Shown one piece after another: positions 1-64,000 of a stretch of 64,000 bases of DNA (position 1 is the first letter of the stretch; every line of letters starts with the position of its first letter). The position numbers were made by a program, and so were the translations under genes. The notes under the pieces are model-generated. The model made no database searches and was not told the DNA's origin. It worked only from the letters and a program-made list of their open reading frames with translations. Source of the DNA: Deltaproteobacteria bacterium RIFCSPHIGHO2_02_FULL_40_28 (GTDB taxonomy: Bacteria; UBA10199; 2-12-FULL-40-28); NCBI GenBank assembly GCA_001798135.1, contig MGRJ01000020.1:31513-95512 (forward strand), written 5' to 3'.

Positions 1-37
1 TTTACTTTTGTATTTCAAACGAACCAACAGAAAATGG

Positions 38-499
38 TTATTTTTTTTTGCAACACAGGGCATCGAGGCTGTATTTTCCACCACCATGTATCAAAAAATA
101 AAGAGCTACGCACAAGAGGGTAAGTGGATATTCAAATCCATTATTCTTGGTTAAAAGCCCATTGGGGAAATGAACAAAAAAAACAGCCACAGCCATCACA
201 CAGGCCACGCCAAAGGCAGCAATGGGGGTGAGTAGTCCAACCATCAAGCCCAAACCACCTAAAAATTCACCTGCAATAGCCAGGTAGGTGCTTATTTCAG
301 GGTAGGGTATTCCCATATTGCGAAAGCCACCCATGATTTCGGCCATGTTGGTTAATTTTCCATAACCATGTACAGCCATAATCAGGCCAACCACAACACG
401 TAGAAGAGTAAAAAAAACAGGAACCAAACTTTCTTTTTGTTTACAAAATATAAATACCTCCGTTACAGGAGGTATAATCCAAAAATGAAATTCATACAA
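38..499 (-). CDS. DoxX-family small membrane protein (putative)
   Basis: 153-aa ORF with several hydrophobic helices and a DoxX-like pattern (LRVVVGLIMAVHGYGKL); true start uncertain. Confidence 0.5.
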   Translation of the reverse strand: MYEFHFWIIPPVTEVFIFCKQKESLVPVFFTLLRVVVGLIMAVHGYGKLTNMAEIMGGFRNMGIPYPEISTYLAIAGEFLGGLGLMVGLLTPIAAFGVACVMAVAVFFVHFPNGLLTKNNGFEYPLTLLCVALYFLIHGGGKYSLDALCCKKK

Positions 500-563
500 T
501 CGTGTTTAACAAAAACCCATTTTGCCCTTGTGATTTGGGTTTGGATCCCATAATGAGAAAGCC

Positions 564-1565
564 ATGGCCATACCCATATCACAAGGAATTAAGGTTTTTA
601 GCTATATCATGAAGCAAAAAATCAAGGGAATAAAACGTTATCCCCTGGTTTTGATGTTAGAGCCCCTGTTTCGCTGTAATTTGGAGTGCAAGGGTTGTGG
701 CAAAATTCAATATCCTGAAGAAACTCTCAATAAACGGCTTTCCGTTCAAGAATGTTTGGATGCTGCCAACGAATGTGGGGCTCCCATGGTTTCTATTCCA
801 GGTGGTGAACCTCTCATTCATCCCGAAATTGCTCAAATTGTAGCAGGTTTGGTAAAACAAAAACGTTATATTTACCTTTGTACCAATGCCATTTTATTGG
901 AACGTAAACTCAATCTTTTTCAACCCTCCCAGTATTTAACTTTTAGTGTGCATTTAGATGGCATTCGTGAAGTGCATGATCGCATGGTGTGTCGCACGGG
1001 GATTTATGATCAAGCAGTAAAAGCCATTCGTGCTGCTAAAGCACAAGGTTTTAGGGTAACTACTAATTCCACCATTTTTGATGGAGAAAATATAGAAAAT
1101 GTACGCAAATTTTTTGATGAAGCCATGGAATTAGGAGTTGATGGCATGATGATTTCTCCTGGTTATGCTTATGAGCATGCTCCAGACCAAGAACATTTTT
1201 TCAAACGTGAAAAAACAAAGAATTTTTTCAAACAAGTTTTGGCCTCTCCAAAAAAGACATGGAAGTTTAATCATTCCCCGCTTTTTTTGGAATTTTTAAT
1301 GGGGCAGCATAATTACCAATGTACTCCCTGGGGAAATCCAACCCGAAATGTTTTTGGATGGCAAAAGCCCTGTTATCTTTTGGGAGAGGGGTATGCAAAA
1401 ACTTTTAAAGAATTAATGAAAGAGACGGAGTGGAAAAACTATGGTACAGGCCGTAATCCCAAGTGTGATGATTGCATGGTGCATTGTGGATACGAGCCCA
1501 CAGCTGTTATTGAAACTTTTGCTTCTGTAAGAAACCTTGTTAAAGCTGCCAAAGCTTCTACTTAA
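564..1565 (+). CDS. hpnH: Radical-SAM enzyme, HpnH-like (adenosylhopane synthase family)
   Basis: N-terminal radical-SAM cysteine cluster CNLECKGCG plus conserved blocks [33 protein letters not shown] and C-terminal [11 protein letters not shown] typical of HpnH-type enzymes. Confidence 0.7.
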
Positions 1566-1569
1566 TTTG

Positions 1570-2862
1570 ATGCAAAAAATTCAAACTTCACAAAAACTTT
1601 TTAGCCAAGCCCAAAAACATTTGGTAGGTGGGGTTAATTCGCCTGTGCGTGCTTTTAAAGCTGTGGGAGGTAATCCACTTTTTATTGTGCGCGCCAAGGG
1701 TTCCAGGGTTTGGGATGCCGATGGAAATGAATACATCGATTATGTGGGAAGTTGGGGGCCCGCCATTTTAGGTCATGCAGATTCTTTTGTATTAAATGCT
1801 TTAAATCAAGTGATGAAAAATGGAACTAGTTTTGGGGCTCCCACCACCTTGGAAATTGAATTGGCTCTCGAGGTTAAAAAGGCTTATCCCTCCATTGATC
1901 TCATTCGTTTTGTTAATTCAGGAACCGAAAGTTCCATGGCAGCTATTCGTTTAGCTCGTGGATTTACCGCAAAAAATAAAATCATTAAATTTGAGGGCTG
2001 TTACCATGGTCATGGTGATTCGCTACTTGTAAAAGCTGGTTCGGGGGCGCAAACTCTTGGTATTCCAGATAGTGCTGGGGTTCCTTCTGAATTTGCTGCT
2101 TTAACTTTGGTTGCCAATTATAACGATATTCAGTCTGTTAAAAATATTTTTCAAAAAAATAAAAACGAAGTAGCCTGTGTGATTATAGAACCCATTATGG
2201 GGAATATGGGTTGTATCTTGCCTCAACCTCACTTTTTAAAAGAATTAATCAACGTGGCTCACGAAAATCACTCCCTTGTTATTTTTGATGAAGTGATGAC
2301 TGGTTTTCGTGTGGCTTTTGGGGGAGCGCAGGAATTGTTCAACTTGCAAGCTGATATTACTTGTTTAGGTAAAATTATTGGTGGTGGTTTGCCTGTAGGA
2401 GCTTATGGGGGACGACGAGAAATAATGGAATATGTGGCGCCTCTTGGGCCCGTGTATCAAGCAGGAACTCTTTCGGGCAATCCCCTGGCCATGGCGGCAG
2501 GCCTTGTTACTTTAAAAAAATTACAGGAAAAAGATGTTTATAAAAAGTTGGAAGAAAAAGGGCATTTTTTAGAAGAAGGAATTAAATCAGCAGCACGTGA
2601 GGTAGGAATTTCCCTTCAATTGAATCGTGTTGGTTCAATGTTCTCTGTCTTTTTTTCAGATAAACCTGTACTGGATGCTGCGGGCGCTCTTTGTTCAAAC
2701 ACCAAAAATTTCAGCACCTTTTTTCACACCTTGCTCGATAATGGAATTTACACAGCTCCCTCAGCTTTTGAGGCTGGGTTTATTTCGTTAGCTCATACTG
2801 TAGAGGATTTGGAGAAAACCATTCAAGCTTATAAACAAGCAATTCTTAAAATTCATGAATGA
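1570..2862 (+). CDS. hemL: Glutamate-1-semialdehyde 2,1-aminomutase
   Basis: [19 protein letters not shown] and PLP-lysine region [19 protein letters not shown]; ATG at 1570 lies 4 nt after the hpnH stop (a longer TTG-initiated frame from 1537 would overlap hpnH). Confidence 0.9.
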
Positions 2863-3259
2863 CTAATGAAACACCGGTGATGGCTAAATGATGATCGGTA
2901 GACCAGCAAGATTTAATTTTGTGTTGATCCATCAGAAAAAGCCCTAAGGAATCAGCTAAGGTTAGGGTTTGGTCAGAATATTTTCGAATATACTTTGCTG
3001 CCTTTTCCATTTCTGTTTTCCCTATAGCTTTTATGGATAGGGGTTTTAATTCTTCGATAAAGTTTAAAAATTGCATGGCTCGTGTTCCATCGTAGCGTTT
3101 AAGAAACCATGCATGCCCTTCAGCAATGACGAGTGGCGAGGTAATAAGCGAGGGTGGATCAGAAAATAAGCGAGCAAACAAAGTGTGGTGAGTATCGGAT
3201 CGATCTAGGAACGCAATAAGTGCTGAGGTATCGACGTAGCTTTCAATCTTTTTGGCCAT
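2846..3259 (-). CDS. PIN-domain protein, VapC-like toxin (putative)
   Basis: About 137 aa from [16 protein letters not shown], with acidic residues in PIN-like positions (YVDTSAL, TLADS); 5' end overlaps the stop of the upstream small RHH ORF. Confidence 0.6.
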
Positions 3260-3467
3260 AAATGATATTATCGATATTTTGACTAGAGCAAGAATTGCCT
3301 GACTCCACAAAGCCAACAAATTTCATCCAGGGTTTGTTTTTAGAAATGGGTAAAAAATTTCGGAGTGATCGACGAAGGAGTTCTGCTAAGGATAACCCCT
3401 GGCGTTTAGCCTCAATTTTAGCCATTTGATATTCTTCTTTATTCAAACTTATTTGTGTTCTCATCAT
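3243..3467 (-). CDS. Ribbon-helix-helix antitoxin-like protein (VapB/CopG-like, putative)
   Basis: About 74 aa starting MMRTQISLNKEEYQMAKIEAKRQGLSLAELLRRSL (RHH DNA-binding N-terminus); immediately upstream of and overlapping the PIN gene. Confidence 0.5.
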   Translation of the reverse strand: MMRTQISLNKEEYQMAKIEAKRQGLSLAELLRRSLRNFLPISKNKPWMKFVGFVESGNSCSSQNIDNIIYGQKD

Positions 3468-3589
3468 GGTGATAACATTATATATAAAAATGTTATCATA
3501 GTCAATATTTTTAAGGCCCTTTACATTAAACGGGAAATGCTTCAAGGGTGTGGGTATTAGGAAGCATGGATTATTGTAACGATTTAATT

Positions 3590-6286
3590 TTATAGTGCAA
3601 TGAGAGGAGCAAATCCCATTGAGGCATCTAACCCCACTCCTGCAATCATAATACGTCCCATGGCATCAAAAGCTAGTCCGCCACCTAGGGCCGGGGCTCC
3701 ACTCCATCCATTATTTGTTGCAGCAGCAATGCCTAAACCTACTCCCAATTGGTTGGGAACCACTTCATAAAATACTCCTCCTCTAGCAGAAGCATAGGCA
3801 TAAAGAGGGAGAGCTGCTGTAACGGGGTTCATAAGGCCTGCAAGCATATCAGAGGGTTGTTTGCCTACTCTCACTCCAGTTTCCAATTGGCTTTTAAAAT
3901 AAAGTTTTCCATTGGGGACTAAATTTTTTCGATGAGTGGCCGATATATTTACACCCGCATAAACCCCACCACTAAAAGAAATCCCAGGGCCTGCTGTTAT
4001 TTTTACAATGGTGTTGGTGTTGGGATTGTACATAATGCCTACATAGGGTTGATTCCATAATTCACGAGCCGATATAATACCTTGTAAATTATATCCTGCT
4101 AAAACACTCCAATCTGATGTGGGGCTTCCAATGGGATGAGTAAATTCAAAACCCAAATTTGCTGCTTGATAGGAATTATTTGCAAAACCCAAATTAACTG
4201 CCGAATTCAAGGTAAGTGAATCTCCAGCCTTATTGAGGTAGGGCATAGTATAACCCACTCCTGCATTCAAAGCAGGGGCTAAAGGAATTCCACTCACACC
4301 TGCACTTGTCAGTAAATTGTGCCCATTCATGAAGCGAGTGGTAGCACCTCCATAAGGAGAGGCACCTGTGGCACCACCATCTATGCCAAATTCCGGAGAT
4401 ATGAGGATACCATCCCTGGCTAATTTAACTTTAATGATGACATCTCCAGGGCGTTTTTTATCGGGAACAATATCCCAAACAATCTGTACTGGAAAATTTC
4501 CTCCAGGTTTACTTTCAGCTTTGCGGTCAATACGATTATGGTCGCTCCAATCTGGAAGCCCAGAGCGCTCTAATTGATCAAGTTGGTAGTCGATAATGGT
4601 AGAGTAACCTGTTGTTCTGTTGCCAATAGCTAAAATGGTATTAGCAACATCTGTATGTTTGTAATACCTTCCTTCAAAATCCAATCTTTTGCGGAGCATT
4701 TTTTCTCCACCCTGGGTATAAAACCAATCTTGTAATTGGGCATAAGCTGCTGGGTTGTCTTCTTTTCCATAAAATTCAAAATCAATTTTTGAAATTTTTG
4801 CAAAATGAAGATTGGTTAATCCACTTGGAGTAGGACGGCCAATAACGAGTTTTTGATTATCATAAGAGAGATCAACGGCTCTAGCATCCATAGCTTCATC
4901 TGTTTCAGGATCTATTTCTACCCCTGATTTTAAAAGATAACCTTCTTCAAGTTGGTAATATTGGTCTAACTTGGCAAGACCCCGATTGATGGATTTATTT
5001 GTATACTGAGGTTGTTTGCGCCCAGGTTTATGGTTTTTAAACCAATGTTCCAATCGATGAGGATTAAGTTGTATATCTGAACGCAGTTCAATTTTTTTGG
5101 GCATGGGAATCAAAATATAATTGAGATGAAGAGTAGATCCATCGGCCCAAGGTTTTCCACCAGGTTGAACATAGTATGAATGTCCATCCAGTTGTCCTTT
5201 ATTAAAGTAGGCAACAAGATCTTGTTCGAGTTCTTTTATGTTTCTTTCGTTTAAAGGGTAACGAATTTTTATTTCCTTAGATGCTGGATTAAACGAAATA
5301 TTTTTAACGGGGTGTCCATCCTTATCTGCAATGGTTGCATCAAGTGTAACAGAGAGATATTGGGGTTTGCAAAGAACTGGAATTACAAGTTCGTTGTGGT
5401 CGTTAATTTCCGGGGTTCCTAAACCTGCAAAATGCTCAAACTTTTTATTTTTCTTAAAATAACTTTGTAATTTTGATATTCCTTTTTCAATGTTCTTTTG
5501 AGAATAAGGGTAATCAAAAAAACTAAGAATTTTTTTTGTTAATTGATCTCGAATTTCTTGATTGGCATAGGGCAGGCCTTCATCATCTGTAATCAAGGGA
5601 ACAATTCCTTCCACAGGGGGGCTTATTTTATAAACAACGGTTACTTTTCCTTCTTCATCAAACTTAATATCAATGGGTAGAACATTGACGGTATTTTTAA
5701 AAAGAGATTGGGCTATGTTTTTAAAAATACCTTCGAGTTGAGCAAACTCTTCAGCGGAAATCACACCATCTTTTCCAACAATCTTTTCTGTTTTTTTGCG
5801 GATGGTTTTTTCTAAATGTTCAAGACGTTGTGATGTTTCTTTTGAAGGACGCCACTCATTTTTTAAGTGAGGTCCTTCAACAGAACTAAAAGAATATCCC
5901 CATTCAAACTTGGTTCCTCCATAAGAAAAATTGGAAGAATCTTGTTCATTTTTCCAAAGTAGTTTGGCTTGAGTTGTTTTTTTAAGTCCTTTTTCAGGGC
6001 TAGAATGGATAAGGGTTAATTCATGAGGAAGTTGTTTAAGATCTATTGTTGGATCAAGCCAGGCAATGTAGCGATAATTTTGGTTATGAATGGTTTGCTC
6101 AAAAATAATTTCATCAAAGAAGGGTTTATCAAATTGAGTGAAAAAATCTTTGGGCTTTATACTGGCATCAACTATTTCAAAGTGATCAAGAGGAATAAAC
6201 TCCGATCCATTTTGAATGGCCGATTGAACAGGAATATCTTCAGAGGTGTTATCACCACGAACAGAATTGAGAACAAAGTGAACCAT
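3590..6286 (-). CDS. Large hypothetical protein (898 aa) with Gly/Ala-rich C-terminal domain
   Basis: Long uninterrupted ORF with no obvious N-terminal signal peptide (MVHFVLNSVRGDNTSED). The C-terminal ~300 aa are strongly G/A/S/N-rich with alternating hydrophobic residues. No catalytic motif recognised. Confidence 0.6.
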   Translation of the reverse strand: MVHFVLNSVRGDNTSEDIPVQSAIQNGSEFIPLDHFEIVDASIKPKDFFTQFDKPFFDEIIFEQTIHNQNYRYIAWLDPTIDLKQLPHELTLIHSSPEKGLKKTTQAKLLWKNEQDSSNFSYGGTKFEWGYSFSSVEGPHLKNEWRPSKETSQRLEHLEKTIRKKTEKIVGKDGVISAEEFAQLEGIFKNIAQSLFKNTVNVLPIDIKFDEEGKVTVVYKISPPVEGIVPLITDDEGLPYANQEIRDQLTKKILSFFDYPYSQKNIEKGISKLQSYFKKNKKFEHFAGLGTPEINDHNELVIPVLCKPQYLSVTLDATIADKDGHPVKNISFNPASKEIKIRYPLNERNIKELEQDLVAYFNKGQLDGHSYYVQPGGKPWADGSTLHLNYILIPMPKKIELRSDIQLNPHRLEHWFKNHKPGRKQPQYTNKSINRGLAKLDQYYQLEEGYLLKSGVEIDPETDEAMDARAVDLSYDNQKLVIGRPTPSGLTNLHFAKISKIDFEFYGKEDNPAAYAQLQDWFYTQGGEKMLRKRLDFEGRYYKHTDVANTILAIGNRTTGYSTIIDYQLDQLERSGLPDWSDHNRIDRKAESKPGGNFPVQIVWDIVPDKKRPGDVIIKVKLARDGILISPEFGIDGGATGASPYGGATTRFMNGHNLLTSAGVSGIPLAPALNAGVGYTMPYLNKAGDSLTLNSAVNLGFANNSYQAANLGFEFTHPIGSPTSDWSVLAGYNLQGIISARELWNQPYVGIMYNPNTNTIVKITAGPGISFSGGVYAGVNISATHRKNLVPNGKLYFKSQLETGVRVGKQPSDMLAGLMNPVTAALPLYAYASARGGVFYEVVPNQLGVGLGIAAATNNGWSGAPALGGGLAFDAMGRIMIAGVGLDASMGFAPLIAL

Positions 6287-6420
6287 ACTTTATTCCCCAT
6301 GTCCCTCTTCTGTTTAATTATCGGGCATTATTAGAAAAGATCTTCTCTATTGGTAATGAATTTGGGTACAGGCTGTATTCAAAGTAAACCGACCAAAACT
6401 AATCATATTACCGAATAGTC

Positions 6421-6449
6421 TTGACTAAAAATAAAGATAGTGCATAATA
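6421..6449 (+). promoter_or_regulatory. Candidate sigma-70-type promoter for the AAA ATPase gene (near-leaderless)
   Basis: TTGACT (6421-6426), 16-17 nt spacer, CATAAT/ATAATA (6443-6449); predicted transcript start within a few nt of the ATG at 6456; flanked by direct repeat AATAGTCTTGA x2. Confidence 0.35.
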
Positions 6450-6455
6450 GTCTTG

Positions 6456-7574
6456 ATGTTTCGTAAAAGACGCCAGGCCATATTAAAAGATCTCACAAAA
6501 AAAATGGTGTTTTTAACAGGTCCCAGGCAGGTGGGAAAAACCTGGCTTGCCTTGGATATTTCCAAGGACTTTAAAAAACCAACCTATCTTAGTTTTGATA
6601 ATCCAGACCATAGACAAGTGCTTAAAGGAAGAGAATGGCTGCCAGATACCGATCTTCTCGTTCTGGATGAAATTCATAAAATGCGTGGATGGAAAAATTA
6701 CCTGAAAGGAGTTTATGACACGAAACCAGAGAGTTTGAGTATCTTAGTTACAGGGAGTGCTCGCCTGGAAACTTTTCGTCAGGCAGGAGATTCTCTGGCT
6801 GGAAGATTTTTTGTTCATCATCTCATGCCTTTTTGTTTAAACGAACTCCCCAATTCTACGTTGGAGGATCAACAAAAATTGATTGAATGTGGAGGATTTC
6901 CAGAGCCATTTTTAGCTCCCAATCAAGAAGAGGCCAGTCGCTGGCAGTCTTTGTATTTTGATAGTTTAATGCGAGAAGAAATTTTTGAATTCCAACGAAT
7001 TTTCGAGTTAAAAGCGATAAGGCTTATTCTAGAGCGTTTACAAAGAAATGTTGGGAGCCCTGTTTCCTATCAATCTCTGGCAGAAGATGTGCAAATATCA
7101 CCACAAACGGTTAAACGGTATATTCAGATCTTAGAGGATCTTTATATTATTTTTCGTGTTATTCCTTATTCTCAAAATATTGCCAGATCTTTACTCAAAG
7201 AACCCAAAATTTATTTTTACAATACTGGTTTTGTAGTGGGAGATATTGGTGCCCATCTTGAAAATTTTGTTGCTGTTAGTCTTTTAACTCACCTGTTTGA
7301 AAAAAGTGATTTACTGGGTGACAAAACTCAATTGGCCAATTTGCGAACAAAGGAAAAAAAGGAAGTTGATTTTTGTTTGGTTGTAGGAAATAAAATCAAA
7401 GAGTTAATCGAATGCAAACTAACCGATGATCAGCTAGCCCCTTCTCTCCGATATTTTTGCAACAAATACCATTTGAAAGGAACTCAACTTGTTAAGACCC
7501 CCCGCATTGAAAAACAGGTAGAATCCATCCAAATAAGGGCTAGTTTTCATTATTTGAAAGGCCTTGGATCATAA
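6456..7574 (+). CDS. AAA+ ATPase, AAA_14/DUF4143-type
   Basis: Walker A GPRQVGKT, Walker B-like LLVLDEIH, and a C-terminal DUF4143-like region. The N-terminal ILKDL..KMVF extension is shared with the paralogs at 43469 and 44620. Confidence 0.8.
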   Translation: MFRKRRQAILKDLTKKMVFLTGPRQVGKTWLALDISKDFKKPTYLSFDNPDHRQVLKGREWLPDTDLLVLDEIHKMRGWKNYLKGVYDTKPESLSILVTGSARLETFRQAGDSLAGRFFVHHLMPFCLNELPNSTLEDQQKLIECGGFPEPFLAPNQEEASRWQSLYFDSLMREEIFEFQRIFELKAIRLILERLQRNVGSPVSYQSLAEDVQISPQTVKRYIQILEDLYIIFRVIPYSQNIARSLLKEPKIYFYNTGFVVGDIGAHLENFVAVSLLTHLFEKSDLLGDKTQLANLRTKEKKEVDFCLVVGNKIKELIECKLTDDQLAPSLRYFCNKYHLKGTQLVKTPRIEKQVESIQIRASFHYLKGLGS

Positions 7575-7642
7575 ATGGGATCATTTGACTTAACCCTTTT
7601 TAATGTGTTAACACCTCCACAGTTTTGGAAAAGAAACCATTC

Positions 7643-7861
7643 ATGAAAGATTCGGCCTGGGTTGGCTGGGGCATCTATGGGGCTGTTGGTTTTCAACTAG
7701 CAGCTTGTGTTGTTGGCGGATTGTACCTGGGTTCTAAGGTGGATGATTACTTTCAAACCAAGCCTTGGTTGGCCTTGGTGGGTTTAACTCTCGGGGGTAT
7801 TACCGGATTTTATAATTTGTTCCGGATATTAAAGTACACTACTAAAGGAGAAGAAGAATGA
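7643..7861 (+). CDS. AtpZ/AtpI-family small membrane protein (putative)
   Basis: About 72 aa with two hydrophobic helices (GWGIYGAVGFQLAACVVGGLYLG; LALVGLTLGGITGFYNLF); sits directly upstream of atpI-atpB-atpE. Confidence 0.55.
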   Translation: MKDSAWVGWGIYGAVGFQLAACVVGGLYLGSKVDDYFQTKPWLALVGLTLGGITGFYNLFRILKYTTKGEEE

Positions 7862-8244
7862 ATCAACTATCAACCTTCCAAGGGCCCGAGTTTTGGCCTA
7901 TTCAAACCATCGAACGCATCACCATTGGTATTTCTCTTGTTTTACTCACTCTTGGATTATTTTTATGGCCTACTATGGATGTTTTTGGGGGGCTTTTGGG
8001 TGGTACCTTGGTGGCCTTGATTAATTTTCGTTTTATTAAAAAAACCGTTGAAAAAATCCTGGTTGATGACGGCAAAAACAAATCCCGTAATGGATTGCGG
8101 TTTTTAGTAAAAATGATTTTGCTCATTGCTGTTGTAGGTACCCTTCTTTTGGTTATTAATGTTTCGGCTCTTGCTTTTTTATGTGGTTTTTCTTCTTTAG
8201 TGCTTGCTATTTTTTGTGAAGGAGTTAAATCACTCTTTTTTTAA
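7858..8244 (+). CDS. atpI: ATP synthase protein I (putative)
   Basis: 128-aa hydrophobic protein between the atpZ-like gene and atpB; start overlaps the upstream stop. Confidence 0.5.
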   Translation: MNQLSTFQGPEFWPIQTIERITIGISLVLLTLGLFLWPTMDVFGGLLGGTLVALINFRFIKKTVEKILVDDGKNKSRNGLRFLVKMILLIAVVGTLLLVINVSALAFLCGFSSLVLAIFCEGVKSLFF

Positions 8245-8253
8245 AGGATACCT

Positions 8254-8952
8254 ATGCACGATTTTACTTGGTTTGGTTGGATTTCTAATTTTGTTAATCA
8301 TGGTAACATTCATCTGTTTTCTGCAGGTCTTATCTCACTTGTGATTTTAATTTTAGCCTTCGTTTATCAATTAAAACTTAAAACCATCGAAGAAGAATTA
8401 ATTCCCGAAGCAGGTTTTAGTTTTAAAAATGTTATTCAATCAGTTGTTGAGTTTGTTTTAAATTTAATGGAAGGCATTATTGGTCATGATGCTAAAAAAT
8501 ATTTTCCTCTCATTGGAGCTCTTTTCATTTACATTTTTTTAAATAATATTTTGGGATTAATTCCTGGTTTTTTGCCAGCAACCGATAATGTAAATACCAA
8601 CTATGCTTGTTCCATCATTGTTTTCTTATACTACAATTACATGGGAATTAAGGCACATGGCTTAAAAAATTATTTGGGTCATTTTATGGGACCCATTATT
8701 TGGCTTGCTCCTTTGATGGTTGTGATTGAATTGATTAGTCACTTAGTGAGACCGGTATCTTTAGGGGTAAGGCTTTTTGGCAACATTTATGGGGATCACG
8801 TGGTTTTAGGAATTTTTTCAGATTTGGTGCCGTTGGTGGTGCCTGTTATTTTTCTGTTTTTGGGACTTTTTGTCAGCTTCATCCAAGCCTTCGTTTTTTC
8901 GCTGCTGTCTACCGTTTATATTGGTTTGGCAGTAGCCCACGAAGAACACTGA
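8254..8952 (+). CDS. atpB: F0F1 ATP synthase subunit a
   Basis: Multi-TM protein with the a-subunit signature LGVRLFGNIYGDHVVLGIF containing the conserved Arg. Confidence 0.9.
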   Translation: MHDFTWFGWISNFVNHGNIHLFSAGLISLVILILAFVYQLKLKTIEEELIPEAGFSFKNVIQSVVEFVLNLMEGIIGHDAKKYFPLIGALFIYIFLNNILGLIPGFLPATDNVNTNYACSIIVFLYYNYMGIKAHGLKNYLGHFMGPIIWLAPLMVVIELISHLVRPVSLGVRLFGNIYGDHVVLGIFSDLVPLVVPVIFLFLGLFVSFIQAFVFSLLSTVYIGLAVAHEEH

Positions 8953-8960
8953 CTGATTGT

Positions 8961-8982
8961 TCGTTTTAAAAATGTAAAACGA
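8961..8982 (+). promoter_or_regulatory. Stem-loop in the atpB-atpE intergenic region
   Basis: TCGTTTTA-AAAATG-TAAAACGA: 8-bp perfect stem, 6-nt loop. Confidence 0.3.
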
Positions 8983-9087
8983 AAGATCTTCGGTATTAAA
9001 TTCAACCTCCAAGGGGGCGGGATTTACCGACAGTGAGGATGAAGAAAAAAAGTTTCACTTTAAAAACAATTCATGAGGAGAAATATA

Positions 9088-9420
9088 ATGAAAAAAACAC
9101 TCACAGGTCTTGTAACTTTTATTTTTACCCTTTTTTGCGGGTTAGCCCAAGCTGCCGAAGGTGGTACTGTTCCAGAACGCGCCATTGTTGGTTTAGCCAT
9201 TGGTGCTGGTATTGCCATTGGCTTGGCTGCTTTTGGTGGTGCGCTTGGTCAGGGTAAGGCTTCGGCCTCAGCTTTGGAAGGTATTGCCCGTAATCCAGGT
9301 GCTGCCAACAAGGTTCAAACACCCATGATCATTGGCTTAGCTTTGATCGAATCACTAGTTATTTACGCATTGGTGATCGCTTTCTTGCTTCAAGGGAAAA
9401 TCGATACCTTGTTGCATTAA
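9088..9420 (+). CDS. atpE: F0F1 ATP synthase subunit c
   Basis: c-subunit hairpin: GLAAFGGALGQGKA, then polar loop ARNPGA, then second helix LIESLVIYALVIAFLL with the carboxylate; RBS GAGGAG about 7 nt upstream of ATG 9088. Confidence 0.9.
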   Translation: MKKTLTGLVTFIFTLFCGLAQAAEGGTVPERAIVGLAIGAGIAIGLAAFGGALGQGKASASALEGIARNPGAANKVQTPMIIGLALIESLVIYALVIAFLLQGKIDTLLH

Positions 9421-9436
9421 AAATCGGTGATGTTAT

Positions 9437-9456
9437 AGCTTTTCCATGGAAAAGCT
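9437..9456 (+). promoter_or_regulatory. Perfect 20-bp palindrome centred on the dNK start codon
   Basis: AGCTTTTCCATGGAAAAGCT; the ATG at 9446 sits at the dyad centre, directly downstream of atpE. Confidence 0.3.
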
Positions 9457-10093
9457 TAAGTACTTGGCTGTGGAGGGTCCTATTGGGGTTGGAAAAACCT
9501 CGCTTACCCGTATGCTTGCCGAGGATTTAGGAGCCAGGCTCATTCTTGAAGAGCCAGCCAATAATCCCTTTCTTTCTACTTTTTATGAGGATCCAGACAG
9601 GTTTGCTTTTCAGACCCAGCTTTTTTTCCTTCTCTCACGATATCGTCAGCAGGTTGAATTAAAACAACAAGATCTTTTTAATCAAATAACGGTGTGTGAT
9701 TATGTTTTTGCAAAAGATCAAATTTTTGCTCACATGAATTTAACCCCCGAAGAAATAAGTCTTTATGAAGAAGTCTATCAACTTTTAGATGCCAGATTAC
9801 CAAAACCTGATTTGGTTATTTTTCTTCAAGCCTCTCCCGATGTTTTGATGAACCGGGTACGAAAGAGAAATGAAGTATATGAAAAATCGCTTCGTTATGA
9901 GTATGTAGAACAACTTTCTCAGGCGTATAGCAACTTTTTTTTCAAGTACCAAGAAACCCCTCTTCTTGTTGTAAATGCTTCTGGTATCGATTTTGTGAAC
10001 AATAAAAAAGACTATGACACGCTCAAGAAAGAGTTGTATCATATGATCAAGACACGCAAAGATCGGCATTATATCACCATTGATAGCCGGTAG
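9446..10093 (+). CDS. Deoxynucleoside kinase (dAK/dGK family)
   Basis: N-terminal P-loop EGPIGVGKTSL and a length and layout typical of deoxyadenosine/deoxyguanosine kinases. Confidence 0.8.
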   Translation: MEKLKYLAVEGPIGVGKTSLTRMLAEDLGARLILEEPANNPFLSTFYEDPDRFAFQTQLFFLLSRYRQQVELKQQDLFNQITVCDYVFAKDQIFAHMNLTPEEISLYEEVYQLLDARLPKPDLVIFLQASPDVLMNRVRKRNEVYEKSLRYEYVEQLSQAYSNFFFKYQETPLLVVNASGIDFVNNKKDYDTLKKELYHMIKTRKDRHYITIDSR

Positions 10094-10106
10094 AAAGGGA
10101 CCCACC

Positions 10107-11024
10107 ATGTCTTATCAAATCCACAAAATGAATGAGAAAATTACAGTACCAAAGCTTCAACGTATGGCCAAAGCTGGTGAAAAAATTACCATGATAACGG
10201 CCTACGATTATACCATGGCTAGTCTTATCGATGAGGCTGGCATTGATATGGTTTTAGTGGGGGATTCCCTGGGCATGGTAATTCAAGGGCATTCTAATAC
10301 TCTTCCCGTTTCTATTGATGACATGGTGTACCATACACGTTGTGTGGCCAAGGGGATAGAAAGGGCTCATTTGATGGCTGATATGCCTTTTCTTTCGTAT
10401 CAAATTAGCCATGAAGAAGCTGTTTCCAATGCAGGTAAATTAATTAAGGCAGGAGCCGAATCGGTTAAAATTGAAGGGGGAGAAGAGATGGCCGATTTGG
10501 TGTGGTATTTAAACAAAGTGGGTATCCCTGTGATGGCTCATGTGGGTTTAAAACCGCAATCGGTACACATCATGGGAGGCTACAAGGTTCAAGGCAAAAC
10601 AACCAAGGATGCCGATGTGATTATTAACGATGCCCAGGTATTAGAGGAAGCGGGGGCTTTTTCTCTTTTGTTAGAAGGGTTGCCTATGGAGGTAGCTCAA
10701 AAAATAACTGAAACAGTTTCTATTCCCACCATTGGAATTGGTTCTGGCCCACGTTGTCATGGGCAGGTAATGGTAATTTACGATCTCTTGGGTGCCAATC
10801 CTCATTTTAAACCCCGCTTTGTGAAAAATTACGCCAATTTTCATGAAGTGTGTATTAAGGCTTTGGGTCACTACATTAGTGATGTTCGTGAGGGAATGTT
10901 TCCTACTGAGGAACATAGTGTGTATCGCGAATTACAAATGTTGGAAGGTGGTGGCAAACAAGAATTGACAAAAGAAAAGGGTAGTAAAAAAAGTAAGCGC
11001 GTTAAACATGAAAGTGAAAAATAA
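10107..11024 (+). CDS. panB: 3-methyl-2-oxobutanoate hydroxymethyltransferase
   Basis: Blocks ITMITAYDY, LVGDSLGMV, GIPVMAHVGLKPQ; ATG 10107 follows the dNK stop. Carries an unusual Lys-rich C-terminal tail (KEKGSKKSKRVKHESEK). Confidence 0.9.
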   Translation: MSYQIHKMNEKITVPKLQRMAKAGEKITMITAYDYTMASLIDEAGIDMVLVGDSLGMVIQGHSNTLPVSIDDMVYHTRCVAKGIERAHLMADMPFLSYQISHEEAVSNAGKLIKAGAESVKIEGGEEMADLVWYLNKVGIPVMAHVGLKPQSVHIMGGYKVQGKTTKDADVIINDAQVLEEAGAFSLLLEGLPMEVAQKITETVSIPTIGIGSGPRCHGQVMVIYDLLGANPHFKPRFVKNYANFHEVCIKALGHYISDVREGMFPTEEHSVYRELQMLEGGGKQELTKEKGSKKSKRVKHESEK

Positions 11025-11033
11025 GTTTTCCTA

Positions 11034-11873
11034 GTGAAAGTTATCACCAACATACCGCAAATGCAGAAAATAAGTTTTGCCTTAAAAAAGAAGGGCAAAA
11101 AAATCGGTGTTGTACCCACCATGGGTTATCTGCATGAAGGGCATCTTTCGCTTATTCGCATAGCTCAAAAATATTCAGATATTGTTATCCTCACTCTTTT
11201 TATTAATCCCACACAATTTGCAGCCCATGAGGATTTAAACCGCTATCCACAAGACATTCCGGGAGATTTAAAAAAATGTAAGAAAGCTGGGGTTGATTAT
11301 GTTTTTTCCCCCAAAATTTCAAAAATGTATCCTAAAAATTTTGAAACTTATGTAGAAACTACACAGATATCACTTCCTCTTTGTGGAGGCTCACGTCCCG
11401 GTCATTTTCGTGGGGTAACAACCATTGTTTCAAAATTATTTTTAATTACCCAGCCTACTGTGGCTGTGCTTGGGAAAAAAGATTTTCAACAATTAGCTGT
11501 TATTAAGCGCATGGGTGCTGATCTTAATTTTCCTATTCGTATTATAGGAGCCCCTATTGTGAGAGACAAAGATGGTTTGGCATTAAGTTCCAGAAATGTT
11601 TATTTAACTTTAGAAGAAAGAAAAAATGCAGTTGGGATTTCTAGTGCTCTTTTTTGGATTCGAAATCAAATTAAATCGGGTGAGACGCGCATTGCTATTT
11701 TAATGAGTCATCTTAAAAATAAACTTTTTTCTTGTGGGTTAAGACTCGATTATGCTGAATGTCTTCATTCAGAAAACTTAACTCCATTAACTCACTATCA
11801 AAAAGGTAAAACCCTTTTTGCCGTCGCTTGTTTTGTAGGAAAGACGCGGTTGATTGATAATATTGTAGTGTAA
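11034..11873 (+). CDS. panC: Pantoate--beta-alanine ligase
   Basis: VPTMGYLHEGHLSL signature with N-terminal spacing matching PanC; GTG start at 11034 (alternative ATG at 11061). Confidence 0.9.
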   Translation: MKVITNIPQMQKISFALKKKGKKIGVVPTMGYLHEGHLSLIRIAQKYSDIVILTLFINPTQFAAHEDLNRYPQDIPGDLKKCKKAGVDYVFSPKISKMYPKNFETYVETTQISLPLCGGSRPGHFRGVTTIVSKLFLITQPTVAVLGKKDFQQLAVIKRMGADLNFPIRIIGAPIVRDKDGLALSSRNVYLTLEERKNAVGISSALFWIRNQIKSGETRIAILMSHLKNKLFSCGLRLDYAECLHSENLTPLTHYQKGKTLFAVACFVGKTRLIDNIVV

Positions 11874-11886
11874 GGAAGATATCTCT

Positions 11887-11992
11887 GGTCAGGGGGGAGT
11901 ATTTCTTTCGTCCCTGCGGAACTCCTCGCCCTTCGACTTTGCTCAGGGCTCGTCAGACAGTCCTCGCTCCTCAAGAAACACTCCCCCCTGCC
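11887..11992 (-). repeat. Family-A GC-rich structured repeat (conserved core, complementary flanks), copy 1
   Basis: Reverse complement carries the core CGAGGACTGTCTGACGAGCC...GGCGAGGAGTTCCGCAGG flanked by inverted arms (GGTCAGGGGGGAG / CTCCCCCCTGCC); intergenic after panC. Confidence 0.85.
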
Positions 11993-12061
11993 TTCCACGT
12001 ACCTTCATATTGAGTTATATTCTGGATTTTTTTATTTTATTTGTGTTAAATAATTTTCCTC

Positions 12062-13351
12062 ATGATTGAAATCATCTCTGCAAAATATCTTGTTTCAATG
12101 GCTGCCCCGCCTCTTTTTGATGGAGCCATGGTTATTGAAAATGGTGAGATAATCGATACAGGTCCAGAATCCCAGATGCTTGATCGTTATCCCGATGCTC
12201 TCCATGAAGACTATGCCAATCAAGCTATTTTACCTGGGTTTATTAATGCTCATGTTCATTTGGATATGGGGCTTCATACTAATTATCCCCAGGATCCCGT
12301 TCGTTCTATGGTAGCCCAACCTCATTTTGTAGAATGGCTTTTGGGTTGTATCGAATATAAAAAAAATACTTCTTCAGAACGGTTGCGTGAAGCAGTGGAG
12401 CAGGGGATTGCAGCTTGCATTGAATCGGGTATTACTTGTGTGGGGGATATGGGAAATTATGGAGGCATTGTTCAAAGCTTAGAGCAAGTAGGTTTGCGGG
12501 GAGTTGTTTTTCCTGAAGTTTTAAGTTACGACAGTAGCGTAGCAAGAGATTTATTTGAAACAGCTTTAGCCATTGTAGAAAAATATCTGGAGTATGATTC
12601 TGAGCGCATTAGTGTGGGGCTTGGGCCTTATTCGCCCTATACTTTGTCTCGCAATATTTTACGTATTTTATCGCAGTATTCACGTACCTCTCGTATTCCT
12701 TTGATGATGCAGGTGGCTGAAAGTTTTTCAGAGATGGAATTTTTTTATGATTCTACGGGTGATATTGCCACTTTGCTTTTCCCTAATATTGGCTGGGGTG
12801 AAAATCTTCCACCGCAGTTTCGCAAAACTCCCGTTCAACACCTGGATGAAATTGGATTTTTAGAGGCCAGTCCCATTTTGGTGGGTTGTGTCCATGTTAC
12901 TCCCCAGGATTTGGATCGTATTGAGAGAAGCAAGAGTAAAATTATTTGGTGTCCTCGTTCTAATTCTTATTTGCGTCAGGGGGTAACACCCATTAAATTG
13001 ATTCGACAAAAAGGCATTCCTTTGGCTTTAGCAACTGATGGTCTTTCTTCTACCAATACTCTTTCGCTTTGGGATGAAATGCGTTTTGCCCATCAACAAT
13101 CTAAGGAGCATGGTTTTGGTCTTACTGCTCAAGACTTATTGGAGATGGTAACCATTCGTGCAGCGGAAATTTTGATGTTGGGGAATGAAATAGGAAGTTT
13201 AGTGCCTGGCAAAAAAGCCGACTATATCGTGGTCGATTTAGTTGGACATGAAAAAGAGGTTCCTCTTTATGATCATCTTATTCAAAAAACCAGAGGCTAT
13301 CATGTTCGTAAAGTTGTAGTCGAAGGCCAGTCTTTAAAACAAGTAAATTAA
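12062..13351 (+). CDS. Amidohydrolase-superfamily protein (chlorohydrolase/deaminase-like)
   Basis: Metal-binding HxH in GFINAHVHLDMG; 429 aa, typical of nucleoside/aminohydrolase-type amidohydrolases. Substrate not assignable. Confidence 0.75.
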   Translation: MIEIISAKYLVSMAAPPLFDGAMVIENGEIIDTGPESQMLDRYPDALHEDYANQAILPGFINAHVHLDMGLHTNYPQDPVRSMVAQPHFVEWLLGCIEYKKNTSSERLREAVEQGIAACIESGITCVGDMGNYGGIVQSLEQVGLRGVVFPEVLSYDSSVARDLFETALAIVEKYLEYDSERISVGLGPYSPYTLSRNILRILSQYSRTSRIPLMMQVAESFSEMEFFYDSTGDIATLLFPNIGWGENLPPQFRKTPVQHLDEIGFLEASPILVGCVHVTPQDLDRIERSKSKIIWCPRSNSYLRQGVTPIKLIRQKGIPLALATDGLSSTNTLSLWDEMRFAHQQSKEHGFGLTAQDLLEMVTIRAAEILMLGNEIGSLVPGKKADYIVVDLVGHEKEVPLYDHLIQKTRGYHVRKVVVEGQSLKQVN

Positions 13352-13489
13352 AAAATTCCAGTTGTTTTTTACCTCTAATTACATTTAATCAAATCATATC
13401 ATATAGTTATAAAATAAACATTTACAATTATTTTTGACAGTGGTAATATTATGACACTTTTTTGACACATCGGGGTAAAGGGGGTCATC

Positions 13490-14956
13490 ATGAAGTATTT
13501 ACGTTTATTTGTCGTTTTTTCTAGTTTTGTTTTTCTCATCAACTGTAGTGGGAGTTCCAGTAGCGATAGCGATAGTGATAGTGGAACGGTTAGTTCCGAT
13601 GCCTTAAGTTCCTTAACAAACATCCCTGATTTAAACGTGGATAGTATGGATGCGAATAGTGCTACCACAAACTCCAGTCTTTCCTCCCTTGTCAAGGCAG
13701 CAAGTACAAGGCCGAGTGATAGATCTTATTCAAGAACGGCTTGCGAGGTGAGATCTGCTGTTGAAGAAATTAAAAGCCAAGTCAAAGGTTTTCGGTCTGA
13801 AATGTGTATTGACAAAGCCTTTGAATCTGCTGGTTTGATTGCAGTGGGTAATGGGGCTTTTAATTATTACGAGGTTATTATTGATGAATCCATGTTTGCT
13901 GATGAACTCGAAGATGAACTCGAAGAAGGTGGTTTTGACCCGGATGATTTGGGAGAAGAAACAGCCTATGTGCGCGTTGGTTTAGTGAGTGACCAGTTGA
14001 GTGTGATGTTGTGCGAAATTGATGATGATGATGGTCAAGGCCAAGGCACTTATACCCAAACTTTGGAAATGATCTACACCGTTTCTGGCGGCCGATTTAG
14101 TGGACAATTAACTGATATTTTGGGTTCTGACAGTTATCAAATCACCATTACAGCTGATGATGTTGCGGCATCCTTTGATGATGGTGAAGCCGTGGAAATT
14201 GCCATGGGATTTAATGGTCAATGGGGCGCTGGTACCATTAACTTTAACGCAGACAAAGCCAGCTCGGTTATAACCAATGAAATGGATTTTTCTTGGCGTT
14301 CTGGAGCTTCAGGATCTGAATGGGGTACCTGGCGTTCAACAGGTTATGCCCTTTTTGATTCTCAGGAAGGGTGTGGCGTACACGAATCTACGGGAACCTA
14401 CAAGGGAGATGTGGCAGGCAATATGTTCTCACTAGAAGACTTAACCACTCTAGGCCTTGCCGCTTCTGATAATGTTTGCTGGAAACAAGTGGATAATTAT
14501 GAAACTGCTGTTTGGCCAACTGATTTTGTGGAAGCAGCTGATTCAAATGGCATGTGTACTTTTACAGATGGAAGTACCGATAACACTGAATGTTTCTTTT
14601 ATGACTTAACAGATGCCGGAGCCCTTGATTACATGGTGCTTGGAGATACCTCTGCTTCTCCCTATGTGGATGCTGTTACTGCCAAATCCAGCTTTTTGGA
14701 CTTTAACGAACCTACGTTTACTTTCCAAGAAACCTGGGATTGTACGGCTCCCAATGGGTTTACTCGAGTTGTGGTAGCAGAGCATCCTGATCTCCTTGTC
14801 TCATTGTCTGCATGTATTGCCTTGGAAGTTGAAGCAGAAGGCTCACGCAGTACTGAGTCTTGTGAAGATAAAGAACAGCAAGACCATGCAGAAGGTGAAA
14901 CTGGTCAAGAATTTAGTGGAGAAGGAGAAGGCCAGGGTCAAGAGCAAGGTCCATAA
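13490..14956 (+). CDS. Acidic low-complexity lipoprotein (hypothetical)
   Basis: Signal peptide with lipobox LINC followed by SGSSSSDSDSDSG; strongly acidic (D/E-rich), Cys-containing; C-terminal GEGQGQEQGP. Confidence 0.6.
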   Translation: MKYLRLFVVFSSFVFLINCSGSSSSDSDSDSGTVSSDALSSLTNIPDLNVDSMDANSATTNSSLSSLVKAASTRPSDRSYSRTACEVRSAVEEIKSQVKGFRSEMCIDKAFESAGLIAVGNGAFNYYEVIIDESMFADELEDELEEGGFDPDDLGEETAYVRVGLVSDQLSVMLCEIDDDDGQGQGTYTQTLEMIYTVSGGRFSGQLTDILGSDSYQITITADDVAASFDDGEAVEIAMGFNGQWGAGTINFNADKASSVITNEMDFSWRSGASGSEWGTWRSTGYALFDSQEGCGVHESTGTYKGDVAGNMFSLEDLTTLGLAASDNVCWKQVDNYETAVWPTDFVEAADSNGMCTFTDGSTDNTECFFYDLTDAGALDYMVLGDTSASPYVDAVTAKSSFLDFNEPTFTFQETWDCTAPNGFTRVVVAEHPDLLVSLSACIALEVEAEGSRSTESCEDKEQQDHAEGETGQEFSGEGEGQGQEQGP

Positions 14957-14991
14957 TAGAAAAAGCACTTCAATTCAGTACATGATAATAA

Positions 14992-15020
14992 AGCCCAGGA
15001 GATCCCCCTGGGCTTTTTTT
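14992..15020 (+). terminator. Rho-independent terminator after the lipoprotein gene
   Basis: GC-rich hairpin AGCCCAGG-AGATCCCC-CTGGGCT followed by a run of 7 T. Confidence 0.6.
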
Positions 15021-15122
15021 AATTAAGCACTTACACGCGTGCCTGGCACGCCTGCCTGCCTGAAAAAGCATGAGTCTTGATAAAAATATGTTGATCTCAA
15101 AGGGTAAGTCGTTTATAACTAA

Positions 15123-15143
15123 AATGAATGGGTATTCATTCAT
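15123..15143 (+). promoter_or_regulatory. Inverted repeat upstream of fadE
   Basis: AATGAATGGGTATTCATTCAT (AATGAAT / ATTCATT arms) ending 3 nt before the fadE RBS. Confidence 0.3.
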
Positions 15144-15158
15144 ATAAAGGAGGCTGAA

Positions 15159-17630
15159 GTGGAATTAATTAATCAATTTTATGGAAGTTTTTTGGGGGTA
15201 AGTCAAACCATCTCCATTCTAGGCACCATTGGTGTGGGCCTGATTTTAGGATATCTGGGAGTGCCTTTTATTTTGTGGACCTTGGTCATTGTTGTAGTCC
15301 TTTTGGGATTTGGGGCTCCTCTTTGGTTGCTTGATACTTTCATTATTGTTGGCCTTCTTTTTAGCATAAAACCTCTCCGGAAATTTTTAGTCTCAAGCAT
15401 TCTCATGAAGGCCATGAAAGGTTTTATGCCCAAAATTTCGGAAACCGAGCGCACAGCTTTGAATGCAGGTGTTGTCTGGATCGAAAAAGATCTTTTCTCG
15501 GGCAAACCTAATTTCAAAAAAATGTTGGCAGAAACCTATCCTGATTTAACTGCAGAAGAAAAAGCTTTTGTAGATGGCCCTGTAGAACGCTTGTGCGAAG
15601 CCTGTGATGATTGGCAAGTGTGGCAGGATCGTGAACTTCCCCCCAAGGCCTGGGATATTATGAAAAAAGAGAAATTTTTAGGGATGATTATCCCTAAAAA
15701 ATATGGGGGATTAGAATTTTCAGCTTTGGCTCATAGCGCTGTTATTATGAAGCTAGCCAGTCGTTGTATTCCAGCAACAGTTACTGTGATGGTCCCAAAC
15801 TCTTTGGGCCCTGCAGAACTTTTAAATCACTATGGAACCGAGGCGCAAAAGCAAAAATTTCTTCCTCGCTTAGCTGTGGGAGAAGACATACCTTGTTTTG
15901 CCTTAACCGAACCTACAGCTGGTTCTGATGCAGGCTCTCTTACTGCTACGGGTGTTTTATTTAAGGGAGATGATGGCAAACTTTATATCCGCTTAAATTG
16001 GAACAAACGCTGGATTACCTTGGCTGCTATTTCTACGGTACTGGGTGTGGCCTTTAAATTGAAAGATCCTGAAAATTTTTTAGGGAAAGGCGAAAATGTA
16101 GGTATTACCTGTGCTCTCATTTCCGCTGCTACTAAAGGTGTAGTGATTGGTAGACAGCACGATCCCTTAGGTGTGCCTTTCTATAACTGTCCAACTCAAG
16201 GCAATGATGTGGTGGTTCTTGCTGAAGAAGCCATTATTGGTGGTACCCCATGGGCTGGACGTGGTTGGAAAATGCTCATGGAAAGTTTAGCTGCAGGACG
16301 TGGTATTTCGTTGCCTGCTCAAAGTGTGGGCGGTGCTAAATTAACCACACGAGCGGTAAGTAACCATGCGGTGATCAGAAAACAATTTGGAGTGTCCATT
16401 GGTCAATTTGAAGGAATCCAAGAACCCTTGGCTAAGATGGGTGGGCTAACCTACCTCATGGAAGCAGCCCGTAAATTTGTATGTGGAGCCTTGGATAAGG
16501 GAATTAAGCCTCCTGTTATTACCGCTATGGCCAAGTACACTCAAACTGAACTTGCTAGAAAAATTGTGATTGATGGAATGGATGTGATGGGAGGAAGCGG
16601 TATTTCCAGAGGTCCCCGCAATATTTTGGCTCATACTTATATTGGAATGCCCATTGGGATTACAGTAGAAGGAGCCAATATCATGACCAGAACTCTCATT
16701 ATTTTTGGTCAGGGAGCTCTTCGTGCCCATCCCTATGCCTACAAAGAAGTAAAAGCCATGGATGAAAAAGATTTAGGTGGTTTTGACAATGCTTTCTGGG
16801 GGCATATTGGTCATGTGGTGCGCAATACTTTTCGTTCTTGTTTGTTAAGTTTAACCCGTGGTCATTTAGCTTTTTCACCCGTGGGTGGAAAGACTTCTCG
16901 TTATTATCAAAAATTAGCCTGGGCCTCAGCTTCCTTTGCCATCATGGCTGATATTGCCATGGGTACTTTGGGCGGCCAGCTTAAAATGAAAGAAAAAATC
17001 ACGGGCCGTTTTGCTGATATTCTTTCTTGGATGTTTTTTGGTTTTTCAACCTTAAGACGGTTTGAAGCTGAAGGACGCAAGAAAGAAGATTTACCCTTTG
17101 TGCAATATTCTGTGGAATATGCCTTTGAGCAAATCCAGCAAGCCTTTGATGGTATTTTTGCTAACATGGATGTTCCCGTATTAGGCTGGATTTTTAAAGG
17201 TCCCATTCGTTTGTGGGCTAACTGTAATTCCATTGGGCATAGACCCAATGATGCCTTAGGGCAGCAAGTAGCCAAGCTTGTTCAAAAATCTGGTGAACAA
17301 AGAGATCGTTTAACGGATGGAATTTTCTTTCCTAAAAAGGATGGAGAGGCTTTAAAGATCCAAGAAGATGCTTTCCGTGCCATCATTATTGCTGTTGGAA
17401 TTGAGCAAAAAGTTCGCAAAGCTATTAAGGCCGGCAAACTGCCCAAAAAGGTTCCTTTGTTTCAAATTATTGAGGAAGCCGTTAAACAAAATATTATTAC
17501 TACAACAGAGAAAAATCAGCTTATCTTGGCTGAGAAGTTAAGACTTGATGCCATTACCGTAGATGATTTTAGTCACGATGAGTTTTTGGGAAAAGCAGCG
17601 GGAAATAAACACGTAGCCTTGAGTGCATAA
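15159..17630 (+). CDS. fadE: Acyl-CoA dehydrogenase, FadE-type (long form with N-terminal membrane segment)
   Basis: 823 aa; N-terminal hydrophobic helices followed by an acyl-CoA dehydrogenase core, same architecture and size as FadE; GTG start with RBS AAAGGAGG upstream. Confidence 0.85.
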   Translation: MELINQFYGSFLGVSQTISILGTIGVGLILGYLGVPFILWTLVIVVVLLGFGAPLWLLDTFIIVGLLFSIKPLRKFLVSSILMKAMKGFMPKISETERTALNAGVVWIEKDLFSGKPNFKKMLAETYPDLTAEEKAFVDGPVERLCEACDDWQVWQDRELPPKAWDIMKKEKFLGMIIPKKYGGLEFSALAHSAVIMKLASRCIPATVTVMVPNSLGPAELLNHYGTEAQKQKFLPRLAVGEDIPCFALTEPTAGSDAGSLTATGVLFKGDDGKLYIRLNWNKRWITLAAISTVLGVAFKLKDPENFLGKGENVGITCALISAATKGVVIGRQHDPLGVPFYNCPTQGNDVVVLAEEAIIGGTPWAGRGWKMLMESLAAGRGISLPAQSVGGAKLTTRAVSNHAVIRKQFGVSIGQFEGIQEPLAKMGGLTYLMEAARKFVCGALDKGIKPPVITAMAKYTQTELARKIVIDGMDVMGGSGISRGPRNILAHTYIGMPIGITVEGANIMTRTLIIFGQGALRAHPYAYKEVKAMDEKDLGGFDNAFWGHIGHVVRNTFRSCLLSLTRGHLAFSPVGGKTSRYYQKLAWASASFAIMADIAMGTLGGQLKMKEKITGRFADILSWMFFGFSTLRRFEAEGRKKEDLPFVQYSVEYAFEQIQQAFDGIFANMDVPVLGWIFKGPIRLWANCNSIGHRPNDALGQQVAKLVQKSGEQRDRLTDGIFFPKKDGEALKIQEDAFRAIIIAVGIEQKVRKAIKAGKLPKKVPLFQIIEEAVKQNIITTTEKNQLILAEKLRLDAITVDDFSHDEFLGKAAGNKHVALSA

Positions 17631-17688
17631 AATACCTTAGCACTCCTACGAATTTGCTTTGTTTTTTTATTCGGTCTATACTTTTTCC

Positions 17689-18450
17689 ATGCTGACCAGT
17701 GTTCAAGATTTTTTAGCCGAAGCTACTTCTAAGCGCCAAGTTGTAGGGACTTGGGGTTTTAACTCCAATCGTGATTTTTCTAAAGTATCAGCAGAAGAAA
17801 CCAATGTTTGGTTTTTTGAACAAGTTTTTAATTTTTTACGTTCTTTTTTTGGATTGGTTTTGCCCGATAATTTAGAAATTATTACCTACAACGCTACTAA
17901 ACATTTAAGAAAAGAAAACCTAGAACAACAAACTTTTTTGGATGAATTAATGCTGATGATGAAAGGTTTAAAAGAACCCATCTGGACCCTTCGTCTTAAT
18001 TTAAACCTGGTTGGTTTTTTACGCACTCATCATAATCCCGATCAACTGGTGCGTATTCAAATCCAAGAACCAAGTTCTTTTATTGCTTGGGGTGGTCCAG
18101 ATGAAACAGGTTTCCAAAATTTTAGTATTTCCTACACTTTGTTTAACGAAAGTGTTTTGGAAGGAAGAGATGAAATGGTTTGGTCAGTCAATCAACCCAT
18201 TTTAGAAAAAGCTCTTAAAAAGTGGGAGAGACAAACAGGCCAGATGATTCAACTCATTGATACCAATAGTACAGCAGCCCCTGTTTATCGTCATGGTTTT
18301 AGAAAACCAATGCGCCGTCGTCCCATGCTGAAACGTCGTCCTGTTCCACCTCTGGGGAATGCACCCGGTGTAACCGGTAGACCCATGCCCGCAGGGGCTC
18401 CCAGTCGAGGGATTCCACCACCACGCCCTCCCATGCCACCCCGTAAGTAA
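17689..18450 (+). CDS. Hypothetical protein with Pro/Arg-rich C-terminal tail
   Basis: ATG at 17689 (TTG-initiated frame from 17659); C-terminal ~60 aa rich in P/R/G (RRRPMLKRRPVPPLG...PPPRPPMPPRK). Confidence 0.45.
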   Translation: MLTSVQDFLAEATSKRQVVGTWGFNSNRDFSKVSAEETNVWFFEQVFNFLRSFFGLVLPDNLEIITYNATKHLRKENLEQQTFLDELMLMMKGLKEPIWTLRLNLNLVGFLRTHHNPDQLVRIQIQEPSSFIAWGGPDETGFQNFSISYTLFNESVLEGRDEMVWSVNQPILEKALKKWERQTGQMIQLIDTNSTAAPVYRHGFRKPMRRRPMLKRRPVPPLGNAPGVTGRPMPAGAPSRGIPPPRPPMPPRK

Positions 18451-18463
18451 AAAAGGAGAGTTT

Positions 18464-19120
18464 ATGAGTAAAAAAATTGCAGTTATTTTAGCAGGATGTG
18501 GTTTTAAAGATGGTTCCGAAATTCATGAATCAGTTTTAACTCTCCTTCATCTTGTGAGGGAAGGAGCCATGCCCCTTTGTTTTGCCCCCAATGAAAAACA
18601 AGCCACCGTTACCAATCATGTAACTGGTGATGCCGAAGGGGCCTCTCGCAATATACTTGTAGAGTCAGCTCGTATTACTCGTGGAAATATTCGGGATATT
18701 AAAGAATTAAAAGCCGTAGATGCAGATGCGCTTATATTACCTGGTGGTTATGGGGCAGCTCTTAATTTGTGTGATTTTGCAGTTAAAGGCCCCAATTGTA
18801 CTGTCAATTCTCAAGTGCAAAGAGTGATACAAGAATTTTATCAAGCCAAAAAGCCCATTGGAGCTATTTGCATTGCTCCTGCTATTGTAGGCAAAGTGTT
18901 AGGATCTTATGGAATAGAGCTTACCATTGGAAGTGACAGAGGTACGGCGCAAGCTTTAGAAAAAATGGGAGCAAAACATGTAAACACAACAGTTGAAAAT
19001 TTCCATTGGGATTCTAAAAATAAAATAGCCTCCACCGCAGCTTATATGTTGGCTCAAAATATTGTAGAAGCTGAAAGTGGAATTTCTAGGTTAATTAAAA
19101 AGGTGGTTGATGAGGCTTAA
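18464..19120 (+). CDS. elbB: ElbB/DJ-1/PfpI-family protein (glutamine amidotransferase-like class 1)
   Basis: N-terminus KKIAVILAGCGFKDGSEIHESVLTLL and overall layout match ElbB/YhbL-type proteins; RBS AAAAGGAGAG upstream. Confidence 0.8.
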   Translation: MSKKIAVILAGCGFKDGSEIHESVLTLLHLVREGAMPLCFAPNEKQATVTNHVTGDAEGASRNILVESARITRGNIRDIKELKAVDADALILPGGYGAALNLCDFAVKGPNCTVNSQVQRVIQEFYQAKKPIGAICIAPAIVGKVLGSYGIELTIGSDRGTAQALEKMGAKHVNTTVENFHWDSKNKIASTAAYMLAQNIVEAESGISRLIKKVVDEA

Positions 19121-19742
19121 GAAAATAAAAATATTTCTGTTTTGTTTTTGTTTTATTTCAGAAATTTGGGCTGGAATTACACTTTCCCAAAAGCTTCAAG
19201 AACACTATCAAACTCTTCAATTCTGGTCTGCTGATTTTGAGCAACAAACCTATGTGGAAATTTTAGATAAAAAAATTAAAAAACAAGGGCGCATTTTTAT
19301 GAAAAAATCCGGAGAAATGCGCATTGAATATCAAGGCCATGGATCTAAAACTTATATAAGTAATGGGAAAAAAGTATGGATTTATTCACCGGATTTAAAT
19401 CAAACTGAAGTGTTTGATCAGTCCAAACTTCTTTCCAAAGAAGCTATTACTTTTTTAAATGGTTTGGGAGATTTAGAAAAAGATTTTGCAACACGTTCTT
19501 TTAATCCTGTAAAAGATCCCAGTTTTCGTTTTGATATTCCCAAGGAGCTTCAATATTTAGAGCTTATTCCTCGTAAAAAAAGTTCTGTGATTTCTAAAAT
19601 TCTTTTAGGGATCGAACCTGTGAGTAGTTTGGTAACCGAAGCTACTCTTTCCAATGTTTCTGGAAATGTAACTCGTTATGTTTTTAAAAATATCGATATT
19701 AAAACTAATCCAAGTCAGGATCTTTTTACCTTGGAGGAATAA
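19110..19742 (+). CDS. lolA: Outer-membrane lipoprotein carrier LolA-like protein
   Basis: Signal peptide (IFLFCFCFISEIWA) and LolA-like blocks (GRIFMKKSGEMRIEY, GKKVWIYSPDLNQTEVFD); start overlaps the elbB stop. Confidence 0.7.
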   Translation: MRLKKIKIFLFCFCFISEIWAGITLSQKLQEHYQTLQFWSADFEQQTYVEILDKKIKKQGRIFMKKSGEMRIEYQGHGSKTYISNGKKVWIYSPDLNQTEVFDQSKLLSKEAITFLNGLGDLEKDFATRSFNPVKDPSFRFDIPKELQYLELIPRKKSSVISKILLGIEPVSSLVTEATLSNVSGNVTRYVFKNIDIKTNPSQDLFTLEE

Positions 19743-20233
19743 TGCCTAGCTTTGACGTTGTTTCTGAAATCAATCTTCAAGAAGTAGACAATGCAGTAAA
19801 CCAAGCTTCCAAAGAAATTGGAACACGCTATGATTTTCGTGGATCTAAATGTTCTCTTACTTTTGAAAAAGAAAAAAAATTAATCCAAATTATCGGGGAT
19901 GATGATTATAAAATGAAAGCCATGATTGATATTTTGCAAAGTAAAATTCATAAAAGAGGCATTGCACTTAATGCTCTTCAATTTGGTAAAATAGAAGACT
20001 CAGGCGGCAGTTTAAAAAGATGCACGGTTACTTTGGTGATGGGAATTGATCAAGAAAAAGCCAAAAGCATTATTAAAATCATTAAAGATATGAAATTAAA
20101 GATTCAAGCCCAAATTCAAGAAGAGAAAGTGAGAGTAACTGGAAAAAATAAGGACGATTTGCAAGACACGATTTCTTTTTTGAAGGGTCAAACATTTGAG
20201 ATTCCTCTTCAATTTTCCAATTTTAGGGATTAA
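19742..20233 (+). CDS. yajQ: YajQ-family nucleotide-binding protein (UPF0234)
   Basis: MPSFDVVSEINLQEVDNAVNQASKEIGTRYDFRGS is a characteristic YajQ N-terminus; about 163 aa. Confidence 0.85.
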   Translation: MPSFDVVSEINLQEVDNAVNQASKEIGTRYDFRGSKCSLTFEKEKKLIQIIGDDDYKMKAMIDILQSKIHKRGIALNALQFGKIEDSGGSLKRCTVTLVMGIDQEKAKSIIKIIKDMKLKIQAQIQEEKVRVTGKNKDDLQDTISFLKGQTFEIPLQFSNFRD

Positions 20234-20267
20234 AGGCACCTCTATTTACTCAAATTTTTTTCTATTT

Positions 20268-20443
20268 GTCATTCCCGCGAAGGCGGGGGTCCATCTTGGT
20301 TCCCCTCCTTTGTAAGGAGGGGTTAGGGGAGGTAGAGAGTTTAGTAAGACTCTACCCCCTCCAACTCCCCCTTACAAAGGGGGAGAGTACAGATGGATCC
20401 CTGCCGGAGTTTACCCCTGCGAAGGCAGGGGCAGGGATGACAC
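20268..20443. repeat. Composite palindromic element: family-B terminal inverted repeats enclosing family-C hairpins
   Basis: Left end GTCATTCCCGCGAAGGCGGGGGTCCATCT, right end AGATGGATCCCTGCC...GGGATGAC. Interior has perfect hairpins CCCCTCC-TTTGTAA-GGAGGGG and CTCCCCC-TTACAAA-GGGGGAG. About 175 bp, GC-rich in an AT-rich context. Confidence 0.85.
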
Positions 20444-20523
20444 GAAACCGTAATTTTTAGAGGTTCCCTTAAGAAGTAGTGGTACAGTTTGAATTTTAAG
20501 AGTGAAGAGGAACTATGAAAATT

Positions 20524-20925
20524 TTAGTTGGCAGGTGGGTCATTAGGTTTAATCTTAATACTTTTGTAACCATATCCACCTACACCACCAGCAGCGATGT
20601 ATAGAATAGCTTTTACGAACTCTTTAACAATTTCATCTTTATTCAGATAAAGAGCATATGCAAAAAAACCCAAAATAAGTGTTAAGCTTATTCCTGCAAA
20701 CCAAAATATTTTTTTAATTATATCTCTTTGATGAGTTCTATTTAACTCTAGATCCCCTGCTTGGACTTGCATGCTTTGCACTGCATACTTATAACTTCTT
20801 TCATCAGAAGCTGTCCTAGCTTCGATTTCTTTTTCTCGAACCTTGAGTTCTTCTTTCTGAAATTCAAGAAATTTTAATGGAAGTTGGTTTGGGTCAGCAG
20901 GGAGATTTATATTGTTTTCAGACAT
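20524..20925 (-). CDS. Hypothetical single-pass membrane protein
   Basis: 133 aa: charged, coiled-coil-like N-terminal part, one TM helix (FWFAGISLTLILGFFAYALYL), Gly-rich C-terminal tail (GGVGGYGYK); no homolog recognised. Confidence 0.4.
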   Translation of the reverse strand: MSENNINLPADPNQLPLKFLEFQKEELKVREKEIEARTASDERSYKYAVQSMQVQAGDLELNRTHQRDIIKKIFWFAGISLTLILGFFAYALYLNKDEIVKEFVKAILYIAAGGVGGYGYKSIKIKPNDPPAN

Positions 20926-20926
20926 T

Positions 20927-21130
20927 TTAGCTGCCTAGCACAACCTTATAAACTGGCAACTTATATTTGATTTTGATTTTACCAAAATCTTTTTGACCTA
21001 ACTTAGGGGGAAGTACCTGGACAGATTCAATATTAAATTTTTCTCTATCTCTTCGTTTAAGATATTCAGAGGGCTCAACCACTTCTTCTTTAATGGGAAT
21101 TGTTTTTAAAGTTGATTCACTCACTTCCAT
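20927..21130 (-). CDS. Hypothetical small protein
   Basis: 67-aa ORF whose stop abuts the start of the 133-aa membrane protein (1-nt gap), suggesting co-transcription. Confidence 0.35.
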   Translation of the reverse strand: MEVSESTLKTIPIKEEVVEPSEYLKRRDREKFNIESVQVLPPKLGQKDFGKIKIKYKLPVYKVVLGS

Positions 21131-21290
21131 ATTATCTTCTAATTATCGTCGAAAGTCTACAATTGCAATACAATTTATATCCTTTTTAGTAGCTTTGATA
21201 TGGTGCATATTAGTTTAAAATATTTTTAATAAAGCCTTATTTATCAATAGGTTAAATTATTTTTTACAGATCTTTCTAAGGATTAACAGT

Positions 21291-21370
21291 CTGCGATAGG
21301 AACCCATCTTAATTCCCCTCCTTTGTCCCACAGGGACTTCGGAGGGGTAAGGGGAGGTAGAGAGTTTTGT
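21291..21370. repeat. Family-C partial element (left half of the 20268 composite)
   Basis: ACCCATCTTAATTCCCCTCCTTTGT...GGAGGGGTAAGGGGAGGTAGAGAGTTT closely matches the interior of the composite element. Confidence 0.75.
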
Positions 21371-21475
21371 ATACACCAGCTAAAAGTGAAAATACTATAC
21401 TACTAATTAAAACTTTCCCTTTTCACAAAATCTCTTTTCGTTTAAAATACTTAAGTTCAATCAAGAGGAGGAAAA

Positions 21476-21955
21476 ATGGCTAAGATTGTTATGAGTGAAT
21501 TTGAAGTAGAGCTTCCCCCCAATTGGAAGGATCAGGGTATGATTACGCTTACAATGCCTTCTACCGACCCTAAGGTGAGGCCCAATATTATTGTTACAGT
21601 TGAACGTTTGCAAAACCCAACTGATCTCAATTCTTATTTTGATAAAATTAAAAAGTCTGTTCAAGCCAGGGGAATTAATAGCTTTAAGGTATTAAGCGAG
21701 AAAGATGTGGCCTTAAGTGGTATCCCTGCCAAAATGATGATTTGTACATGGGATTTGGCAGCTATGAAAACCATGATGGGCCCTAAAGCTGCTAATTTGG
21801 AGCATATTCAGGATGGTCAAATGGTGCAGCAAATTCAGGTTTCTTGCTTAAGAAACACAGTTGCTATTAATCTTACTGCAAGCTTTCCTGCCGAGCAGTT
21901 TGAATTGTATTCCAGGCCCTTTCAGAACTTTATCAAAGGTTTTAAGTTCCTGTAA
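21476..21955 (+). CDS. Hypothetical protein
   Basis: 159-aa ORF with an RBS-like GAGGAGG upstream; no signal peptide or motif recognised. Confidence 0.45.
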   Translation: MAKIVMSEFEVELPPNWKDQGMITLTMPSTDPKVRPNIIVTVERLQNPTDLNSYFDKIKKSVQARGINSFKVLSEKDVALSGIPAKMMICTWDLAAMKTMMGPKAANLEHIQDGQMVQQIQVSCLRNTVAINLTASFPAEQFELYSRPFQNFIKGFKFL

Positions 21956-21977
21956 TGGGTTTGTTGAAAAACTTTTC

Positions 21978-22928
21978 ATGAAGCATTTACGGGCACAAAT
22001 TGTCGCCACAGGTTCTTATGTACCTTCCCGTGTGGTTCCTAATTCTGAGCTAGAAGTTTCACTTCACACAACCAACGAATGGATTCGGTCTAAAATTGGA
22101 ATTAAAGAACGACGCTATGCAGAACCAGACATTGGTCCGGCAGATTTAGCCCTTCATGCTGCAATACAGGCTTTAAAAACAGCTAATCGAGAGGCGCGAG
22201 ATATCGATTGCATCCTTTTTGCTACAACAACACCCGAATATGAAGCTCCTGGTTCTGGGGTTTTACTTCAGGATAAACTCGGTTGTCGTAGAATTCCTGC
22301 CTTTGATGTGCATAATACCTCACCTGGTTTTTTATTTGCGCTCGAATTGGGTGATTCACTTATTCGTTCTGGAAAGTATGAATGCATTCTTGTTGCCGCA
22401 GGCGAGGTTTTATCCCCGCGTCTGGATATGACAGAAGCGGGACGGCTGATGAGTGTGATTTTTGGAGATGGGGCTGGATGTGTTCTTTTAGAAGCAACCG
22501 AAGGGCCACATGGCATTTTAGCGACTAAACTGCATTCGGATGGAGTGCACTACAACAAACTATGGTGTGAAGGCCCCCATACTTATCCCACCATGGATGG
22601 CCCCTTTGTTTTCAAACATGCTGTTACTTCTATGAGCCTGGTGGCCAAAGAAATTCTCATTGAGCAAGGGATAGAATCCAATCAACTTACTCATATTATC
22701 CCACATCAGGCTAATCTTCGCATTATTGAAACGATTGCCGATCAGCTTAAAATTCCGATGGCAAAGGTTAAAACCACCATTCAAAAATATGGAAATACCT
22801 CGGCAGCCTCTATTCCCATTACTTTAGATGAAACAGTAAGAGCTGGTTTAGTGAAACCCAACGATCTTATTTTAACTATGAGTTTTGGATCTGGTTTTAG
22901 TTGGGGGGCAGGGCTTATTCGTTGGTAG
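21978..22928 (+). CDS. KAS III (FabH)-like enzyme with Ser in place of the catalytic Cys
   Basis: FabH-like thiolase fold with the His (IIPHQAN) and Asn (YGNTSAAS) positions conserved, but the nucleophile region reads AFDVHNTSPGFLFAL where FabH has a Cys-containing AFDV..ACxGF. Confidence 0.8.
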   Translation: MKHLRAQIVATGSYVPSRVVPNSELEVSLHTTNEWIRSKIGIKERRYAEPDIGPADLALHAAIQALKTANREARDIDCILFATTTPEYEAPGSGVLLQDKLGCRRIPAFDVHNTSPGFLFALELGDSLIRSGKYECILVAAGEVLSPRLDMTEAGRLMSVIFGDGAGCVLLEATEGPHGILATKLHSDGVHYNKLWCEGPHTYPTMDGPFVFKHAVTSMSLVAKEILIEQGIESNQLTHIIPHQANLRIIETIADQLKIPMAKVKTTIQKYGNTSAASIPITLDETVRAGLVKPNDLILTMSFGSGFSWGAGLIRW

Positions 22929-23223
22929 AGATTTCTTGGGTTATCAAAACAATTTCATCCGGATAAGAAAAACCTAAAATTTCACGAGCCAAGTGTTCAA
23001 TGGTTTTTGGATTATCCAAACTTTTTTGTTCTATCCTTAAAAAAAGATTTTCGTTTTGAAGAATTCTATTTTGTGTCATTAACGCTTCTTTTTGTTTTTT
23101 AAGATGCCACAACTGAATAAGCCCCGATTGCCCTCCAAGGCTTAGCCCTATAAAAATAACAAAAGTAAAAAAGGCCGCTAGATAGAAGAGAGAGTTGTAA
23201 TTGCCGGTTGCACTTATTTTCAT
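22915..23223 (-). CDS. ftsB: Septum-formation initiator family protein (FtsB/DivIC-like, putative)
   Basis: About 100 aa with an N-terminal TM helix followed by a coiled-coil stretch ([29 protein letters not shown]); lies downstream of ruvB in the same orientation. Confidence 0.5.
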
Positions 23224-24218
23224 TGTGGTTTTTTGAGATGTTCATAAGCCTGGCGGGTAGCTAGCCTTCCCCTCGAAGTGCGATTAAGAAAACCTTGTTC
23301 AATTAAAAAAGGTTCGTACACATCTTCCAAAGTGTCTTTTTGTTCATGAATGGCACTTGCAATGGCTTCAATTCCCACGGGGCCCCCATCAAATTTTTCA
23401 ATAATGATATTTAAAATTTTACGATCCATGGCATCAAAACCCAGTTCATCTACTTGCAAAAGAATGAGAGCTTTTTTTGCCATGTCTTCAGTAACAATTC
23501 CGCTTCCTTTAACTTGGGCATAATCTCTCACACGCTTTAAAAGCCTGTTTACAATACGTGGTGTGCCTCTGGAACGTTTAGCAATTTCATGCGCTCCATC
23601 GGCATCTAAGTTTACGTTTAAAATTTGAGCCGAACGCATAAGAATGGTTTTTAATTCTTGAGCACTATAAAAATCGAGGCGTTCTACAATTCCAAAACGA
23701 TCGCGGAGAGGGGAAGTTAAAAGACCCGCCCTGGTTGTGGCTCCTACCAAGGTATAGCGGGGCAAATCTAACTTAATGGATTTTGCTGATGGCCCTTGCC
23801 CAATCAGAAGATCCAACTGAAAATCTTCCATGGCGGGGTATAAAATTTCTTCTACGATTGGATTTAAACGATGAATTTCGTCAATGAATAAAACTGATCC
23901 AGGTTCTAAATTGGTGAGGATAGCAGCTAAATCTCCTGGGCGTTCAATAACAGGACCAGCAGTGGCTTTAATTCCTACTCCCATTTCTTTGGCAATGATG
24001 TGGGCGAGAGAGGTTTTTCCAAGCCCAGGAGGCCCACAAAAAAGACAATGATCTAAAGTATCACTTCGTTTTTTGGCTGCCTCGATGAAAATTTCTAATT
24101 TTTCTTTTACAGCTTTTTGGCCTATGTATTCTTTTAAGGTTTGAGGCCTTAAAGACCACTCAAGCCCGGTTTCTTCCTCAAGCTGGAGGGGGGTTAGCTG
24201 TTCATTATCTCGTATCAT
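23220..24218 (-). CDS. ruvB: Holliday junction branch migration helicase RuvB
   Basis: Walker [12 protein letters not shown], Walker [10 protein letters not shown], RuvB-specific blocks; the start chosen forms an ATGA overlap with the ruvA stop and gives E. coli-like N-terminal spacing. Confidence 0.9.
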
Positions 24219-24814
24219 CTCATGGCCTTTAAGGAGTGTTTCAACCATTCTTGCAAACCTGCTTCCTTTGGAAGTTTAATTTGACCTAAAACTTTTTCAG
24301 CCTCTTGCTTGTTGTATCCCAAGTTTACCAAAGCAGAGAGGGCTTCATCATACACTAAGACGGGAGGTTTGACACCATCTGAAAATTCTCTTAAGGACAG
24401 TTCGTCAAAAAGTTCTTTAAGCTTATCTTTAAGCTCAACAACCAGGCGTTCAGCTGTTTTTCTGCCTATACCGTTAATGGAGGTGAGTTTGGGCACATTT
24501 TCTTCTACAACAGCACGTACCAGGTTTTCGGTAGAAATGCCCGATAGAATTTGTAGGGCTGTTTTGGGACCAATGCCACTTACCCCCAATAATTTTTTGA
24601 AAACTATTTTTTCAGATGGGTTGAAAAAACCAAAAAGAGAAATACTTCCTTCGGTGACATGAGTATAAATGGGAAGATGAATATTTTCGCCAAGGGCGGG
24701 AGTTTTTTCGAGAGTTACTTTTGAAATAAAAACCTCGTAGCCGACCCCATTCACATTAATAACAAGGGTATTTAACGTTTTCTGGAGTATTTTTCCTGAA
24801 AGATATGCAATCAT
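24215..24814 (-). CDS. ruvA: Holliday junction DNA helicase RuvA
   Basis: RuvA blocks (MIAYLSGKI, helix-hairpin-helix [27 protein letters not shown]). Confidence 0.9.
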
Positions 24815-25311
24815 GAGGTTGCTGCCTTTTTAATTAAACTTTCCAAACCTGCAGAATGAGCATAACACAAAGCACAGGCCAGGGCATCCGAGGCGTTTTC
24901 TTCTGCTATTTCTTTTAATCCTAAAATAGCTTTTACCATTTGTTGTACCTGTGATTTATCGGCCTGCCCATATCCCACAACTGATTGTTTGATTTGTAAA
25001 GGGGTATATTCGTAAACAGCTAAATTTTGCAAACGAGCAGCTAGCATTGCTACCCCCCTTGCATGTCCCAGCTTAATGCTGGAGCTGACATTGCGTGCAA
25101 AAAAGATATTTTCAATGGCTAGAACTTCAGGGTTAAAGCGAGCGATCACCTCATTTAATCCTTGAAAAAGTGAAACAAGCCGATCAGAAAATTCACTCTT
25201 GGATGGTGGAGCAATAATTCCATTATCGCAATGAAGGGTTTTGGAACCTTTTTTTTCAATAATTCCATAACCCATGATGCGGCTTCCTGGATCAATGCCT
25301 AAAATTATCAT
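24811..25311 (-). CDS. ruvC: Crossover junction endodeoxyribonuclease RuvC
   Basis: MIILGIDPGSRIMGYGI N-terminus with catalytic Asp; about 166 aa. Confidence 0.9.
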   Translation of the reverse strand: MIILGIDPGSRIMGYGIIEKKGSKTLHCDNGIIAPPSKSEFSDRLVSLFQGLNEVIARFNPEVLAIENIFFARNVSSSIKLGHARGVAMLAARLQNLAVYEYTPLQIKQSVVGYGQADKSQVQQMVKAILGLKEIAEENASDALACALCYAHSAGLESLIKKAATS

Positions 25312-25317
25312 AGAGGA

Positions 25318-26064
25318 TTAAACTATTTTTTCCATAATTTCTGGTGGAATATCAAAATTAGAATACACTTTTTGAATATCATCGTTTTCATCCAAGCTAT
25401 CCATCAAATCGATAGTTTTTTGAGCATCTGCTAATCCAAGCTTGATTGTGTTTTGGGGGATCATGCTTATTTCAGCATCTTGGGCTTTAAGCCCTGCTTT
25501 TTCTATTTTTTTTCTAACCTCATCAAAGTTTTGAGGTTCACAATACACTTCCCATTCTTCTTCACCATCTACAATGTCTGCAGCTCCAGCTTCCAGGGCT
25601 ACTTCCATTATTTTATCCTCAGTAAGTCCTGTTTTGGAATAGGAAAGATAACCCTGCTTTTTAAAAATCCACCCAACCGAACCTGTTTCTCCCAAATGCC
25701 CCCCTTTTTTAGAGAGCAGATTACGTAAATCACTTACGGTACGGGTTTTATTATCTGTAACCGATTCGATCATGAGAGCTACTCCTCCTGGTCCATATCC
25801 TTCATAAGTGATTTCTTCATAATGCACACCCTCAAGCTCACCCGTTCCTTTTTTTACAGCTCTTTCAATATTATCAAGAGGCATAGACCCGGCTCTTGCT
25901 GTATCGATAGCTCGTCTTAAACGATGGTTGCCTTCAGGATCTCCTCCTCCCATTCTGGCTGCTACGGTGATTTCTTTAATGAGTTTAGAAAATTGAGCGC
26001 CTTTTTTAGCATCGTTGGCCCCTTTTTTTCTTTTAATTTTGGCCCATTTTGAATGACCAGACAT
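25318..26064 (-). CDS. yebC: YebC/PmpR-family transcriptional regulator
   Basis: MSGHSKWAKIKRKKG N-terminus and overall YebC layout; heads the ruvCAB operon. Confidence 0.9.
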   Translation of the reverse strand: MSGHSKWAKIKRKKGANDAKKGAQFSKLIKEITVAARMGGGDPEGNHRLRRAIDTARAGSMPLDNIERAVKKGTGELEGVHYEEITYEGYGPGGVALMIESVTDNKTRTVSDLRNLLSKKGGHLGETGSVGWIFKKQGYLSYSKTGLTEDKIMEVALEAGAADIVDGEEEWEVYCEPQNFDEVRKKIEKAGLKAQDAEISMIPQNTIKLGLADAQKTIDLMDSLDENDDIQKVYSNFDIPPEIMEKIV

Positions 26065-26091
26065 TTAAGGACTCCTTATTTTGTAAACAGT

Positions 26092-26355
26092 TTAACGAAA
26101 GATGCTTTTAAAATTATCGTAGGTGGTAGTTGCAAAATTTTTCATGAGGGCAAAAAAATTATTTTTAGATGAAGCGGGGTTGAATGTTTCATCCCTTGTG
26201 GGTTCTTCATCATCTATTTCGGTTGTTTCTTGCAGCACTTCATCAACAGATGAAGGAGTTGTTTTAATGGAACGAAAAGAAATAGGCATCATGATATTTT
26301 CTCGCAACTCAACAAGTGTTACCTCATCATCAATGGGATAAAAGTGTTTCATCAT
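26092..26355 (-). CDS. Hypothetical acidic small protein
   Basis: 87-aa ORF between yebC and the GDPD gene; no motif recognised. Confidence 0.35.
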   Translation of the reverse strand: MMKHFYPIDDEVTLVELRENIMMPISFRSIKTTPSSVDEVLQETTEIDDEEPTRDETFNPASSKNNFFALMKNFATTTYDNFKSIFR

Positions 26356-26405
26356 ATGTTAAATGCTTACTACGACTTGTTTTATAAAATCAAGATCAGG
26401 CTTGT

Positions 26406-27104
26406 TTAGCGCCACCTGGATGGATAATCTGTAATAATTCCAGTTACTTGTCTATCTTGAAACCAGGATAGTTTTTGGGGATCATTTAATGTCCAAATCC
26501 AATAATCAATCTTGCAGGGGTTCCATTTTTGAAGGCGTTTTTCTGTAGCCCAATTGGTTTCCAAGTTTAAAGTAGCAACTTTCAAGTAACGAATCCAGAA
26601 ACCAATCCCTCTTAAAGTACATTTGGGATCAATTAAAAGCCCTCGTTTAATTTCAGGAGCAATTTTTTTCATGCGGTTTAAATTTAAAACATTGAAAGAA
26701 GAAACATAAATTTTATCAGTAAGATTAAATTTTCGAATACATTCTGCCAATTTTTTTTCAACTCCATCTGAAAAAATACCTGTCGATTTAATTTCGACAT
26801 TGATGATTTTAAATTTTTGGCCAAAATTTTCAAAAACTTCATCTAAAGTGGGAATTTTTTCTCCATCGCCAAAATCCAGTTTTTTGAGTTCACTTAGATT
26901 TAAACGTCTTGTCCATACGTTGATGCCGATTAAAGTTTTTAAATTTTCATCATGGGTTACTACCAGATGACCATCTTTGGAGAGAAAAACATCTAATTCA
27001 ATTCCATCGGCCCCTTCCTCAAAGGCATATTGAAAAGAGCGAAGTGTATTTTCTGGAGCACGCTTTGATGAGCCACGATGGCCTAAAATTAACATACCCA
27101 TCAT
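26406..27104 (-). CDS. Glycerophosphodiester phosphodiesterase
   Basis: GDPD motifs HRGSSKRAPENTL, GADGIELDV, HLVVTHDENL; start overlaps the rsmE stop. Confidence 0.8.
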   Translation of the reverse strand: MMGMLILGHRGSSKRAPENTLRSFQYAFEEGADGIELDVFLSKDGHLVVTHDENLKTLIGINVWTRRLNLSELKKLDFGDGEKIPTLDEVFENFGQKFKIINVEIKSTGIFSDGVEKKLAECIRKFNLTDKIYVSSFNVLNLNRMKKIAPEIKRGLLIDPKCTLRGIGFWIRYLKVATLNLETNWATEKRLQKWNPCKIDYWIWTLNDPQKLSWFQDRQVTGIITDYPSRWR

Positions 27105-27853
27105 GATACCCCCTCACCCTGCACCCTCTTCCCCAAGGGGGAGAAGGGAAACTTAGTTGTTAAAATTGAAGCTGCATGCAAGGCTGCTGTTTCTACTCGA
27201 AGAATCAAAGGCCCTAACGAGCACAAAGTAAAATTAACTTTTTCTCCTAGAGCTATTTCTGCTGGATGCCATCCCCCTTCAGGTCCAATCCAGAGGTTAA
27301 TGTCATTAAGTTGCTCTGGAAATTTTATTTGGGCTAAAGAAGGATGTTTTCCTTTTTCAGCGCAAAAAATATTGAAATGATTTTTTTGTTTTTGAATGGC
27401 TTCCTCAAAATGGAGGGCAGAATTAATTTTTAAAGGTTGAATGCGTCCGCATTGTTTTTGGGCTTCAGTTGCAATTTTTTCAAAACGAGAAAATCTAGAT
27501 TCTTTTTCTATTTTACCAATGGAAAAACGAGTGTGGATGGGAGTAAGAGAGGCTAGATTTAATTCTACTGCCTTTTGAATAATCAGTTCTGTTTTTTGAC
27601 CTTTAAGCATGCCTAGAAAAAGATGTAGAGGGTAAGGAGGGGATATTTCTACAACTTTCTTAAGATTTTCTACACAAACAGTTTTTCCAATGCTTATAAT
27701 TTTTCCTTCATAGTGAGTTTTAATTCCATCATGTAAAGCTAGGCTTTCTCCTGGTTTCATTCGCAATACTTTAGAAATATGATAGGCTTCATCATCAGTG
27801 ATGAGAACACAACCTTGACTTATTTGATGGGGATCGGCTTTAAAATAAGGCAT
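27101..27853 (-). CDS. rsmE: 16S rRNA (uracil1498-N3)-methyltransferase RsmE
   Basis: RsmE-like N-terminus and SPOUT-type C-terminal domain (NLWIGPEGGW); the last ~13 codons are encoded by a GC-rich palindromic repeat. Confidence 0.8.
   Translation of the reverse strand: MPYFKADPHQISQGCVLITDDEAYHISKVLRMKPGESLALHDGIKTHYEGKIISIGKTVCVENLKKVVEISPPYPLHLFLGMLKGQKTELIIQKAVELNLASLTPIHTRFSIGKIEKESRFSRFEKIATEAQKQCGRIQPLKINSALHFEEAIQKQKNHFNIFCAEKGKHPSLAQIKFPEQLNDINLWIGPEGGWHPAEIALGEKVNFTLCSLGPLILRVETAALHAASILTTKFPFSPLGKRVQGEGVS
27109..27152. repeat. Family-D GC-rich palindromic unit inside the rsmE 3' coding end
   Basis: CCCCCTCACCCTGCACCCTCTTCCCCAAGGGGGAGAAGGG; same unit as in the 42275 element. Confidence 0.75.
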
Positions 27854-27908
27854 GGGTAGACTTTAGAATGAGTTGATTTTAAGTTTCAAGATAAATTAAG
27901 GTACACTT

Positions 27909-28817
27909 ATGATTGTCATGGATTTAGGCGGAACGCATTTACGTGGTGCAGTGGTTAATGCAAAAGGACATTTTGGGCGTTCGATTAAAAAGATTGTTGG
28001 TGTTAATCGAAGTCAAAAAGCAATTATTTCTTTTATTGGGGAGGTCTACAAAAACCTTTCTGATGGGGAAAACATGGCCTTATCTCTTGGTATTCCTGGA
28101 ATTGTTTCAGCAAAAACAGGTATTGTTTTTTCATCTCCCCACTTTCCTCAATGGAAAAATTTTAAAATGAGAAGTGAACTTCAAAAAAAGCTAAAAGTAC
28201 CCGTTGCTCTTGATAACGATGCTAATCTTATTGCTTTGGGAGAGCATAAAAAGGGGGCAGCTCGTGATTGGCCCACTTTTTTAATGGTAACCTTAGGAAC
28301 AGGAATTGGGGGAGCCATTGTTATTGATTCGAAAATTTTTCATGGCACTCTGGGTTTTGCAGGGGAGTTTGGGCACATTTGTATTAATCCCAAAGGGCCC
28401 ATCTGTAGTTGTGGGGGAAGGGGTTGTTTAGAACTTTATGCTTCTGCTTCAGGATTAAAACGTTTGGTAAGGACGTCCCTACAGGGCGGGAAAACCCCGC
28501 CCCTACTAAAATCCATTCCTCGTTCTCAATTGGGTGAAACACTTTTTATTTTGGCTCAAAAGAAAAATCGCGGGGTTCAAAAAATATTGGATCAATTTGG
28601 TTTTGATTTGGGAATTGGTTTGGCTACCTTGGTAAATGTAACTGGAATTCAAAAAATTGTAATTGGCGGGGGGCTTTTATCTTTGTCTCCATTTTATTGG
28701 AAGGCCATGCGCCAATCTTTTAAGGCTCATATTTATCGTAAAGTTGGACAAGAAACTCTTTTTCGAAAAGGTAAATTGGGTGATGAGGCAGGTCTTGTGG
28801 GCGCAGCCCTTATTTGA
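27909..28817 (+). CDS. ROK-family sugar kinase (glucokinase-like)
   Basis: N-terminal MDLGGTHLRGAVV, DNDANL, and ROK zinc motif CSCGGRGCLELYAS. Confidence 0.8.
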   Translation: MIVMDLGGTHLRGAVVNAKGHFGRSIKKIVGVNRSQKAIISFIGEVYKNLSDGENMALSLGIPGIVSAKTGIVFSSPHFPQWKNFKMRSELQKKLKVPVALDNDANLIALGEHKKGAARDWPTFLMVTLGTGIGGAIVIDSKIFHGTLGFAGEFGHICINPKGPICSCGGRGCLELYASASGLKRLVRTSLQGGKTPPLLKSIPRSQLGETLFILAQKKNRGVQKILDQFGFDLGIGLATLVNVTGIQKIVIGGGLLSLSPFYWKAMRQSFKAHIYRKVGQETLFRKGKLGDEAGLVGAALI

Positions 28818-28849
28818 TCTATGTGACTTTGTTATTCCCTGCATCATTT

Positions 28850-28917
28850 GTCATCCCCGCGCAGGCGGGGATCCATCTTTGAATTTAAGATGGATTCCCA
28901 CCTTCGTGGGAATGACA
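28850..28917. repeat. Family-B palindromic element
   Basis: GTCATCCCCGCGCAGGCGGGGATCCATC...GATGGATTCCCACCTTCGTGGGAATGAC: two inverted hairpin units; intergenic after the ROK kinase gene. Confidence 0.85.
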
Positions 28918-28942
28918 TGGAGAGGTATGAGAATGACGGATT

Positions 28943-29719
28943 TTATTGGGTAAACCCCTGGAGGCGTAATTGATTTAAAATTTCCTGACTTTGGGGATTT
29001 TTGGCTACTTTAAGCAAAGATTTGGTGAGTTGTGCTTTAAGTTCTGATTCGAGTGGCACAAAAGAAACAACAGGAGCTGATGGATAGGGATTAGAAGTAT
29101 AAACAGTTTGTAATTCATTAATCCAGGGGAGTTTTAAATTTTTAAGGGCTTTATATTCAAAAGAATCTAACAGAACAGCATTTTGAGTGCCACTTAATGA
29201 TTTAAGACGAACCAAAATATTTGGATCTATTTCAAATTTAAGAAGAGAACTGGTATATCCCCGAAAAACCACGGTTCTTAAAAAATCATCTCCCAAATTT
29301 CTTGAGGTAAATATCGTCAAACTTCCTCCTTGGGGAAGTAAAGTGCTTTGATGCATCATGAGATAAGATTGTTCTTCAGGTTTAGAAGTACTTACAGGAA
29401 TGGTAGATAAAAGAATTTCCATGGGGAATCTTTCTTTGTTTGAAAAATAAAAATCATAACTGACAATTCCAACCTGGGCTTTTTTAAATCGCACTGCTTC
29501 TACCCCTTCATCAAGGCTTGGGTAATAGGCTGCTTGCATTGTAGGGCCACCATTTTTTTTAATTTGATTCATCAGTTCGTCTAAAAAGGGTTTGGCTGCT
29601 GCTTTTGTGCCTTCTCCGCCAGGATAAACAAAGGCAAATTGAAAAACAATACTAGCAAAAGAAAACTGAGGGAAAATAAGAAGAAAACCAAAAATTATTT
29701 TTTGAAAAGTTTTTGTCAT
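28943..29719 (-). CDS. Hypothetical secreted protein (periplasmic-binding-like, putative)
   Basis: 258 aa with N-terminal signal-like segment (IIFGFLLIFPQFSFA); no confident family. Confidence 0.45.
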   Translation of the reverse strand: MTKTFQKIIFGFLLIFPQFSFASIVFQFAFVYPGGEGTKAAAKPFLDELMNQIKKNGGPTMQAAYYPSLDEGVEAVRFKKAQVGIVSYDFYFSNKERFPMEILLSTIPVSTSKPEEQSYLMMHQSTLLPQGGSLTIFTSRNLGDDFLRTVVFRGYTSSLLKFEIDPNILVRLKSLSGTQNAVLLDSFEYKALKNLKLPWINELQTVYTSNPYPSAPVVSFVPLESELKAQLTKSLLKVAKNPQSQEILNQLRLQGFTQ

Positions 29720-29742
29720 TTATAGTATTTAAAAGTTAAATC

Positions 29743-30726
29743 TTACTCCTTTTTTAAATGATCCCGATACCATTCTATAAAAAGAGGGATGCCTTTTTCT
29801 AGTGGAGTTTTTGGCTTATATCCAATCATGGTTTTTGCCTTGGTAATATTGGCATAAGTTTGGGGTACATCACCTGGTTCTTTTAGTTTGTATTCTTTGA
29901 TGGCTTTTTGCCCTATATGTTTTTCTAAAAGTTTGATCAAATTGTTAACACTTGTTGTTGCTGATTCTCCAAGATTAAAAATTTCATATTGAGGTTTGTC
30001 CGCTTGGTTAAGCCAAGTCATGCTTTTAATAATGCCATCAATGATGTCATCGATATAGGTAAAATCTCTTTGATAGTGCCCATCACCATAAATACAGATT
30101 GGTTTATTTTTAAAAATAAGTTCGGTAAATTTTCGAATGGCCAAATCGGGTCTTTGTCTGGGGCCATAAACAGTAAAAAATCTTAAAACAGCAAAACTGA
30201 TTTGATACAGTTGGTGGTAAGTAAAGCAAGCCAGCTCTCCGGCTCTTTTTGTAGAGGCATAGGGGGAATAGGGGAGGTTAACGGGATCTTTTTCAGAAAA
30301 AGGAATTTTTTTATTAAGGCCATACACAGAAGAAGAAGAACCAAAGATAATTTTTTTAACATTATTTTTTTGTGCACATTCCAGGATGGTTAAAGTACCT
30401 AGGCCATTAACCCTTTCATACAAGAGTGGTTTCTGGATGGAAGGGCGAACTCCTGCCATGGCTGCTAGATGAATAATGGTTTGTATCTTGTGTTCGGCAA
30501 GCAGAGTATTAACCATGTCTTCGTCACAAATATCACCCGAGTAGCATTGAAAAAATTTCCCCTCTTTTTTTGCTGTTTCTTGAATAGAAGCTAAATTTTG
30601 GCGTTTTAAGGCTGGATTATAAAAATCATTGAAATTATCCAAACCAATTACATCATGCCCATACCGAAGTAAATTTTCGGATAGATGGGAACCAATAAAA
30701 CCTGCTGCACCAGTCACTAAGATCAT
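29743..30726 (-). CDS. NAD-dependent sugar-nucleotide epimerase/dehydratase (UDP-glucuronate 4-epimerase-like)
   Basis: Rossmann motif GAAGFIGSH, LDNFNDFYNPALK region and extended-SDR layout. Confidence 0.85.
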   Translation of the reverse strand: MILVTGAAGFIGSHLSENLLRYGHDVIGLDNFNDFYNPALKRQNLASIQETAKKEGKFFQCYSGDICDEDMVNTLLAEHKIQTIIHLAAMAGVRPSIQKPLLYERVNGLGTLTILECAQKNNVKKIIFGSSSSVYGLNKKIPFSEKDPVNLPYSPYASTKRAGELACFTYHQLYQISFAVLRFFTVYGPRQRPDLAIRKFTELIFKNKPICIYGDGHYQRDFTYIDDIIDGIIKSMTWLNQADKPQYEIFNLGESATTSVNNLIKLLEKHIGQKAIKEYKLKEPGDVPQTYANITKAKTMIGYKPKTPLEKGIPLFIEWYRDHLKKE

Positions 30727-30744
30727 ATTAAGTTTTTTCAGATG

Positions 30745-30826
30745 CGGGTGACGCTGGGGGGTGTTTTAAAAGCGCAGCGGTAACGAGCGCGAGCATTTAA
30801 AATACCCCCCAAGCGGCAGGACCCGC
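30745..30826. repeat. Family-E GC-rich palindromic element
   Basis: GCGGGTGACGCTGGGGGGTGTTTTAAA...TTTAAAATACCCCCCAAGCGGCAGGACCCGC; long imperfect hairpin between the divergent epimerase and GT2 genes. Confidence 0.8.
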
Positions 30827-30896
30827 TTTTTAAAATTTTAATTGATTCTAGCAAACTGATTGTCACACGACAATCAATTTGATAGCTAGCATTGCT

Positions 30897-31856
30897 ATGA
30901 ATTCCAGCAAAAACCTTGACCTTTCTGTGATTATTCCCTTTCTCAATGAAGAGGAAAATTTGCCAGAACTTTATGAAAAATTGGAAAAAGTTCTTCCCCA
31001 ATTAGGAAAAAGCTACGAAATTATTTTTATTGATGATGGTTCTACGGATGGTGGTTTTGAAATTTTAAAAAACATTTCTCATCAAAATCCAAAAGTTAAA
31101 CTTATTCGTTTTACCCGTAATTTTGGCCAAACAGCTGCGATGGCGGCAGGCTTTAGGGAAGCGCGTGGCCAAGTGTATGTAACCTTGGATGCTGATAATC
31201 AAAATGATCCTAACGATATTCCAAAAATTCTAGAAAAATTAGATGAAGGTTATGGGGTAGTTTCAGGATGGAGAAAAATGAGACAAGATGCTTTGATTAC
31301 CCGTAAACTTCCTTCTTGGTTTGCTAATTGGCTTATTTCTAAAGTAACAGGGGTGGTTTTACGTGATTATGGATGCACACTTAAAGCCTATCGCTCTATT
31401 TATGTAGATACTTTTAACCTTTATGGTGAAATGCACCGATTTATTCCTGCCTATGCCAAGCTTGCAGGAGCCAAGATTACCGAAATTCCTGTTAATCATT
31501 TTTCGCGTCAAAAAGGAAAATCCAAGTATGGTCTTTCTCGTATTTTTAAGGTGATGTTTGATCTGGTTACAGTTAAATTTTTAGGTTCTTTTGCAACTAA
31601 ACCGCTTTATCTTTTTGGTGGGGCAGGAATGGGCCTTAATGTTATTTCTGTGATTCTTGGTTTTTTTGTTCTTTATCAAAAATTTTTTCATGATGTTTTT
31701 GCTCATCGAAATCCCTTACTTCTCTTGGCTGTTTTTTTATCTGTTCTTGGGTTTTTATTTGTCATGATGGGTTTATTAGCCGAACTCTTGATGCGTACCT
31801 ATCACGAATCTCAAGGCAAAACGATTTACTTGGTGCAGGAGAGGATTAATTTTTAA
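30897..31856 (+). CDS. Family-2 glycosyltransferase, polyprenyl-phosphate sugar transferase-like (ArnC/GtrB/DPM1-type)
   Basis: GT-A motifs VIIPFLNEEENL, FIDDGSTDG, DAD; two C-terminal TM helices; ATG at 30897 (TTG frame from 30879). Confidence 0.85.
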   Translation: MNSSKNLDLSVIIPFLNEEENLPELYEKLEKVLPQLGKSYEIIFIDDGSTDGGFEILKNISHQNPKVKLIRFTRNFGQTAAMAAGFREARGQVYVTLDADNQNDPNDIPKILEKLDEGYGVVSGWRKMRQDALITRKLPSWFANWLISKVTGVVLRDYGCTLKAYRSIYVDTFNLYGEMHRFIPAYAKLAGAKITEIPVNHFSRQKGKSKYGLSRIFKVMFDLVTVKFLGSFATKPLYLFGGAGMGLNVISVILGFFVLYQKFFHDVFAHRNPLLLLAVFLSVLGFLFVMMGLLAELLMRTYHESQGKTIYLVQERINF

Positions 31857-33727
31857 TGTGTGGTATCTCTGGCATTATCCATAAAAACAACCAACCGGTT
31901 AATCAATCTATTCTGGAAAAAATAAATCGAACTCTCACGCATCGGGGGCCCGATGATGAAGGTTATTTTTGTGAGGGGCATCTTGGTTTGGCCCATCGAA
32001 GGCTTTCCATTATTGATTTATCCAGTGGGCATCAACCCATGAGTACATCCAATGGTCGTTATACCATTGTGTTTAATGGGGAGATTTATAATTTTTTAGA
32101 AATCAGGGCCGAGCTTCAGAAAAAAGGGATTTCTTTTCAAACACGTTCGGATACCGAAGTTTTACTTTATGCCTATGCCTTAGAAGGAAAAAAGTGTCTT
32201 GATCGTTTAAATGGCATGTTTGCTTTTGCCATTTGGGATAAAGATGAAAAAACTCTTTTTGTAGCGCGTGATCGTTTTGGGAAAAAACCCTTCTATTATT
32301 GGGATACTCCTGCCCATTTTGTTTTTGCTTCTGAACTTAAGGCCTTTTTAGTTCATCCTGATTTTAAAAAAGAATTAAATCATCAGGCGCTGGCTAGTTT
32401 TTTTCAATACGACTATGTCCCCTCCCCCTTGAGTATTTTTAAGGGAGTTCAAAAACTTCCCGCAGGACATTTTTTAATTTTGAAAAATGGTTCTTTTTCA
32501 ATTCAAAGTTATTGGGATATTCCTTTAAAACAATCCAAGATTTCTCCTGATTGGGAAGAAAGTAAAAAGAAACTTATTGTACTTTTAGATGAGGCTACTC
32601 AAAAAAGATTAGTGAGTGATGTTCCTCTTGGAGTGTTTTTATCAGGAGGTCTCGATTCTTCTTCAATTGTAGCCATGATGGCCAGGCATTGTGAGGGATC
32701 TCGTATTAAAACTTTTTCCATTGGTTTTGAGGAAAAAAGTTTTGATGAGTCAGAACATGCTTTGTTGATTTCCAAAACTTTTAACACAGATCATCATCAC
32801 CAGGTATTAACTCCAAATAAAATGTTGGAAATTTTGCCTCATATTGCTTCTTTTATGGATGAACCCTTTGCAGATTATTCCATCATTCCCACGTATCTTC
32901 TCTCTCAGTTTACAAGACAAAAAGTCACTGTGGCTCTAGGGGGAGATGGCAGTGATGAACTTTTTGCAGGGTATCCCACATTTTATGCCGATAAATTGGC
33001 CAGAATATATCAAAAATTCCCCCATTTTTTTAAGCAAACTCTTGGATTTTTTGTTAATCATTTGCCTGTTTCCCATCGTGATATGAGTTTTGATTTTAAG
33101 GCCAAGCAATTTCTTTATGGGGCCAATTTCGAATCTGTTTTACGAAACCAGGTGTGGTTGGGATCTTTTCATTTTGGAGAACAAAAAAAATTATTTGTAG
33201 AGAGCACACAACTTAAAGATCCTCTTTTATTAGTTAAAGAAGTTTTAAATCGTTGTCCTTCTTCTGATGCTTTAGATCGCATTCTTTATTTTTATCAAAA
33301 ATTTTATTTGACTGATGATATTTTGGTAAAAACCGATCGGGCCTCTATGGCTGCTTCATTAGAAGTAAGAGCTCCTTACTTGGATTTAAATTTAGTTTCT
33401 TTTGTATCAAGCTTGCCTCCTCATTTTAAGTTAAAAGGGAGAGTGACCAAATATATTTTAAAAGAAGCCTTAAAAGAAATTTTACCTTCTCAAATCGTAT
33501 TTAGAAAAAAGAAGGGATTTGGGATTCCAGTTGGATTGTGGTTAAAAAATGAACTCAAAAATCATCTTTTAGAAATTTTGTCCCCAGAAAGAATTAAAAG
33601 AGATGGAATTTTTAATCCAGCCGTAGTGCAGTCTATGATCAAAGAACATCTAGAAGGCCGGGCTAATCACCGGAAAAAGCTTTTTTCTTTACTTACCTTT
33701 CATTGGTGGAAGGATAATTTTAATTAA
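31856..33727 (+). CDS. asnB: Asparagine synthetase (glutamine-hydrolysing)-family amidotransferase
   Basis: N-terminal MCGISGII (Ntn Cys), PP-loop SGGLDSS; 623 aa; start overlaps the GT2 stop. Confidence 0.85.
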   Translation: MCGISGIIHKNNQPVNQSILEKINRTLTHRGPDDEGYFCEGHLGLAHRRLSIIDLSSGHQPMSTSNGRYTIVFNGEIYNFLEIRAELQKKGISFQTRSDTEVLLYAYALEGKKCLDRLNGMFAFAIWDKDEKTLFVARDRFGKKPFYYWDTPAHFVFASELKAFLVHPDFKKELNHQALASFFQYDYVPSPLSIFKGVQKLPAGHFLILKNGSFSIQSYWDIPLKQSKISPDWEESKKKLIVLLDEATQKRLVSDVPLGVFLSGGLDSSSIVAMMARHCEGSRIKTFSIGFEEKSFDESEHALLISKTFNTDHHHQVLTPNKMLEILPHIASFMDEPFADYSIIPTYLLSQFTRQKVTVALGGDGSDELFAGYPTFYADKLARIYQKFPHFFKQTLGFFVNHLPVSHRDMSFDFKAKQFLYGANFESVLRNQVWLGSFHFGEQKKLFVESTQLKDPLLLVKEVLNRCPSSDALDRILYFYQKFYLTDDILVKTDRASMAASLEVRAPYLDLNLVSFVSSLPPHFKLKGRVTKYILKEALKEILPSQIVFRKKKGFGIPVGLWLKNELKNHLLEILSPERIKRDGIFNPAVVQSMIKEHLEGRANHRKKLFSLLTFHWWKDNFN

Positions 33728-33846
33728 CCAGTTGATAATCATAAGCTTTTTAATCTTAAATTAATTATAGGTATTTCTTGACCCTTCATTTTTATTCCTG
33801 TACAATCAATGTTTATATTTAACTTTATTTGGGGCGGAAGGGGGAC

Positions 33847-34542
33847 ATGATGAGAAGCAAGTCAATTTGGTCATTTCTTTTTTTAATTACTATTCTTTCA
33901 TTAGCTGCCTGTAGCAGTTCAGATAGTGATTCAACAAGTACATCTGATTCAGCTGATGATTTGGGGGCTGGTGTAAGTGCTGTGTTTTCATCTGGAGCTA
34001 GTTCAAGTACCAGTGCTAGCTTGTCAAAAGGGATTTTGAATTTGTTTTTAAGACAAGCCCAGGCTGAAGGGGAATGTTCTACAACCTGTTCCTGTGTTGG
34101 AGATGATGGCCCTGATAATATTACAACATCAGCTACCGGAACTGCAGGGACGTATGGAGCCGATACAGATACTACAGACACAATGGTAGTAACAGCCGAT
34201 CATTTTTGTTCTGTTTCCACCTCAACAACTGGTGGGCCAGATGGATCGGGGCAGTTTGCTACTTTTGATTTTGCTTCTGCGGTTACTGCAAATTGTACAG
34301 CAGCTGATTTGTCAACTAGCACAACTACAATTTCAGCAGGATCTGGAATTTGGAGAAATACCAGCACCCATGAACCCGAGGTTTATGGAAGCTTTACTGT
34401 AGATAGCGTAGAATATGATTGTACTATTTTTATCTTATCTGGAGAATCAGGAGAAGTAGACGGGGATAATAGCAATTGTGTTGATGCTGATGGTGTCAGT
34501 GTTACCATTGCTGATGATAGTACTTGTACCATTTCAGAATAG
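33847..34542 (+). CDS. Ser/Thr/Asp-rich lipoprotein (hypothetical)
   Basis: Signal peptide with lipobox LAAC followed by SSSDSDSTSTSDSADD; Cys-containing, low-complexity acidic mature region. Confidence 0.6.
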   Translation: MMRSKSIWSFLFLITILSLAACSSSDSDSTSTSDSADDLGAGVSAVFSSGASSSTSASLSKGILNLFLRQAQAEGECSTTCSCVGDDGPDNITTSATGTAGTYGADTDTTDTMVVTADHFCSVSTSTTGGPDGSGQFATFDFASAVTANCTAADLSTSTTTISAGSGIWRNTSTHEPEVYGSFTVDSVEYDCTIFILSGESGEVDGDNSNCVDADGVSVTIADDSTCTISE

Positions 34543-34561
34543 TTTTTTATAACTTATTTTT

Positions 34562-34596
34562 AAAAGCCCGTGAGTAAAATCATGGGCTTTTTTATG
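34562..34596. terminator. Bidirectional terminator-like hairpin between convergent genes
   Basis: AAAGCCCGTGA-GTAAAA-TCATGGGCTTTTTT; T-run on the plus strand and A-run preceding it (T-run on the minus strand). Confidence 0.5.
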
Positions 34597-35710
34597 CCCT
34601 TATTTTTTGTTTTTTTTGAGTTGAAAAAAGAATTTCGCGTGGAAGAGATTGAAATACTTTCCAGAATCGTTCCATTAAATGCTGATGCCCAATAGTAATG
34701 CGTACAAATCCATCTAAACCCACCATATTGCTTCTGTTACGAACGAAAATTTTTTGATTTTCTAAAAACGCCAGTACTTTTTCGGGATCACCCAGTTCTA
34801 CCAAAATATAATTGGCTGGGGTGTCAACGACAGAAAAATCCATTGAGAAAATTTTATTTACCAGCCATTCTTTTGTTGTTTTTACCTCAGTAATATAGCG
34901 AGTTACATATTCCAAATCTTCCAAAGCTGTAGAGGCCGCAACTTGTGCCAGAGTATTTACATTTTTTCCAATGCGTACTTTGTTAATGGCTTCTAAATTT
35001 ACTTCTTGGGTTAAAATATAACCACAACGCAGGCCTGCTAAGCCAAAAGCTTTTGAAAAAGAGCGAGTGACAACTAAATTATCATGATGGGTAACCAAAG
35101 GAGCCATTGTATTTTGGGTAAATTCAAAATAAGCCTCATCAACAATAAATAAAGTTTCTGGAAAAAAATTAAGCAAAGTTTCTAGTTTTTCTTTTTCAAA
35201 AAGAAAACCAGTTGGATTATTAGGATGTACCAAGTAAACCATTTTTACCTTGGAGTTTATGGATTTTTTTAATTGGTCATATGAAATAGCCCGCGGATTT
35301 TTTTTATTGAGAACATTGACAATAGTTGCATCACAAGATTCTGCATAAACTCTGAAATGATCATACGTGGGAATAGGAATGACTACCTGATCGTCTGGAG
35401 ATAAATAAGTTTTGCACAAAACTTCCAAAGCATTGTCTGATCCATTGAAGGTTTGAATTTGTGAAATGGGAAGCCCTGTATAATGAGATAATTTTTCTCT
35501 CAAAATTTCAGATTCAACATCCGGATACCAATTAAGAGGAGAGTTTTGGATAAATTCGGTAAGAGCTGCTGTAACTTTAGGTGAAGGGGGAACACTTGAT
35601 TCGTTCGAATCAAGCTTCATCACACGAGTTGCATCTTGAAATAACTGAAAAGAATGCCTGCCATTAGAATAAGGGGTTAAGAGAGAAACTGCCAGCTTAG
35701 GTTTTATCAT
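34592..35710 (-). CDS. PLP-dependent aminotransferase, HisC/CobD-like
   Basis: LDSNESS, HPNNPTG and PLP-lysine block SFSKAFGLAGLRCGY; start taken at MIKPK (a longer frame extends to 35767). Confidence 0.75.
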   Translation of the reverse strand: MIKPKLAVSLLTPYSNGRHSFQLFQDATRVMKLDSNESSVPPSPKVTAALTEFIQNSPLNWYPDVESEILREKLSHYTGLPISQIQTFNGSDNALEVLCKTYLSPDDQVVIPIPTYDHFRVYAESCDATIVNVLNKKNPRAISYDQLKKSINSKVKMVYLVHPNNPTGFLFEKEKLETLLNFFPETLFIVDEAYFEFTQNTMAPLVTHHDNLVVTRSFSKAFGLAGLRCGYILTQEVNLEAINKVRIGKNVNTLAQVAASTALEDLEYVTRYITEVKTTKEWLVNKIFSMDFSVVDTPANYILVELGDPEKVLAFLENQKIFVRNRSNMVGLDGFVRITIGHQHLMERFWKVFQSLPREILFSTQKKQKIRA

Positions 35711-35800
35711 GCATGACCTTTTAAAATAATAAGAAAGAATCCTAGCTGGTTGGAGGATCAAATTCAATGGAAAAAAGAGGGGATGCTAATAAAAATTGAA

Positions 35801-37216
35801 TTATTCCAAATATTTGGAAATCCTAGCCAGGCATGTTTTTTTCCCTAAAATGCGAATTATCTCATAGATTCCGGGGCTAATATTTTTGCCTGAAAGGGCA
35901 ACACGCACAGGCTGAGCTATTTGGCCTAATTTAAGTCCTGTTTCTTGGACCAGGGTGGTAAAAACGTTAGTAATCCCTGCGATGTCAAAATTTTCTAATT
36001 TTTCTAAACGATCGTAGACAAGTTTAAGATGGGGTTTATTTTCTTTTCCTAAAAATTTATTTTGAAGGGCTTCATCTGGCCGTGTTTCTTTAAACGCAAA
36101 ATCAACCAAGTCTGCCATTTCCTCCAAGGTTTTGCTTTTTTCCTGGCTTATTTTTACTAATTCTACAAACAAGCTCGTGTCGTTTGAAATAATTCCTCGT
36201 TTTTCTAAATAATGAGGCAAAAGTTTTGCTAAATCTTCTGGTTTTGATTCTCGAATATAAAGACCATTAAGCCATAATAATTTTTCAGGATTAAAAACTC
36301 CCGCGGCTTTTGACACACTTTCAATTGAAAATTTTTCAATGAGATCTTGTCTTGTAAAAACTTCCTGGTCTTTATAGGCCCAACCAATACGGGCTAAATA
36401 ATTAATTAAAGCATCTGGAAGATAACCCATTTCATAATAAGCCATCACAGAAGTGGCTCCATGGCGTTTTGAAAGACGCTTTTTATCGGTTCCTAAAATC
36501 AACGGAAGATGTGCAAATTGAGGAGGAGTAGCTCCAAAGGCTTGATAAAGCTGCATTTGCCGTGGGGTATTATTGAGGTGATCATCACCTCGAATCACAT
36601 GAGTAATTCCCATGGTCATGTCATCAATGACAACGGTGAAATTATAAGTGGGGCTTCCATCGGTACGACGAATGATCAAATCATCCAGTTCTTTTTCGGC
36701 AATTTCTACTCTGCCTTTAACTAAATCGTTGATGATAATACTTCCTTCATCATGAGAATGAAATCGGATGCAGTGTTTTTCACCAGAGCTTATTTTTTTT
36801 TCAACATCGCTTGTTGAAAGTTTGTAGCAAGTACGATCGTACATGGGTTTTCTTTTTTCTTTTTGAGCCAGTGCTCTTTTAGCTTCCAATTCTTGGGATG
36901 TACAAAAACAAGGGTAAGCTTTTTTTTCTTTAATCAGTTGATCAATGTATTGATTGTATAAGTCGAATCGTTTGGTTTGAAAATAAGGGCCTTCATCCCA
37001 TTCCATTTTCAACCATTTCATACTGTCTAAAATAGCCTGGATAGATTCGGGGGTAGAACGTTCTAAGTCTGTGTCTTCGATACGAAGGATAAAATCCCCA
37101 CCCAATTGACGAGCCAGAAGGTAGTTGTAAAGTGCAGTACGTGCCCCCCCCACATGGAGATATCCAGTTGGCGAGGGTGCAAAACGAAAACGGGGTTTTT
37201 TACTTGTGTTGACCAT
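35801..37216 (-). CDS. gltX: Glutamate--tRNA ligase
   Basis: Class-I aaRS motifs HVGGARTALYNY (HIGH) and KLSKRHG (KMSKS); ATG 37216 gives canonical N-terminal length (GTG frame reaches 37237). Confidence 0.9.
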   Translation of the reverse strand: MVNTSKKPRFRFAPSPTGYLHVGGARTALYNYLLARQLGGDFILRIEDTDLERSTPESIQAILDSMKWLKMEWDEGPYFQTKRFDLYNQYIDQLIKEKKAYPCFCTSQELEAKRALAQKEKRKPMYDRTCYKLSTSDVEKKISSGEKHCIRFHSHDEGSIIINDLVKGRVEIAEKELDDLIIRRTDGSPTYNFTVVIDDMTMGITHVIRGDDHLNNTPRQMQLYQAFGATPPQFAHLPLILGTDKKRLSKRHGATSVMAYYEMGYLPDALINYLARIGWAYKDQEVFTRQDLIEKFSIESVSKAAGVFNPEKLLWLNGLYIRESKPEDLAKLLPHYLEKRGIISNDTSLFVELVKISQEKSKTLEEMADLVDFAFKETRPDEALQNKFLGKENKPHLKLVYDRLEKLENFDIAGITNVFTTLVQETGLKLGQIAQPVRVALSGKNISPGIYEIIRILGKKTCLARISKYLE

Positions 37217-37262
37217 GATTATACGGCTATCAAGCACATCGTGTGAATAGGGTCAACGAATT

Positions 37263-37646
37263 ATGAACGAACCTCTTTTAAAACGTGGGATGGAAAATCC
37301 CCTCATTGTGGATTTGATTACCTTTGATCCCGGTGAAAATGAAGTGGTGATGGTGATGGAAGAACGAAGGCCTTGGGAAAGCGTTACTCAAAAACAGGTT
37401 CAGGAAAAATTTAATAGCTACTTGGGTTATGTTTTAGAGGGTTTTTTATTTCAACAGTATGTTCAATACACCGGTAACCCCGTGCGTTTTGAATTGCAAT
37501 GTATTGAAAAACCCCCTCCAAGTTGGGATCCTTTTTTAACAGCCGTGATTAGTTTTGCTAAATCTGAAAAAATCCGTTTTTTTATTTCTCTTGTTGAACC
37601 AGAAGTTTTTCAAAAAAGAGATGCAGAAACAAAAAACTCAATATAA
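37263..37646 (+). CDS. Hypothetical protein
   Basis: 127-aa ORF divergent from gltX; 3' end overlaps the downstream hydrolase start by about 26 nt. Confidence 0.4.
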   Translation: MNEPLLKRGMENPLIVDLITFDPGENEVVMVMEERRPWESVTQKQVQEKFNSYLGYVLEGFLFQQYVQYTGNPVRFELQCIEKPPPSWDPFLTAVISFAKSEKIRFFISLVEPEVFQKRDAETKNSI

Positions 37647-38352
37647 AGTCATAACTCCCCCAATTCTGGTGATGATTCATGGAGCTGGTGGAAATTATAC
37701 CAACTGGCCCCTTTCTTTAAGAAAGTTGCCAGGCATCAATATTGTAGCTCTTGATTTGCCAGGGCATGGTAAATCTAAGGAAGAGGGTTTTGATTCTACC
37801 AACGCCTATGCTCATTTTGTTTCCAATTTTGTTACAAATTCCAATCTTAAAAAAGTGGTGCTTGTAGGACATTCGATGGGTGGCGCCATTGCCATGTACG
37901 AAGCTCTTGGCAAACCAAGTTGGCTTTGTGGTTTGGTTTTACTAAGTACGGGGGCTAAACTCAAAGTATCTTCTCAATTGATGGAATTGTTAAAAAATCA
38001 TTCGAAAAATATCAGTTCGTTTTTATCTCAAAATTTATTTAGTACTCATGCTGATCCTTTGCTTATTTCTGAAAGTGAAAAACAATTAAGTAAAATAAAT
38101 CCCAAAGTTTTACTGGGTGATTTTGTTGCTTGTGATAATTTTGATATCAGAGATCGTATTAAGGAAATTAAAATTCCCACCCTGATTATTGTTGGAGAAA
38201 AAGATTGTATGACGCCCCCATCTTATTCACAATTTCTGGCTGAAAATATTTTGGGTGCACAACTTGAAATCATAAAAGACGCAGGACATATGGTGATGTT
38301 GGAGAAACCTGATGAGGTTTCGAAATTAATTGTAAGTTTTATAAATCGATAG
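37621..38352 (+). CDS. Alpha/beta-fold hydrolase
   Basis: Nucleophile elbow GHSMGG, HG oxyanion region (IHGAGGN), C-terminal His (GHMVM). Confidence 0.75.
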   Translation: MQKQKTQYKVITPPILVMIHGAGGNYTNWPLSLRKLPGINIVALDLPGHGKSKEEGFDSTNAYAHFVSNFVTNSNLKKVVLVGHSMGGAIAMYEALGKPSWLCGLVLLSTGAKLKVSSQLMELLKNHSKNISSFLSQNLFSTHADPLLISESEKQLSKINPKVLLGDFVACDNFDIRDRIKEIKIPTLIIVGEKDCMTPPSYSQFLAENILGAQLEIIKDAGHMVMLEKPDEVSKLIVSFINR

Positions 38353-38437
38353 CGGGTCCTGCCGCCAGGAGGTTTCCCGCTGGTGCTCGCCCTAAGGCTG
38401 CGCGCCATCGGAAGCCCTCCTCCTGGCGTCACCCGCT
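38351..38437. repeat. Family-E GC-rich palindromic element (opposite orientation)
   Basis: AGCGGGTCCTGCCGCCAGGAGG...CCTCCTGGCGTCACCCGCT; termini are inverted complements of each other and match the ends of the 30745 element. Confidence 0.8.
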
Positions 38438-38459
38438 TAAGATATTACGCCTGCATCTT

Positions 38460-39284
38460 TCATTCGATTACGATACCCGCATATCCTACAACCGATTCGT
38501 AATCCCCGCTTACAGGTCCTGAAGTTTGATGATCAATCAAGGTAGCTTTTTTAGCTCCTAAACGATTAGCGGCATAAAGCATAACTGTTGTTGGAATGAT
38601 ACCGCACATGGAAATATGATTGGTGTGTACGGTTTCATAAAGTTTGGCCGGATCTTTTTCTAACACAGCATCAATGGCCAATTGATCTTTTTGAAGAGTG
38701 AGCTCGTGTGCTTCATAATGGTTCATATCAGATGAAGCTACAATGAGCAGAGGTTCAGATAAATTTTGAGTAACCCTTGCAATGGCTTCTCCTAACATCT
38801 CACATTCGGATAGTTTTAAATGAGATAAAGTGATGGGAACAAATTGAATTTGTGGATTAAGACGCAAAAGAAAAGGAAGCTGTACTTCCAAAGAATGTTC
38901 TCGCAAGTGGGCCAGATGGTCCTTGGTTAAAAAGGAACATTCTTTCATCAAAGCCATCGCCATGGTTTCATCAATGGAAATATTTCCATTAGGAAGCTGC
39001 CAAGAGCCACTATCCATCAGAGCAGCTTTGGCCCCCAAACCTGTGTGGTTGGGGCATAGCACCAAGGCTTTGTTTGGAATGTGAATGGTTGCATAAACTT
39101 TTCCTGCAACAGCGCCCGAATAAATATAGCCCGCATGGGGAACTACAATTCCAATTGCTTTTGTTTTTTGAACTGAAGTTTGAAGGTATTGATCGAGAGC
39201 GGCAGCTAATTGAGTGGGAGTTGCTGGATAAAATTGTCCCGCTACCGCAGGATAGCGAACAATTTTTTGATTACTTTCGTTCAT
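38460..39284 (-). CDS. MEMO1-family protein (AmmeMemoRadiSam system protein B-like)
   Basis: Memo-type blocks PAVAGQFYP, VVPHAGYIYSG, HSLEVQLPFL; 274 aa. Confidence 0.7.
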   Translation of the reverse strand: MNESNQKIVRYPAVAGQFYPATPTQLAAALDQYLQTSVQKTKAIGIVVPHAGYIYSGAVAGKVYATIHIPNKALVLCPNHTGLGAKAALMDSGSWQLPNGNISIDETMAMALMKECSFLTKDHLAHLREHSLEVQLPFLLRLNPQIQFVPITLSHLKLSECEMLGEAIARVTQNLSEPLLIVASSDMNHYEAHELTLQKDQLAIDAVLEKDPAKLYETVHTNHISMCGIIPTTVMLYAANRLGAKKATLIDHQTSGPVSGDYESVVGYAGIVIE

Positions 39285-39299
39285 GTAGTTCCCCGAAGA

Positions 39300-40355
39300 C
39301 TACTTTAAAGGCTTTAATCTCTCAGGTCTAAATTCACGCAAAATTTTTCCAGCCTGCCACATTTCTTGGTTAGCCATGGTTTCTAATTCCTTTTCCAACT
39401 TTGGTCGATAATCAGATTTAGAATTAGCTTCGATGGTAATTCTGGCTTCGTTTCCTGTTTGAACACTTTTGTAACATTCCTCAATCACAGGTTTAATGGC
39501 TTTTTCAAAACGAGGGGCCCAATCAAGTGCTCCTCTTTGAGCTGTTGTAGAACAATTAGCATACATCCAGTCCATGCCTTTTTCACCAATTAAGGGGTAC
39601 AAGCTTTGAAAAGCTTCTTCGATGCTTTCGTTATAAGCTTCCGAAGGAGAATGACCATGCGCTCTTAAAACCTCATATTGTGCCTTAATAGCGCCTTGAA
39701 TGAGCCCCATCAAAATACAACGCTCACCTGTTAAATCACTGTGCACTTCTTTTTGGAAGGTGGTTTCAAAAAGATGCCCCGAGCCAATGGCAATACCCAC
39801 AGCTTGCACACGCTCGCAGGCACGGCCTGTTGCATCCTGATAAACAGCATACGAGGCATTAATTCCTCGGCCATCTAAAAAGTGGGTGCGTACAGTTAAC
39901 CCACTGCCCTTGGGGGCACAGAGAACCACATCCACATTTTTAGGAGGGATAATTTTGGTATCGTTAGAAAAAACGATGCCAAATCCATGAGAGAAGTAAA
40001 GGCAATCACCTTCATTTAAACATTCTTTTAATTTGGGCCAAAAGGCAATTTGGCCTGCATCAGAGAGAAGAAACTGAATGAGGGTACCTTTTTTAGCAGC
40101 TTCTTCCATTTCAAAAAGATTTTTTCCTTCAACCCAACCCTCTTTTTGAGCCTTATCCCAACTGGATCCTTTTCTTAAACCTACAATGACATTAAAACCC
40201 TGATCTCTTAAGTTAAGGCTTTGCCCGCGACCTTGGGGGCCATAACCTAAAATGGCAATCACTTCATTTTTGAGTATTTTTTGTAATTTTTCTTTGGGGT
40301 AATCGCCTCTTTCGATAATAGTTTCTTGATGACCTGCAATATTGATTGTTTTCAT
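39300..40355 (-). CDS. ilvC: Ketol-acid reductoisomerase
   Basis: NADPH-binding AILGYGPQGRGQSLNLRDQGFNV, class-I KARI layout. Confidence 0.85.
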   Translation of the reverse strand: MKTINIAGHQETIIERGDYPKEKLQKILKNEVIAILGYGPQGRGQSLNLRDQGFNVIVGLRKGSSWDKAQKEGWVEGKNLFEMEEAAKKGTLIQFLLSDAGQIAFWPKLKECLNEGDCLYFSHGFGIVFSNDTKIIPPKNVDVVLCAPKGSGLTVRTHFLDGRGINASYAVYQDATGRACERVQAVGIAIGSGHLFETTFQKEVHSDLTGERCILMGLIQGAIKAQYEVLRAHGHSPSEAYNESIEEAFQSLYPLIGEKGMDWMYANCSTTAQRGALDWAPRFEKAIKPVIEECYKSVQTGNEARITIEANSKSDYRPKLEKELETMANQEMWQAGKILREFRPERLKPLK

Positions 40356-40460
40356 AAAATCTCCTTAAGGGTGGTCTATTTTTTCCTTTAAAACCAAGGG
40401 AGAAGGGCATAACATGCCTACTTTACATGGGTCAAGACCCAACACATAACAAATACAAAG

Positions 40461-40551
40461 CTGACAGGGGGATTCCTTTCGGGCCCTGCGGAACTCCTCG
40501 CCCGAAGGCTCGTCAGACAGTCCTCGGTCCCTTCAGGAACCCCCCTGCCAG
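40461..40551 (-). repeat. Family-A GC-rich structured repeat, copy 2
   Basis: Same core (reverse orientation) with different but mutually complementary arms (CTGACAGGGGGATTCC / GGAACCCCCCTGCCAG); between divergent ilvC and the ABC permease. Confidence 0.85.
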
Positions 40552-40565
40552 CTTCATACCCATCG

Positions 40566-41486
40566 ATGTTTTTTTATTTTTTTAAACGATTATTACTCTC
40601 TATTCCGGTGATGTTTGTGGTTGTTACCCTCGTATTTTTTTTATTACGTCTCATTCCTGGTGATCCCATCGATTTTATTTTGGGAGAAACAGCCCCTCAG
40701 GCTGATCGCTTGGCCCTAGTTACTAGCCAAGGGTTTGATGAGCCTCTTTTGAAGCAATATTCTCATTTTTTAAAAGATATTTTTGAAGGAAATTTAGGGC
40801 AATCTTATTTTACCCGAAAATCTGTAGGAGATCTGATTGGTGAACGCTATCCTCAAACCGTCAAGTTGGCCCTGGTAGCCATGGTTTGGGCCATTTTATT
40901 TTCTATTCCTACTGGTGTGTTTGCCTCTGTTTTAAGGGGAAAATTTTTTGATCGTTTACTTTTGGCTTTATCCCTTGTTGGAATTTCTGTTCCTAGTTTT
41001 TACTTGGGGCCACTTCTTGTTTTGTTATTTTCAATCAAGCTCGATTGGTTTCCTGCATCAGGACAAGATTTATCAGGCTCAATCATTCTACCCAGTTTAA
41101 CTTTGGGTTTGGCCATGGCTGCTATTTTAACACGCATGACAAGATCTTCTATGTTGGATATTTTAAATTCAGATTATGTGCGTACAGCTCGTGCTAAGGG
41201 GCTTTCTTTTTTTAAAGTTGTTTTTAAACATGCCTTGGGAAATGCACTTGTTCCCATTGTTTCGCTTATAGCTCTTCAGTTTGGAACTTTACTGGCTGGA
41301 GCTATTGTGACTGAAAAAATTTTTTCATGGCCAGGTTTAGGGAGCCTTCTTTTAGAATCCATTGGTCGTAGAGATTATGCCGTGGTTCAGGGTTGTTTAA
41401 TGGTAATTGCATTAGCTTATGTGGTGGTAAATTTGTTGGCAGACTTGGTATTAACGAAAATTGATCCAAGAATACGCCTCAAGTAG
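40566..41486 (+). CDS. ABC transporter permease (Dpp/Opp B-type)
   Basis: Six-TM permease with the type-1 ABC transmembrane signature region (SDYVRTARAKGL). Confidence 0.85.
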   Translation: MFFYFFKRLLLSIPVMFVVVTLVFFLLRLIPGDPIDFILGETAPQADRLALVTSQGFDEPLLKQYSHFLKDIFEGNLGQSYFTRKSVGDLIGERYPQTVKLALVAMVWAILFSIPTGVFASVLRGKFFDRLLLALSLVGISVPSFYLGPLLVLLFSIKLDWFPASGQDLSGSIILPSLTLGLAMAAILTRMTRSSMLDILNSDYVRTARAKGLSFFKVVFKHALGNALVPIVSLIALQFGTLLAGAIVTEKIFSWPGLGSLLLESIGRRDYAVVQGCLMVIALAYVVVNLLADLVLTKIDPRIRLK

Positions 41487-41487
41487 T

Positions 41488-42267
41488 ATGAAAAATAGAT
41501 TTTTTATTTACTTAGCTCTTTTTTTTGTAGTGATTGTTTTTTTAGGGCCCAATCTAGCTCCTCATCATCCTTTTCACTATGATCTTTCCCAAGGATTTTT
41601 AACACCTTCCTTTCAGCATTGGTTAGGCACAGATGAAAATGGGCGCGATATTTTAAGTCGTATTCTTTTTGGCTCCCGGATTTCCATGGGAATTGCGCTT
41701 GTGGTGGTTTTAGTATGTGCTTTTCTTGGAACCATCATTGGTTTTTTAGCAGGTTATTTTGGTGGAATGGTTGATCGAATTTTTTTAATGATTGCTGATC
41801 TTTTTCAGGCTTTCCCGGGAATCCTTTTAGCCATTGCCATTGCAGCTTTTTTACCACCCAGTTTTTTGAATGTTGTTGTTATTTTGTGCCTTGTAGGATG
41901 GGTAGGCTATGCCCGTATAACAAGGGCTCAAGTGCTTTCTCTTCGCGAGAAAGAATTTATGGAAGCTGGAAGAGCGTTGGGACTTCCTTTGTGGCGTCTT
42001 TTTTCATTTCATGTGTTTCCTAATTTAGCAGGGCCACTGGTTGTGCAAGCAACCTTTGGAATGGCAGGGGTAATTTTAATAGAATCTACCCTTAGTTTTT
42101 TAGGTTTAGGTGTGCCAGCAACAGTGCCTAGTTTAGGACGTATGATGGATAGTGGAAGTTCTTTATTGCTTGTTGCTCCGCATATTGCGCTTTTTCCCGG
42201 CTTAGCCATTATGTTAATCATTTTGATTTTTAATTTAGCTGGAGATCAATTAAGGGAGAATATTTAG
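41488..42267 (+). CDS. ABC transporter permease (Dpp/Opp C-type)
   Basis: N-terminal region LGTDENGRDILSRILFG typical of DppC/OppC; multi-TM. Confidence 0.85.
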   Translation: MKNRFFIYLALFFVVIVFLGPNLAPHHPFHYDLSQGFLTPSFQHWLGTDENGRDILSRILFGSRISMGIALVVVLVCAFLGTIIGFLAGYFGGMVDRIFLMIADLFQAFPGILLAIAIAAFLPPSFLNVVVILCLVGWVGYARITRAQVLSLREKEFMEAGRALGLPLWRLFSFHVFPNLAGPLVVQATFGMAGVILIESTLSFLGLGVPATVPSLGRMMDSGSSLLLVAPHIALFPGLAIMLIILIFNLAGDQLRENI

Positions 42268-42274
42268 AGGCATT

Positions 42275-42406
42275 GCGGGTGACACGGCCTTGTCCCCTCC
42301 CCCTTGAGGGGGGAGGGTTAGGGAGAGGGTGAAAATTTTGAATTACCCCTCACCCTGCACCCTCTCCCCCAAGGGGAGAGGGGAAGAATGGGCAGGACCC
42401 GCTGAC
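42275..42406. repeat. Composite element: family-E-like termini enclosing family-D hairpins
   Basis: Starts GCGGGTGACACGG, ends GGCAGGACCCGCTGAC; interior hairpins CCCCTCCCCCTTGAGGGGGGAGGG and CCCTCTCCCCCAAGGGGAGAGGG; between dppC-like and nagZ. Confidence 0.8.
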
Positions 42407-42413
42407 TTTTATT

Positions 42414-43472
42414 ATGAAGCATCTTATTGGAGAGCACATTGTAGGTGGATTTGATGGCGTAACGATAACTGCGCAATTACATTTGCTTGTTCAAAAATAT
42501 CACTTGGGTGGTTTTATTTTTTTTCGTCGAAATATTGAAAATACAGATCAAGTTTTAGAACTCACTCAAAGTCTTCAAGAAAAATCAGAAAATATTTTAT
42601 GGATGGGGGTAGATCAAGAAGGAGGACGTGTTTTTCGTTTAGGGGAACCCTTCACGACAATTCCTACCATGGCCATTGTGGGCGAATATTATCGGCGCAC
42701 CAAAAATAAAAAAGTTCTTTTTCAATTAGGAAAACTTTTAGGAACAGAACTCAAAGCTGTGGGATTTAACTGGGACTACGCTCCCGTGGTGGATGTTCAT
42801 TCTAATCCTCAAAACCCAATCATTGGTGATCGCTCTTTTAGTCCCGATCCCCATGTGGTTACACAGTGTGCAGAAGCTGTAATCAAGGGGCTGCATAGTG
42901 TTGGAGTTGTTTCTTGCATCAAACATTTTCCAGGGCATGGAGAAACAGCGGTTGATTCGCATCTTAAACTTCCTGTGGTAAAATCTCCTGGAAGGCTTTT
43001 ATGGAAGCGTGATGTTTTCCCTTTTCGGGAGCTGATTAAAAAACATAGGGTGCCAACGCTGATGACAGCTCATGTAAAATACATGGAGTTTGATAAACAA
43101 AATTGTGCCACTCTTTCCAAACCCATTTTAACGCGTATTTTGCGTGGACGTTTGGGGTATAAAAATTTGATTGTTTCGGATGATCTTTTTATGAAGGCCA
43201 TTGCAGACAGGTATAGTTTAGCTGATGCTTGCGAGCAATTTTTTATGGCAGGGGGTGATATTGCTCTTATTTGCAAAGAGCCAGAACTACAAATTGAAGT
43301 CATCGAACAATTAGAAAAATCAGTTTCAAAAAGTAAGGCCTTCGAAAAAAAATTAACAGAATCTTATTCTCGTATTAAACGCATCAAAAAACACTATCTC
43401 AAAAACCAATCTCGTCCATCCCTTGAGGTTATTGGATGTGTTGCTCACAAAGAAATTGCAAATATTTTTTAG
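42414..43472 (+). CDS. nagZ: Beta-N-acetylhexosaminidase (GH3, NagZ-like)
   Basis: GH3 blocks MGVDQEGGRV, NWDYAPVVDV, KHFPGHG. Confidence 0.85.
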   Translation: MKHLIGEHIVGGFDGVTITAQLHLLVQKYHLGGFIFFRRNIENTDQVLELTQSLQEKSENILWMGVDQEGGRVFRLGEPFTTIPTMAIVGEYYRRTKNKKVLFQLGKLLGTELKAVGFNWDYAPVVDVHSNPQNPIIGDRSFSPDPHVVTQCAEAVIKGLHSVGVVSCIKHFPGHGETAVDSHLKLPVVKSPGRLLWKRDVFPFRELIKKHRVPTLMTAHVKYMEFDKQNCATLSKPILTRILRGRLGYKNLIVSDDLFMKAIADRYSLADACEQFFMAGGDIALICKEPELQIEVIEQLEKSVSKSKAFEKKLTESYSRIKRIKKHYLKNQSRPSLEVIGCVAHKEIANIF

Positions 43473-44578
43473 ATCAGTTGATTAAGAAACAAACCAGCTG
43501 GACAAATACGGATATTTTCTTTTGAAAGAAAATCTTTCTTACCCTGAAGTGAAATTTGCCAGGCTGGAACGGAGGGAAATTTTGTTTTAAGATATTTAAG
43601 TCCTTCTGAAGGAGCATCATCAGAGAGCTTGCATTCAACAAACAAGTAAGGTTTACGGTTTTCAGTTACAACAAAATCAACCTCTCGTTTATGCACATCA
43701 CGAAAATAACAAAGGGCCATTTCTCTGCCTTGCGTGTCATACAAATAATGGGTCCACTTCAAAAGATGGCAAGCTATCATATTTTCGAAACGAAGAGCAG
43801 AATTGTCTACAAGGGTCCAATCATAGTGGTAATGTTTTTGTTCTTTTTTAACAGCTCTGATTTTAGGAGCCCCAAAGGGTGCAAGCCTAAAAATAGCATA
43901 GAGTCGCTCAAGAACATTGAGCCAACGAGAAACTGTTTTATGATTTAATTGTAGATCTTCTCTTAAGCTATTGATGGAAAGAGGGCTTCCAACCAATTCA
44001 GGCAAACGAATCATAAGAAGTTCTAGTTGTCCTAAATTTTCGATGCCCTCAAGAGATCTCACTTCATCTTGAATCAAGCGATTGCGGTATTCAAGAGACC
44101 ATCGTTTGGATTCAATTTCATTTTTTTTAAGATAGGGTTCTGGGAATCCGCCCAATTGGAGAAGTTGTTGTAAATGAGAGGAAGAAGACATCTTCAGTTC
44201 GGCAAAAGAAAGAGGGTGAAGACGCAAATAATGATAGCGGCCTTGGAGCGAATCGCCACCAAAACGATAATAATCAAGCCTAGCACTTCCTGTAATTAAA
44301 AATTGGCAATTCTTTTTTCTTTCATCGTAGAGTCCTTTGAGATAATTCCGCCACTGACGATACTTGTGGATTTCATCAAAAATAAGGAGCCCTTTTTCAG
44401 GGAGTTCGTATTTAAGAATACGTTCCCGATGTTCTGGGATGTCCCAGTTCAAATAAACATGGGAAGAATAAGCCAAATCCAAGGCGAGGGTTGTTTTCCC
44501 AACCTGCCGTGGTCCACCTACGAAAACCATTTTGGAATTCAAGTCTTTAAGGATTTGTTTTTGAAGATACCGCTCCAT
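43469..44578 (-). CDS. AAA+ ATPase, AAA_14/DUF4143-type
   Basis: Walker A GPRQVGKTTLA, Walker B LLIFDEIH, DUF4143-like C-terminus; in tandem with the paralog at 44620. Confidence 0.8.
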   Translation of the reverse strand: MERYLQKQILKDLNSKMVFVGGPRQVGKTTLALDLAYSSHVYLNWDIPEHRERILKYELPEKGLLIFDEIHKYRQWRNYLKGLYDERKKNCQFLITGSARLDYYRFGGDSLQGRYHYLRLHPLSFAELKMSSSSHLQQLLQLGGFPEPYLKKNEIESKRWSLEYRNRLIQDEVRSLEGIENLGQLELLMIRLPELVGSPLSINSLREDLQLNHKTVSRWLNVLERLYAIFRLAPFGAPKIRAVKKEQKHYHYDWTLVDNSALRFENMIACHLLKWTHYLYDTQGREMALCYFRDVHKREVDFVVTENRKPYLFVECKLSDDAPSEGLKYLKTKFPSVPAWQISLQGKKDFLSKENIRICPAGLFLNQLI

Positions 44579-44619
44579 TTGAGTATTTTATACAATAGGG
44601 TAAATAAGTAAATACTTTT

Positions 44620-45777
44620 TTATACAATGGTATAAGGCAACTCTTTTACAAATTTAGCAAAAGGGAGAACCCTTATGGGAAAAGTGGCATGTTCATAATC
44701 TTTTACCCCTAGATGAACTTGATAAAAGCGAGGTATTTTTAGCCTTTGGCAATAGTAAAAAAGAGAAGGATTAATTGTTGTTTGATTGATATGGCACTCA
44801 ACAGCAAATAATGGTTTTTTTTGTTTTAAGACAACAAAATCAACCTCACGTTTATCTGTATCACGGATATAACGAAGTTCCATAGGAAATCCCTCTACAT
44901 CTTCCATAAAGTTGCAATATTTTAGGAGATGAGAAGCAACCATGTTTTCAAAGCGGGGGCCTTTTTCTTCAACAAGGGACCAATCCCATAAATAAGCCTT
45001 ATTTTCCTTTTTAACTGCCCTGATTTTAGGAGCTCCAAAGGGAGGAATACGAAATAAAACAAAAAGACGTTCTAGAATGATTAGCCAATTTTGAACAGTT
45101 GGGTGAGAAACTTGGAGATCTTCTCTTAAAGCATTAATAGAAAGAGGGGACCCTACCAAGGCAGGGAGTCTTTCTGCAAGTTGACCAACCAGAGTTACCT
45201 CTTCAACACGTTCTAAATCTCTTAAGTCATCTCGTAATACTTGGTTAAATCTTTCCTGATGCCATCGCCTGAGTTTTTTTTGTGATTGGGAAAATAAAGG
45301 TTCTGGAAAGCCACCAAACTGAAAGAGGGATTCTACAGCATCAACATGAGCCTCTTTGTCTAGTTCTAAAAGACTAAAAGGGTGGAGTCTAAAAAAATGA
45401 TATCTTCCCGTAAGGGCATCTCCACCACGTCTATAGAGATCAAGTCTGGCGCTTCCTGTAACTAAATAAGCACGTTGTGTTTTTGTTTTATCATAAAGAC
45501 CTTTAAGCCAATTACGCCATCTTTTATATTTATGAATTTCATCGAATACCAAAAGTTTTTGATTGGGTGGAAATTGAAAATTAAGGAGAAGCTGTTGATC
45601 TTCTAAGAAATCCCAGTTAAAGTAGGCAGGATGGTTTTCGCTTCCTCCTAGGAGATTTAAAGCCAAGGTTGTTTTACCTACTTGGCGAGGCCCTGATAGA
45701 AAAACCATTTTTTCTTTTAAGTCTTCTTGAATATAGGGGGTTAAATAGCGTTTTGGCAGGTTATTAGTTATTTTCAT
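44620..45777 (-). CDS. AAA+ ATPase, AAA_14/DUF4143-type
   Basis: Walker A GPRQVGKTTLA, Walker B LLVFDEIH; start codon lies 3 nt from a perfect 30-bp palindrome. Confidence 0.8.
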   Translation of the reverse strand: MKITNNLPKRYLTPYIQEDLKEKMVFLSGPRQVGKTTLALNLLGGSENHPAYFNWDFLEDQQLLLNFQFPPNQKLLVFDEIHKYKRWRNWLKGLYDKTKTQRAYLVTGSARLDLYRRGGDALTGRYHFFRLHPFSLLELDKEAHVDAVESLFQFGGFPEPLFSQSQKKLRRWHQERFNQVLRDDLRDLERVEEVTLVGQLAERLPALVGSPLSINALREDLQVSHPTVQNWLIILERLFVLFRIPPFGAPKIRAVKKENKAYLWDWSLVEEKGPRFENMVASHLLKYCNFMEDVEGFPMELRYIRDTDKREVDFVVLKQKKPLFAVECHINQTTINPSLFYYCQRLKIPRFYQVHLGVKDYEHATFPIRVLPFAKFVKELPYTIV

Positions 45778-45780
45778 AGT

Positions 45781-45810
45781 ACTTAAAATTACTCATGAGT
45801 AATTTTAAGT
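45781..45810. promoter_or_regulatory. Perfect 30-bp palindrome (putative operator) immediately upstream of the AAA ATPase gene
   Basis: ACTTAAAATTACTCATGAGTAATTTTAAGT is exactly self-complementary; 3 nt from the start codon at 45777; flanked by further AAAATTACT / AAAATAACT motif copies. Confidence 0.5.
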
Positions 45811-46014
45811 TATATTAAAATTACTAATATCTAAAGTCAACAAATAAAAATCCTTTTTGTGGTCTAACCCCCCCAAAACGAGTGGTTAAGACCTCAAACA
45901 TACAAAAAGCATACTAAAATAACTAATAATATCAAATAGTTATATATATCATTTTTGGCATTGGCCTTGCAATTGTCATAAAGTAACCCGGGGTGGGGAT
46001 TGTGGATATTTTTT

Positions 46015-46752
46015 ATGAAAGTAAAAAGTCTATTTTTTATTTTATTTTTAATTACATTCCTTTTTGCCTGTAGTGGTGGAGGTGGTGGAGGTAGTGAAAC
46101 GACAGATATCCCTCTTGCTCTAGTTGATAGTGATGGTGATGGATTAACTGTTGGATGTGATGTTGATGATAACGATCCTACTGAAATCGATTTTCTTTCT
46201 ATTTGTGATAGCGATGGTGATGGCTATGTAAATGTGGTGTGTTCTGCTTACGATGATAACGAAAGTGGTGCTGTTACCGAAGATGAATTAGCAAGTCGTT
46301 TTTACTGCGATAACTGTGTTGGTATTAATAATCCCGATCAATTAGATGATGATCACGATGGCGCTGGCAATGCTTGCGATGTAACTGCCGATGTTTCTGT
46401 TTCCTATGTTCCATCTACTGCCGACGATGATTCTTCTGAAGAAGATACCTTATCTACTTCGAGTACCGATACAGATAGTGATGGTTTTCCCGACAATTCA
46501 GAAGCCTGTCCTACGCGTGGGCAGGCTGATGAATATTTTGCCTATGAGGATTGGAATGAAAATGGAACCTACGATGCCGATTCCGATACTCTTTTAACCG
46601 ACGAAAATACCTGGGATGGTTGTGGTTACGATACCGATGGTGATGAAATTTATGACCATGCCGAATGCTCTACACTTTGCGTGATCATGGAAAACTCTGC
46701 CGATAGCTCTGTGTGTGGTTTAGCTGATGATACTGGAGATAATTGCGATTAA
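46015..46752 (+). CDS. Acidic lipoprotein with calcium-binding-like Asp-rich repeats (hypothetical)
   Basis: Signal peptide with lipobox FACSGGGGGGS, then repeated DxDGDG / DSDGDG / DDDHDGAGN motifs (thrombospondin type-3-like) and conserved Cys. Confidence 0.6.
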   Translation: MKVKSLFFILFLITFLFACSGGGGGGSETTDIPLALVDSDGDGLTVGCDVDDNDPTEIDFLSICDSDGDGYVNVVCSAYDDNESGAVTEDELASRFYCDNCVGINNPDQLDDDHDGAGNACDVTADVSVSYVPSTADDDSSEEDTLSTSSTDTDSDGFPDNSEACPTRGQADEYFAYEDWNENGTYDADSDTLLTDENTWDGCGYDTDGDEIYDHAECSTLCVIMENSADSSVCGLADDTGDNCD

Positions 46753-46804
46753 TTAAAACCCTTCCTTGACAGTCTTTTAAAGGCCTAGCTAAGATACTCA
46801 ACTC

Positions 46805-48358
46805 ATGATTATCGAGGCACCGCGCATTAAAAAGGCTTTCTTAGCCAAAATTGAAACACTGTTGGGATCTAACGGCTATTCTACTAAAACCATCGATCGC
46901 TTCAATTATACACGCGATTCTAACTTTAGAAGTACCATTAAGGCTTATTACAACAAAACAGAAGCCGCTCCCGACCTCATCGTTTGGCCTAAAAATACCG
47001 AACAAGTTCAAAAACTAGTTAAGTTAGCTATTCGCCACCGTGTTCCTATTGTGCCATTTGGTGGTGGATCTGGAGTGTCTGGCGGTACCATTGCCGTTAA
47101 AGGTGGAATGATTATCGATATGAAACGGATGCATCGCATTTTAAAGCTCGATACCAAAAATTTACTCGTTACAGCCCAAGCAGGAATGTTGGGTAAAATT
47201 CTTGAAGATGAACTGCAAAGGCAAGGATACACTTTGGGGCATTTTCCTTCTTCTATCCTGTGTGCTAGTTTAGGTGGATACTTGGCTGCCAGGTCGGCAG
47301 GTCAGCAATCTTCTCGTTATGGTAAAATTGAAGACATGGTGCGTGAGATGGAAGTGGTGACTGGCAGAGGAGAAATTGTGAATACGCGTGATGTTTCTAA
47401 TACCAGTGGAATGGATCTCAATCAAATTTTTGTAGGTTCAGAAGGAACCCTTTGTCTTTTTACCACAGCAACGTTGAAAATATATCCCTTACCGGAAACC
47501 CAAAATTTTCAAAGTGTTCGTTTTAAAAATATGCGTACAGCGATAGAAGCCATCAGGCGTATCATGCAATTAGGAATTAAACCCTCGGTTGTGCGATTGT
47601 ATGACAAACTTGATTCTCTTTTGCTGCTTTCTACTAAATCGCCATCGAGAAAAAAAAGAGATGATTTAACTGATATCCTTTCCAAACTTATTAAGTACCA
47701 ATCTTTAAAAACAGCCCTGGCCATGCCTCAATTTTTATCTGCCTTGGTGCATGCTGTTTCTACGGGTTGTGTTGTTATTTTTGTTTTTGAAGGTCATAAG
47801 CGCATTGTAAAAGAAGAAGAACGTCTTGTGATGGAGATTAGTAAAAATATGGGCGGAGAAACATTGGGGCCTGATCCTGCTAAACATTGGATGGAAAATC
47901 GTTATCGTGTTTCTTATGAGGCCTCCCCACTTTTTTATCACGGCCTTTTTACAGATACCATCGAAGTAGCAGGCACCTGGGATGTTCTTCCTGTTCTTTA
48001 CAAAGAAATGATCAAATCTCTTTCTCAGCATGCCCTGATTATGGCGCATCTCTCGCATGTTTATATGGATGGAGGTTCATTTTATTTTACTTTTGTAGCA
48101 CCTCTTACGGGTTCAAAGAAAACAGAGATTCTTTACGATAAAATTTGGGATAAGGCGATGAAGCTTGTTCAAAAGCTAGGCGGAGTTATTAGTCATCATC
48201 ATGGAATTGGTCGATTAAAAATGAAACACATGGCAACTGAATGGGGAAATGGTGCCGAAATTTATTTAAAACTTAAACACTATTACGATCCCTATGGAAT
48301 TATGAATCCAGGAAAACTTTATAGTGCCGATAAAAAAATAATGGAGAAGGCTGCATGA
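46805..48358 (+). CDS. FAD-linked oxidase (GlcD / D-lactate dehydrogenase-like)
   Basis: FAD-binding domain with PFGGGSGVSGG and canonical GMDLNQIFVGSEGTLCLFT...YPLPE block; 517 aa. Confidence 0.8.
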   Translation: MIIEAPRIKKAFLAKIETLLGSNGYSTKTIDRFNYTRDSNFRSTIKAYYNKTEAAPDLIVWPKNTEQVQKLVKLAIRHRVPIVPFGGGSGVSGGTIAVKGGMIIDMKRMHRILKLDTKNLLVTAQAGMLGKILEDELQRQGYTLGHFPSSILCASLGGYLAARSAGQQSSRYGKIEDMVREMEVVTGRGEIVNTRDVSNTSGMDLNQIFVGSEGTLCLFTTATLKIYPLPETQNFQSVRFKNMRTAIEAIRRIMQLGIKPSVVRLYDKLDSLLLLSTKSPSRKKRDDLTDILSKLIKYQSLKTALAMPQFLSALVHAVSTGCVVIFVFEGHKRIVKEEERLVMEISKNMGGETLGPDPAKHWMENRYRVSYEASPLFYHGLFTDTIEVAGTWDVLPVLYKEMIKSLSQHALIMAHLSHVYMDGGSFYFTFVAPLTGSKKTEILYDKIWDKAMKLVQKLGGVISHHHGIGRLKMKHMATEWGNGAEIYLKLKHYYDPYGIMNPGKLYSADKKIMEKAA

Positions 48359-49137
48359 TTACTTTAAACAAAACATCTTTGATAGCCCATGTTGTTTCCC
48401 AGGTTACAGTTGGGGATTATGAAAAATTTCTTAATACTCAGGGCTTAACGGGAGGGTATTATCCCGTGAGTGGATTAGATGTAACGATGGCCGATTGTCT
48501 TAAAGAGCGCACACCCAATCTTTATTTTTTAAAATATGGAGGATTAGATAAGCTGTGTGTTGGAGGCAAAGCCTATACTGCCGAGGGGCAATTATTTGAT
48601 TTAAAAATTGCTCCTCGTTCAGCTACGGGGCCAGATCTTCATTTAGCTATTTTGGGTGAAGGATGGCGGCTAGCTTGCTATCGTGAAGTGGTTTTGCGTC
48701 TTTTTCCAATACCCGAGGCCGAAAGTTGGGGAATTGCTTTTTGTAAAAATAGTGAAGCTGCTTTTGAAATTTTTCGTGCCATGATGGTTTTGATGATTAA
48801 CCCTCTTTTTGCACGTATTCTTGATGATGAAGATCTCGATATTGTAACTCATAAACTTAATCTTCCTAGCGATGGAGATTCTGCTTTGTTTTTTAAGCTC
48901 TCAGGACTGAAATCCATGGTTGAAGCCCAAAAAGATGCCCTCATTCGTTTACATGAAGGTAAAAAAATTATTTTCTATTGGCCCACTAAAATTTCTGAGA
49001 AAACAGAACTCAATTCAAGTTTAATTAACGAAGAAGGTTTAGCGCGAGGTGAAAAACCCACCAAGGGTGAACTTAATTTAATTCGTTATCTCGAAAAAAA
49101 TCCAAACGAGAAGGAAACCCATGTTAGATCAATTTGA
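48355..49137 (+). CDS. Degenerate FAD-oxidase-like subunit (GlcE-like remnant, putative)
   Basis: 260 aa aligning only to the second half of an FAD-binding domain, with the GSEGTLG block degenerated to GEGWRLA; ATGA overlap with the upstream gene. Confidence 0.45.
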   Translation: MITLNKTSLIAHVVSQVTVGDYEKFLNTQGLTGGYYPVSGLDVTMADCLKERTPNLYFLKYGGLDKLCVGGKAYTAEGQLFDLKIAPRSATGPDLHLAILGEGWRLACYREVVLRLFPIPEAESWGIAFCKNSEAAFEIFRAMMVLMINPLFARILDDEDLDIVTHKLNLPSDGDSALFFKLSGLKSMVEAQKDALIRLHEGKKIIFYWPTKISEKTELNSSLINEEGLARGEKPTKGELNLIRYLEKNPNEKETHVRSI

Positions 49138-50242
49138 GAAACAACTTGAATATTGCACTTACTGCCCCAGACTGTGCCAATCGGCCTGCCCCGTGCTTGC
49201 AACAGAAGGGAATGAGGCCCATGCCCCCTGGGGAATTATGCAAACTCTCAATATGGTTCGGCGTGGTGAAATTCCGTTTGATGAAGAAATAGCGGCTTTA
49301 AGTTATCAGTGTTTAACTTGCAAGGCGTGTACCGAACAATGTCATCATGGAAATGAAATTCCACCCGTACTTCATGAGGTGCGAAAACTGGCGGTTAAAC
49401 ACGATTTAGCACCACCTGAGATTACTGGATTTTTAGAAAAATTTCATCGGCATAATAATCCCTTCTCAAAGGATTTACTTCAAAAACTCAAAAAAATAGT
49501 TCCTGCAAAGTATTTCCAAAAAGATACTCCTGTGATTTATTTTGCAAGTTGCACTACCATTGCTCAATGTCCTGAGGTGATTAGGGATACATTTGAATTG
49601 TTTGAAAAACTCAAAATTGATTTTGTAGGAATTTATCCCGAATCCATTCAATGTTGTGGATACCCTCTTATTACGGGGGGATTAGAGGATGAATTTGTTG
49701 AACTGGCTGAAATTAATTTTAATACCTTCAAGCAGTACAAAACCATTATTACAGGTTCTCCTGCCTGTGTCTATACTTTGAGGGAAACTTATAAAGAATA
49801 TGCGCTTGGCTTGGGGTCGCGTGTAGTTTCCATCAATGAGTTTTTAGAACCTTATTTGCACAATATTAATTACCAGATAAAAAAGAGCATTCGTACTAAA
49901 ATCATTTATCATGACCCCTGTTATTCTTGCCGTTATTTGCATGAGGTTGATAGACCCAGAGAATTGATTGGACAAGTTACGGGTATTCAACCTGTGGAAT
50001 TTAATCATCATGGTGAAAAAACTGCCTGCTCGGGTCAGGGTGGATGTTATTCCATTATGAATAAGGATGTTTCGGATCAAATTTGTAAAGTACGATTGGA
50101 AGAAGTTTATGAAAAAAATATTCAAACTATTATTACTCAATGTCCCTCATGCATTCATAAGTTTCGTAAAAATTCTAATCATTTGATTATCAAAGATTTG
50201 GTGAGTTATTTGAACGACTGTATTGAAGGAACCAAAGATTAA
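49121..50242 (+). CDS. (Fe-S)-binding CCG-domain protein (GlcF/GlpC-like)
   Basis: Two ferredoxin-like Cys clusters (CTYCPRLCQSACP; CLTCKACTEQC) and two Cys-rich CCG-type regions. Confidence 0.75.
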   Translation: MLDQFEKQLEYCTYCPRLCQSACPVLATEGNEAHAPWGIMQTLNMVRRGEIPFDEEIAALSYQCLTCKACTEQCHHGNEIPPVLHEVRKLAVKHDLAPPEITGFLEKFHRHNNPFSKDLLQKLKKIVPAKYFQKDTPVIYFASCTTIAQCPEVIRDTFELFEKLKIDFVGIYPESIQCCGYPLITGGLEDEFVELAEINFNTFKQYKTIITGSPACVYTLRETYKEYALGLGSRVVSINEFLEPYLHNINYQIKKSIRTKIIYHDPCYSCRYLHEVDRPRELIGQVTGIQPVEFNHHGEKTACSGQGGCYSIMNKDVSDQICKVRLEEVYEKNIQTIITQCPSCIHKFRKNSNHLIIKDLVSYLNDCIEGTKD

Positions 50243-50245
50243 TTT

Positions 50246-51175
50246 ATGACACGAGATGGAGTTTTTTTAGTGGTTAATCCTCAAGCAGGGAAGGGGAAGC
50301 TTGGTCGTGATTGGCCAAAACTTAAAAAAAATCTTCAAGAGATTCTTCATTTTAATTTTGAATTAACCCAAAAAACAGGGGATGCCACACTTTTAACTCA
50401 GAAAGCTTTAGAAAAGGGATATTCCCTTATTGTTTCCATGGGAGGGGATGGTACCTTAAATGAATGTGTCACTGGTTTTTTAAAAGAAGGCTCCCCCACT
50501 CATCCTAAAGCTACTTTGGGAATTCTTCCTTATGGTCGTGGCTCGGATTTAGCCAGACATTTGGGTATTTCGCGTGATCCCTTGGTGGCTGTTACTCACT
50601 TATTAAGTCGCCAAGTGCAAAGATTAGACGTGGGTAAAATCACTTGGTTTAAAAATGGGCGAAAATCCAAAAGCCGATATTTTATTAACAATGCTTACTT
50701 GGGTGTGGGGGCATCAACAGATTATTGGTCTAGAAGAGCACCCAAATTTTTTGGAGCCACCTCTGGGTATTTGTATGGGCTTGTTCGTGGGGGGCTCACT
50801 TTTAAGCCTCTGTCTGTGCGTGTCATAACCGAAAAAGTAGAAAGGGTTTTTTCAGTTACTAATTTGGTGGTGGCTAATGGTTCTTATTTTGGTGCGGGAA
50901 TGTATGCTTCCCCTAAGGCAGAAGTGGATGATGGATTATTAGACGTGGTGGTTATTAAATCCATGCCACTTTCTAAGTCTTTTCTTTTTATTCCTCGTTT
51001 GTATCGCAAAGATTATATTCGTGATGAGGATGTCGAATTTTTTCGTGCCCGCAAAATTGAGTTATCATCTGCCCGAGAGGGCGATCAAATTCCCATTCAA
51101 ACTGATGGCGATCAAGTAAACGATCTCCCCGTTACCATCGAAATCCTCCCCAAAATTTTAAGATTTAAAGTGTAG
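50246..51175 (+). CDS. Diacylglycerol-kinase-catalytic-domain lipid kinase (YegS-like)
   Basis: DAGK_cat layout with GGDGT motif (SMGGDGTLNE). Confidence 0.8.
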   Translation: MTRDGVFLVVNPQAGKGKLGRDWPKLKKNLQEILHFNFELTQKTGDATLLTQKALEKGYSLIVSMGGDGTLNECVTGFLKEGSPTHPKATLGILPYGRGSDLARHLGISRDPLVAVTHLLSRQVQRLDVGKITWFKNGRKSKSRYFINNAYLGVGASTDYWSRRAPKFFGATSGYLYGLVRGGLTFKPLSVRVITEKVERVFSVTNLVVANGSYFGAGMYASPKAEVDDGLLDVVVIKSMPLSKSFLFIPRLYRKDYIRDEDVEFFRARKIELSSAREGDQIPIQTDGDQVNDLPVTIEILPKILRFKV

Positions 51176-51186
51176 AGTTCTTCTGT

Positions 51187-51212
51187 TATTCCCACGAAGG
51201 TGGAGATCTATC
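51187..51212. repeat. Family-B half-unit (fragment)
   Basis: TTATTCCCACGAAGGTGGAGATCTATC resembles one arm of the family-B unit (compare 28889-28916). Confidence 0.5.
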
Positions 51213-51395
51213 TTAATTTTTTGAAAGAAGTAACTTTTTAAAAGAATGTTTTAAGGATGGATTTTTTTTCCAAATTTCAAACATAAGTTGGCGATAACCA
51301 TCTAGCCAAAGCAAAGTATCCTCTGCCGATAGCTTGGGAGGAGGATTTTTTTTATTCCATTTCGCCCAAATCTTTTTTTCTGAAATCGCCATCAT
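51213..51395 (-). CDS. Hypothetical small protein
   Basis: 60-aa ORF 1 nt downstream of the NTase-like gene; its 3' end runs into a GC-rich repeat fragment, so coding status is uncertain. Confidence 0.3.
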   Translation of the reverse strand: MMAISEKKIWAKWNKKNPPPKLSAEDTLLWLDGYRQLMFEIWKKNPSLKHSFKKLLLSKN

Positions 51396-51396
51396 T

Positions 51397-51885
51397 TTAT
51401 TCCTTAATCATTTTCTTGAGGATCTTAATATCAAACAGATCTTTATCTCTACCAGCAGCTTCTTTTAATTTTATAAGATCCAGAATGCCAAGTACAGGGA
51501 TTATTATGTTAAAAGCCTTTACATTTTTACGTCCTTTATACAATTTTTGAAAGGGCATTGGTTCACGTACGAAAATATCAACGAGTTCAAGTGGATTATC
51601 AGGGTTAAGAAAACTAAAAACAATCATTCCTTTTTCTTTAATCCATTTTTCACGAGATATTTCGTTTGCAAATTCTTTTGGATCAACTGGAACTTTAGGG
51701 ACCAGACCTAATTGGGACATAACCTTTACAAAACCAAGCGTATTTTTTTGCTCCAAATGTACAATCAAATCAAGATCAACAGTTCCTCGATTAATTTGAT
51801 GCAAATTAACAGCAACTCCTCCCGCTACTAGATAACGAATTTTCGCTTTATTGAGCTTTTTAAAAATTTTTATATAAGGAACCAT
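51397..51885 (-). CDS. Hypothetical protein with minimal nucleotidyltransferase-like motif
   Basis: 162 aa; LVAGGVAVNLHQINRGTVDLDLIV resembles the hG[GS]...D.D signature of Pol-beta-fold nucleotidyltransferases. Confidence 0.45.
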   Translation of the reverse strand: MVPYIKIFKKLNKAKIRYLVAGGVAVNLHQINRGTVDLDLIVHLEQKNTLGFVKVMSQLGLVPKVPVDPKEFANEISREKWIKEKGMIVFSFLNPDNPLELVDIFVREPMPFQKLYKGRKNVKAFNIIIPVLGILDLIKLKEAAGRDKDLFDIKILKKMIKE

Positions 51886-51895
51886 ATAAAATTAG

Positions 51896-54574
51896 TTAAG
51901 AAATTAATCCTCGCAACACGTACTGTAAAATGCCACCATTTTTGAAGTATTCAAGCTCTACGGGAGTATCAATGCGTACCAAGGCTTCAAAAGTTTTTTC
52001 TTGAGAATCTTTTTTTGTTTTCACGATGATTTTATTTCCAACCTTAAGCATAGCCATCCCCTCAATTTCAAAAATTTCTTCGCCCGTTAATCCTACACTA
52101 GACGCTGTTTGATTTTCTAAAAATTGCAAAGGTAAGATTCCCATGCCTACTAAATTAGAACGATGAATACGCTCATAAGATTCTGCAATAACAACCTTAA
52201 TTCCCAAAAGCGCTGGCCCTTTAGCTGCCCAATCACGCGATGATCCCGATCCATATTCTTTTCCTGCTAAAATAACCAAAGGAACCCCATCTTTTTGATA
52301 GTTCATGGCAGCGTCAAAAATACTCATGTTTTGATTAGAAGGAAAATGCCGCGTTATCCCGCCTTCTGTTCCAGGAAGTAATAAATTTTTAATGCGAATA
52401 TTAGCAAAAGTACCACGCATCATCACCTCATGGTTTCCACGTCTGGCTCCATATTGATTAAAATCTTTTGGATCAACCCCATGAGACATTAAATATTTTG
52501 CTGCAGGTGAATCTTTAGCAATAGAACCTGCCGGGGAAATATGATCGGTTGTAACGGAGTCTCCAAAAATTGCGAGCACTCGGGCTTTAGTAATATTTTG
52601 GAGGGACTTAGCTGTTTTTTCCATGGTATCAAAAAAAGGAGGTGGCTGGACATAGGTGGAATTTTTATCCCATGCAAAACGATCTCCGCTGGGAACTTTT
52701 AAAGCCTTCCAACGGGCTGCGCCTTCAAAAACTTGGGAATAAGTTTTTTTAAATAAATCACTACTTAAAGCTTTTACCATCACTTCAGAAATTTCTTTTT
52801 CACTGGGCCAAACATCTTTTAAAAAAACATCTTTTCCATTTTTATCTTGCCCTAGGGGCTCGGTGTAAGGATCCCAATTCATTTTACCTGCAATGGCATA
52901 TGCTACAACCAAGGGAGGGCTGGCCAAGTAGTTAGCTCGTACATGGGGGTTAATGCGCCCCTCAAAATTACGATTACCTGATAAAACAGCAGAAACAATG
53001 AGATCAGAATCGGTAATAGCTTTAGCTATCGCATCAGGGAGTGGACCAGAATTACCAATGCAAGTGGTGCAACCATAACCAACCAGATTAAATTTTAAAT
53101 CACTCAAGGGGTCTAAGAGGTTGGCTTTTTGAAGATAGGCTGTAACTGTTTGAGAGCCCGGTGCTAAAGAAGTTTTAACCCAGGGTTTGACTGACAAACC
53201 TTTTTCAACCGCTTTTTTAGCTACAAGGCCTGCAGCTATGAGTATAGAAGGGTTGGAAGTGTTCGTACAAGAAGTAATGGCAGCAATGACCACATCACCT
53301 TGAGAAAGTTCAAAGGAATTTTTCTCCAGCATTACTTTTGTTTTGGTTGATGGATTTGATTTTGAATTTTTTTTAGCTGCTAATAAAGTATTTAAATTGG
53401 TTTCGAAATGTTTTTTAGCTTCAGTTAAAGCAATGCGGTCTTGAGGGCGCGATGGCCCAGCAATACAGGGGACAATGCTTCCCAAATCAAGTTCGATTGT
53501 TTCTGAATAAAGGGGATCAGGAGTTTCATTTGTTCGATAGAGACCCTGAACCTTGGCGTAAGCTTCAACCAGGGCTACTTGTTCATCAGATCTCCCTGAA
53601 AATTTGAGATACTTGATGGTTTCTTCATCGATAGGAAAAATAGCACAAGTACTACCATACTCGGGCGACATATTTCCAATGGTAGCTCTATCAGCTAAAG
53701 AAAGTTCCGATAGGCCTGATCCAAAAAATTCAACAAATTTTCCAACTACCTTTTTTTGGCGGAGTATTTGAGTGACTGTTAAAACTAAATCTGTGGCTGT
53801 TGTTCCTTCCGGAAGTTTTCCCGTTACTTTTACTCCCAAAACTTGAGGGATAAGCATGGTGATGGGTTGGCCCAGCATCACAGCTTCAGCTTCAATACCA
53901 CCAACTCCCCATCCCAACACTCCAAGACCATTCACCATGGTGGTATGACTATCGGTTCCTACAAGAGTATCGGGATAGAGCACCCCTTCATTTTGAAAAA
54001 CAACACGGGATAAAAATTCTAAATTTACTTGATGCACAATTCCTGTATCGGGAGGCACCACTTTAAAATTACGAAAGGCATTTTGTCCCCAACGCAAAAA
54101 AACATAACGTTCTTCGTTTCGGTCGTATTCGTTTTTTTCGTTGATTGCAAAAGACTCTGGTGTGCCAAAAGAATCAACTTGTACAGAATGATCAATCACT
54201 AACTCCGATGGAAAAAGAGGATTGATTTTTTGTGGATCACCTCCCAATCTTTGCATGGCATCACGCATGACAGCTAAATCACACACAGCAGGAACCCCTG
54301 TAAAATCTTGCAGGATAACTCTGGCAGGAGTGAAGTTAATTTCCTGGTGAGGAGGAGCTTTTGGATTCCAACGAGCCAGATTTTCGATGTCTTTAGAAAA
54401 AACAGAAAGATTATTTTCGTTTCGCAGAAGGTTTTCGATTAAAATTTTGATGGAATAAGGAAAGCGCTCAATATCAAACCCTTTTTTGGCAAGGGCTGGG
54501 AGAGAAAAATAAGTGTATTCTTTATTTCCTACTTTTAAAACCGATTGGGTTTGAAAGGTATTGAAAGTTTTCAT
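51896..54574 (-). CDS. acnA: Aconitate hydratase A
   Basis: About 890 aa with aconitase family blocks including SGNRNFEGR; start at MKTFNTFQ gives a YTYFSL block at E. coli-like spacing. Confidence 0.9.
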   Translation of the reverse strand: MKTFNTFQTQSVLKVGNKEYTYFSLPALAKKGFDIERFPYSIKILIENLLRNENNLSVFSKDIENLARWNPKAPPHQEINFTPARVILQDFTGVPAVCDLAVMRDAMQRLGGDPQKINPLFPSELVIDHSVQVDSFGTPESFAINEKNEYDRNEERYVFLRWGQNAFRNFKVVPPDTGIVHQVNLEFLSRVVFQNEGVLYPDTLVGTDSHTTMVNGLGVLGWGVGGIEAEAVMLGQPITMLIPQVLGVKVTGKLPEGTTATDLVLTVTQILRQKKVVGKFVEFFGSGLSELSLADRATIGNMSPEYGSTCAIFPIDEETIKYLKFSGRSDEQVALVEAYAKVQGLYRTNETPDPLYSETIELDLGSIVPCIAGPSRPQDRIALTEAKKHFETNLNTLLAAKKNSKSNPSTKTKVMLEKNSFELSQGDVVIAAITSCTNTSNPSILIAAGLVAKKAVEKGLSVKPWVKTSLAPGSQTVTAYLQKANLLDPLSDLKFNLVGYGCTTCIGNSGPLPDAIAKAITDSDLIVSAVLSGNRNFEGRINPHVRANYLASPPLVVAYAIAGKMNWDPYTEPLGQDKNGKDVFLKDVWPSEKEISEVMVKALSSDLFKKTYSQVFEGAARWKALKVPSGDRFAWDKNSTYVQPPPFFDTMEKTAKSLQNITKARVLAIFGDSVTTDHISPAGSIAKDSPAAKYLMSHGVDPKDFNQYGARRGNHEVMMRGTFANIRIKNLLLPGTEGGITRHFPSNQNMSIFDAAMNYQKDGVPLVILAGKEYGSGSSRDWAAKGPALLGIKVVIAESYERIHRSNLVGMGILPLQFLENQTASSVGLTGEEIFEIEGMAMLKVGNKIIVKTKKDSQEKTFEALVRIDTPVELEYFKNGGILQYVLRGLIS

Positions 54575-54674
54575 GATGAGGGTCACACTAAATGTGGTGG
54601 GCGAGCTTGTCAAGAGCATGAAATCCTTTCTTTACTTCAGAGAAGTAGCAATTTAAGAAGAATAATGAGGGGAT

Positions 54675-54762
54675 GAGAGGGAGGCTTTTGGAGGTTTCGA
54701 GGACTGTCTGACGAGCCTTCAAGGCGAGGAGTTCCGCAGAAACCGGAAAAAGTCTCCCTCCC
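54675..54762 (+). repeat. Family-A GC-rich structured repeat, copy 3
   Basis: Core CGAGGACTGTCTGACGAGCCTTCAAGGCGAGGAGTTCCGCAG with arms GAGGGAGGCTTTT / AAGTCTCCCTCC; between acnA and the secreted-protein gene. Confidence 0.8.
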
Positions 54763-54777
54763 AGCACCATAAATTTT

Positions 54778-55545
54778 ATGAAAAATATTTTTTTCATTTT
54801 TTCTTTTCTTTTTTCTATTTTTTACTTTTCACTGCTGGCTCACGCTGGTTTGGTGATTACAAGCCGTTACGAATCACAGGCTGATAAAATTCAATCAACC
54901 GATAAAGCCATGATAGAAAAAGATCGCATGCGGGTTGATGTTTCTACCCCTGGAAATAATCATCTCATGATTTATCGAGCCGATTTAGGAAAAATGTGGA
55001 TTATTGATCCAGAAAAAAAACAGTACCAAGAACTTTCCAAACAAGAAATTACAGGCATGATGCAAAAAATGCAAGAAGCCACCAAAAGACTTGAAGCTCA
55101 AATGGCATCGATGCCGCAAGCTCAAAGGGAAGCCATGAAAAAAATGATGCCTCAAATGCCAAAGCCAAGTGTAGTTACTTATCAGAAAAAAGCTGATGGG
55201 ATTAAAATTGGAAATTATACTTGTACCCTCTATGAGGGATTTGTGGATCAGAAAAAAGTAAGTGAAATGTGGACAACAGATTTAAAAGCTTTATCTATGA
55301 GCCCAGAAGATTTTGCAGTGATGAATTCTTTTGGTGAAATGTTTGAAGCTATTTCAAAAGATTTTACATCACCCTATAAAATTAGTTCTCTCGGGCTTCC
55401 TATTCGCATGGCTCAATACAATCCCGATGGAAGCCAAAAACATTTAACCGAGGTTGTTTCCATTGAAAGACAAAATACAGATCCCGCTCTTTTTGAGCTT
55501 CCAAAAGATTTTGTAAAACAAAGCAGGGATGATTTTGATGAGTAA
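54778..55545 (+). CDS. Hypothetical secreted protein
   Basis: Signal peptide (FFIFSFLFSIFYFSLLAHA) then a 230-aa Met/Lys-rich domain; no family recognised. Confidence 0.5.
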   Translation: MKNIFFIFSFLFSIFYFSLLAHAGLVITSRYESQADKIQSTDKAMIEKDRMRVDVSTPGNNHLMIYRADLGKMWIIDPEKKQYQELSKQEITGMMQKMQEATKRLEAQMASMPQAQREAMKKMMPQMPKPSVVTYQKKADGIKIGNYTCTLYEGFVDQKKVSEMWTTDLKALSMSPEDFAVMNSFGEMFEAISKDFTSPYKISSLGLPIRMAQYNPDGSQKHLTEVVSIERQNTDPALFELPKDFVKQSRDDFDE

Positions 55546-55861
55546 ATTGAGTTTAATTTATGTAACGGTAGCAAACCTTGATGAGGCTAAAAAAATCGCC
55601 AAGTTTTTAGTGACTGAAAAAAAAGTAGCTTGTGCCAATATTTTACCTGGCGCTACTTCCATCTATCATTGGGAAGGCAAGCTCGAAGAAACCACCGAAT
55701 GTGTGCTGATTGCTAAAACAAAAACTTCCCTTGTGGATGATGTGATTACAGTCGTTAAAAAACTTCATAGTTATTCCTGTCCTTGCATTGTGAGCCTTTC
55801 TATCGACAATGGAAACCCTGATTTTTTGGCTTGGATTGAAAAAGAAACAATAAAAAACTAG
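55529..55861 (+). CDS. cutA: Divalent-cation tolerance protein CutA
   Basis: About 110 aa with CutA1 blocks (YVTVANLDEAKKIAK, ATSIYHWEGKLEE). Confidence 0.85.
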   Translation: MILMSKLSLIYVTVANLDEAKKIAKFLVTEKKVACANILPGATSIYHWEGKLEETTECVLIAKTKTSLVDDVITVVKKLHSYSCPCIVSLSIDNGNPDFLAWIEKETIKN

Positions 55862-55905
55862 AAAAATTAAGAACACATCTAAAAACTCAATTAAAATCTA
55901 AAATT

Positions 55906-55974
55906 GTCATTCCTGCGGAAGCAGGAATCCAGGCTTTTCAAGAGTTTCTGGATCCCTGCTTTCGCAGGGATGAC
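55906..55974. repeat. Family-B palindromic element
   Basis: GTCATTCCTGCGGAAGCAGGAATCCAGGC...GGATCCCTGCTTTCGCAGGGATGAC; sits between cutA and the truncated ATPase ORF. Confidence 0.85.
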
Positions 55975-55990
55975 ATAGAATAGTTTTTTA

Positions 55991-56821
55991 GTGATGCTCT
56001 TAATTACAAATTTACAACATAATGTAAAAATGTATTACAAATTTACAACATGTTGTAAATTTGCTTTGGCATGGGGCTTGCTGCCCTTGGTTGTTTTGAA
56101 CCCAACCGATGCAAAAGACATTCTTGTTTCCTATGTGCACACCTACATCAAGGAAGAAATTAAAGAAGAAGGGCTGATCAGAAAAGCAGAACCCTTTGTA
56201 CGTTTTTTAGAAATTGCAGCCATGATGAATGGCCAACAAATTAATGCGGAAAATATTGCGAGGGATGCAAAAATTCCGCGAAGCACAGTGGATATTTATT
56301 TTTCTATTTTGGAAGATACACTTCTTGGTTATCGGCTTCCCTCTTACCGGCCTAGAGCTAAGGTGCGGGAGCAAACTCATCCAAAATATTATTGGTTTGA
56401 TTCAGGTGTTGCCCGTGCAGCCGCAGGCCTTTTAAACGATGCTCCCGATCCAGCTTGGCTTGGCTATGCCTTGGAAACACTTGTTTATCTTGAACTGAGG
56501 GTTCATAACCATATATCGGGAAAGGAAAGACTTTTATTTTTTTATCGTGTTTCCAATACAATTGAGATCGATTTTATCATTGAAACCCGCAAAGCTGTTA
56601 GTGCCTCCAAGGCCCACGTTGTTTGTGTTGAAGTCAAACATGCAAAAACATGGAACCGAAGATGGGAAACTCCCATGCGGGACTTAGCCTCTTCTGGAAA
56701 GGTGGTGGTGGAGAAAATGTTTGGGGTTTATCAAGGGGATCATCCCTATCATTTTGATGGGGTGGATGTTTATCCCATAGGTGATTTTTTAAAAATCCTT
56801 TACGAAGGGAAGGTTTTTTAG
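55991..56821 (+). pseudogene. 5'-truncated AAA_14/DUF4143-type ATPase gene (DUF4143 portion only)
   Basis: Translation aligns to the C-terminal DUF4143 part of the intact paralogs and lacks the whole P-loop domain. The upstream 129 bp are occupied by a repeat, and the first ~25 codons of the ORF consist of tandem palindromic DNA repeats. Confidence 0.5.
56003..56058. promoter_or_regulatory. Tandem 18-bp direct repeats, each with a palindromic half-site
   Basis: ATTACAAATTTACAACAT at 56003-56020 and 56034-56051; second copy forms the perfect palindrome TTACAACATGTTGTAA; centres about 31 bp apart. Confidence 0.4.
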
Positions 56822-56843
56822 AACGCATTACACCCACAGATGA

Positions 56844-58010
56844 TTAAGCAAGCTTCGCCAATTCTTGGGCCATGGCTTTAACCCCGATGGCTTCCACACC
56901 ATCACCAAGGGGATAACGTTCATTCCCCGCATAAACAACAAAGCAACGTTGCGGTTTCATGTCTTGGCAGGCTTGGTAAAATCCTTTTTTCGGTTTGGGA
57001 GCAAGACCTCGTTTTATTTCAATGAACCAAAGCTTAGAACCTTTCAGCTCCAACACCAAATCTACTTCGGCGCCCGCTGCCGTTCGGTAAAAACTTTTTT
57101 CTATTTTTTCGGGCAGAGCGCGCAAAAGCGATTCGATGACAAATCCTTCCCAGCTAGCGCCCACAATGGGATGACCCAGAAGACTTTCTTCCGTGGTTAA
57201 CCCCAGAAGCGTGTGAGCAAGGCCACTGTCGCGGATAAAAATTTTAGGTGATTTTACCAGCCTTTTGCCGATGTTGGCATGAATGGGCTTTAACCTTCGT
57301 ACCAAAAGTAAATCAACCATGAGGTCCAAATACCGTGCAATGGTTTTGCCATCCACAGCTAGCCCCCTGGCCAGCCCCGCCGCATTGAGAAGACTTCCTT
57401 GCCCATGAGCTAGCATGGTCCAGAACCGCCGTAAGGTTTCGCTAGGGATGCGCGGGCCTAGTTGGGGGATGTCGCGCTCAAGGTATGTCCTGATGAATTC
57501 TTCACGCCAAGTGCTGCTCTGTTCTTCAGTTTTGGCTAGAAAACTGTTGGGAAAACCACCCCGCACCCAGAGCCGTTCCATTTGGGTTTCCGGCAATTCC
57601 AATGAATCAAACGGCGAGAGTTCTACGTAGGCAATGCGCCCGGCCAAACTTTCACCTGATTGTTTGAGCAAATCCAGCGATGCCGAACCTAAAAGAAGAA
57701 ACCGGCCTTGCTTCAACCCTTGCCTCCGGCCTTGGTCGATTAAACCTCGCAGGGTTTGAAAAAGTTGCGGGGCCCGTTGTATTTCATCGATCACAACAAG
57801 TTTGTTTTCATGAAGTTTTAAATATTTTTCAGCATCTAAAAGTTTTCCGCGGTCGGAGGGTAATTCTAAATCGAGGTAAACGCTCGGTCTTTTAGCTGCA
57901 ATCCCATGCGCCAGAGTTGTTTTTCCCACTTGCCGGGGGCCCACCAACGCCACAGCCGGAAATTCCTTCAGTCTCTTAACAACTAGGTTAGCTACCCGAC
58001 GGTTTATCAT
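56844..58010 (-). CDS. AAA+ ATPase, AAA_14/DUF4143-type
   Basis: Walker A GPRQVGKTTLA, Walker B LVVIDEIQ; start taken at MINRRVANL (the longer frame to 58151 would overlap sdhC). Confidence 0.8.
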   Translation of the reverse strand: MINRRVANLVVKRLKEFPAVALVGPRQVGKTTLAHGIAAKRPSVYLDLELPSDRGKLLDAEKYLKLHENKLVVIDEIQRAPQLFQTLRGLIDQGRRQGLKQGRFLLLGSASLDLLKQSGESLAGRIAYVELSPFDSLELPETQMERLWVRGGFPNSFLAKTEEQSSTWREEFIRTYLERDIPQLGPRIPSETLRRFWTMLAHGQGSLLNAAGLARGLAVDGKTIARYLDLMVDLLLVRRLKPIHANIGKRLVKSPKIFIRDSGLAHTLLGLTTEESLLGHPIVGASWEGFVIESLLRALPEKIEKSFYRTAAGAEVDLVLELKGSKLWFIEIKRGLAPKPKKGFYQACQDMKPQRCFVVYAGNERYPLGDGVEAIGVKAMAQELAKLA

Positions 58011-58076
58011 CCTTGTAATTATGGCATACAATTCCATAAATGCAAGGTTAGAGTAAAAGACAAGGCATATTTTTCC

Positions 58077-58105
58077 TTGACTAACCACGCCCCCTTTAAT
58101 ATTTA
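58077..58105 (+). promoter_or_regulatory. Candidate promoter for sdhCAB
   Basis: TTGACT at 58077-58082 followed 15-17 nt later by an A/T-rich -10-like hexamer (TAATATTTA region); about 40 nt upstream of the sdhC ATG. Confidence 0.3.
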
Positions 58106-58143
58106 ACGTCAACATCTTTAACGTCTTTATTTTTCTATTCGAC

Positions 58144-58974
58144 ATGACCACTCAAGAAATAGCAGTTGGAGGATATTCTAAAGGGTTTTCGCAAACACAT
58201 CGAACCGATCGTTGGTGGATTGGCCCCTTACTTACCTTTTTGGGTTTTTCTAGTTTTATTGTTTATTCAACCTGGGCAGCCCTTCAGGGAAATCACTATT
58301 TTTATGGTTCTTATCTTTCCCCCTTTTATTCTCCGCTCTTGTTTGTTGATCCTTCTGTAACTGGAGGGGCATCTCTTGAACATGCCTGGTTTGGAGGATG
58401 GCCTTCCTGGTGGCCTTCTTTTGTTCCTGCTTCGCCAGCCTTTTTGGTTCTAGCCTTTCCCGGTGCTTTCCGTTTTACCTGTTATTATTATCGAAAGGCT
58501 TACTATCGCGCCTTTGCCTTCACCCCTCCCGGTTGCGCTGTAACGGCTCTTCCCCAAAAAAATTATAAGGGAGAAACTTTTTTACTTCTTTTTCAAAATC
58601 TTCATCGCTATGCCCTTTATTTTGCCCTCTTTTTTATCATCATTCTTTTTTCAGATGCGGTGCAGGCCTTTTTTCGTGACGGAAAATTGGGAATAGGCGT
58701 AGGAAGCATTGTGTTGTTACTTAATGCCACTTTTCTTTCCTGCTACACCTTGGGATGCCATTCTTTTCGTCATCTTGTGGGGGGGAAGCTTGATTGTTTT
58801 TCGTGTGATGCCACAAGTAGCACGCGGTATGGTCTCTGGAAACGAGTTACCTTATTGAACGAAAATCACATGCTTTTTGCCTGGATTTCTCTTTTTTGGG
58901 TGGGATTTTCTGATGTTTACGTTCGTTTGGTTTCAATGGGCATTTGGCACGACCTATCCACATGGGGAAATTAA
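58144..58974 (+). CDS. sdhC: Succinate dehydrogenase/fumarate reductase cytochrome b membrane anchor (single-subunit type, putative)
   Basis: 276 aa, about 5 TM helices with several conserved His; located immediately upstream of sdhA-sdhB (C-A-B order). Confidence 0.6.
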   Translation: MTTQEIAVGGYSKGFSQTHRTDRWWIGPLLTFLGFSSFIVYSTWAALQGNHYFYGSYLSPFYSPLLFVDPSVTGGASLEHAWFGGWPSWWPSFVPASPAFLVLAFPGAFRFTCYYYRKAYYRAFAFTPPGCAVTALPQKNYKGETFLLLFQNLHRYALYFALFFIIILFSDAVQAFFRDGKLGIGVGSIVLLLNATFLSCYTLGCHSFRHLVGGKLDCFSCDATSSTRYGLWKRVTLLNENHMLFAWISLFWVGFSDVYVRLVSMGIWHDLSTWGN

Positions 58975-58979
58975 TTTAA

Positions 58980-60809
58980 ATGATACCTCTCTCTGAAATT
59001 TTAACTTACGAACATGATGTCATCGTTGTTGGTGCTGGTGGCGCTGGTTTGCGGGCGGCCATTGAGTGCTGTAAACAAGGAATGAATACCGGAGTTGTTT
59101 GTAAATCTTTGCTTGGTAAGGCCCATACCGTGATGGCAGAGGGCGGGATGGCAGCAGCCATGGGTAATGTGGATGCGCGCGATAATTGGAAAGTTCATTT
59201 TCGCGATACCATGCGCGGTGGCAAATTTATGAACCAGTGGCGAATGGCCGAGCTTCATGCTAGAGAAGCTCCCGATCGCGTACGCGAGCTAGAAGAATGG
59301 GGAGCTGTTTTCGATCGCACCAAAGAAGGTTTAATCTCACAAAGAAATTTTGGAGGGCATCGCTATCCACGCTTGGCGCATGTTGGTGATCGTACGGGGT
59401 TAGAGCTCATTCGTACCCTTCAAGATTATGCTATTCATCAAGGGATGAAGGTTTACATGGAATGCACTGCTCTTGATCTTTTAAAAGACGGTGATCGCAT
59501 TACGGGGCTTGTAGGATATTTTCGTGAAACGGGTCGTTTTGTTGTTTTTAAAGCCAACGCCGTTATCTTTGCAACAGGCGGGGCTGGTAAAGCTTGGAAA
59601 ATTACTTCTAATTCTTGGGAATACACAGGTGATGGTTATGGCATGGCCTACACCGCAGGAGCTGAATTAATGGATATGGAATTTACCCAATTTCATCCAA
59701 CCGGCATGGTTTGGCCGCCCTCAGTTCGCGGGATTTTAGTAACAGAAGGGGTTCGTGGCGATGGCGGGATTCTTTTGAATAACAAGGGTGAGAGGTTTAT
59801 GTTTAAGTATGTTCCTCCTAAATTTGCCGCCGAAACAGCCGATACAGTAGAGGAAGGCAATCGTTGGCTGGAAGGTGACAAAGCAGCCAGACGTCCTCCA
59901 GAACTTTTAACACGCGATGTGGTGGCGCGTGCCATTACTGCAGAAGTAAATGCAGGACGAGGTTCGGCCCATGGTGGAGCTTTATTAGATATTGCTTCTC
60001 GTAGGCCGGCAGATGTGATTCGTAAAAAACTTCCCTCCATGTATCATCAATTCAAGGAATTGGGAGAATTAGATATTACAAAAGAACCCATGGAAGTAGG
60101 GCCTACGTTGCATTATTTTATGGGTGGAATTCGAGTAGATCACGATACTCAACAAAGTACAGTGCCAGGGCTTTTTGCTTGTGGTGAATGTTCTGCTGGA
60201 ATGCATGGGGCTAATCGTTTAGGAGGTAATTCGTTGTCGGATCTTTTAGTGTTTGGACGCTTAGCAGGGCTTGGAGCTTCTGAGTATTCTAAGTCGATTG
60301 GGAAAAAATCGGTAACGGATGAAAAACAAGTTCTTTCCATTATTCGGAGCGCCACTGATATTCTCAATCTTGACAAGGGGACAAATCCCTACTTGGTGCA
60401 TGAAGATCTTCAAAATGTGATGCAACGGTATGTTGGAATTGTTCGAAGTGCCGATGAATTACAAACTGCCAAAAACGAACTCGAGCGAATTAAAAAAGAT
60501 GTTGCCCTTGTTAAATCAGATGGGGCAAGCCAATACAATGCTGGTTGGCACAAGGCTCTTGATCTTCGCAACCTTTTAATTTCTGCAGAAGCAGTAACTA
60601 AGGCAGCAGAGATGCGCACAGAAAGTCGCGGTGGACACACCCGTATTGATTTTGAGGGAGAACGTGAAGAGTGTGCCAAGTACAATATTGTTGTTAAAAA
60701 GGGTGAACAGGGAATGGAAGTACGAAAAGTAGAACGAAGAGAACCTCCTGAAACTTTAAAAAAGATTGCCTATGCAAAGATTGAGGATCTGGAACGAGAA
60801 GGGGTATAG
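58980..60809 (+). CDS. sdhA: Succinate dehydrogenase/fumarate reductase flavoprotein subunit
   Basis: FAD motif VVGAGGAGLRAA, HYFMGGI, RLGGNSL; 609 aa. Confidence 0.9.
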   Translation: MIPLSEILTYEHDVIVVGAGGAGLRAAIECCKQGMNTGVVCKSLLGKAHTVMAEGGMAAAMGNVDARDNWKVHFRDTMRGGKFMNQWRMAELHAREAPDRVRELEEWGAVFDRTKEGLISQRNFGGHRYPRLAHVGDRTGLELIRTLQDYAIHQGMKVYMECTALDLLKDGDRITGLVGYFRETGRFVVFKANAVIFATGGAGKAWKITSNSWEYTGDGYGMAYTAGAELMDMEFTQFHPTGMVWPPSVRGILVTEGVRGDGGILLNNKGERFMFKYVPPKFAAETADTVEEGNRWLEGDKAARRPPELLTRDVVARAITAEVNAGRGSAHGGALLDIASRRPADVIRKKLPSMYHQFKELGELDITKEPMEVGPTLHYFMGGIRVDHDTQQSTVPGLFACGECSAGMHGANRLGGNSLSDLLVFGRLAGLGASEYSKSIGKKSVTDEKQVLSIIRSATDILNLDKGTNPYLVHEDLQNVMQRYVGIVRSADELQTAKNELERIKKDVALVKSDGASQYNAGWHKALDLRNLLISAEAVTKAAEMRTESRGGHTRIDFEGEREECAKYNIVVKKGEQGMEVRKVERREPPETLKKIAYAKIEDLEREGV

Positions 60810-60823
60810 GGGAAACGAAAAGT

Positions 60824-61564
60824 ATGGCAAAGAGACAATTCAAAATTTGGCGTGGTAACAAAAATGGCGGAGAGTTTGCTAACTACCAAACCGAAATAGA
60901 ACCAGGCATGGTGGTTTTGGATGCCATTCATTCTATTCAGGCCGAATCTGCTGGTGACTTGGCAGTTCGTTGGAATTGTAAAGCAGGGAAGTGTGGTTCT
61001 TGCAGTATGGAAATCAATGGCAAACCTCGTTTATCTTGCATGACTCGTATGAACTCACTGCCTGCTAACGAAACAGTCACTCTTCAACCACTTAAAACTT
61101 TTCCAGTGATTAAAGATTTGGTTACGGATGTCTCGTGGAATTATCGACAAAAGGAAAAAATTCAACCTCTTAAGCCCAAGCCACGTGATGCTGACGGCAA
61201 CTACAGAATGATGCAAGAGGATGTTGATCGTATTCAAGAGTTTCGTAAGTGTATCGAATGTTTTCTTTGTCAGGATGTTTGTCATGTTCTTCGTGATCAA
61301 GACCAAGCTAATAATTTCGTTGGCCCCCGTTTTATGATTTATTTGGCCAGTTTGGAAATGCACCCTCTTGATACCGCAGACAGGATACCCACTATTCGCA
61401 AGGAATTTGGCTCGGGGCTTTGCAACATCACTCGTTGCTGTACTGAAGTTTGTCCCGAGCATATTAATATTACCGACAATGGGATTATTCCGTTAAAAGA
61501 ACGGGTGGTTGATCGTTTTTATGATCCAGTTATGTGGGTGAAAAGAAAATTTTTTGGTGTATAG
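60824..61564 (+). CDS. sdhB: Succinate dehydrogenase/fumarate reductase iron-sulfur subunit
   Basis: Three Cys clusters (CKAGKCGSC...C; [11 protein letters not shown]; [12 protein letters not shown]). Confidence 0.9.
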
Positions 61565-61571
61565 GTACAAT

Positions 61572-62819
61572 ATGTTAAAAATCCCCTCCAATGGCAAAAA
61601 AATAATTCTCAAAAATGGTGTTCTTTCTGTGCCCGATGATCCCGTTATTCCCTTTATTGAAGGGGATGGTACGGGTCCCGATATTTGGAAGGCTTCGGTT
61701 TATGTTTTTGATGAAGCTGTTAAAAAAGTTTATGGTGGAAAGCGTAAAATTAATTGGCTTGAAGTGTATGCTGGTGAAAAAGCTAGAGCTACCTATGGCA
61801 AAGATTGTCCTCCCAATTTTCTTCCTCAAGAAACCTTGGATGTGATCAAAGAATACTTGGTTGCCATTAAAGGGCCACTTACTACTCCTGTAGGTGAAGG
61901 TTTTAGAAGTTTAAATGTAAGTCTTCGGCAAGAATTAGATTTGTATGTTTGTCAGCGCCCCGTGCGTTATTTTACCGGAACCCCTTCTCCTGTTAAGCAA
62001 CCTGAAAAAATTGACATGACAATTTTTCGGGAAAACACCGAAGATATTTATGCAGGAATTGAATGGGCAGCCAAATCAGTTGAGGCAAAAAAGCTTATCA
62101 ACTTTTTACAGAAAGAACTGAGAGTTACAAAAATTCGTTTTCCAGAAAGCTCTGGTATTGGAATTAAGCCTGTTTCTGAAGAAGGCACCAAACGCTTGGT
62201 ACGAGCTGCAATCCAGTATGCTCTTAAAAGAAAACGTAAAAGTCTCACTCTGGTGCATAAGGGCAATATTATGAAGTACACTGAGGGGGCTTTTCGTAAT
62301 TGGGGATACGAATTAGCTAAAGAAGAATTTGGAGATCAAACTGTAAGCTGGGATGATTGCAATGGCAAGCCTCCTGCAGGTAAGTTGCTTATTAAAGATG
62401 CCATTGCTGATGCTTTTTTACAGCAAATTCTTCTTCGGCCCGATGAATTTGATGTGATAGCTACCCTTAATTTAAATGGGGATTATCTTTCAGATGCATT
62501 GGCTGCTCAAGTAGGGGGAATTGGCATTGCCCCAGGTGGAAATATTAACTATGTAACAGGGCACGCTCTTTTTGAAGCTACACATGGCACAGCTCCCAAG
62601 TATGCAGGACTTGATAAGGTTAATCCAGGTTCACTGATTTTGTCGGGAGTGATGATGTTTGAATACATGGGATGGCAAGAAGTAGCCGATGCTATTGTAC
62701 AGGCGCTGGAAAAAACCATTCAAAATAAAACAGTAACGTACGATTTTGAAAGATTGATGCAGGGTGCAAAATTGTTGAAGTGTAGCGAATTTGGAAAAGA
62801 GATTGTAAGAAACATGTAA
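61572..62819 (+). CDS. icd: Isocitrate dehydrogenase (NADP-dependent, prokaryotic type)
   Basis: IDH blocks including [26 protein letters not shown]; ATG 61572 follows the sdhB stop. Confidence 0.9.
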
Positions 62820-62837
62820 TAGATATCGTGATTATTG

Positions 62838-63878
<1,041 letters not shown>

Positions 63879-64000
63879 ATAGACAATAAAGATAGATTCT
63901 GGTTTTATGGTTTTGTGGCTAAGCGTTTTCATTCTTTAAGTGGTTTTTTTCTAGGCCTTTTTTTCTTTTTTCACCTTTACCAAAATGCTCTTATTTTAAC

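What the first reader, a model, noticed from the sequence alone, without database searches (positions are those of the whole stretch)
21978..22928. FabH-like enzyme with Ser replacing the nucleophilic Cys
The protein keeps the KAS III fold and the His/Asn positions but has Ser where the condensing Cys should be (AFDVHNTSPGFLFAL). Established: KAS III-like enzymes with altered nucleophiles often act as acyltransferases or specialised starter-unit enzymes rather than canonical FabH. Inference: this gene, together with the unknown 159-aa ORF just upstream, may belong to a specialised lipid or secondary-metabolite acylation pathway.
Basis: partly seen in the sequence, partly recalled or inferred. 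Interest (0 to 1): 0.45.

Follow-up and report, generated by a model that had tools for sequence, protein, structure and literature searches.

The report
FabH-like enzyme with serine nucleophile
This gene encodes an otherwise normal-looking fatty-acid-initiating enzyme (FabH) whose reactive cysteine is permanently replaced by serine; the change is conserved across an uncultivated bacterial lineage, usually beside a small chaperone-like gene, and its chemistry has never been tested.

Summary
Window 21978-22928 (+) encodes a 316-aa KAS III that scores above the curated fabH cut-off. Its model superposes on E. coli FabH (TM 0.95). Ser115 (codon TCA) sits where Cys112 should be; His243 and Asn273 are kept.

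It is not an error. The identical protein occurs in four MAGs. All 72 closest database relatives (47-64% identity) carry N-[TS]-S-P-G-F. They form one clade (98/100 bootstrap with the motif removed) and use all four TCN codons. In a profile search of 1.84 billion representatives, 4 of the 152 aligned sequences had Ser (the window protein plus three listed representatives).

The clade also replaces Phe87', which caps the acyl pocket, with Ala/Ser/Val/Thr, and often shortens the beta8-alpha9 specificity loop.

The upstream 159-aa gene is a cytosolic DUF1795 protein with an EagT6/SciW-like fold. The pair recurs in eight distinct contexts, but each gene also occurs alone.

Nothing nearby suggests a fab, PKS, NRPS or T6SS cluster; the neighbours are housekeeping genes.

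Best reading (inferred, 0.4): an active KAS III using an acyl-O-Ser intermediate with a larger-than-acetyl primer. Rivals: malonyl-ACP decarboxylase, or plain acyltransferase.

Whether a Cys-type fabH coexists in the genome could not be tested. New variant of a known kind.

The parts
21420..21451 (+). Promoter-like hexamer pairs upstream of the two-gene unit (weak evidence)
   Evidence: The consensus scan found 9 of 12 matches, no more than in shuffled sequence. They are the only such sites in the 345-nt intergenic region directly before the DcrB-like gene, which has a strong AAGAGGAGG Shine-Dalgarno sequence at 21464-21472.
21476..21955 (+). 159-aa cytosolic DUF1795 (DcrB/Eag-like) protein, the usual upstream partner of the Ser-type KAS III
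   Evidence: Pfam PF08786, E=8e-11. There is no signal peptide or lipobox (N-terminus MAKIVMSEFEVE). The AF2 model has pLDDT 86. Its best PDB folds are EagT6 (TM 0.73/0.81) and SciW, then DcrB and PsbP. The family is tight: 93 clusters at 51-98% identity. It lies directly upstream of the Ser-type KAS III in the window, L001, L009/L013, L010, L011, L016, L049 and L098. It occurs alone in L093-L095.
21978..22928 (+). 316-aa KAS III (FabH-family) protein with a Ser-His-Asn active site
   Evidence: It starts 22 nt after the DcrB-like stop, with no Shine-Dalgarno sequence of its own. Its 3' end overlaps the convergent ftsB-like gene (22915-23223, minus strand) by 14 nt.
22320..22322 (+). Codon TCA for Ser115, at the position of the FabH nucleophile Cys112
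   Evidence: Ser is present in 73 of 73 clade members. Codons TCT, TCC, TCA and TCG are all seen across 13 loci.
22245..22247 (+). Codon for Ala90, equivalent to E. coli Phe87', the residue from the other subunit that caps the acyl pocket
   Evidence: the Ser clade has Ala 55, Ser 9, Val 6 and Thr 2 at this position, whereas the nearest Cys-type relatives have Phe in 45 of 47. PMC12625853 states that Phe87 limits EcFabH to acetyl-CoA, and that Thr at this site opens the long-chain channel in MtFabH.
22704..22706 (+). Codon for His243 (= E. coli His244), which is retained
   Evidence: invariant in the clade, within the motif PHQANLRI, which also keeps Arg248 (= the ACP-docking Arg249).
22794..22796 (+). 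Codon for Asn273 (= E. coli Asn274), which is retained
   Evidence: invariant in the clade, within the motif GNTSAASI.
22566..22589 (+). Shortened beta8-alpha9 loop (residues about 197-204); 16 residues are missing relative to the 332-aa relatives
   Evidence: Loops are shortened, with different boundaries, in 13 of 73 Ser-clade members and in none of the 47 Cys-type relatives. pLDDT is below 50 at residues 200-202. This loop is a primer-specificity determinant in FabH and BioZ (PMC12625853).

Best explanation
The gene encodes a folded, selectively maintained variant of FabH (KAS III). The nucleophilic Cys has been replaced by Ser in the common ancestor of one uncultivated lineage and has been kept ever since. 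The rest of the reaction centre is intact: the His/Asn pair for malonyl decarboxylation and enolate stabilisation, the oxyanion loop, the pantetheine tunnel residues and the main ACP-docking Arg.

The most likely mechanism is inferred, not shown. Ser115, activated by His243, takes an acyl group from an acyl-CoA (or acyl-ACP) to form an acyl-O-ester enzyme. This is the nucleophile chemistry described for the Ser-His-Asp enzyme DpsC. The primer is probably larger than acetyl, because the pocket cap Phe87' is replaced by a small residue and the beta8-alpha9 specificity loop is remodelled or deleted. His243 and Asn273 then decarboxylate malonyl-ACP, and the carbanion attacks the ester to give a beta-ketoacyl-ACP.

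The gene is co-transcribed with a cytosolic DUF1795 (Eag-like) protein in most members of the clade. I suggest this protein is a binding partner for the enzyme or for a hydrophobic substrate or product. The module sits among housekeeping genes, so it looks like a core lipid-metabolism function of the lineage rather than part of a natural-product cluster.
For: Shown:
- FabH fold and family membership by score.
- Ser at the nucleophile position in 73 of 73 clade members, with all four TCN codons.
- One monophyletic clade, 98/100 bootstrap with the motif columns removed.
- The clade keeps W32, F157, L189, M207, G209, F213, H244, A246, N247, N274, F304, G305 and G307 in all or nearly all members (72-73 of 73), and R249 in 70 of 73.
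- Clade-specific changes cluster at the active site and pocket: A111T, A/S113P, F87' to a small residue, L191C, A303S and R36K.
- The identical sequence is found in four MAGs.
- The DUF1795 partner is adjacent in eight contexts with different flanks.

From the literature:
- Phe87', Leu142, Leu191, Gly306 and the beta8-alpha9 loop set primer size in FabH and BioZ, and MtFabH has Thr at the Phe87 site (PMC12625853).
- BioZ C115S became glutarylated in vivo, so a Ser in this position can be acylated (same paper).
- DpsC-type KAS III enzymes work with a Ser nucleophile (PMC12308425).
- From my own knowledge: Bao et al. 1999 reported DpsC acylation on Ser118 and condensation with malonyl-ACP.
Against: No biochemical data exist for any member of the clade. 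In ordinary KAS III enzymes Cys-to-Ser is used as an inactivating mutation: BioZ C115S did not react with glutaryl-CoA in the crystal. From my own knowledge, E. coli FabH C112S loses condensation but keeps malonyl-ACP decarboxylation (Davies et al. 2000). The known Ser-using enzymes have Asp, not Asn, as the third residue. In 50 of 73 clade members the ACP-docking Lys214 is Glu, and Arg36 is Lys, so the carrier-protein partner may differ. The window protein itself lacks Arg151 (Ala154). The DUF1795 gene and the KAS III gene each also occur without the other (L002, L012, L015; L093-L095), so the partnership is not obligatory in gene order. I had no model coordinates, so the pocket geometry is inferred from alignment only.
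Confidence: 0.4

Rival explanations
1. The protein is a KAS III-derived malonyl-ACP decarboxylase. Without the thiol it no longer forms an acyl-enzyme, but His243 and Asn273 still decarboxylate malonyl-ACP. The acetyl-ACP product then primes FabF/FabB or feeds other acetyl-ACP users. This would be a FabH-scaffold counterpart of KS-Q loading domains and of the MadA/MadB enzymes.
For: The complete decarboxylation apparatus and ACP-docking Arg249 are conserved, and only the nucleophile is lost. From my own knowledge, E. coli FabH C112S retains decarboxylase activity. PMC8666670 notes that Mad decarboxylases are confined to Proteobacteria and that another gene family may supply acetyl-ACP elsewhere. 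BioZ C115S was unreactive toward its acyl-CoA in the crystal.
Against: A pure decarboxylase has no need for an invariant hydroxyl. Gln, Ala or Gly would be expected at least occasionally, yet Ser is found in 73 of 73 members. There would be no reason to keep the CoA-adenine Trp32 and the acyl-pocket residues F157, L189 and M207, or to enlarge the pocket systematically (F87' to Ala/Ser/Val/Thr).
Confidence: 0.2
2. The protein is a non-condensing acyltransferase. Ser115 and His243 work like the Ser-His pair of FabD or DpsC-type loaders. They move an acyl group from CoA to a carrier protein, or to a hydroxyl or amine acceptor, with no C-C bond formation.
For: Ser nucleophiles are typical of acyltransferases. 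The DpsC/OxaC-type KAS III enzymes with Ser are described as loading acyltransferases (PMC12308425). The pocket is enlarged. Lys214 is Glu in most clade members, which hints at a different protein partner. A conserved hydrophobic-binding partner protein is present.
Against: Known KAS III-like acyltransferases have lost or changed the Asn (or the His/Asn pair), and they sit in PKS/NRPS clusters. Here Asn273 and the GNTSAAS loop are invariant, and there is no cluster, no dedicated ACP and no acceptor-making gene nearby. The protein scores as true FabH.
Confidence: 0.2
3. The protein is a catalytically dead pseudo-enzyme that serves as a structural or regulatory subunit, as PqsB does for PqsC. 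It might act in complex with the DUF1795 protein or with another KAS.
For: The canonical nucleophile is lost. The beta8-alpha9 loop is repeatedly shortened. There is a conserved small partner.
Against: Pseudo-enzymes usually let the remaining catalytic residues drift. Here the N-T-S-P-G-F motif, His, Asn and the oxyanion loop are invariant or nearly so across sequences that are only 47-64% identical.
Confidence: 0.07
4. The Ser is an artefact: a sequencing or assembly error, or a decaying pseudogene of an ordinary fabH.
For: None beyond the single unusual residue and the short loop.
Against: TCA is two substitutions away from TGY. The identical protein appears in four MAGs and on 13 contigs. 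Seventy-two homologues share the Ser and the surrounding motif. The reading frame is intact and the model is confident.
Confidence: 0.01

Closest known systems
FabH / KAS III proper (E. coli FabH, Aquifex FabH; TIGR00747, PRK09352)
   Same: About 40% identity over the full length, above the curated family cut-offs. Same fold (TM 0.95). Same His, Asn, oxyanion loop, pantetheine tunnel and Arg249.
   Different: Ser replaces the nucleophilic Cys and Pro follows it. Phe87' is replaced by a small residue. Arg36 is Lys, and Lys214 is Glu in most clade members. The gene is not in a plsX-fabHDG-acpP-fabF cluster. It is paired with a DUF1795 gene.
DpsC-like KAS III (DpsC, AknE2, CosE, HedS, OxaC): Ser-His-Asp priming/loading enzymes of type II PKS and NRPS pathways
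   Same: A KAS III fold that uses Ser at the nucleophile position (PMC12308425). This is the precedent showing that such an enzyme can be active.
   Different: The third residue is Asp in those enzymes and an invariant Asn here. They sit in biosynthetic gene clusters, whereas here the neighbours are housekeeping genes. No DpsC chain appears among the 60 best PDB sequence matches, all of which are FabH-like proteins. The Ser has therefore arisen independently within FabH proper.
M. tuberculosis FabH (long-chain acyl-CoA primer)
   Same: A small residue at the Phe87' position, which in MtFabH opens a long acyl channel (PMC12625853).
   Different: MtFabH keeps Cys. Identity to the window protein is only about 34%.
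Engineered C-to-S or C-to-Q KAS III mutants (BioZ C115S 9w96, FabH C112Q 9ka5) and natural KS-Q decarboxylating domains
   Same: Same position substituted with His/Asn retained. They show what a thiol-less KAS III can still do: bind substrate, decarboxylate, and be acylated slowly.
   Different: Those are laboratory mutants, or Gln variants in PKS loading modules. Here the Ser is natural, ancient and accompanied by co-adapted neighbouring substitutions.
Eag chaperones (EagT6, SciW; DUF1795) and E. coli/Salmonella DcrB, for the upstream gene
   Same: Same Pfam family and fold. The best structural matches are EagT6 and SciW (TM about 0.7-0.8). It is cytosolic and about 150-160 aa, like Eag proteins.
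   Different: There is no T6SS, VgrG, PAAR or Rhs gene, or TMD-bearing effector, nearby. The downstream protein is a soluble KAS III with no N-terminal TM helices. Unlike DcrB, it has no signal peptide or lipobox. Sequence identity to any solved member is only about 13-15%.

Membership tests
FabH / KAS III (TIGR00747, PRK09352) | Thiolase-fold KAS III architecture (PF08545 + PF08541) scoring above the curated family cut-offs | tested here: met
   Pfam E-values are 1e-22 and 1e-32. TIGR00747 scores 317 against a cut-off of 292, and PRK09352 scores 336 against 249. The model superposes on E. coli FabH with TM 0.95.
FabH / KAS III (TIGR00747, PRK09352) | Cys-His-Asn catalytic triad (E. coli C112, H244, N274) | tested here: not met
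   His243 and Asn273 are present, but Ser115 replaces the Cys. This holds in the window protein and in all 72 closest relatives.
FabH / KAS III (TIGR00747, PRK09352) | Condenses a short acyl-CoA with malonyl-ACP and complements a fabH mutant | not testable with these tools
   This requires an enzyme assay or a complementation experiment.
FabH / KAS III (TIGR00747, PRK09352) | It is the genome's initiating KAS (either the single copy, or alongside a Cys-type paralogue) | not tested
   No other KAS III, AcpP or FabF was found in the 64-kb window or in 10 kb beyond each end. The rest of the MAG could not be reached, because the genome scan and contig look-ups were exhausted.
DpsC-like Ser-His-Asp KAS III acyltransferases | Ser at the nucleophile position | tested here: met
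   Ser115.
DpsC-like Ser-His-Asp KAS III acyltransferases | Asp as the third triad residue (DpsC S118-H297-D302, PMC12308425) | tested here: not met
   Asn273 is invariant in the clade.
DpsC-like Ser-His-Asp KAS III acyltransferases | Encoded in a type II PKS or NRPS gene cluster with a dedicated carrier protein | tested here: not met
   No PKS, NRPS or ACP genes occur in the window, in its extensions, or in eleven related loci.
Mad malonyl-ACP decarboxylases (PF09500 hot-dog) | YiiD_C hot-dog fold | tested here: not met
   The fold is thiolase/KAS III. Only the possible activity would be shared, not the family.
Eag chaperones (DUF1795) - upstream gene | DUF1795 / PF08786 fold, cytosolic, about 150 aa | tested here: met
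   PF08786 scores 42.5 bits against a cut-off of 27.2. The best folds are EagT6 and SciW. The sequence shows no signal peptide.
Eag chaperones (DUF1795) - upstream gene | Encoded next to a prePAAR/TMD-bearing T6SS effector or VgrG | tested here: not met
   The downstream gene is a soluble KAS III. No VgrG, PAAR or Rhs gene occurs in any of the eight contexts.
DcrB (enterobacterial periplasmic lipoprotein) - upstream gene | Signal peptide with a lipobox Cys | tested here: not met
   The N-terminus is MAKIVMSEFEVELPPNW, with no hydrophobic leader and no Cys.

The most novel reading that the evidence does not exclude
The Ser-His-Asn enzyme is not an accessory paralogue. It is the lineage's main, or only, route into fatty-acid synthesis. 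Either it initiates synthesis through an oxygen-ester acyl-enzyme, which would be the first housekeeping FabH without a thiol. Or it is a KAS III-derived malonyl-ACP decarboxylase, the 'different gene family' that Whaley et al. (PMC8666670) suggested must supply acetyl-ACP outside Proteobacteria. In both cases it would work with an Eag-like DUF1795 partner recruited to lipid metabolism. Evidence that leaves this open: the protein is close to true FabH; it appears vertically inherited within a housekeeping neighbourhood (ispH/gyrB - DUF1795 - KAS III - ruvX/yceG); and no Cys-type fabH was seen in any sequence from this lineage that I could reach.
Probability: 0.2. Interest if true: 0.75.

Novelty: new variant of a known kind. 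Interest (0 to 1): 0.5.

Why it matters
FabH is a textbook Cys-His-Asn enzyme and an antibiotic target, and replacing its Cys with Ser is the standard way to inactivate it. A natural, ancient and strictly conserved Ser-His-Asn clade inside FabH proper therefore points to one of two things. Either an oxygen-ester acyl-enzyme can support Claisen condensation on this scaffold without the Asp found in DpsC. Or evolution has converted a FabH into something else, such as a decarboxylase or a transferase, while keeping a sequence that annotation pipelines still call 'ketoacyl-ACP synthase III'. The second case is a practical annotation trap. NCBI names relatives 'ketoacyl-ACP synthase III' (P0020, P0039), while this protein is labelled 'hypothetical'. 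The conserved pairing with a cytosolic Eag-like DUF1795 protein would also give that family a role outside type VI secretion. If the enzyme proves to be the lineage's only initiator, it would change how fatty-acid initiation is inferred from genomes.

Tried and rejected
1. Register error: rejected. Two independent sequence alignments agree, and the fold superposition is consistent with them.

2. Sequencing or assembly error: rejected.

3. A relocated nucleophile. Two cysteines are clade-specific: Cys103 (70/73) and Cys197 (68/73, at the tunnel residue Leu191). Neither is invariant, and the divergent Ser-type relative P0217 has Leu at both. This is unlikely as a general mechanism. Distances could not be measured because model coordinates are not exposed.

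4. T6SS adaptor idea. The partner is a DUF1795 protein, and a KAS-like 'PRK06147' adaptor has been described (PMC7714669). Rejected: PRK06147 pairs with DUF2169, not DUF1795. Our protein does not hit PRK06147. No VgrG, PAAR or Rhs gene is present in any context.

5. Secondary-metabolite cluster: rejected after annotating the window and its extensions.

6. Finding a canonical fabH in the same genome. The genome-contig scan returned only five distant Cys-type FabH loci from other taxa and not the source genome. Walking 10 kb beyond both window ends found none. A search for lineage-specific proteins next to Cys-type FabH loci found nothing usable. The question remains open.

7. Literature. No paper was found that combines 'Ser-His-Asn' with FabH or ketosynthase, or C112S with FabH and decarboxylation. 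The KAS III review PMC6786007 is not held.

8. The third homologue search was not spent. No query could be designed that would place the lineage's own FabH among the 120 listed hits.
Full report
**What is there.**
The finding's coordinates hold a real gene. It runs from ATG 21978 to the stop ending at 22928 on the + strand and encodes 316 aa. It carries both KAS III Pfam domains. It passes NCBI's curated fabH models: TIGR00747 scores 317 bits against a cut-off of 292, and PRK09352 scores 336 against 249. Its best PDB relatives are Aquifex FabH (E = 3e-71) and E. coli FabH (E about 1e-67), at about 40% identity. An AlphaFold2 model built on 50 relatives has mean pLDDT 94. It superposes on E. 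coli FabH (6x7r) with TM 0.95 and rmsd 1.5 A.

**The observation.**
In the phmmer alignments to E. coli FabH the stretch FDVAAACAGF pairs with FDVHNTSPGF. Ser115 therefore occupies the place of Cys112, His243 that of His244, and Asn273 that of Asn274. MAFFT with 120 homologues gives the same register. The codon is TCA, two substitutions away from TGY. The identical protein is recorded under four NCBI MAG accessions and on 13 contigs. The source is 'Deltaproteobacteria bacterium RIFCSPLOWO2_12_FULL_40_28' and sibling MAGs.

**It is a clade, not a mutation.**
- All 72 closest relatives in a 5.8-billion-protein collection (47-64% identity) have Ser in the motif N-[TS]-S-P-G-F. Below about 47% identity every hit reverts to Cys (N-Q-C-S-G-F).
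- With the motif columns removed, a neighbour-joining tree still recovers the Ser sequences as one group in 98 of 100 bootstraps.
- Thirteen loci use TCT, TCC, TCA or TCG for this Ser. This is what one ancient TGY-to-TCY change followed by purifying selection would produce.
- A profile search of 1.84 billion 50%-identity representatives found 36,272 KAS III-like proteins. I aligned the best 150 together with E. coli FabH and the window protein. Of these 152 sequences, 148 have Cys and 4 have Ser.
- The four Ser sequences are the window protein, the clade's representative P0069, P0217 (N-A-S-C-G-F, 48% identical, which shares other clade signatures) and P0238 (N-E-S-N-G-F).

**What else changed.**
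I compared the 73 Ser-type sequences with their 47 nearest Cys-type relatives.

Kept in the clade:
- the CoA-adenine Trp32;
- the tunnel and pocket residues F157, L189, M207, G209, F213, A246 and N247;
- the ACP-docking Arg249 (70 of 73);
- the F-G-x-G oxyanion loop;
- His and Asn.

Specifically different:
- A111T and A/S113P, which flank the Ser;
- A303S, next to the oxyanion loop;
- R36K and T37I;
- K214E (50 of 73; the window protein keeps Lys213);
- I100C and L191C;
- Phe87' replaced by Ala, Ser, Val or Thr (72 of 73, against Phe in 45 of 47 Cys-type relatives).

According to PMC12625853, Phe87' blocks the acyl channel of EcFabH and restricts it to acetyl-CoA. The same paper states that Thr at this site gives MtFabH its long-chain cavity. 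It also states that Leu142, Leu191, Gly306 and the beta8-alpha9 loop determine primer size. In the Ser clade that loop has been shortened independently in 13 of 73 members. The window protein is one of them, with 16 residues missing and pLDDT below 50 at residues 200-202. The acyl-binding side of the enzyme is therefore remodelled, while the malonyl-ACP side is preserved.

**Surroundings.**
The upstream 159-aa ORF (21476-21955) has a strong Shine-Dalgarno sequence and ends 22 nt before the KAS III start, which has none. It belongs to PF08786 (DcrB/DUF1795) and has no signal peptide. Its model (pLDDT 86) matches the T6SS chaperones EagT6 and SciW best, then DcrB and PsbP. Its family is small and tight: 93 clusters at 51-98% identity. 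It is more conserved than the enzyme.

The pair 'DUF1795, then Ser-KAS III' recurs with different flanking genes in the window, L001, L009/L013, L010, L011, L016, L049 and L098. These loci span the deepest split of the clade, at 47% identity. However, one subclade has the KAS III alone (L002/L003, L012, L015), and related genomes have the DUF1795 gene alone after ispH (L093-L095). The link is therefore strong but not absolute.

Flanking genes are housekeeping throughout: ispH, gyrB, ruvX, yceG, lolA and yajQ. In the window they are ftsB-like, ruvB, ruvA, ruvC and yebC. tblastn with E. coli AcpP, FabF and FabH found nothing else in the window. Pfam annotation found no fab, PKS, NRPS or T6SS genes in the window or in 10 kb beyond either end.

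**How it most likely works.**
Shown: the fold, the substitution, its conservation, the retained and altered residues, and the gene pairing. Everything about chemistry is inferred.

I favour an active enzyme that forms an acyl-O-Ser115 intermediate, with His243 as general base. The primer would be larger than acetyl, and the enzyme would then perform the usual His/Asn-assisted decarboxylative condensation with malonyl-ACP. My reasons are these:
- The hydroxyl is invariant, whereas a mere decarboxylase could tolerate Gln, Ala or Gly.
- The residues around it have co-changed.
- The acyl pocket has been enlarged rather than left to decay.
- The complete malonyl-ACP half-site is preserved.

Precedents exist. 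DpsC-type KAS III enzymes use Ser (PMC12308425). BioZ C115S became acylated in vivo, although it did not react in the crystal (PMC12625853).

The main rivals are:
- a malonyl-ACP decarboxylase, which is the activity that thiol-less KAS mutants retain (PMC8666670 notes that a non-Mad decarboxylase family may exist outside Proteobacteria);
- a non-condensing acyltransferase;
- a pseudo-enzyme, which is unlikely given the conservation.

**Comparison with known families.**
By score and fold the protein is a member of FabH proper, but it fails that family's defining Cys. It resembles DpsC-like enzymes only in the Ser. It has Asn rather than Asp and no biosynthetic cluster, and the 60 best PDB sequence matches are all FabH-like proteins with no DpsC chain among them. 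The Ser is thus an independent invention. The partner has an Eag-like fold but lacks any T6SS context.

I found no paper describing a Ser-His-Asn FabH. That literature search covers open-access text only.

**What remains open.**
I could not determine whether these genomes also carry an ordinary Cys-type fabH. If such a gene is present, this is an accessory, specialised KAS III. If it is absent, this is a thiol-less housekeeping initiator, which would be much more remarkable.

**Verdict.**
This is a genuine, conserved, uncharacterised Ser-His-Asn variant of FabH with a DUF1795 partner. It is a new variant of a known kind and of moderate interest (0.5).

Noticed in passing
window 20282-20405 and 21304-21371: A GC-rich imperfect palindrome (56-nt arms, 77% complementary) has a 91-94% identical partial direct copy about 1 kb downstream. 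The two copies bracket two small minus-strand ORFs of unknown function (20524-20925, 133 aa; 20927-21130, 67 aa; no Pfam hit). These ORFs lie between yajQ and the DUF1795 gene. The arrangement could be a small REP-like or mobile insertion.
   Followed up: partly
window 6453-7574, 43469-44578, 44620-45777, 55991-56821, 56844-58151; L097 4899-6059: There are five AAA_14/DUF4143 ATPase-type genes in one 64-kb window (one of them has DUF4143 only), and a sixth lies just outside. That is an unusual density for this family.
   Followed up: no
P0217 and P0238 (database proteins, no locus): Two further KAS III representatives have Ser at the nucleophile position. P0217 has N-A-S-C-G-F, with a Cys one residue later, Val at the Phe87' site, and 48% identity to the window protein. 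P0238 has N-E-S-N-G-F, with Phe87 kept and Arg249 replaced by Asn. P0217 may be a sister or an intermediate form of the Ser clade.
   Followed up: partly
window 22284-22286 (Cys103) and 22566-22568 (Cys197): Two cysteines are specific to the Ser clade: Cys103 (70/73; Ile or Leu in Cys-type relatives) and Cys197 (68/73). Cys197 sits at the position of the tunnel residue Leu191 of E. coli FabH. Their role is unexplained, and distances to Ser115 could not be measured.
   Followed up: partly
window 21978-22928 and homologues P0020, P0039: Annotation is inconsistent. NCBI calls this protein 'hypothetical protein' in the Rifle MAGs, but it-61% identical Ser-type relatives 'ketoacyl-ACP synthase III'. 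The curated fabH HMM cut-off does not detect the missing Cys.
   Followed up: yes
window 10080-13351 compared with L002 2940-5516 and L012 3943-6113: panC and an Amidohydro_1 gene (with panB beside them in the window) lie within about 10 kb of the Ser-type KAS III, both in the window and in the subclade that lacks the adjacent DUF1795 gene. This suggests long-range conserved synteny across the lineage.
   Followed up: no
window 58980-61564 and L096 11556-14148: Two separate succinate dehydrogenase/fumarate reductase flavoprotein plus Fe-S subunit pairs lie within about 8 kb of each other. They flank isocitrate dehydrogenase and malate dehydrogenase genes.
   Followed up: no
window 3590-6286 (-) and 13490-14956 (+): Two large ORFs, of 898 aa and 488 aa, have no Pfam match at E <= 1e-5. 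The second lies between the amidohydrolase gene and fadE.
   Followed up: no

What the first reader, a model, noticed from the sequence alone, without database searches (positions are those of the whole stretch)
43469..45810. Tandem AAA_14/DUF4143-type ATPase paralogs with a perfect 30-bp palindrome at the promoter
Seen: two full-length P-loop ATPases with DUF4143-like C-termini lie head-to-tail, and three further homologs occur in the same 64 kb (6456-7574, 56844-58010, truncated copy 55991-56821). A perfect 30-bp inverted repeat (45781-45810) sits 3 nt upstream of the first gene's start codon, flanked by repeated AAAATTACT motifs, which looks like an operator array. Established: this ATPase family is widespread but functionally uncharacterised. 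Inference: local expansion plus dedicated cis-elements suggests a regulated, possibly conflict-related (defence or mobile-element-associated) function.
Basis: partly seen in the sequence, partly recalled or inferred. Interest (0 to 1): 0.55.

Follow-up and report, generated by a model that had tools for sequence, protein, structure and literature searches.

The report
Self-operator palindrome on ATPase-nuclease gene
The 30-bp palindrome is real and belongs to an operator-like array that overlaps the promoter of a very common, uncharacterised ATPase-nuclease gene (candidate phage-defence family PDC-S01); it travels with that gene across bacterial phyla, so the gene most likely switches itself off by binding its own promoter.

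Summary
Two full-length AAA_14+DUF4143 genes lie head to tail (44620-45777 and 43469-44578, minus strand). Three more homologs lie in the window. A perfect, unique 30-nt palindrome (45781-45810) ends 3 nt before the first ATG.

The family is already catalogued as PADLOC's untested defence candidate PDC-S01. The five copies are only 17-49% identical, so they are not a local duplication. All sit among housekeeping genes. The second tandem copy is missing from a syntenic 94% ortholog locus.

The palindrome core ACTCATGAGT lies just upstream of 16 of 80 homologous genes from many phyla. Arm positions 9-14 vary between loci but stay symmetric within a locus. Extra half-sites recur about 32 nt apart. 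The site overlaps sigma-70-like -35/-10 boxes placed so that the mRNA would be leaderless.

More distant homologs carry different palindromes, and these track the sequence of the protein's winged-helix recognition helix. The modelled fold is an Orc1/Cdc6- or STAND-like NTPase, then a winged helix, then a PD-(D/E)xK nuclease domain.

Best reading: a portable promoter-operator-gene cassette that represses itself. This is inferred, not shown. It is an ordinary kind of regulation, apparently undescribed for a very abundant family.

The parts
44620..45777 (-). P1: AAA_14 + DUF4143 ATPase-nuclease gene (385 aa), a PDC-S01 family member. Walker A is K35 and Walker B is D79/E80. The winged helix spans about residues 194-263 (recognition helix 225-237; the tracked 9-mer VSHPTVQNW is residues 223-231). 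Nuclease motif residues are E277, D313 and E327-C-H329.
43469..44578 (-). P2: second AAA_14 + DUF4143 gene (369 aa), 49% identical to P1, with a canonical D...ExK nuclease motif. It is absent from the syntenic ortholog locus L087.
45781..45810 (.). Perfect 30-nt palindrome with zero spacer, made of two head-to-head half-sites around the core ACTCATGAGT.
45762..45829 (.). Extended 68-nt imperfect palindrome (34-nt arms, 88% complementary). It holds four half-sites in alternating orientation and reaches into codons 1-5 of P1.
45761..45774 (-). Half-site copy inside the first codons of P1 (AAAATAACTAATAA). It forms a 14-nt perfect inverted repeat with 45916-45929.
45815..45828 (+). Upstream half-site (TTAAAATTACTAAT), 32 nt from its direct-repeat partner at 45784-45796. 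It lies in the spacer of the outer promoter.
45915..45929 (+). Distal half-site (TAAAATAACTAATAA), about 125 nt from the palindrome centre and conserved in L087.
45812..45840 (-). Outer sigma-70-like promoter: TTGACT (45840-45835), 17-nt spacer, TAATAT (45817-45812). The palindrome would lie at about +1 to +30 of its transcript.
45786..45813 (-). Inner promoter-like site: ATAACT (45813-45808), 16-nt spacer, TAATTT (45791-45786), then 8 nt to the ATG. It sits in the same position as the TTGACT-16/17-TAAAnT-6-ATG of homologs and would give a leaderless mRNA.
   Evidence: read directly from the sequence
44585..44612 (-). P2's own promoter-like site: TTTACT, 16-nt spacer, TAAAAT, then 6 nt to the ATG at 44578. 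There is no SD. Degenerate half-sites AAGTATTTAC and TAAAATACTC flank it.
6456..7574 (+). P3: paralog (38-41% identical to P1/P2). Its upstream region reads TTGACT-17-CATAAT-7-ATG with a direct repeat AATAGTCTTGA x2.
56844..58010 (-). P4: paralog (28-32% identical to P1-P3) with 49% GC. Its upstream region reads TTGCAT-16-CATAAT-7-ATG.
55991..56821 (+). P5: truncated copy with the DUF4143 part only.

Best explanation
The palindrome is the centre of a protein-binding operator array built into the promoter of P1.

**Architecture.** Four to five roughly 13-nt half-sites (TAAAATWACTMAT) in alternating orientation cover the -35/-10 region, the transcription start and the first codons. The gene has no Shine-Dalgarno sequence. 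A -10-like hexamer lies 6-8 nt before the ATG, so the mRNA is probably leaderless.

**Proposed binding protein.** The most likely binder is the gene's own product. It is an Orc1/Cdc6- or STAND-like NTPase, followed by a canonical winged helix-turn-helix with a basic wing, followed by a PD-(D/E)xK nuclease domain. As a symmetric dimer or higher oligomer it would occupy the palindrome and the flanking half-sites and repress its own transcription. Promoter, operator and gene would then form one self-contained cassette that works in any host.

**Shown:** the sequence architecture, its conservation with the gene across phyla, the within-locus symmetry of otherwise variable arm positions, the class-wise match between palindrome type and recognition-helix sequence, and the predicted fold.

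**Inferred:** that the ATPase itself binds, that binding represses, where transcription starts, and any link to phage defence.
For: **1. Tied to the gene.**
- The exact core ACTCATGAGT occurs once per locus, 20-75 nt upstream of the match, in 16 of 80 genome loci with 45-70% homologs (Elusimicrobiota, Bdellovibrionota, Gammaproteobacteria and others). About 0.01 upstream hits would be expected by chance.
- In the capped sample of 120 metagenome loci that contain WTTACTCATGAGTAAW, 28 have a P1-like gene start within 200 nt in the right orientation.
- The core is conserved in the syntenic 94% ortholog and in 75% homologs in a different genomic context.

**2. More palindromic than background.** A palindrome score of 12 or more was found in 20 of 75 upstream regions and 0 of 375 control windows.

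**3. DNA-type symmetry.** In 41 sites, arm positions 9-14 carry little information (0.1-0.8 bit). They are nevertheless Watson-Crick symmetric in 44-80% of sites, against 20-48% expected. G.T pairs are rare. An extra copy of the right arm sits 32 nt upstream, about three helical turns away.

**4. Promoter overlap.** Many homologs read TTGACT-(left arm)-ACTCATGAG-TAAAnT-6 nt-ATG.
- A TAnnnT hexamer lies 4-11 nt before the start in 46 of 75 homologs, against 9 of 52 other window ORFs.
- An SD-like motif is present in 10 of 75 homologs, against 16 of 52 other window ORFs.
- All four full-length window paralogs share this geometry.

**5. Co-variation with the protein.** More distant homologs carry other palindromes that follow the recognition helix (P1 residues 223-231):
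- x[YF]ET goes with ..ACATGTAT..
- H[RK]A goes with TTTGC-N-GCAAA (9 of 9).
- [TA]HKT goes with TTGAC-N-GTCAA or CTCGCGAG.

**6. Fold.** The AlphaFold model has pLDDT 92.
- Foldseek's top hits are archaeal Orc1/Cdc6 bound to origin DNA (2qby_A, 2v1u_A).
- P3's helix region hits the HTH_11, HTH_24 and AsnC HTH models.
- The wing carries invariant K257 and K260.

**7. Weak support from expression data.** A Thermus AAA_14/DUF4143 gene rose 6.6-fold when both plasmid and TtAgo were present (PMC4406477).
Against: - No binding or expression data exist for this protein or for any PDC-S01 member that I could find.
- In STAND NTPases the winged helix is usually structural, not DNA-binding.
- Within class A the core stays constant while recognition-helix residues vary. 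The helix alone therefore cannot explain core recognition.
- The match between helix and palindrome class is confounded by phylogeny, and my class definitions were made after seeing the data.
- The window's inner -35 is weak (ATAACT). The better outer promoter would transcribe most of the palindrome.
- P2's own half-sites are degenerate.
Confidence: 0.55

Rival explanations
1. The palindrome is the cognate DNA target or nucleation site of the ATPase-nuclease rather than merely an operator, or in addition to being one. It could be a recombination, insertion or homing-type site, or a restriction-like recognition site. Under this reading the cassettes spread as selfish single-gene elements.
For: - The protein has a PD-(D/E)xK nuclease domain.
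- The gene is patchily distributed and crosses phyla. It is found on 492 plasmids.
- Five divergent copies lie in 64 kb, each between housekeeping genes.
- P2 is present in this window and absent in L087. The indel is flanked by an imperfect roughly 15-nt direct repeat that resembles P2's own half-site.
- More distant relatives that keep the NagZ neighbourhood lack the ATPase.
- One PDC-S01 gene tested against T4, T5 and T7 was not among the protective systems.
Against: - The core occurs only once per locus. There is no second copy at the other end of the gene, so no terminal inverted repeats.
- No recombinase or transposase is nearby.
- The site's fixed register with the -35, -10 and ATG is what regulation predicts.
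- P1 itself has H in place of the catalytic K.
- The flanking repeat around P2 is short, AT-rich and is a single case.
Confidence: 0.15
2. The array is an operator for a host-encoded regulator, or for another unlinked factor, and not for the ATPase itself.
For: - The overlap with the promoter only shows that the site is regulatory.
- The class A core is invariant while the ATPase's recognition helix varies.
Against: - The site travels with the gene into unrelated phyla and unrelated neighbourhoods, with no conserved neighbouring gene.
- Palindrome class changes together with the clade of the ATPase.
- The core occurs only once in the 64-kb window, so there is no sign of a regulon.
Confidence: 0.12
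3. The palindrome acts as an RNA hairpin in a 5' leader, controlling translation or mRNA stability.
For: - The outer promoter TTGACT-17-TAATAT would start transcription inside the palindrome.
- The stem would end 3 nt before the ATG.
Against: - In many homologs the -10 lies inside the right arm and the ATG follows 6 nt later, so the palindrome would not be transcribed.
- The most conserved bases are the central CATG, which would form the loop. G.U-type pairs are rare.
- Direct-repeat copies recur at 32-nt spacing.
- The predicted RNA fold is weak: -5.4 kcal/mol, z = -1.3.
- No Rfam family matches.
Confidence: 0.05
4. It is an origin-like element: an Orc1/Cdc6-like initiator gene next to its inverted-repeat recognition boxes, as at archaeal origins.
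For: - Foldseek's best hits are Orc1/Cdc6-DNA complexes.
- AT-rich inverted repeats lie next to the gene.
Against: - Five divergent copies sit in a bacterial chromosome segment among housekeeping genes.
- The protein carries a C-terminal nuclease domain.
- The repeats coincide with a promoter, not with an unwinding element.
- Cumulative GC skew rises almost throughout the window, with only small dips elsewhere and no turning point at this locus.
Confidence: 0.03

Closest known systems
PADLOC phage-defence candidate PDC-S01 (Pfam AAA_14 PF13173 + DUF4143 PF13635; COG1373)
   Same: All five window proteins match PDC-S01 HMMs (E 1e-35 to 1e-95) and have the ATPase + PD-(D/E)xK architecture described for the family.
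   Different: - The family is defined only by homology and by 'guilt by embedding'. Its function is untested.
- In one assay it was not among the protective systems.
- I found no description of the promoter-operator palindrome or of the leaderless layout. The library's only three DUF4143 papers and eight COG1373 papers, judged from the passages and abstracts I read, and the PDC-S01 passages I read do not mention them.
Archaeal Orc1/Cdc6 initiators and bacterial DnaA, which bind repeats next to or in front of their own genes
   Same: - The domain order is AAA+-type NTPase, lid, then winged helix.
- These are Foldseek's best structural matches (2qby_A, 2v1u_A).
- Inverted repeats lie next to the gene.
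- Autoregulation through the protein's own DNA-binding domain is the proposed logic here (the Orc1/Cdc6 and DnaA behaviour is from established knowledge).
   Different: - There is no detectable sequence similarity, and TM-scores are only about 0.33.
- This protein has an additional C-terminal nuclease domain.
- The gene is present in multiple copies among housekeeping genes in a bacterium.
- There is no evidence of a role in replication.
STAND NTPases with nuclease effectors (Avs/AVAST) and Arch_ATPase (2qen, 2fna)
   Different: - The protein is much smaller (385 aa).
- It has no repeat or sensor domain.
- The nuclease is C-terminal rather than N-terminal.
- The winged helix has a classical DNA-binding HTH signature.
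Self-repressing operator-promoter modules of toxin-antitoxin and restriction-modification (C-protein) systems; leaderless repressor genes such as lambda cI from PRM
   Same: A palindromic operator overlaps the promoter of a mobile, potentially toxic gene. The unit is compact and portable. The mRNA is predicted to be leaderless. (The comparison rests on established knowledge of those systems.)
   Different: - Here a single polypeptide would be both regulator and effector.
- The array has 4-5 half-sites spanning about 70 bp, plus a distal site.
- Nothing has been shown experimentally.

Membership tests
Pfam AAA_14 + DUF4143 (COG1373) | Both domain models match above the gathering score, in N-to-C order. 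| tested here: met
   P1 scores 90 and 82 bits, P2 95 and 78, P3 88 and 85, P4 91 and 156. P5 has DUF4143 only (97 bits).
PADLOC PDC-S01 | The protein matches a PDC-S01 HMM. | tested here: met
   Best E-values are 3e-47 (P1), 9e-50 (P2), 5e-53 (P3), 3e-95 (P4) and 8e-35 (P5).
PADLOC PDC-S01 | The gene is embedded in or associated with known defence systems. | tested here: not met
   Window neighbours are ATP synthase, aconitase, CutA, SdhA, NagZ, ABC permeases and an FAD oxidase. PADLOC models hit only the five ATPases themselves among the proteins scanned. Other window proteins were not scanned against PADLOC.
PADLOC PDC-S01 | The gene confers anti-phage activity. | not testable with these tools
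   Literature only. Validation is described as pending (PMC12988326). One representative was not among the systems that protected against T7, T5 or T4 (PMC12881386).
PD-(D/E)xK nuclease | The catalytic residues D ... (D/E)xK sit on the core beta-strands, with a restriction-endonuclease-like fold. | tested here: inconclusive
P-loop AAA+/STAND-type NTPase | Walker A GxxxxGK[ST], Walker B hhhhDE, and a conserved Arg. | tested here: met
   G29, K35, T36, D79, E80 and R125 are invariant in 57 sequences.
Orc1/Cdc6 initiators | Sequence-family membership, and a winged helix plus initiator-specific motif contacting origin boxes. | tested here: not met
   There is no sequence hit to PDB chains. Only fold-level similarity was found (E 3e-7, TM about 0.33). 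NCBIfam gives only a sub-threshold Hda/DnaA hit.
STAND NTPases (Avs/NLR-like) | An NBD-HD-WHD module plus a C-terminal repeat or sensor domain. | tested here: not met
   The NBD-HD-WHD-like module is present. No repeat or sensor domain exists; the rest of the protein is the nuclease domain.
Autoregulatory operator | Symmetric repeated sites overlap the core promoter of the regulator's own gene. | tested here: met
   This is sequence-level evidence only.
Autoregulatory operator | The gene product binds the site and represses transcription. | not testable with these tools
   The only evidence is indirect: palindrome class tracks the recognition helix.
Transposon/MITE terminal inverted repeats, REP elements or integron attC | A second copy of the repeat lies at the other end of the unit, or many dispersed copies occur, and a recombinase is present. 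| tested here: not met
   The core occurs once per locus and once in the window. There is no recombinase gene among the neighbours scanned. The window's REP-like repeats are a different sequence.
Known structured RNA (Rfam) | A match to any Rfam covariance model. | tested here: not met
   No match was found at the gathering threshold over the whole window, nor at E<=1 over 45600-46100.

The most novel reading that the evidence does not exclude
PDC-S01 proteins may be sequence-specific DNA-recognising NTPase-nucleases. Their winged helix would read a long palindrome (16-58 bp), and its specificity would diversify clade by clade. The copy in each gene's own promoter would be the cognate site. 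It would keep the enzyme repressed and parked on 'self' DNA, and it may also mark where cassettes insert. On this reading one of the most abundant 'defence candidates' would really be a family of autoregulated, variable-specificity restriction-like or homing-like selfish nucleases. That would explain the many divergent copies per genome, their scatter among housekeeping genes, and the lack of protection in a standard phage assay.
Probability: 0.12. Interest if true: 0.8.

Novelty: new member of a known kind. Interest (0 to 1): 0.45.

Why it matters
PDC-S01 is reported as the fourth most common 'defence' family in prokaryotes, with about 39,000 detected systems (PMC12988326), yet it has no known mechanism. 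A conserved, portable promoter-operator layout gives three concrete handles.

- It predicts that these genes are tightly self-repressed. They may therefore be silent in the heterologous assays used so far, which could explain a negative phage test.
- It proposes a specific DNA ligand for biochemistry.
- The class-wise pairing of recognition helix and palindrome offers a natural specificity code that can be tested by swapping helices.

None of this changes the fact that autoregulation by a helix-turn-helix protein is an ordinary mechanism.

Tried and rejected
- **Chance palindrome:** rejected.
- **RNA element:** no Rfam hit, a weak fold, and the wrong conservation pattern.
- **tRNA or integration-site context:** there is no tRNA in the window.
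- **Terminal inverted repeat or REP element:** only one copy per locus. The window's real REP-like repeats are unrelated in sequence.
- **Recent tandem duplication:** rejected. P1 and P2 are 49% identical, and P2 is absent from L087.
- **Defence island or mobile-element context:** not seen among the neighbours scanned.
- **Phage origin:** 0 of 30 viral contigs carrying the 16-mer have the gene. Only 8 of 50,697 phage records hold a distant homolog.
- **Solved structure by sequence:** none.
- **Phylogenetic footprinting against L087:** uninformative, because the whole intergenic region is 89% identical.
- **Empty-site mapping through NagZ homologs:** the nearest relatives found are only about 55-60% identical. 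They lack the ATPase but are too diverged to define the cassette boundaries.
- **Literature search for 'AAA_14':** wasted, because the underscore is ignored by the search.
- **Leaderless reading:** it rests on consensus spacing only. My start-codon choice for the 75 homologs was heuristic.


Full report

Yes. Two ORFs lie on the minus strand, 44620-45777 (P1, 385 aa) and 43469-44578 (P2, 369 aa), 41 nt apart. Both match Pfam AAA_14 and DUF4143 well above the curated cut-offs.

Three more homologs exist:
- 6453/6456-7574(+).
- 56844-58010/58151, which is on the minus strand.
- 55991-56821(+), which has DUF4143 only.

The sequence ACTTAAAATTACTCATGAGTAATTTTAAGT at 45781-45810 is a perfect zero-spacer palindrome that ends 3 nt before the ATG. 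It is unique in the window even with 3 mismatches allowed, and no shuffle gave a match.

The palindrome sits inside a 68-nt imperfect palindrome, 45762-45829, which runs into the first codons. TAAAATWACT occurs four times in 45784-45924, and six times in the window against 1.05 expected. In gene orientation the half-sites alternate in direction. A distal copy at 45915-45929 forms a perfect 14-nt inverted repeat with the copy inside the coding start.

**2. What are the genes?**

All five proteins match PADLOC's PDC-S01 models. PDC-S01 is a single-gene 'phage defence candidate' that was proposed by guilt-by-embedding and left untested (10.1101/2024.01.29.577857).

A 2026 survey calls it the fourth most common defence family, with 29,494 bacterial and 9,986 archaeal systems. 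It describes the protein as an ATPase fused to a PD-(D/E)xK domain and says validation is pending (PMC12988326). One representative was cloned into E. coli B and challenged with T7, T5 and T4. It was not among the four candidates that protected (PMC12881386). DUF4143 had been placed in the PD-(D/E)xK superfamily in 2012 with unknown function (PMC3424549).

No PDB chain matches by sequence. An AlphaFold model built on 57 homologs is confident (pLDDT 92).
- Foldseek's best hits are archaeal Orc1/Cdc6 bound to origin DNA, then RuvB, RFC and Apaf-1.
- The C-terminal domain matches Can1, Can2, NgoMIV and EcoT38I.

The protein is therefore a compact NTPase, helical lid, winged helix and PD-(D/E)xK nuclease. 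Walker A and B, R125, E277, D313 and E327 are invariant or nearly so. The catalytic Lys is His in P1 and its close ortholog, but Lys in P2-P4.

**3. Is this a local expansion in a conflict locus?**

It is not a recent expansion. The paralogs are 17-49% identical. P4 has 49% GC against 39% for the window.

The contig belongs to a groundwater MAG. Its NagZ is identical to a protein of Deltaproteobacteria bacterium RIFCSPLOWO2_12_FULL_40_28.

A syntenic contig encodes a 94% ortholog of P1, with the same neighbours: FAD oxidase, lipoprotein, ATPase, NagZ, ABC permeases, KARI and Memo. It lacks P2 entirely. The indel starts in the last codons of P1 and ends at the nagZ stop. It is flanked by an imperfect direct repeat, TAAAAAAGTATTTAC and TAAAAAATATTTGC.

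More distant relatives that keep the NagZ neighbourhood have no ATPase there. Neighbours of all the copies are housekeeping genes. The genes are thus accessory single-gene insertions, not part of a visible defence island or mobile element.

**4. The palindrome travels with the gene.**

Eighty genome loci encode 45-70% homologs of P1, from many phyla. The 10-mer ACTCATGAGT occurs exactly once, 20-75 nt upstream of the match, in 16 of them. About 0.01 upstream occurrences would be expected by chance.

Several of these are long perfect palindromes with different arms: 38 nt in L007, 58 nt in L019, 34 nt in L031 and 30 nt in L036. The 94% ortholog keeps a 24-nt perfect core. A group of 75% homologs in an unrelated context keeps an imperfect version with extra repeats.

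An exact scan of metagenomes for WTTACTCATGAGTAAW was capped at 120 loci. In 28 of them a P1-like gene starts within 200 nt in the right orientation. None of 30 viral contigs with the 16-mer had the gene.

Upstream regions score far higher for palindromes than control windows from the same loci. A score of 12 or more was found in 20 of 75 upstream regions against 0 of 375 controls; Mann-Whitney p = 6e-28.

**5. DNA site or RNA hairpin?**

In 41 non-identical class A sites, arm positions 9-14 are poorly conserved between loci (0.1-0.8 bit). Within a locus they are Watson-Crick symmetric in 44-80% of cases, against 20-48% expected. G.T combinations are rare, and the invariant bases are the central ones.

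A further copy of the right arm, (G)AGTAAnnTT, lies 30 nt left of the centre. This gives a 32-nt direct spacing, which is also seen in the window. Another copy overlaps the first codons.

The RNA that the outer promoter would produce folds weakly (-5.4 kcal/mol, z = -1.3). No Rfam family matches. These features fit a symmetric protein-binding array, not a hairpin.

**6. Relation to the promoter.**

Many homologs read TTGACT-(left arm)-ACTCATGAG-TAAAnT-6 nt-ATG. The -35 lies at the left arm, the -10 inside the right arm, and the start codon where transcription should begin. A large metagenomic subgroup reads TTTACT-17-TATAGC-9 nt-ATG, which still overlaps the palindrome.

Across 75 homologs:
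- A TAnnnT hexamer lies 4-11 nt before the chosen start in 46, against 9 of 52 other window ORFs.
- An SD-like motif is present in 10, against 16 of 52 other window ORFs.

The window shows the same geometry.
- P1 has an outer promoter, TTGACT-17-TAATAT.
- P1 also has an inner site in the homologous position, ATAACT-16-TAATTT-8-ATG.
- P2 has TTTACT-16-TAAAAT-6-ATG.
- P3 has TTGACT-17-CATAAT-7-ATG.
- P4 has TTGCAT-16-CATAAT-7-ATG.

A leaderless, operator-embedded promoter therefore looks like a family trait. This rests on consensus spacing and is an inference.

**7. Who binds?**

More distant homologs carry other palindromes in the same place, often in two copies:
- ..TATACATGTATA..
- TTTTGC-N6-GCAAAA.
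- TTGAC-N4-GTCAA, TATAC-N4-GTATA or TGGAC-N4-GTCCA.
- ACTCGCGAGT.

These classes follow the winged-helix recognition helix, P1 residues 223-231, VSHPTVQNW:
- x[YF]ET pairs with ACATGTAT in 9 of 11 cases.
- H[RK]A pairs with TTTGC..GCAAA in 9 of 9.
- [TA]HKT pairs with the TTGAC-type or CTCGCGAG sites.

The helix region has a classical HTH signature; HTH_11, HTH_24 and AsnC models hit P3. The wing is basic, with invariant K257 and K260.

No neighbouring gene is conserved across contexts. The cassette's own product is therefore the most economical candidate. I commit to self-repression by the ATPase's winged helix, with confidence of about 0.55.

The caveats are these:
- The helix-palindrome association is confounded by phylogeny.
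- I defined the classes after seeing the data.
- The class A core is constant while the helix varies.
- STAND-type winged helices are usually not DNA-binding.

**8. Rivals.**

I considered four alternatives:
- The palindrome is the nuclease's target or an insertion site.
- A host regulator binds it.
- It is an RNA hairpin.
- It is an origin-like element.

Each is set out in the Rival explanations section with its evidence. The target-site or selfish-element reading is the most interesting one that I cannot exclude.

**9. Verdict.**

The finding is real and the 'operator' reading survives a comparative test. The genes are ordinary members of a known, very abundant, uncharacterised family. The 'local expansion' reading is wrong, and the conflict role remains nominal.

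The added value is a conserved promoter-operator-leaderless layout that appears undescribed. It covaries with the protein's DNA-reading helix and is directly testable.

Noticed in passing
window 43458-44619; locus L087 6100-6230: P2 together with its promoter is a strain-specific indel. It is absent from the syntenic locus that encodes the 94% ortholog of P1. The indel is flanked by an imperfect direct repeat, TAAAAAAGTATTTAC and TAAAAAATATTTGC, which corresponds to the 3' end of nagZ. In both genomes the stop codon of the last ATPase gene overlaps the nagZ stop by 4 nt.
   Followed up: partly
window 56844-58010 and 55991-56821: P4 has 49% GC against 39% for the window, which suggests recent horizontal acquisition. 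It lies tail to tail, 22 nt from the truncated DUF4143-only copy P5. The window therefore holds two separate pairs of adjacent paralogs.
   Followed up: partly
window 55905-55975; also about 20268-20441 and 28850: REP-like GC-rich hairpin repeats (GTCATYCCYGC ... GCRGGRATGAC) are present. Between cutA and P5 two hairpins form 28-nt inverted arms. The 11-mer occurs 8 times in the window with up to 1 mismatch allowed, against 1.2 expected. The sequence is unrelated to the ATPase palindrome.
   Followed up: partly
window 6290-6456, 44579-44619, 45778-45840, 58011-58060: All four full-length paralogs lack a Shine-Dalgarno motif and have a -10-like hexamer 6-8 nt before the ATG. Many other genes in the window, such as the atp genes, have clear AGGAG-type sites.
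   Followed up: yes
window 46000-46752: The divergent neighbour of P1 encodes a lipoprotein-like protein: a signal peptide with a Cys, then a G-rich linker. It carries many acidic DxDxDG-type repeats and has no Pfam match. It has its own promoter-like site at 45955-45984.
   Followed up: no
window 3590-6286: An 898-aa ORF next to paralog P3 has no Pfam match at E<=0.001.
   Followed up: no
locus L088 8770-9944: A 75% homolog of P1 from another genome (GCA_900218045.1) lies about 2.6 kb from a RES-Xre toxin-antitoxin pair and near a ParA/ArsA-like ATPase. This is a more 'accessory' neighbourhood than the one in the window.
   Followed up: no
loci L044, L052, L063: A second, more distant ATPase with the Walker A variant G[AM]RQVGK[ST] (written) lies within a few kb downstream of the P1 homolog in 3 of 80 loci. 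Adjacency of family members therefore recurs but is not the rule.
   Followed up: no
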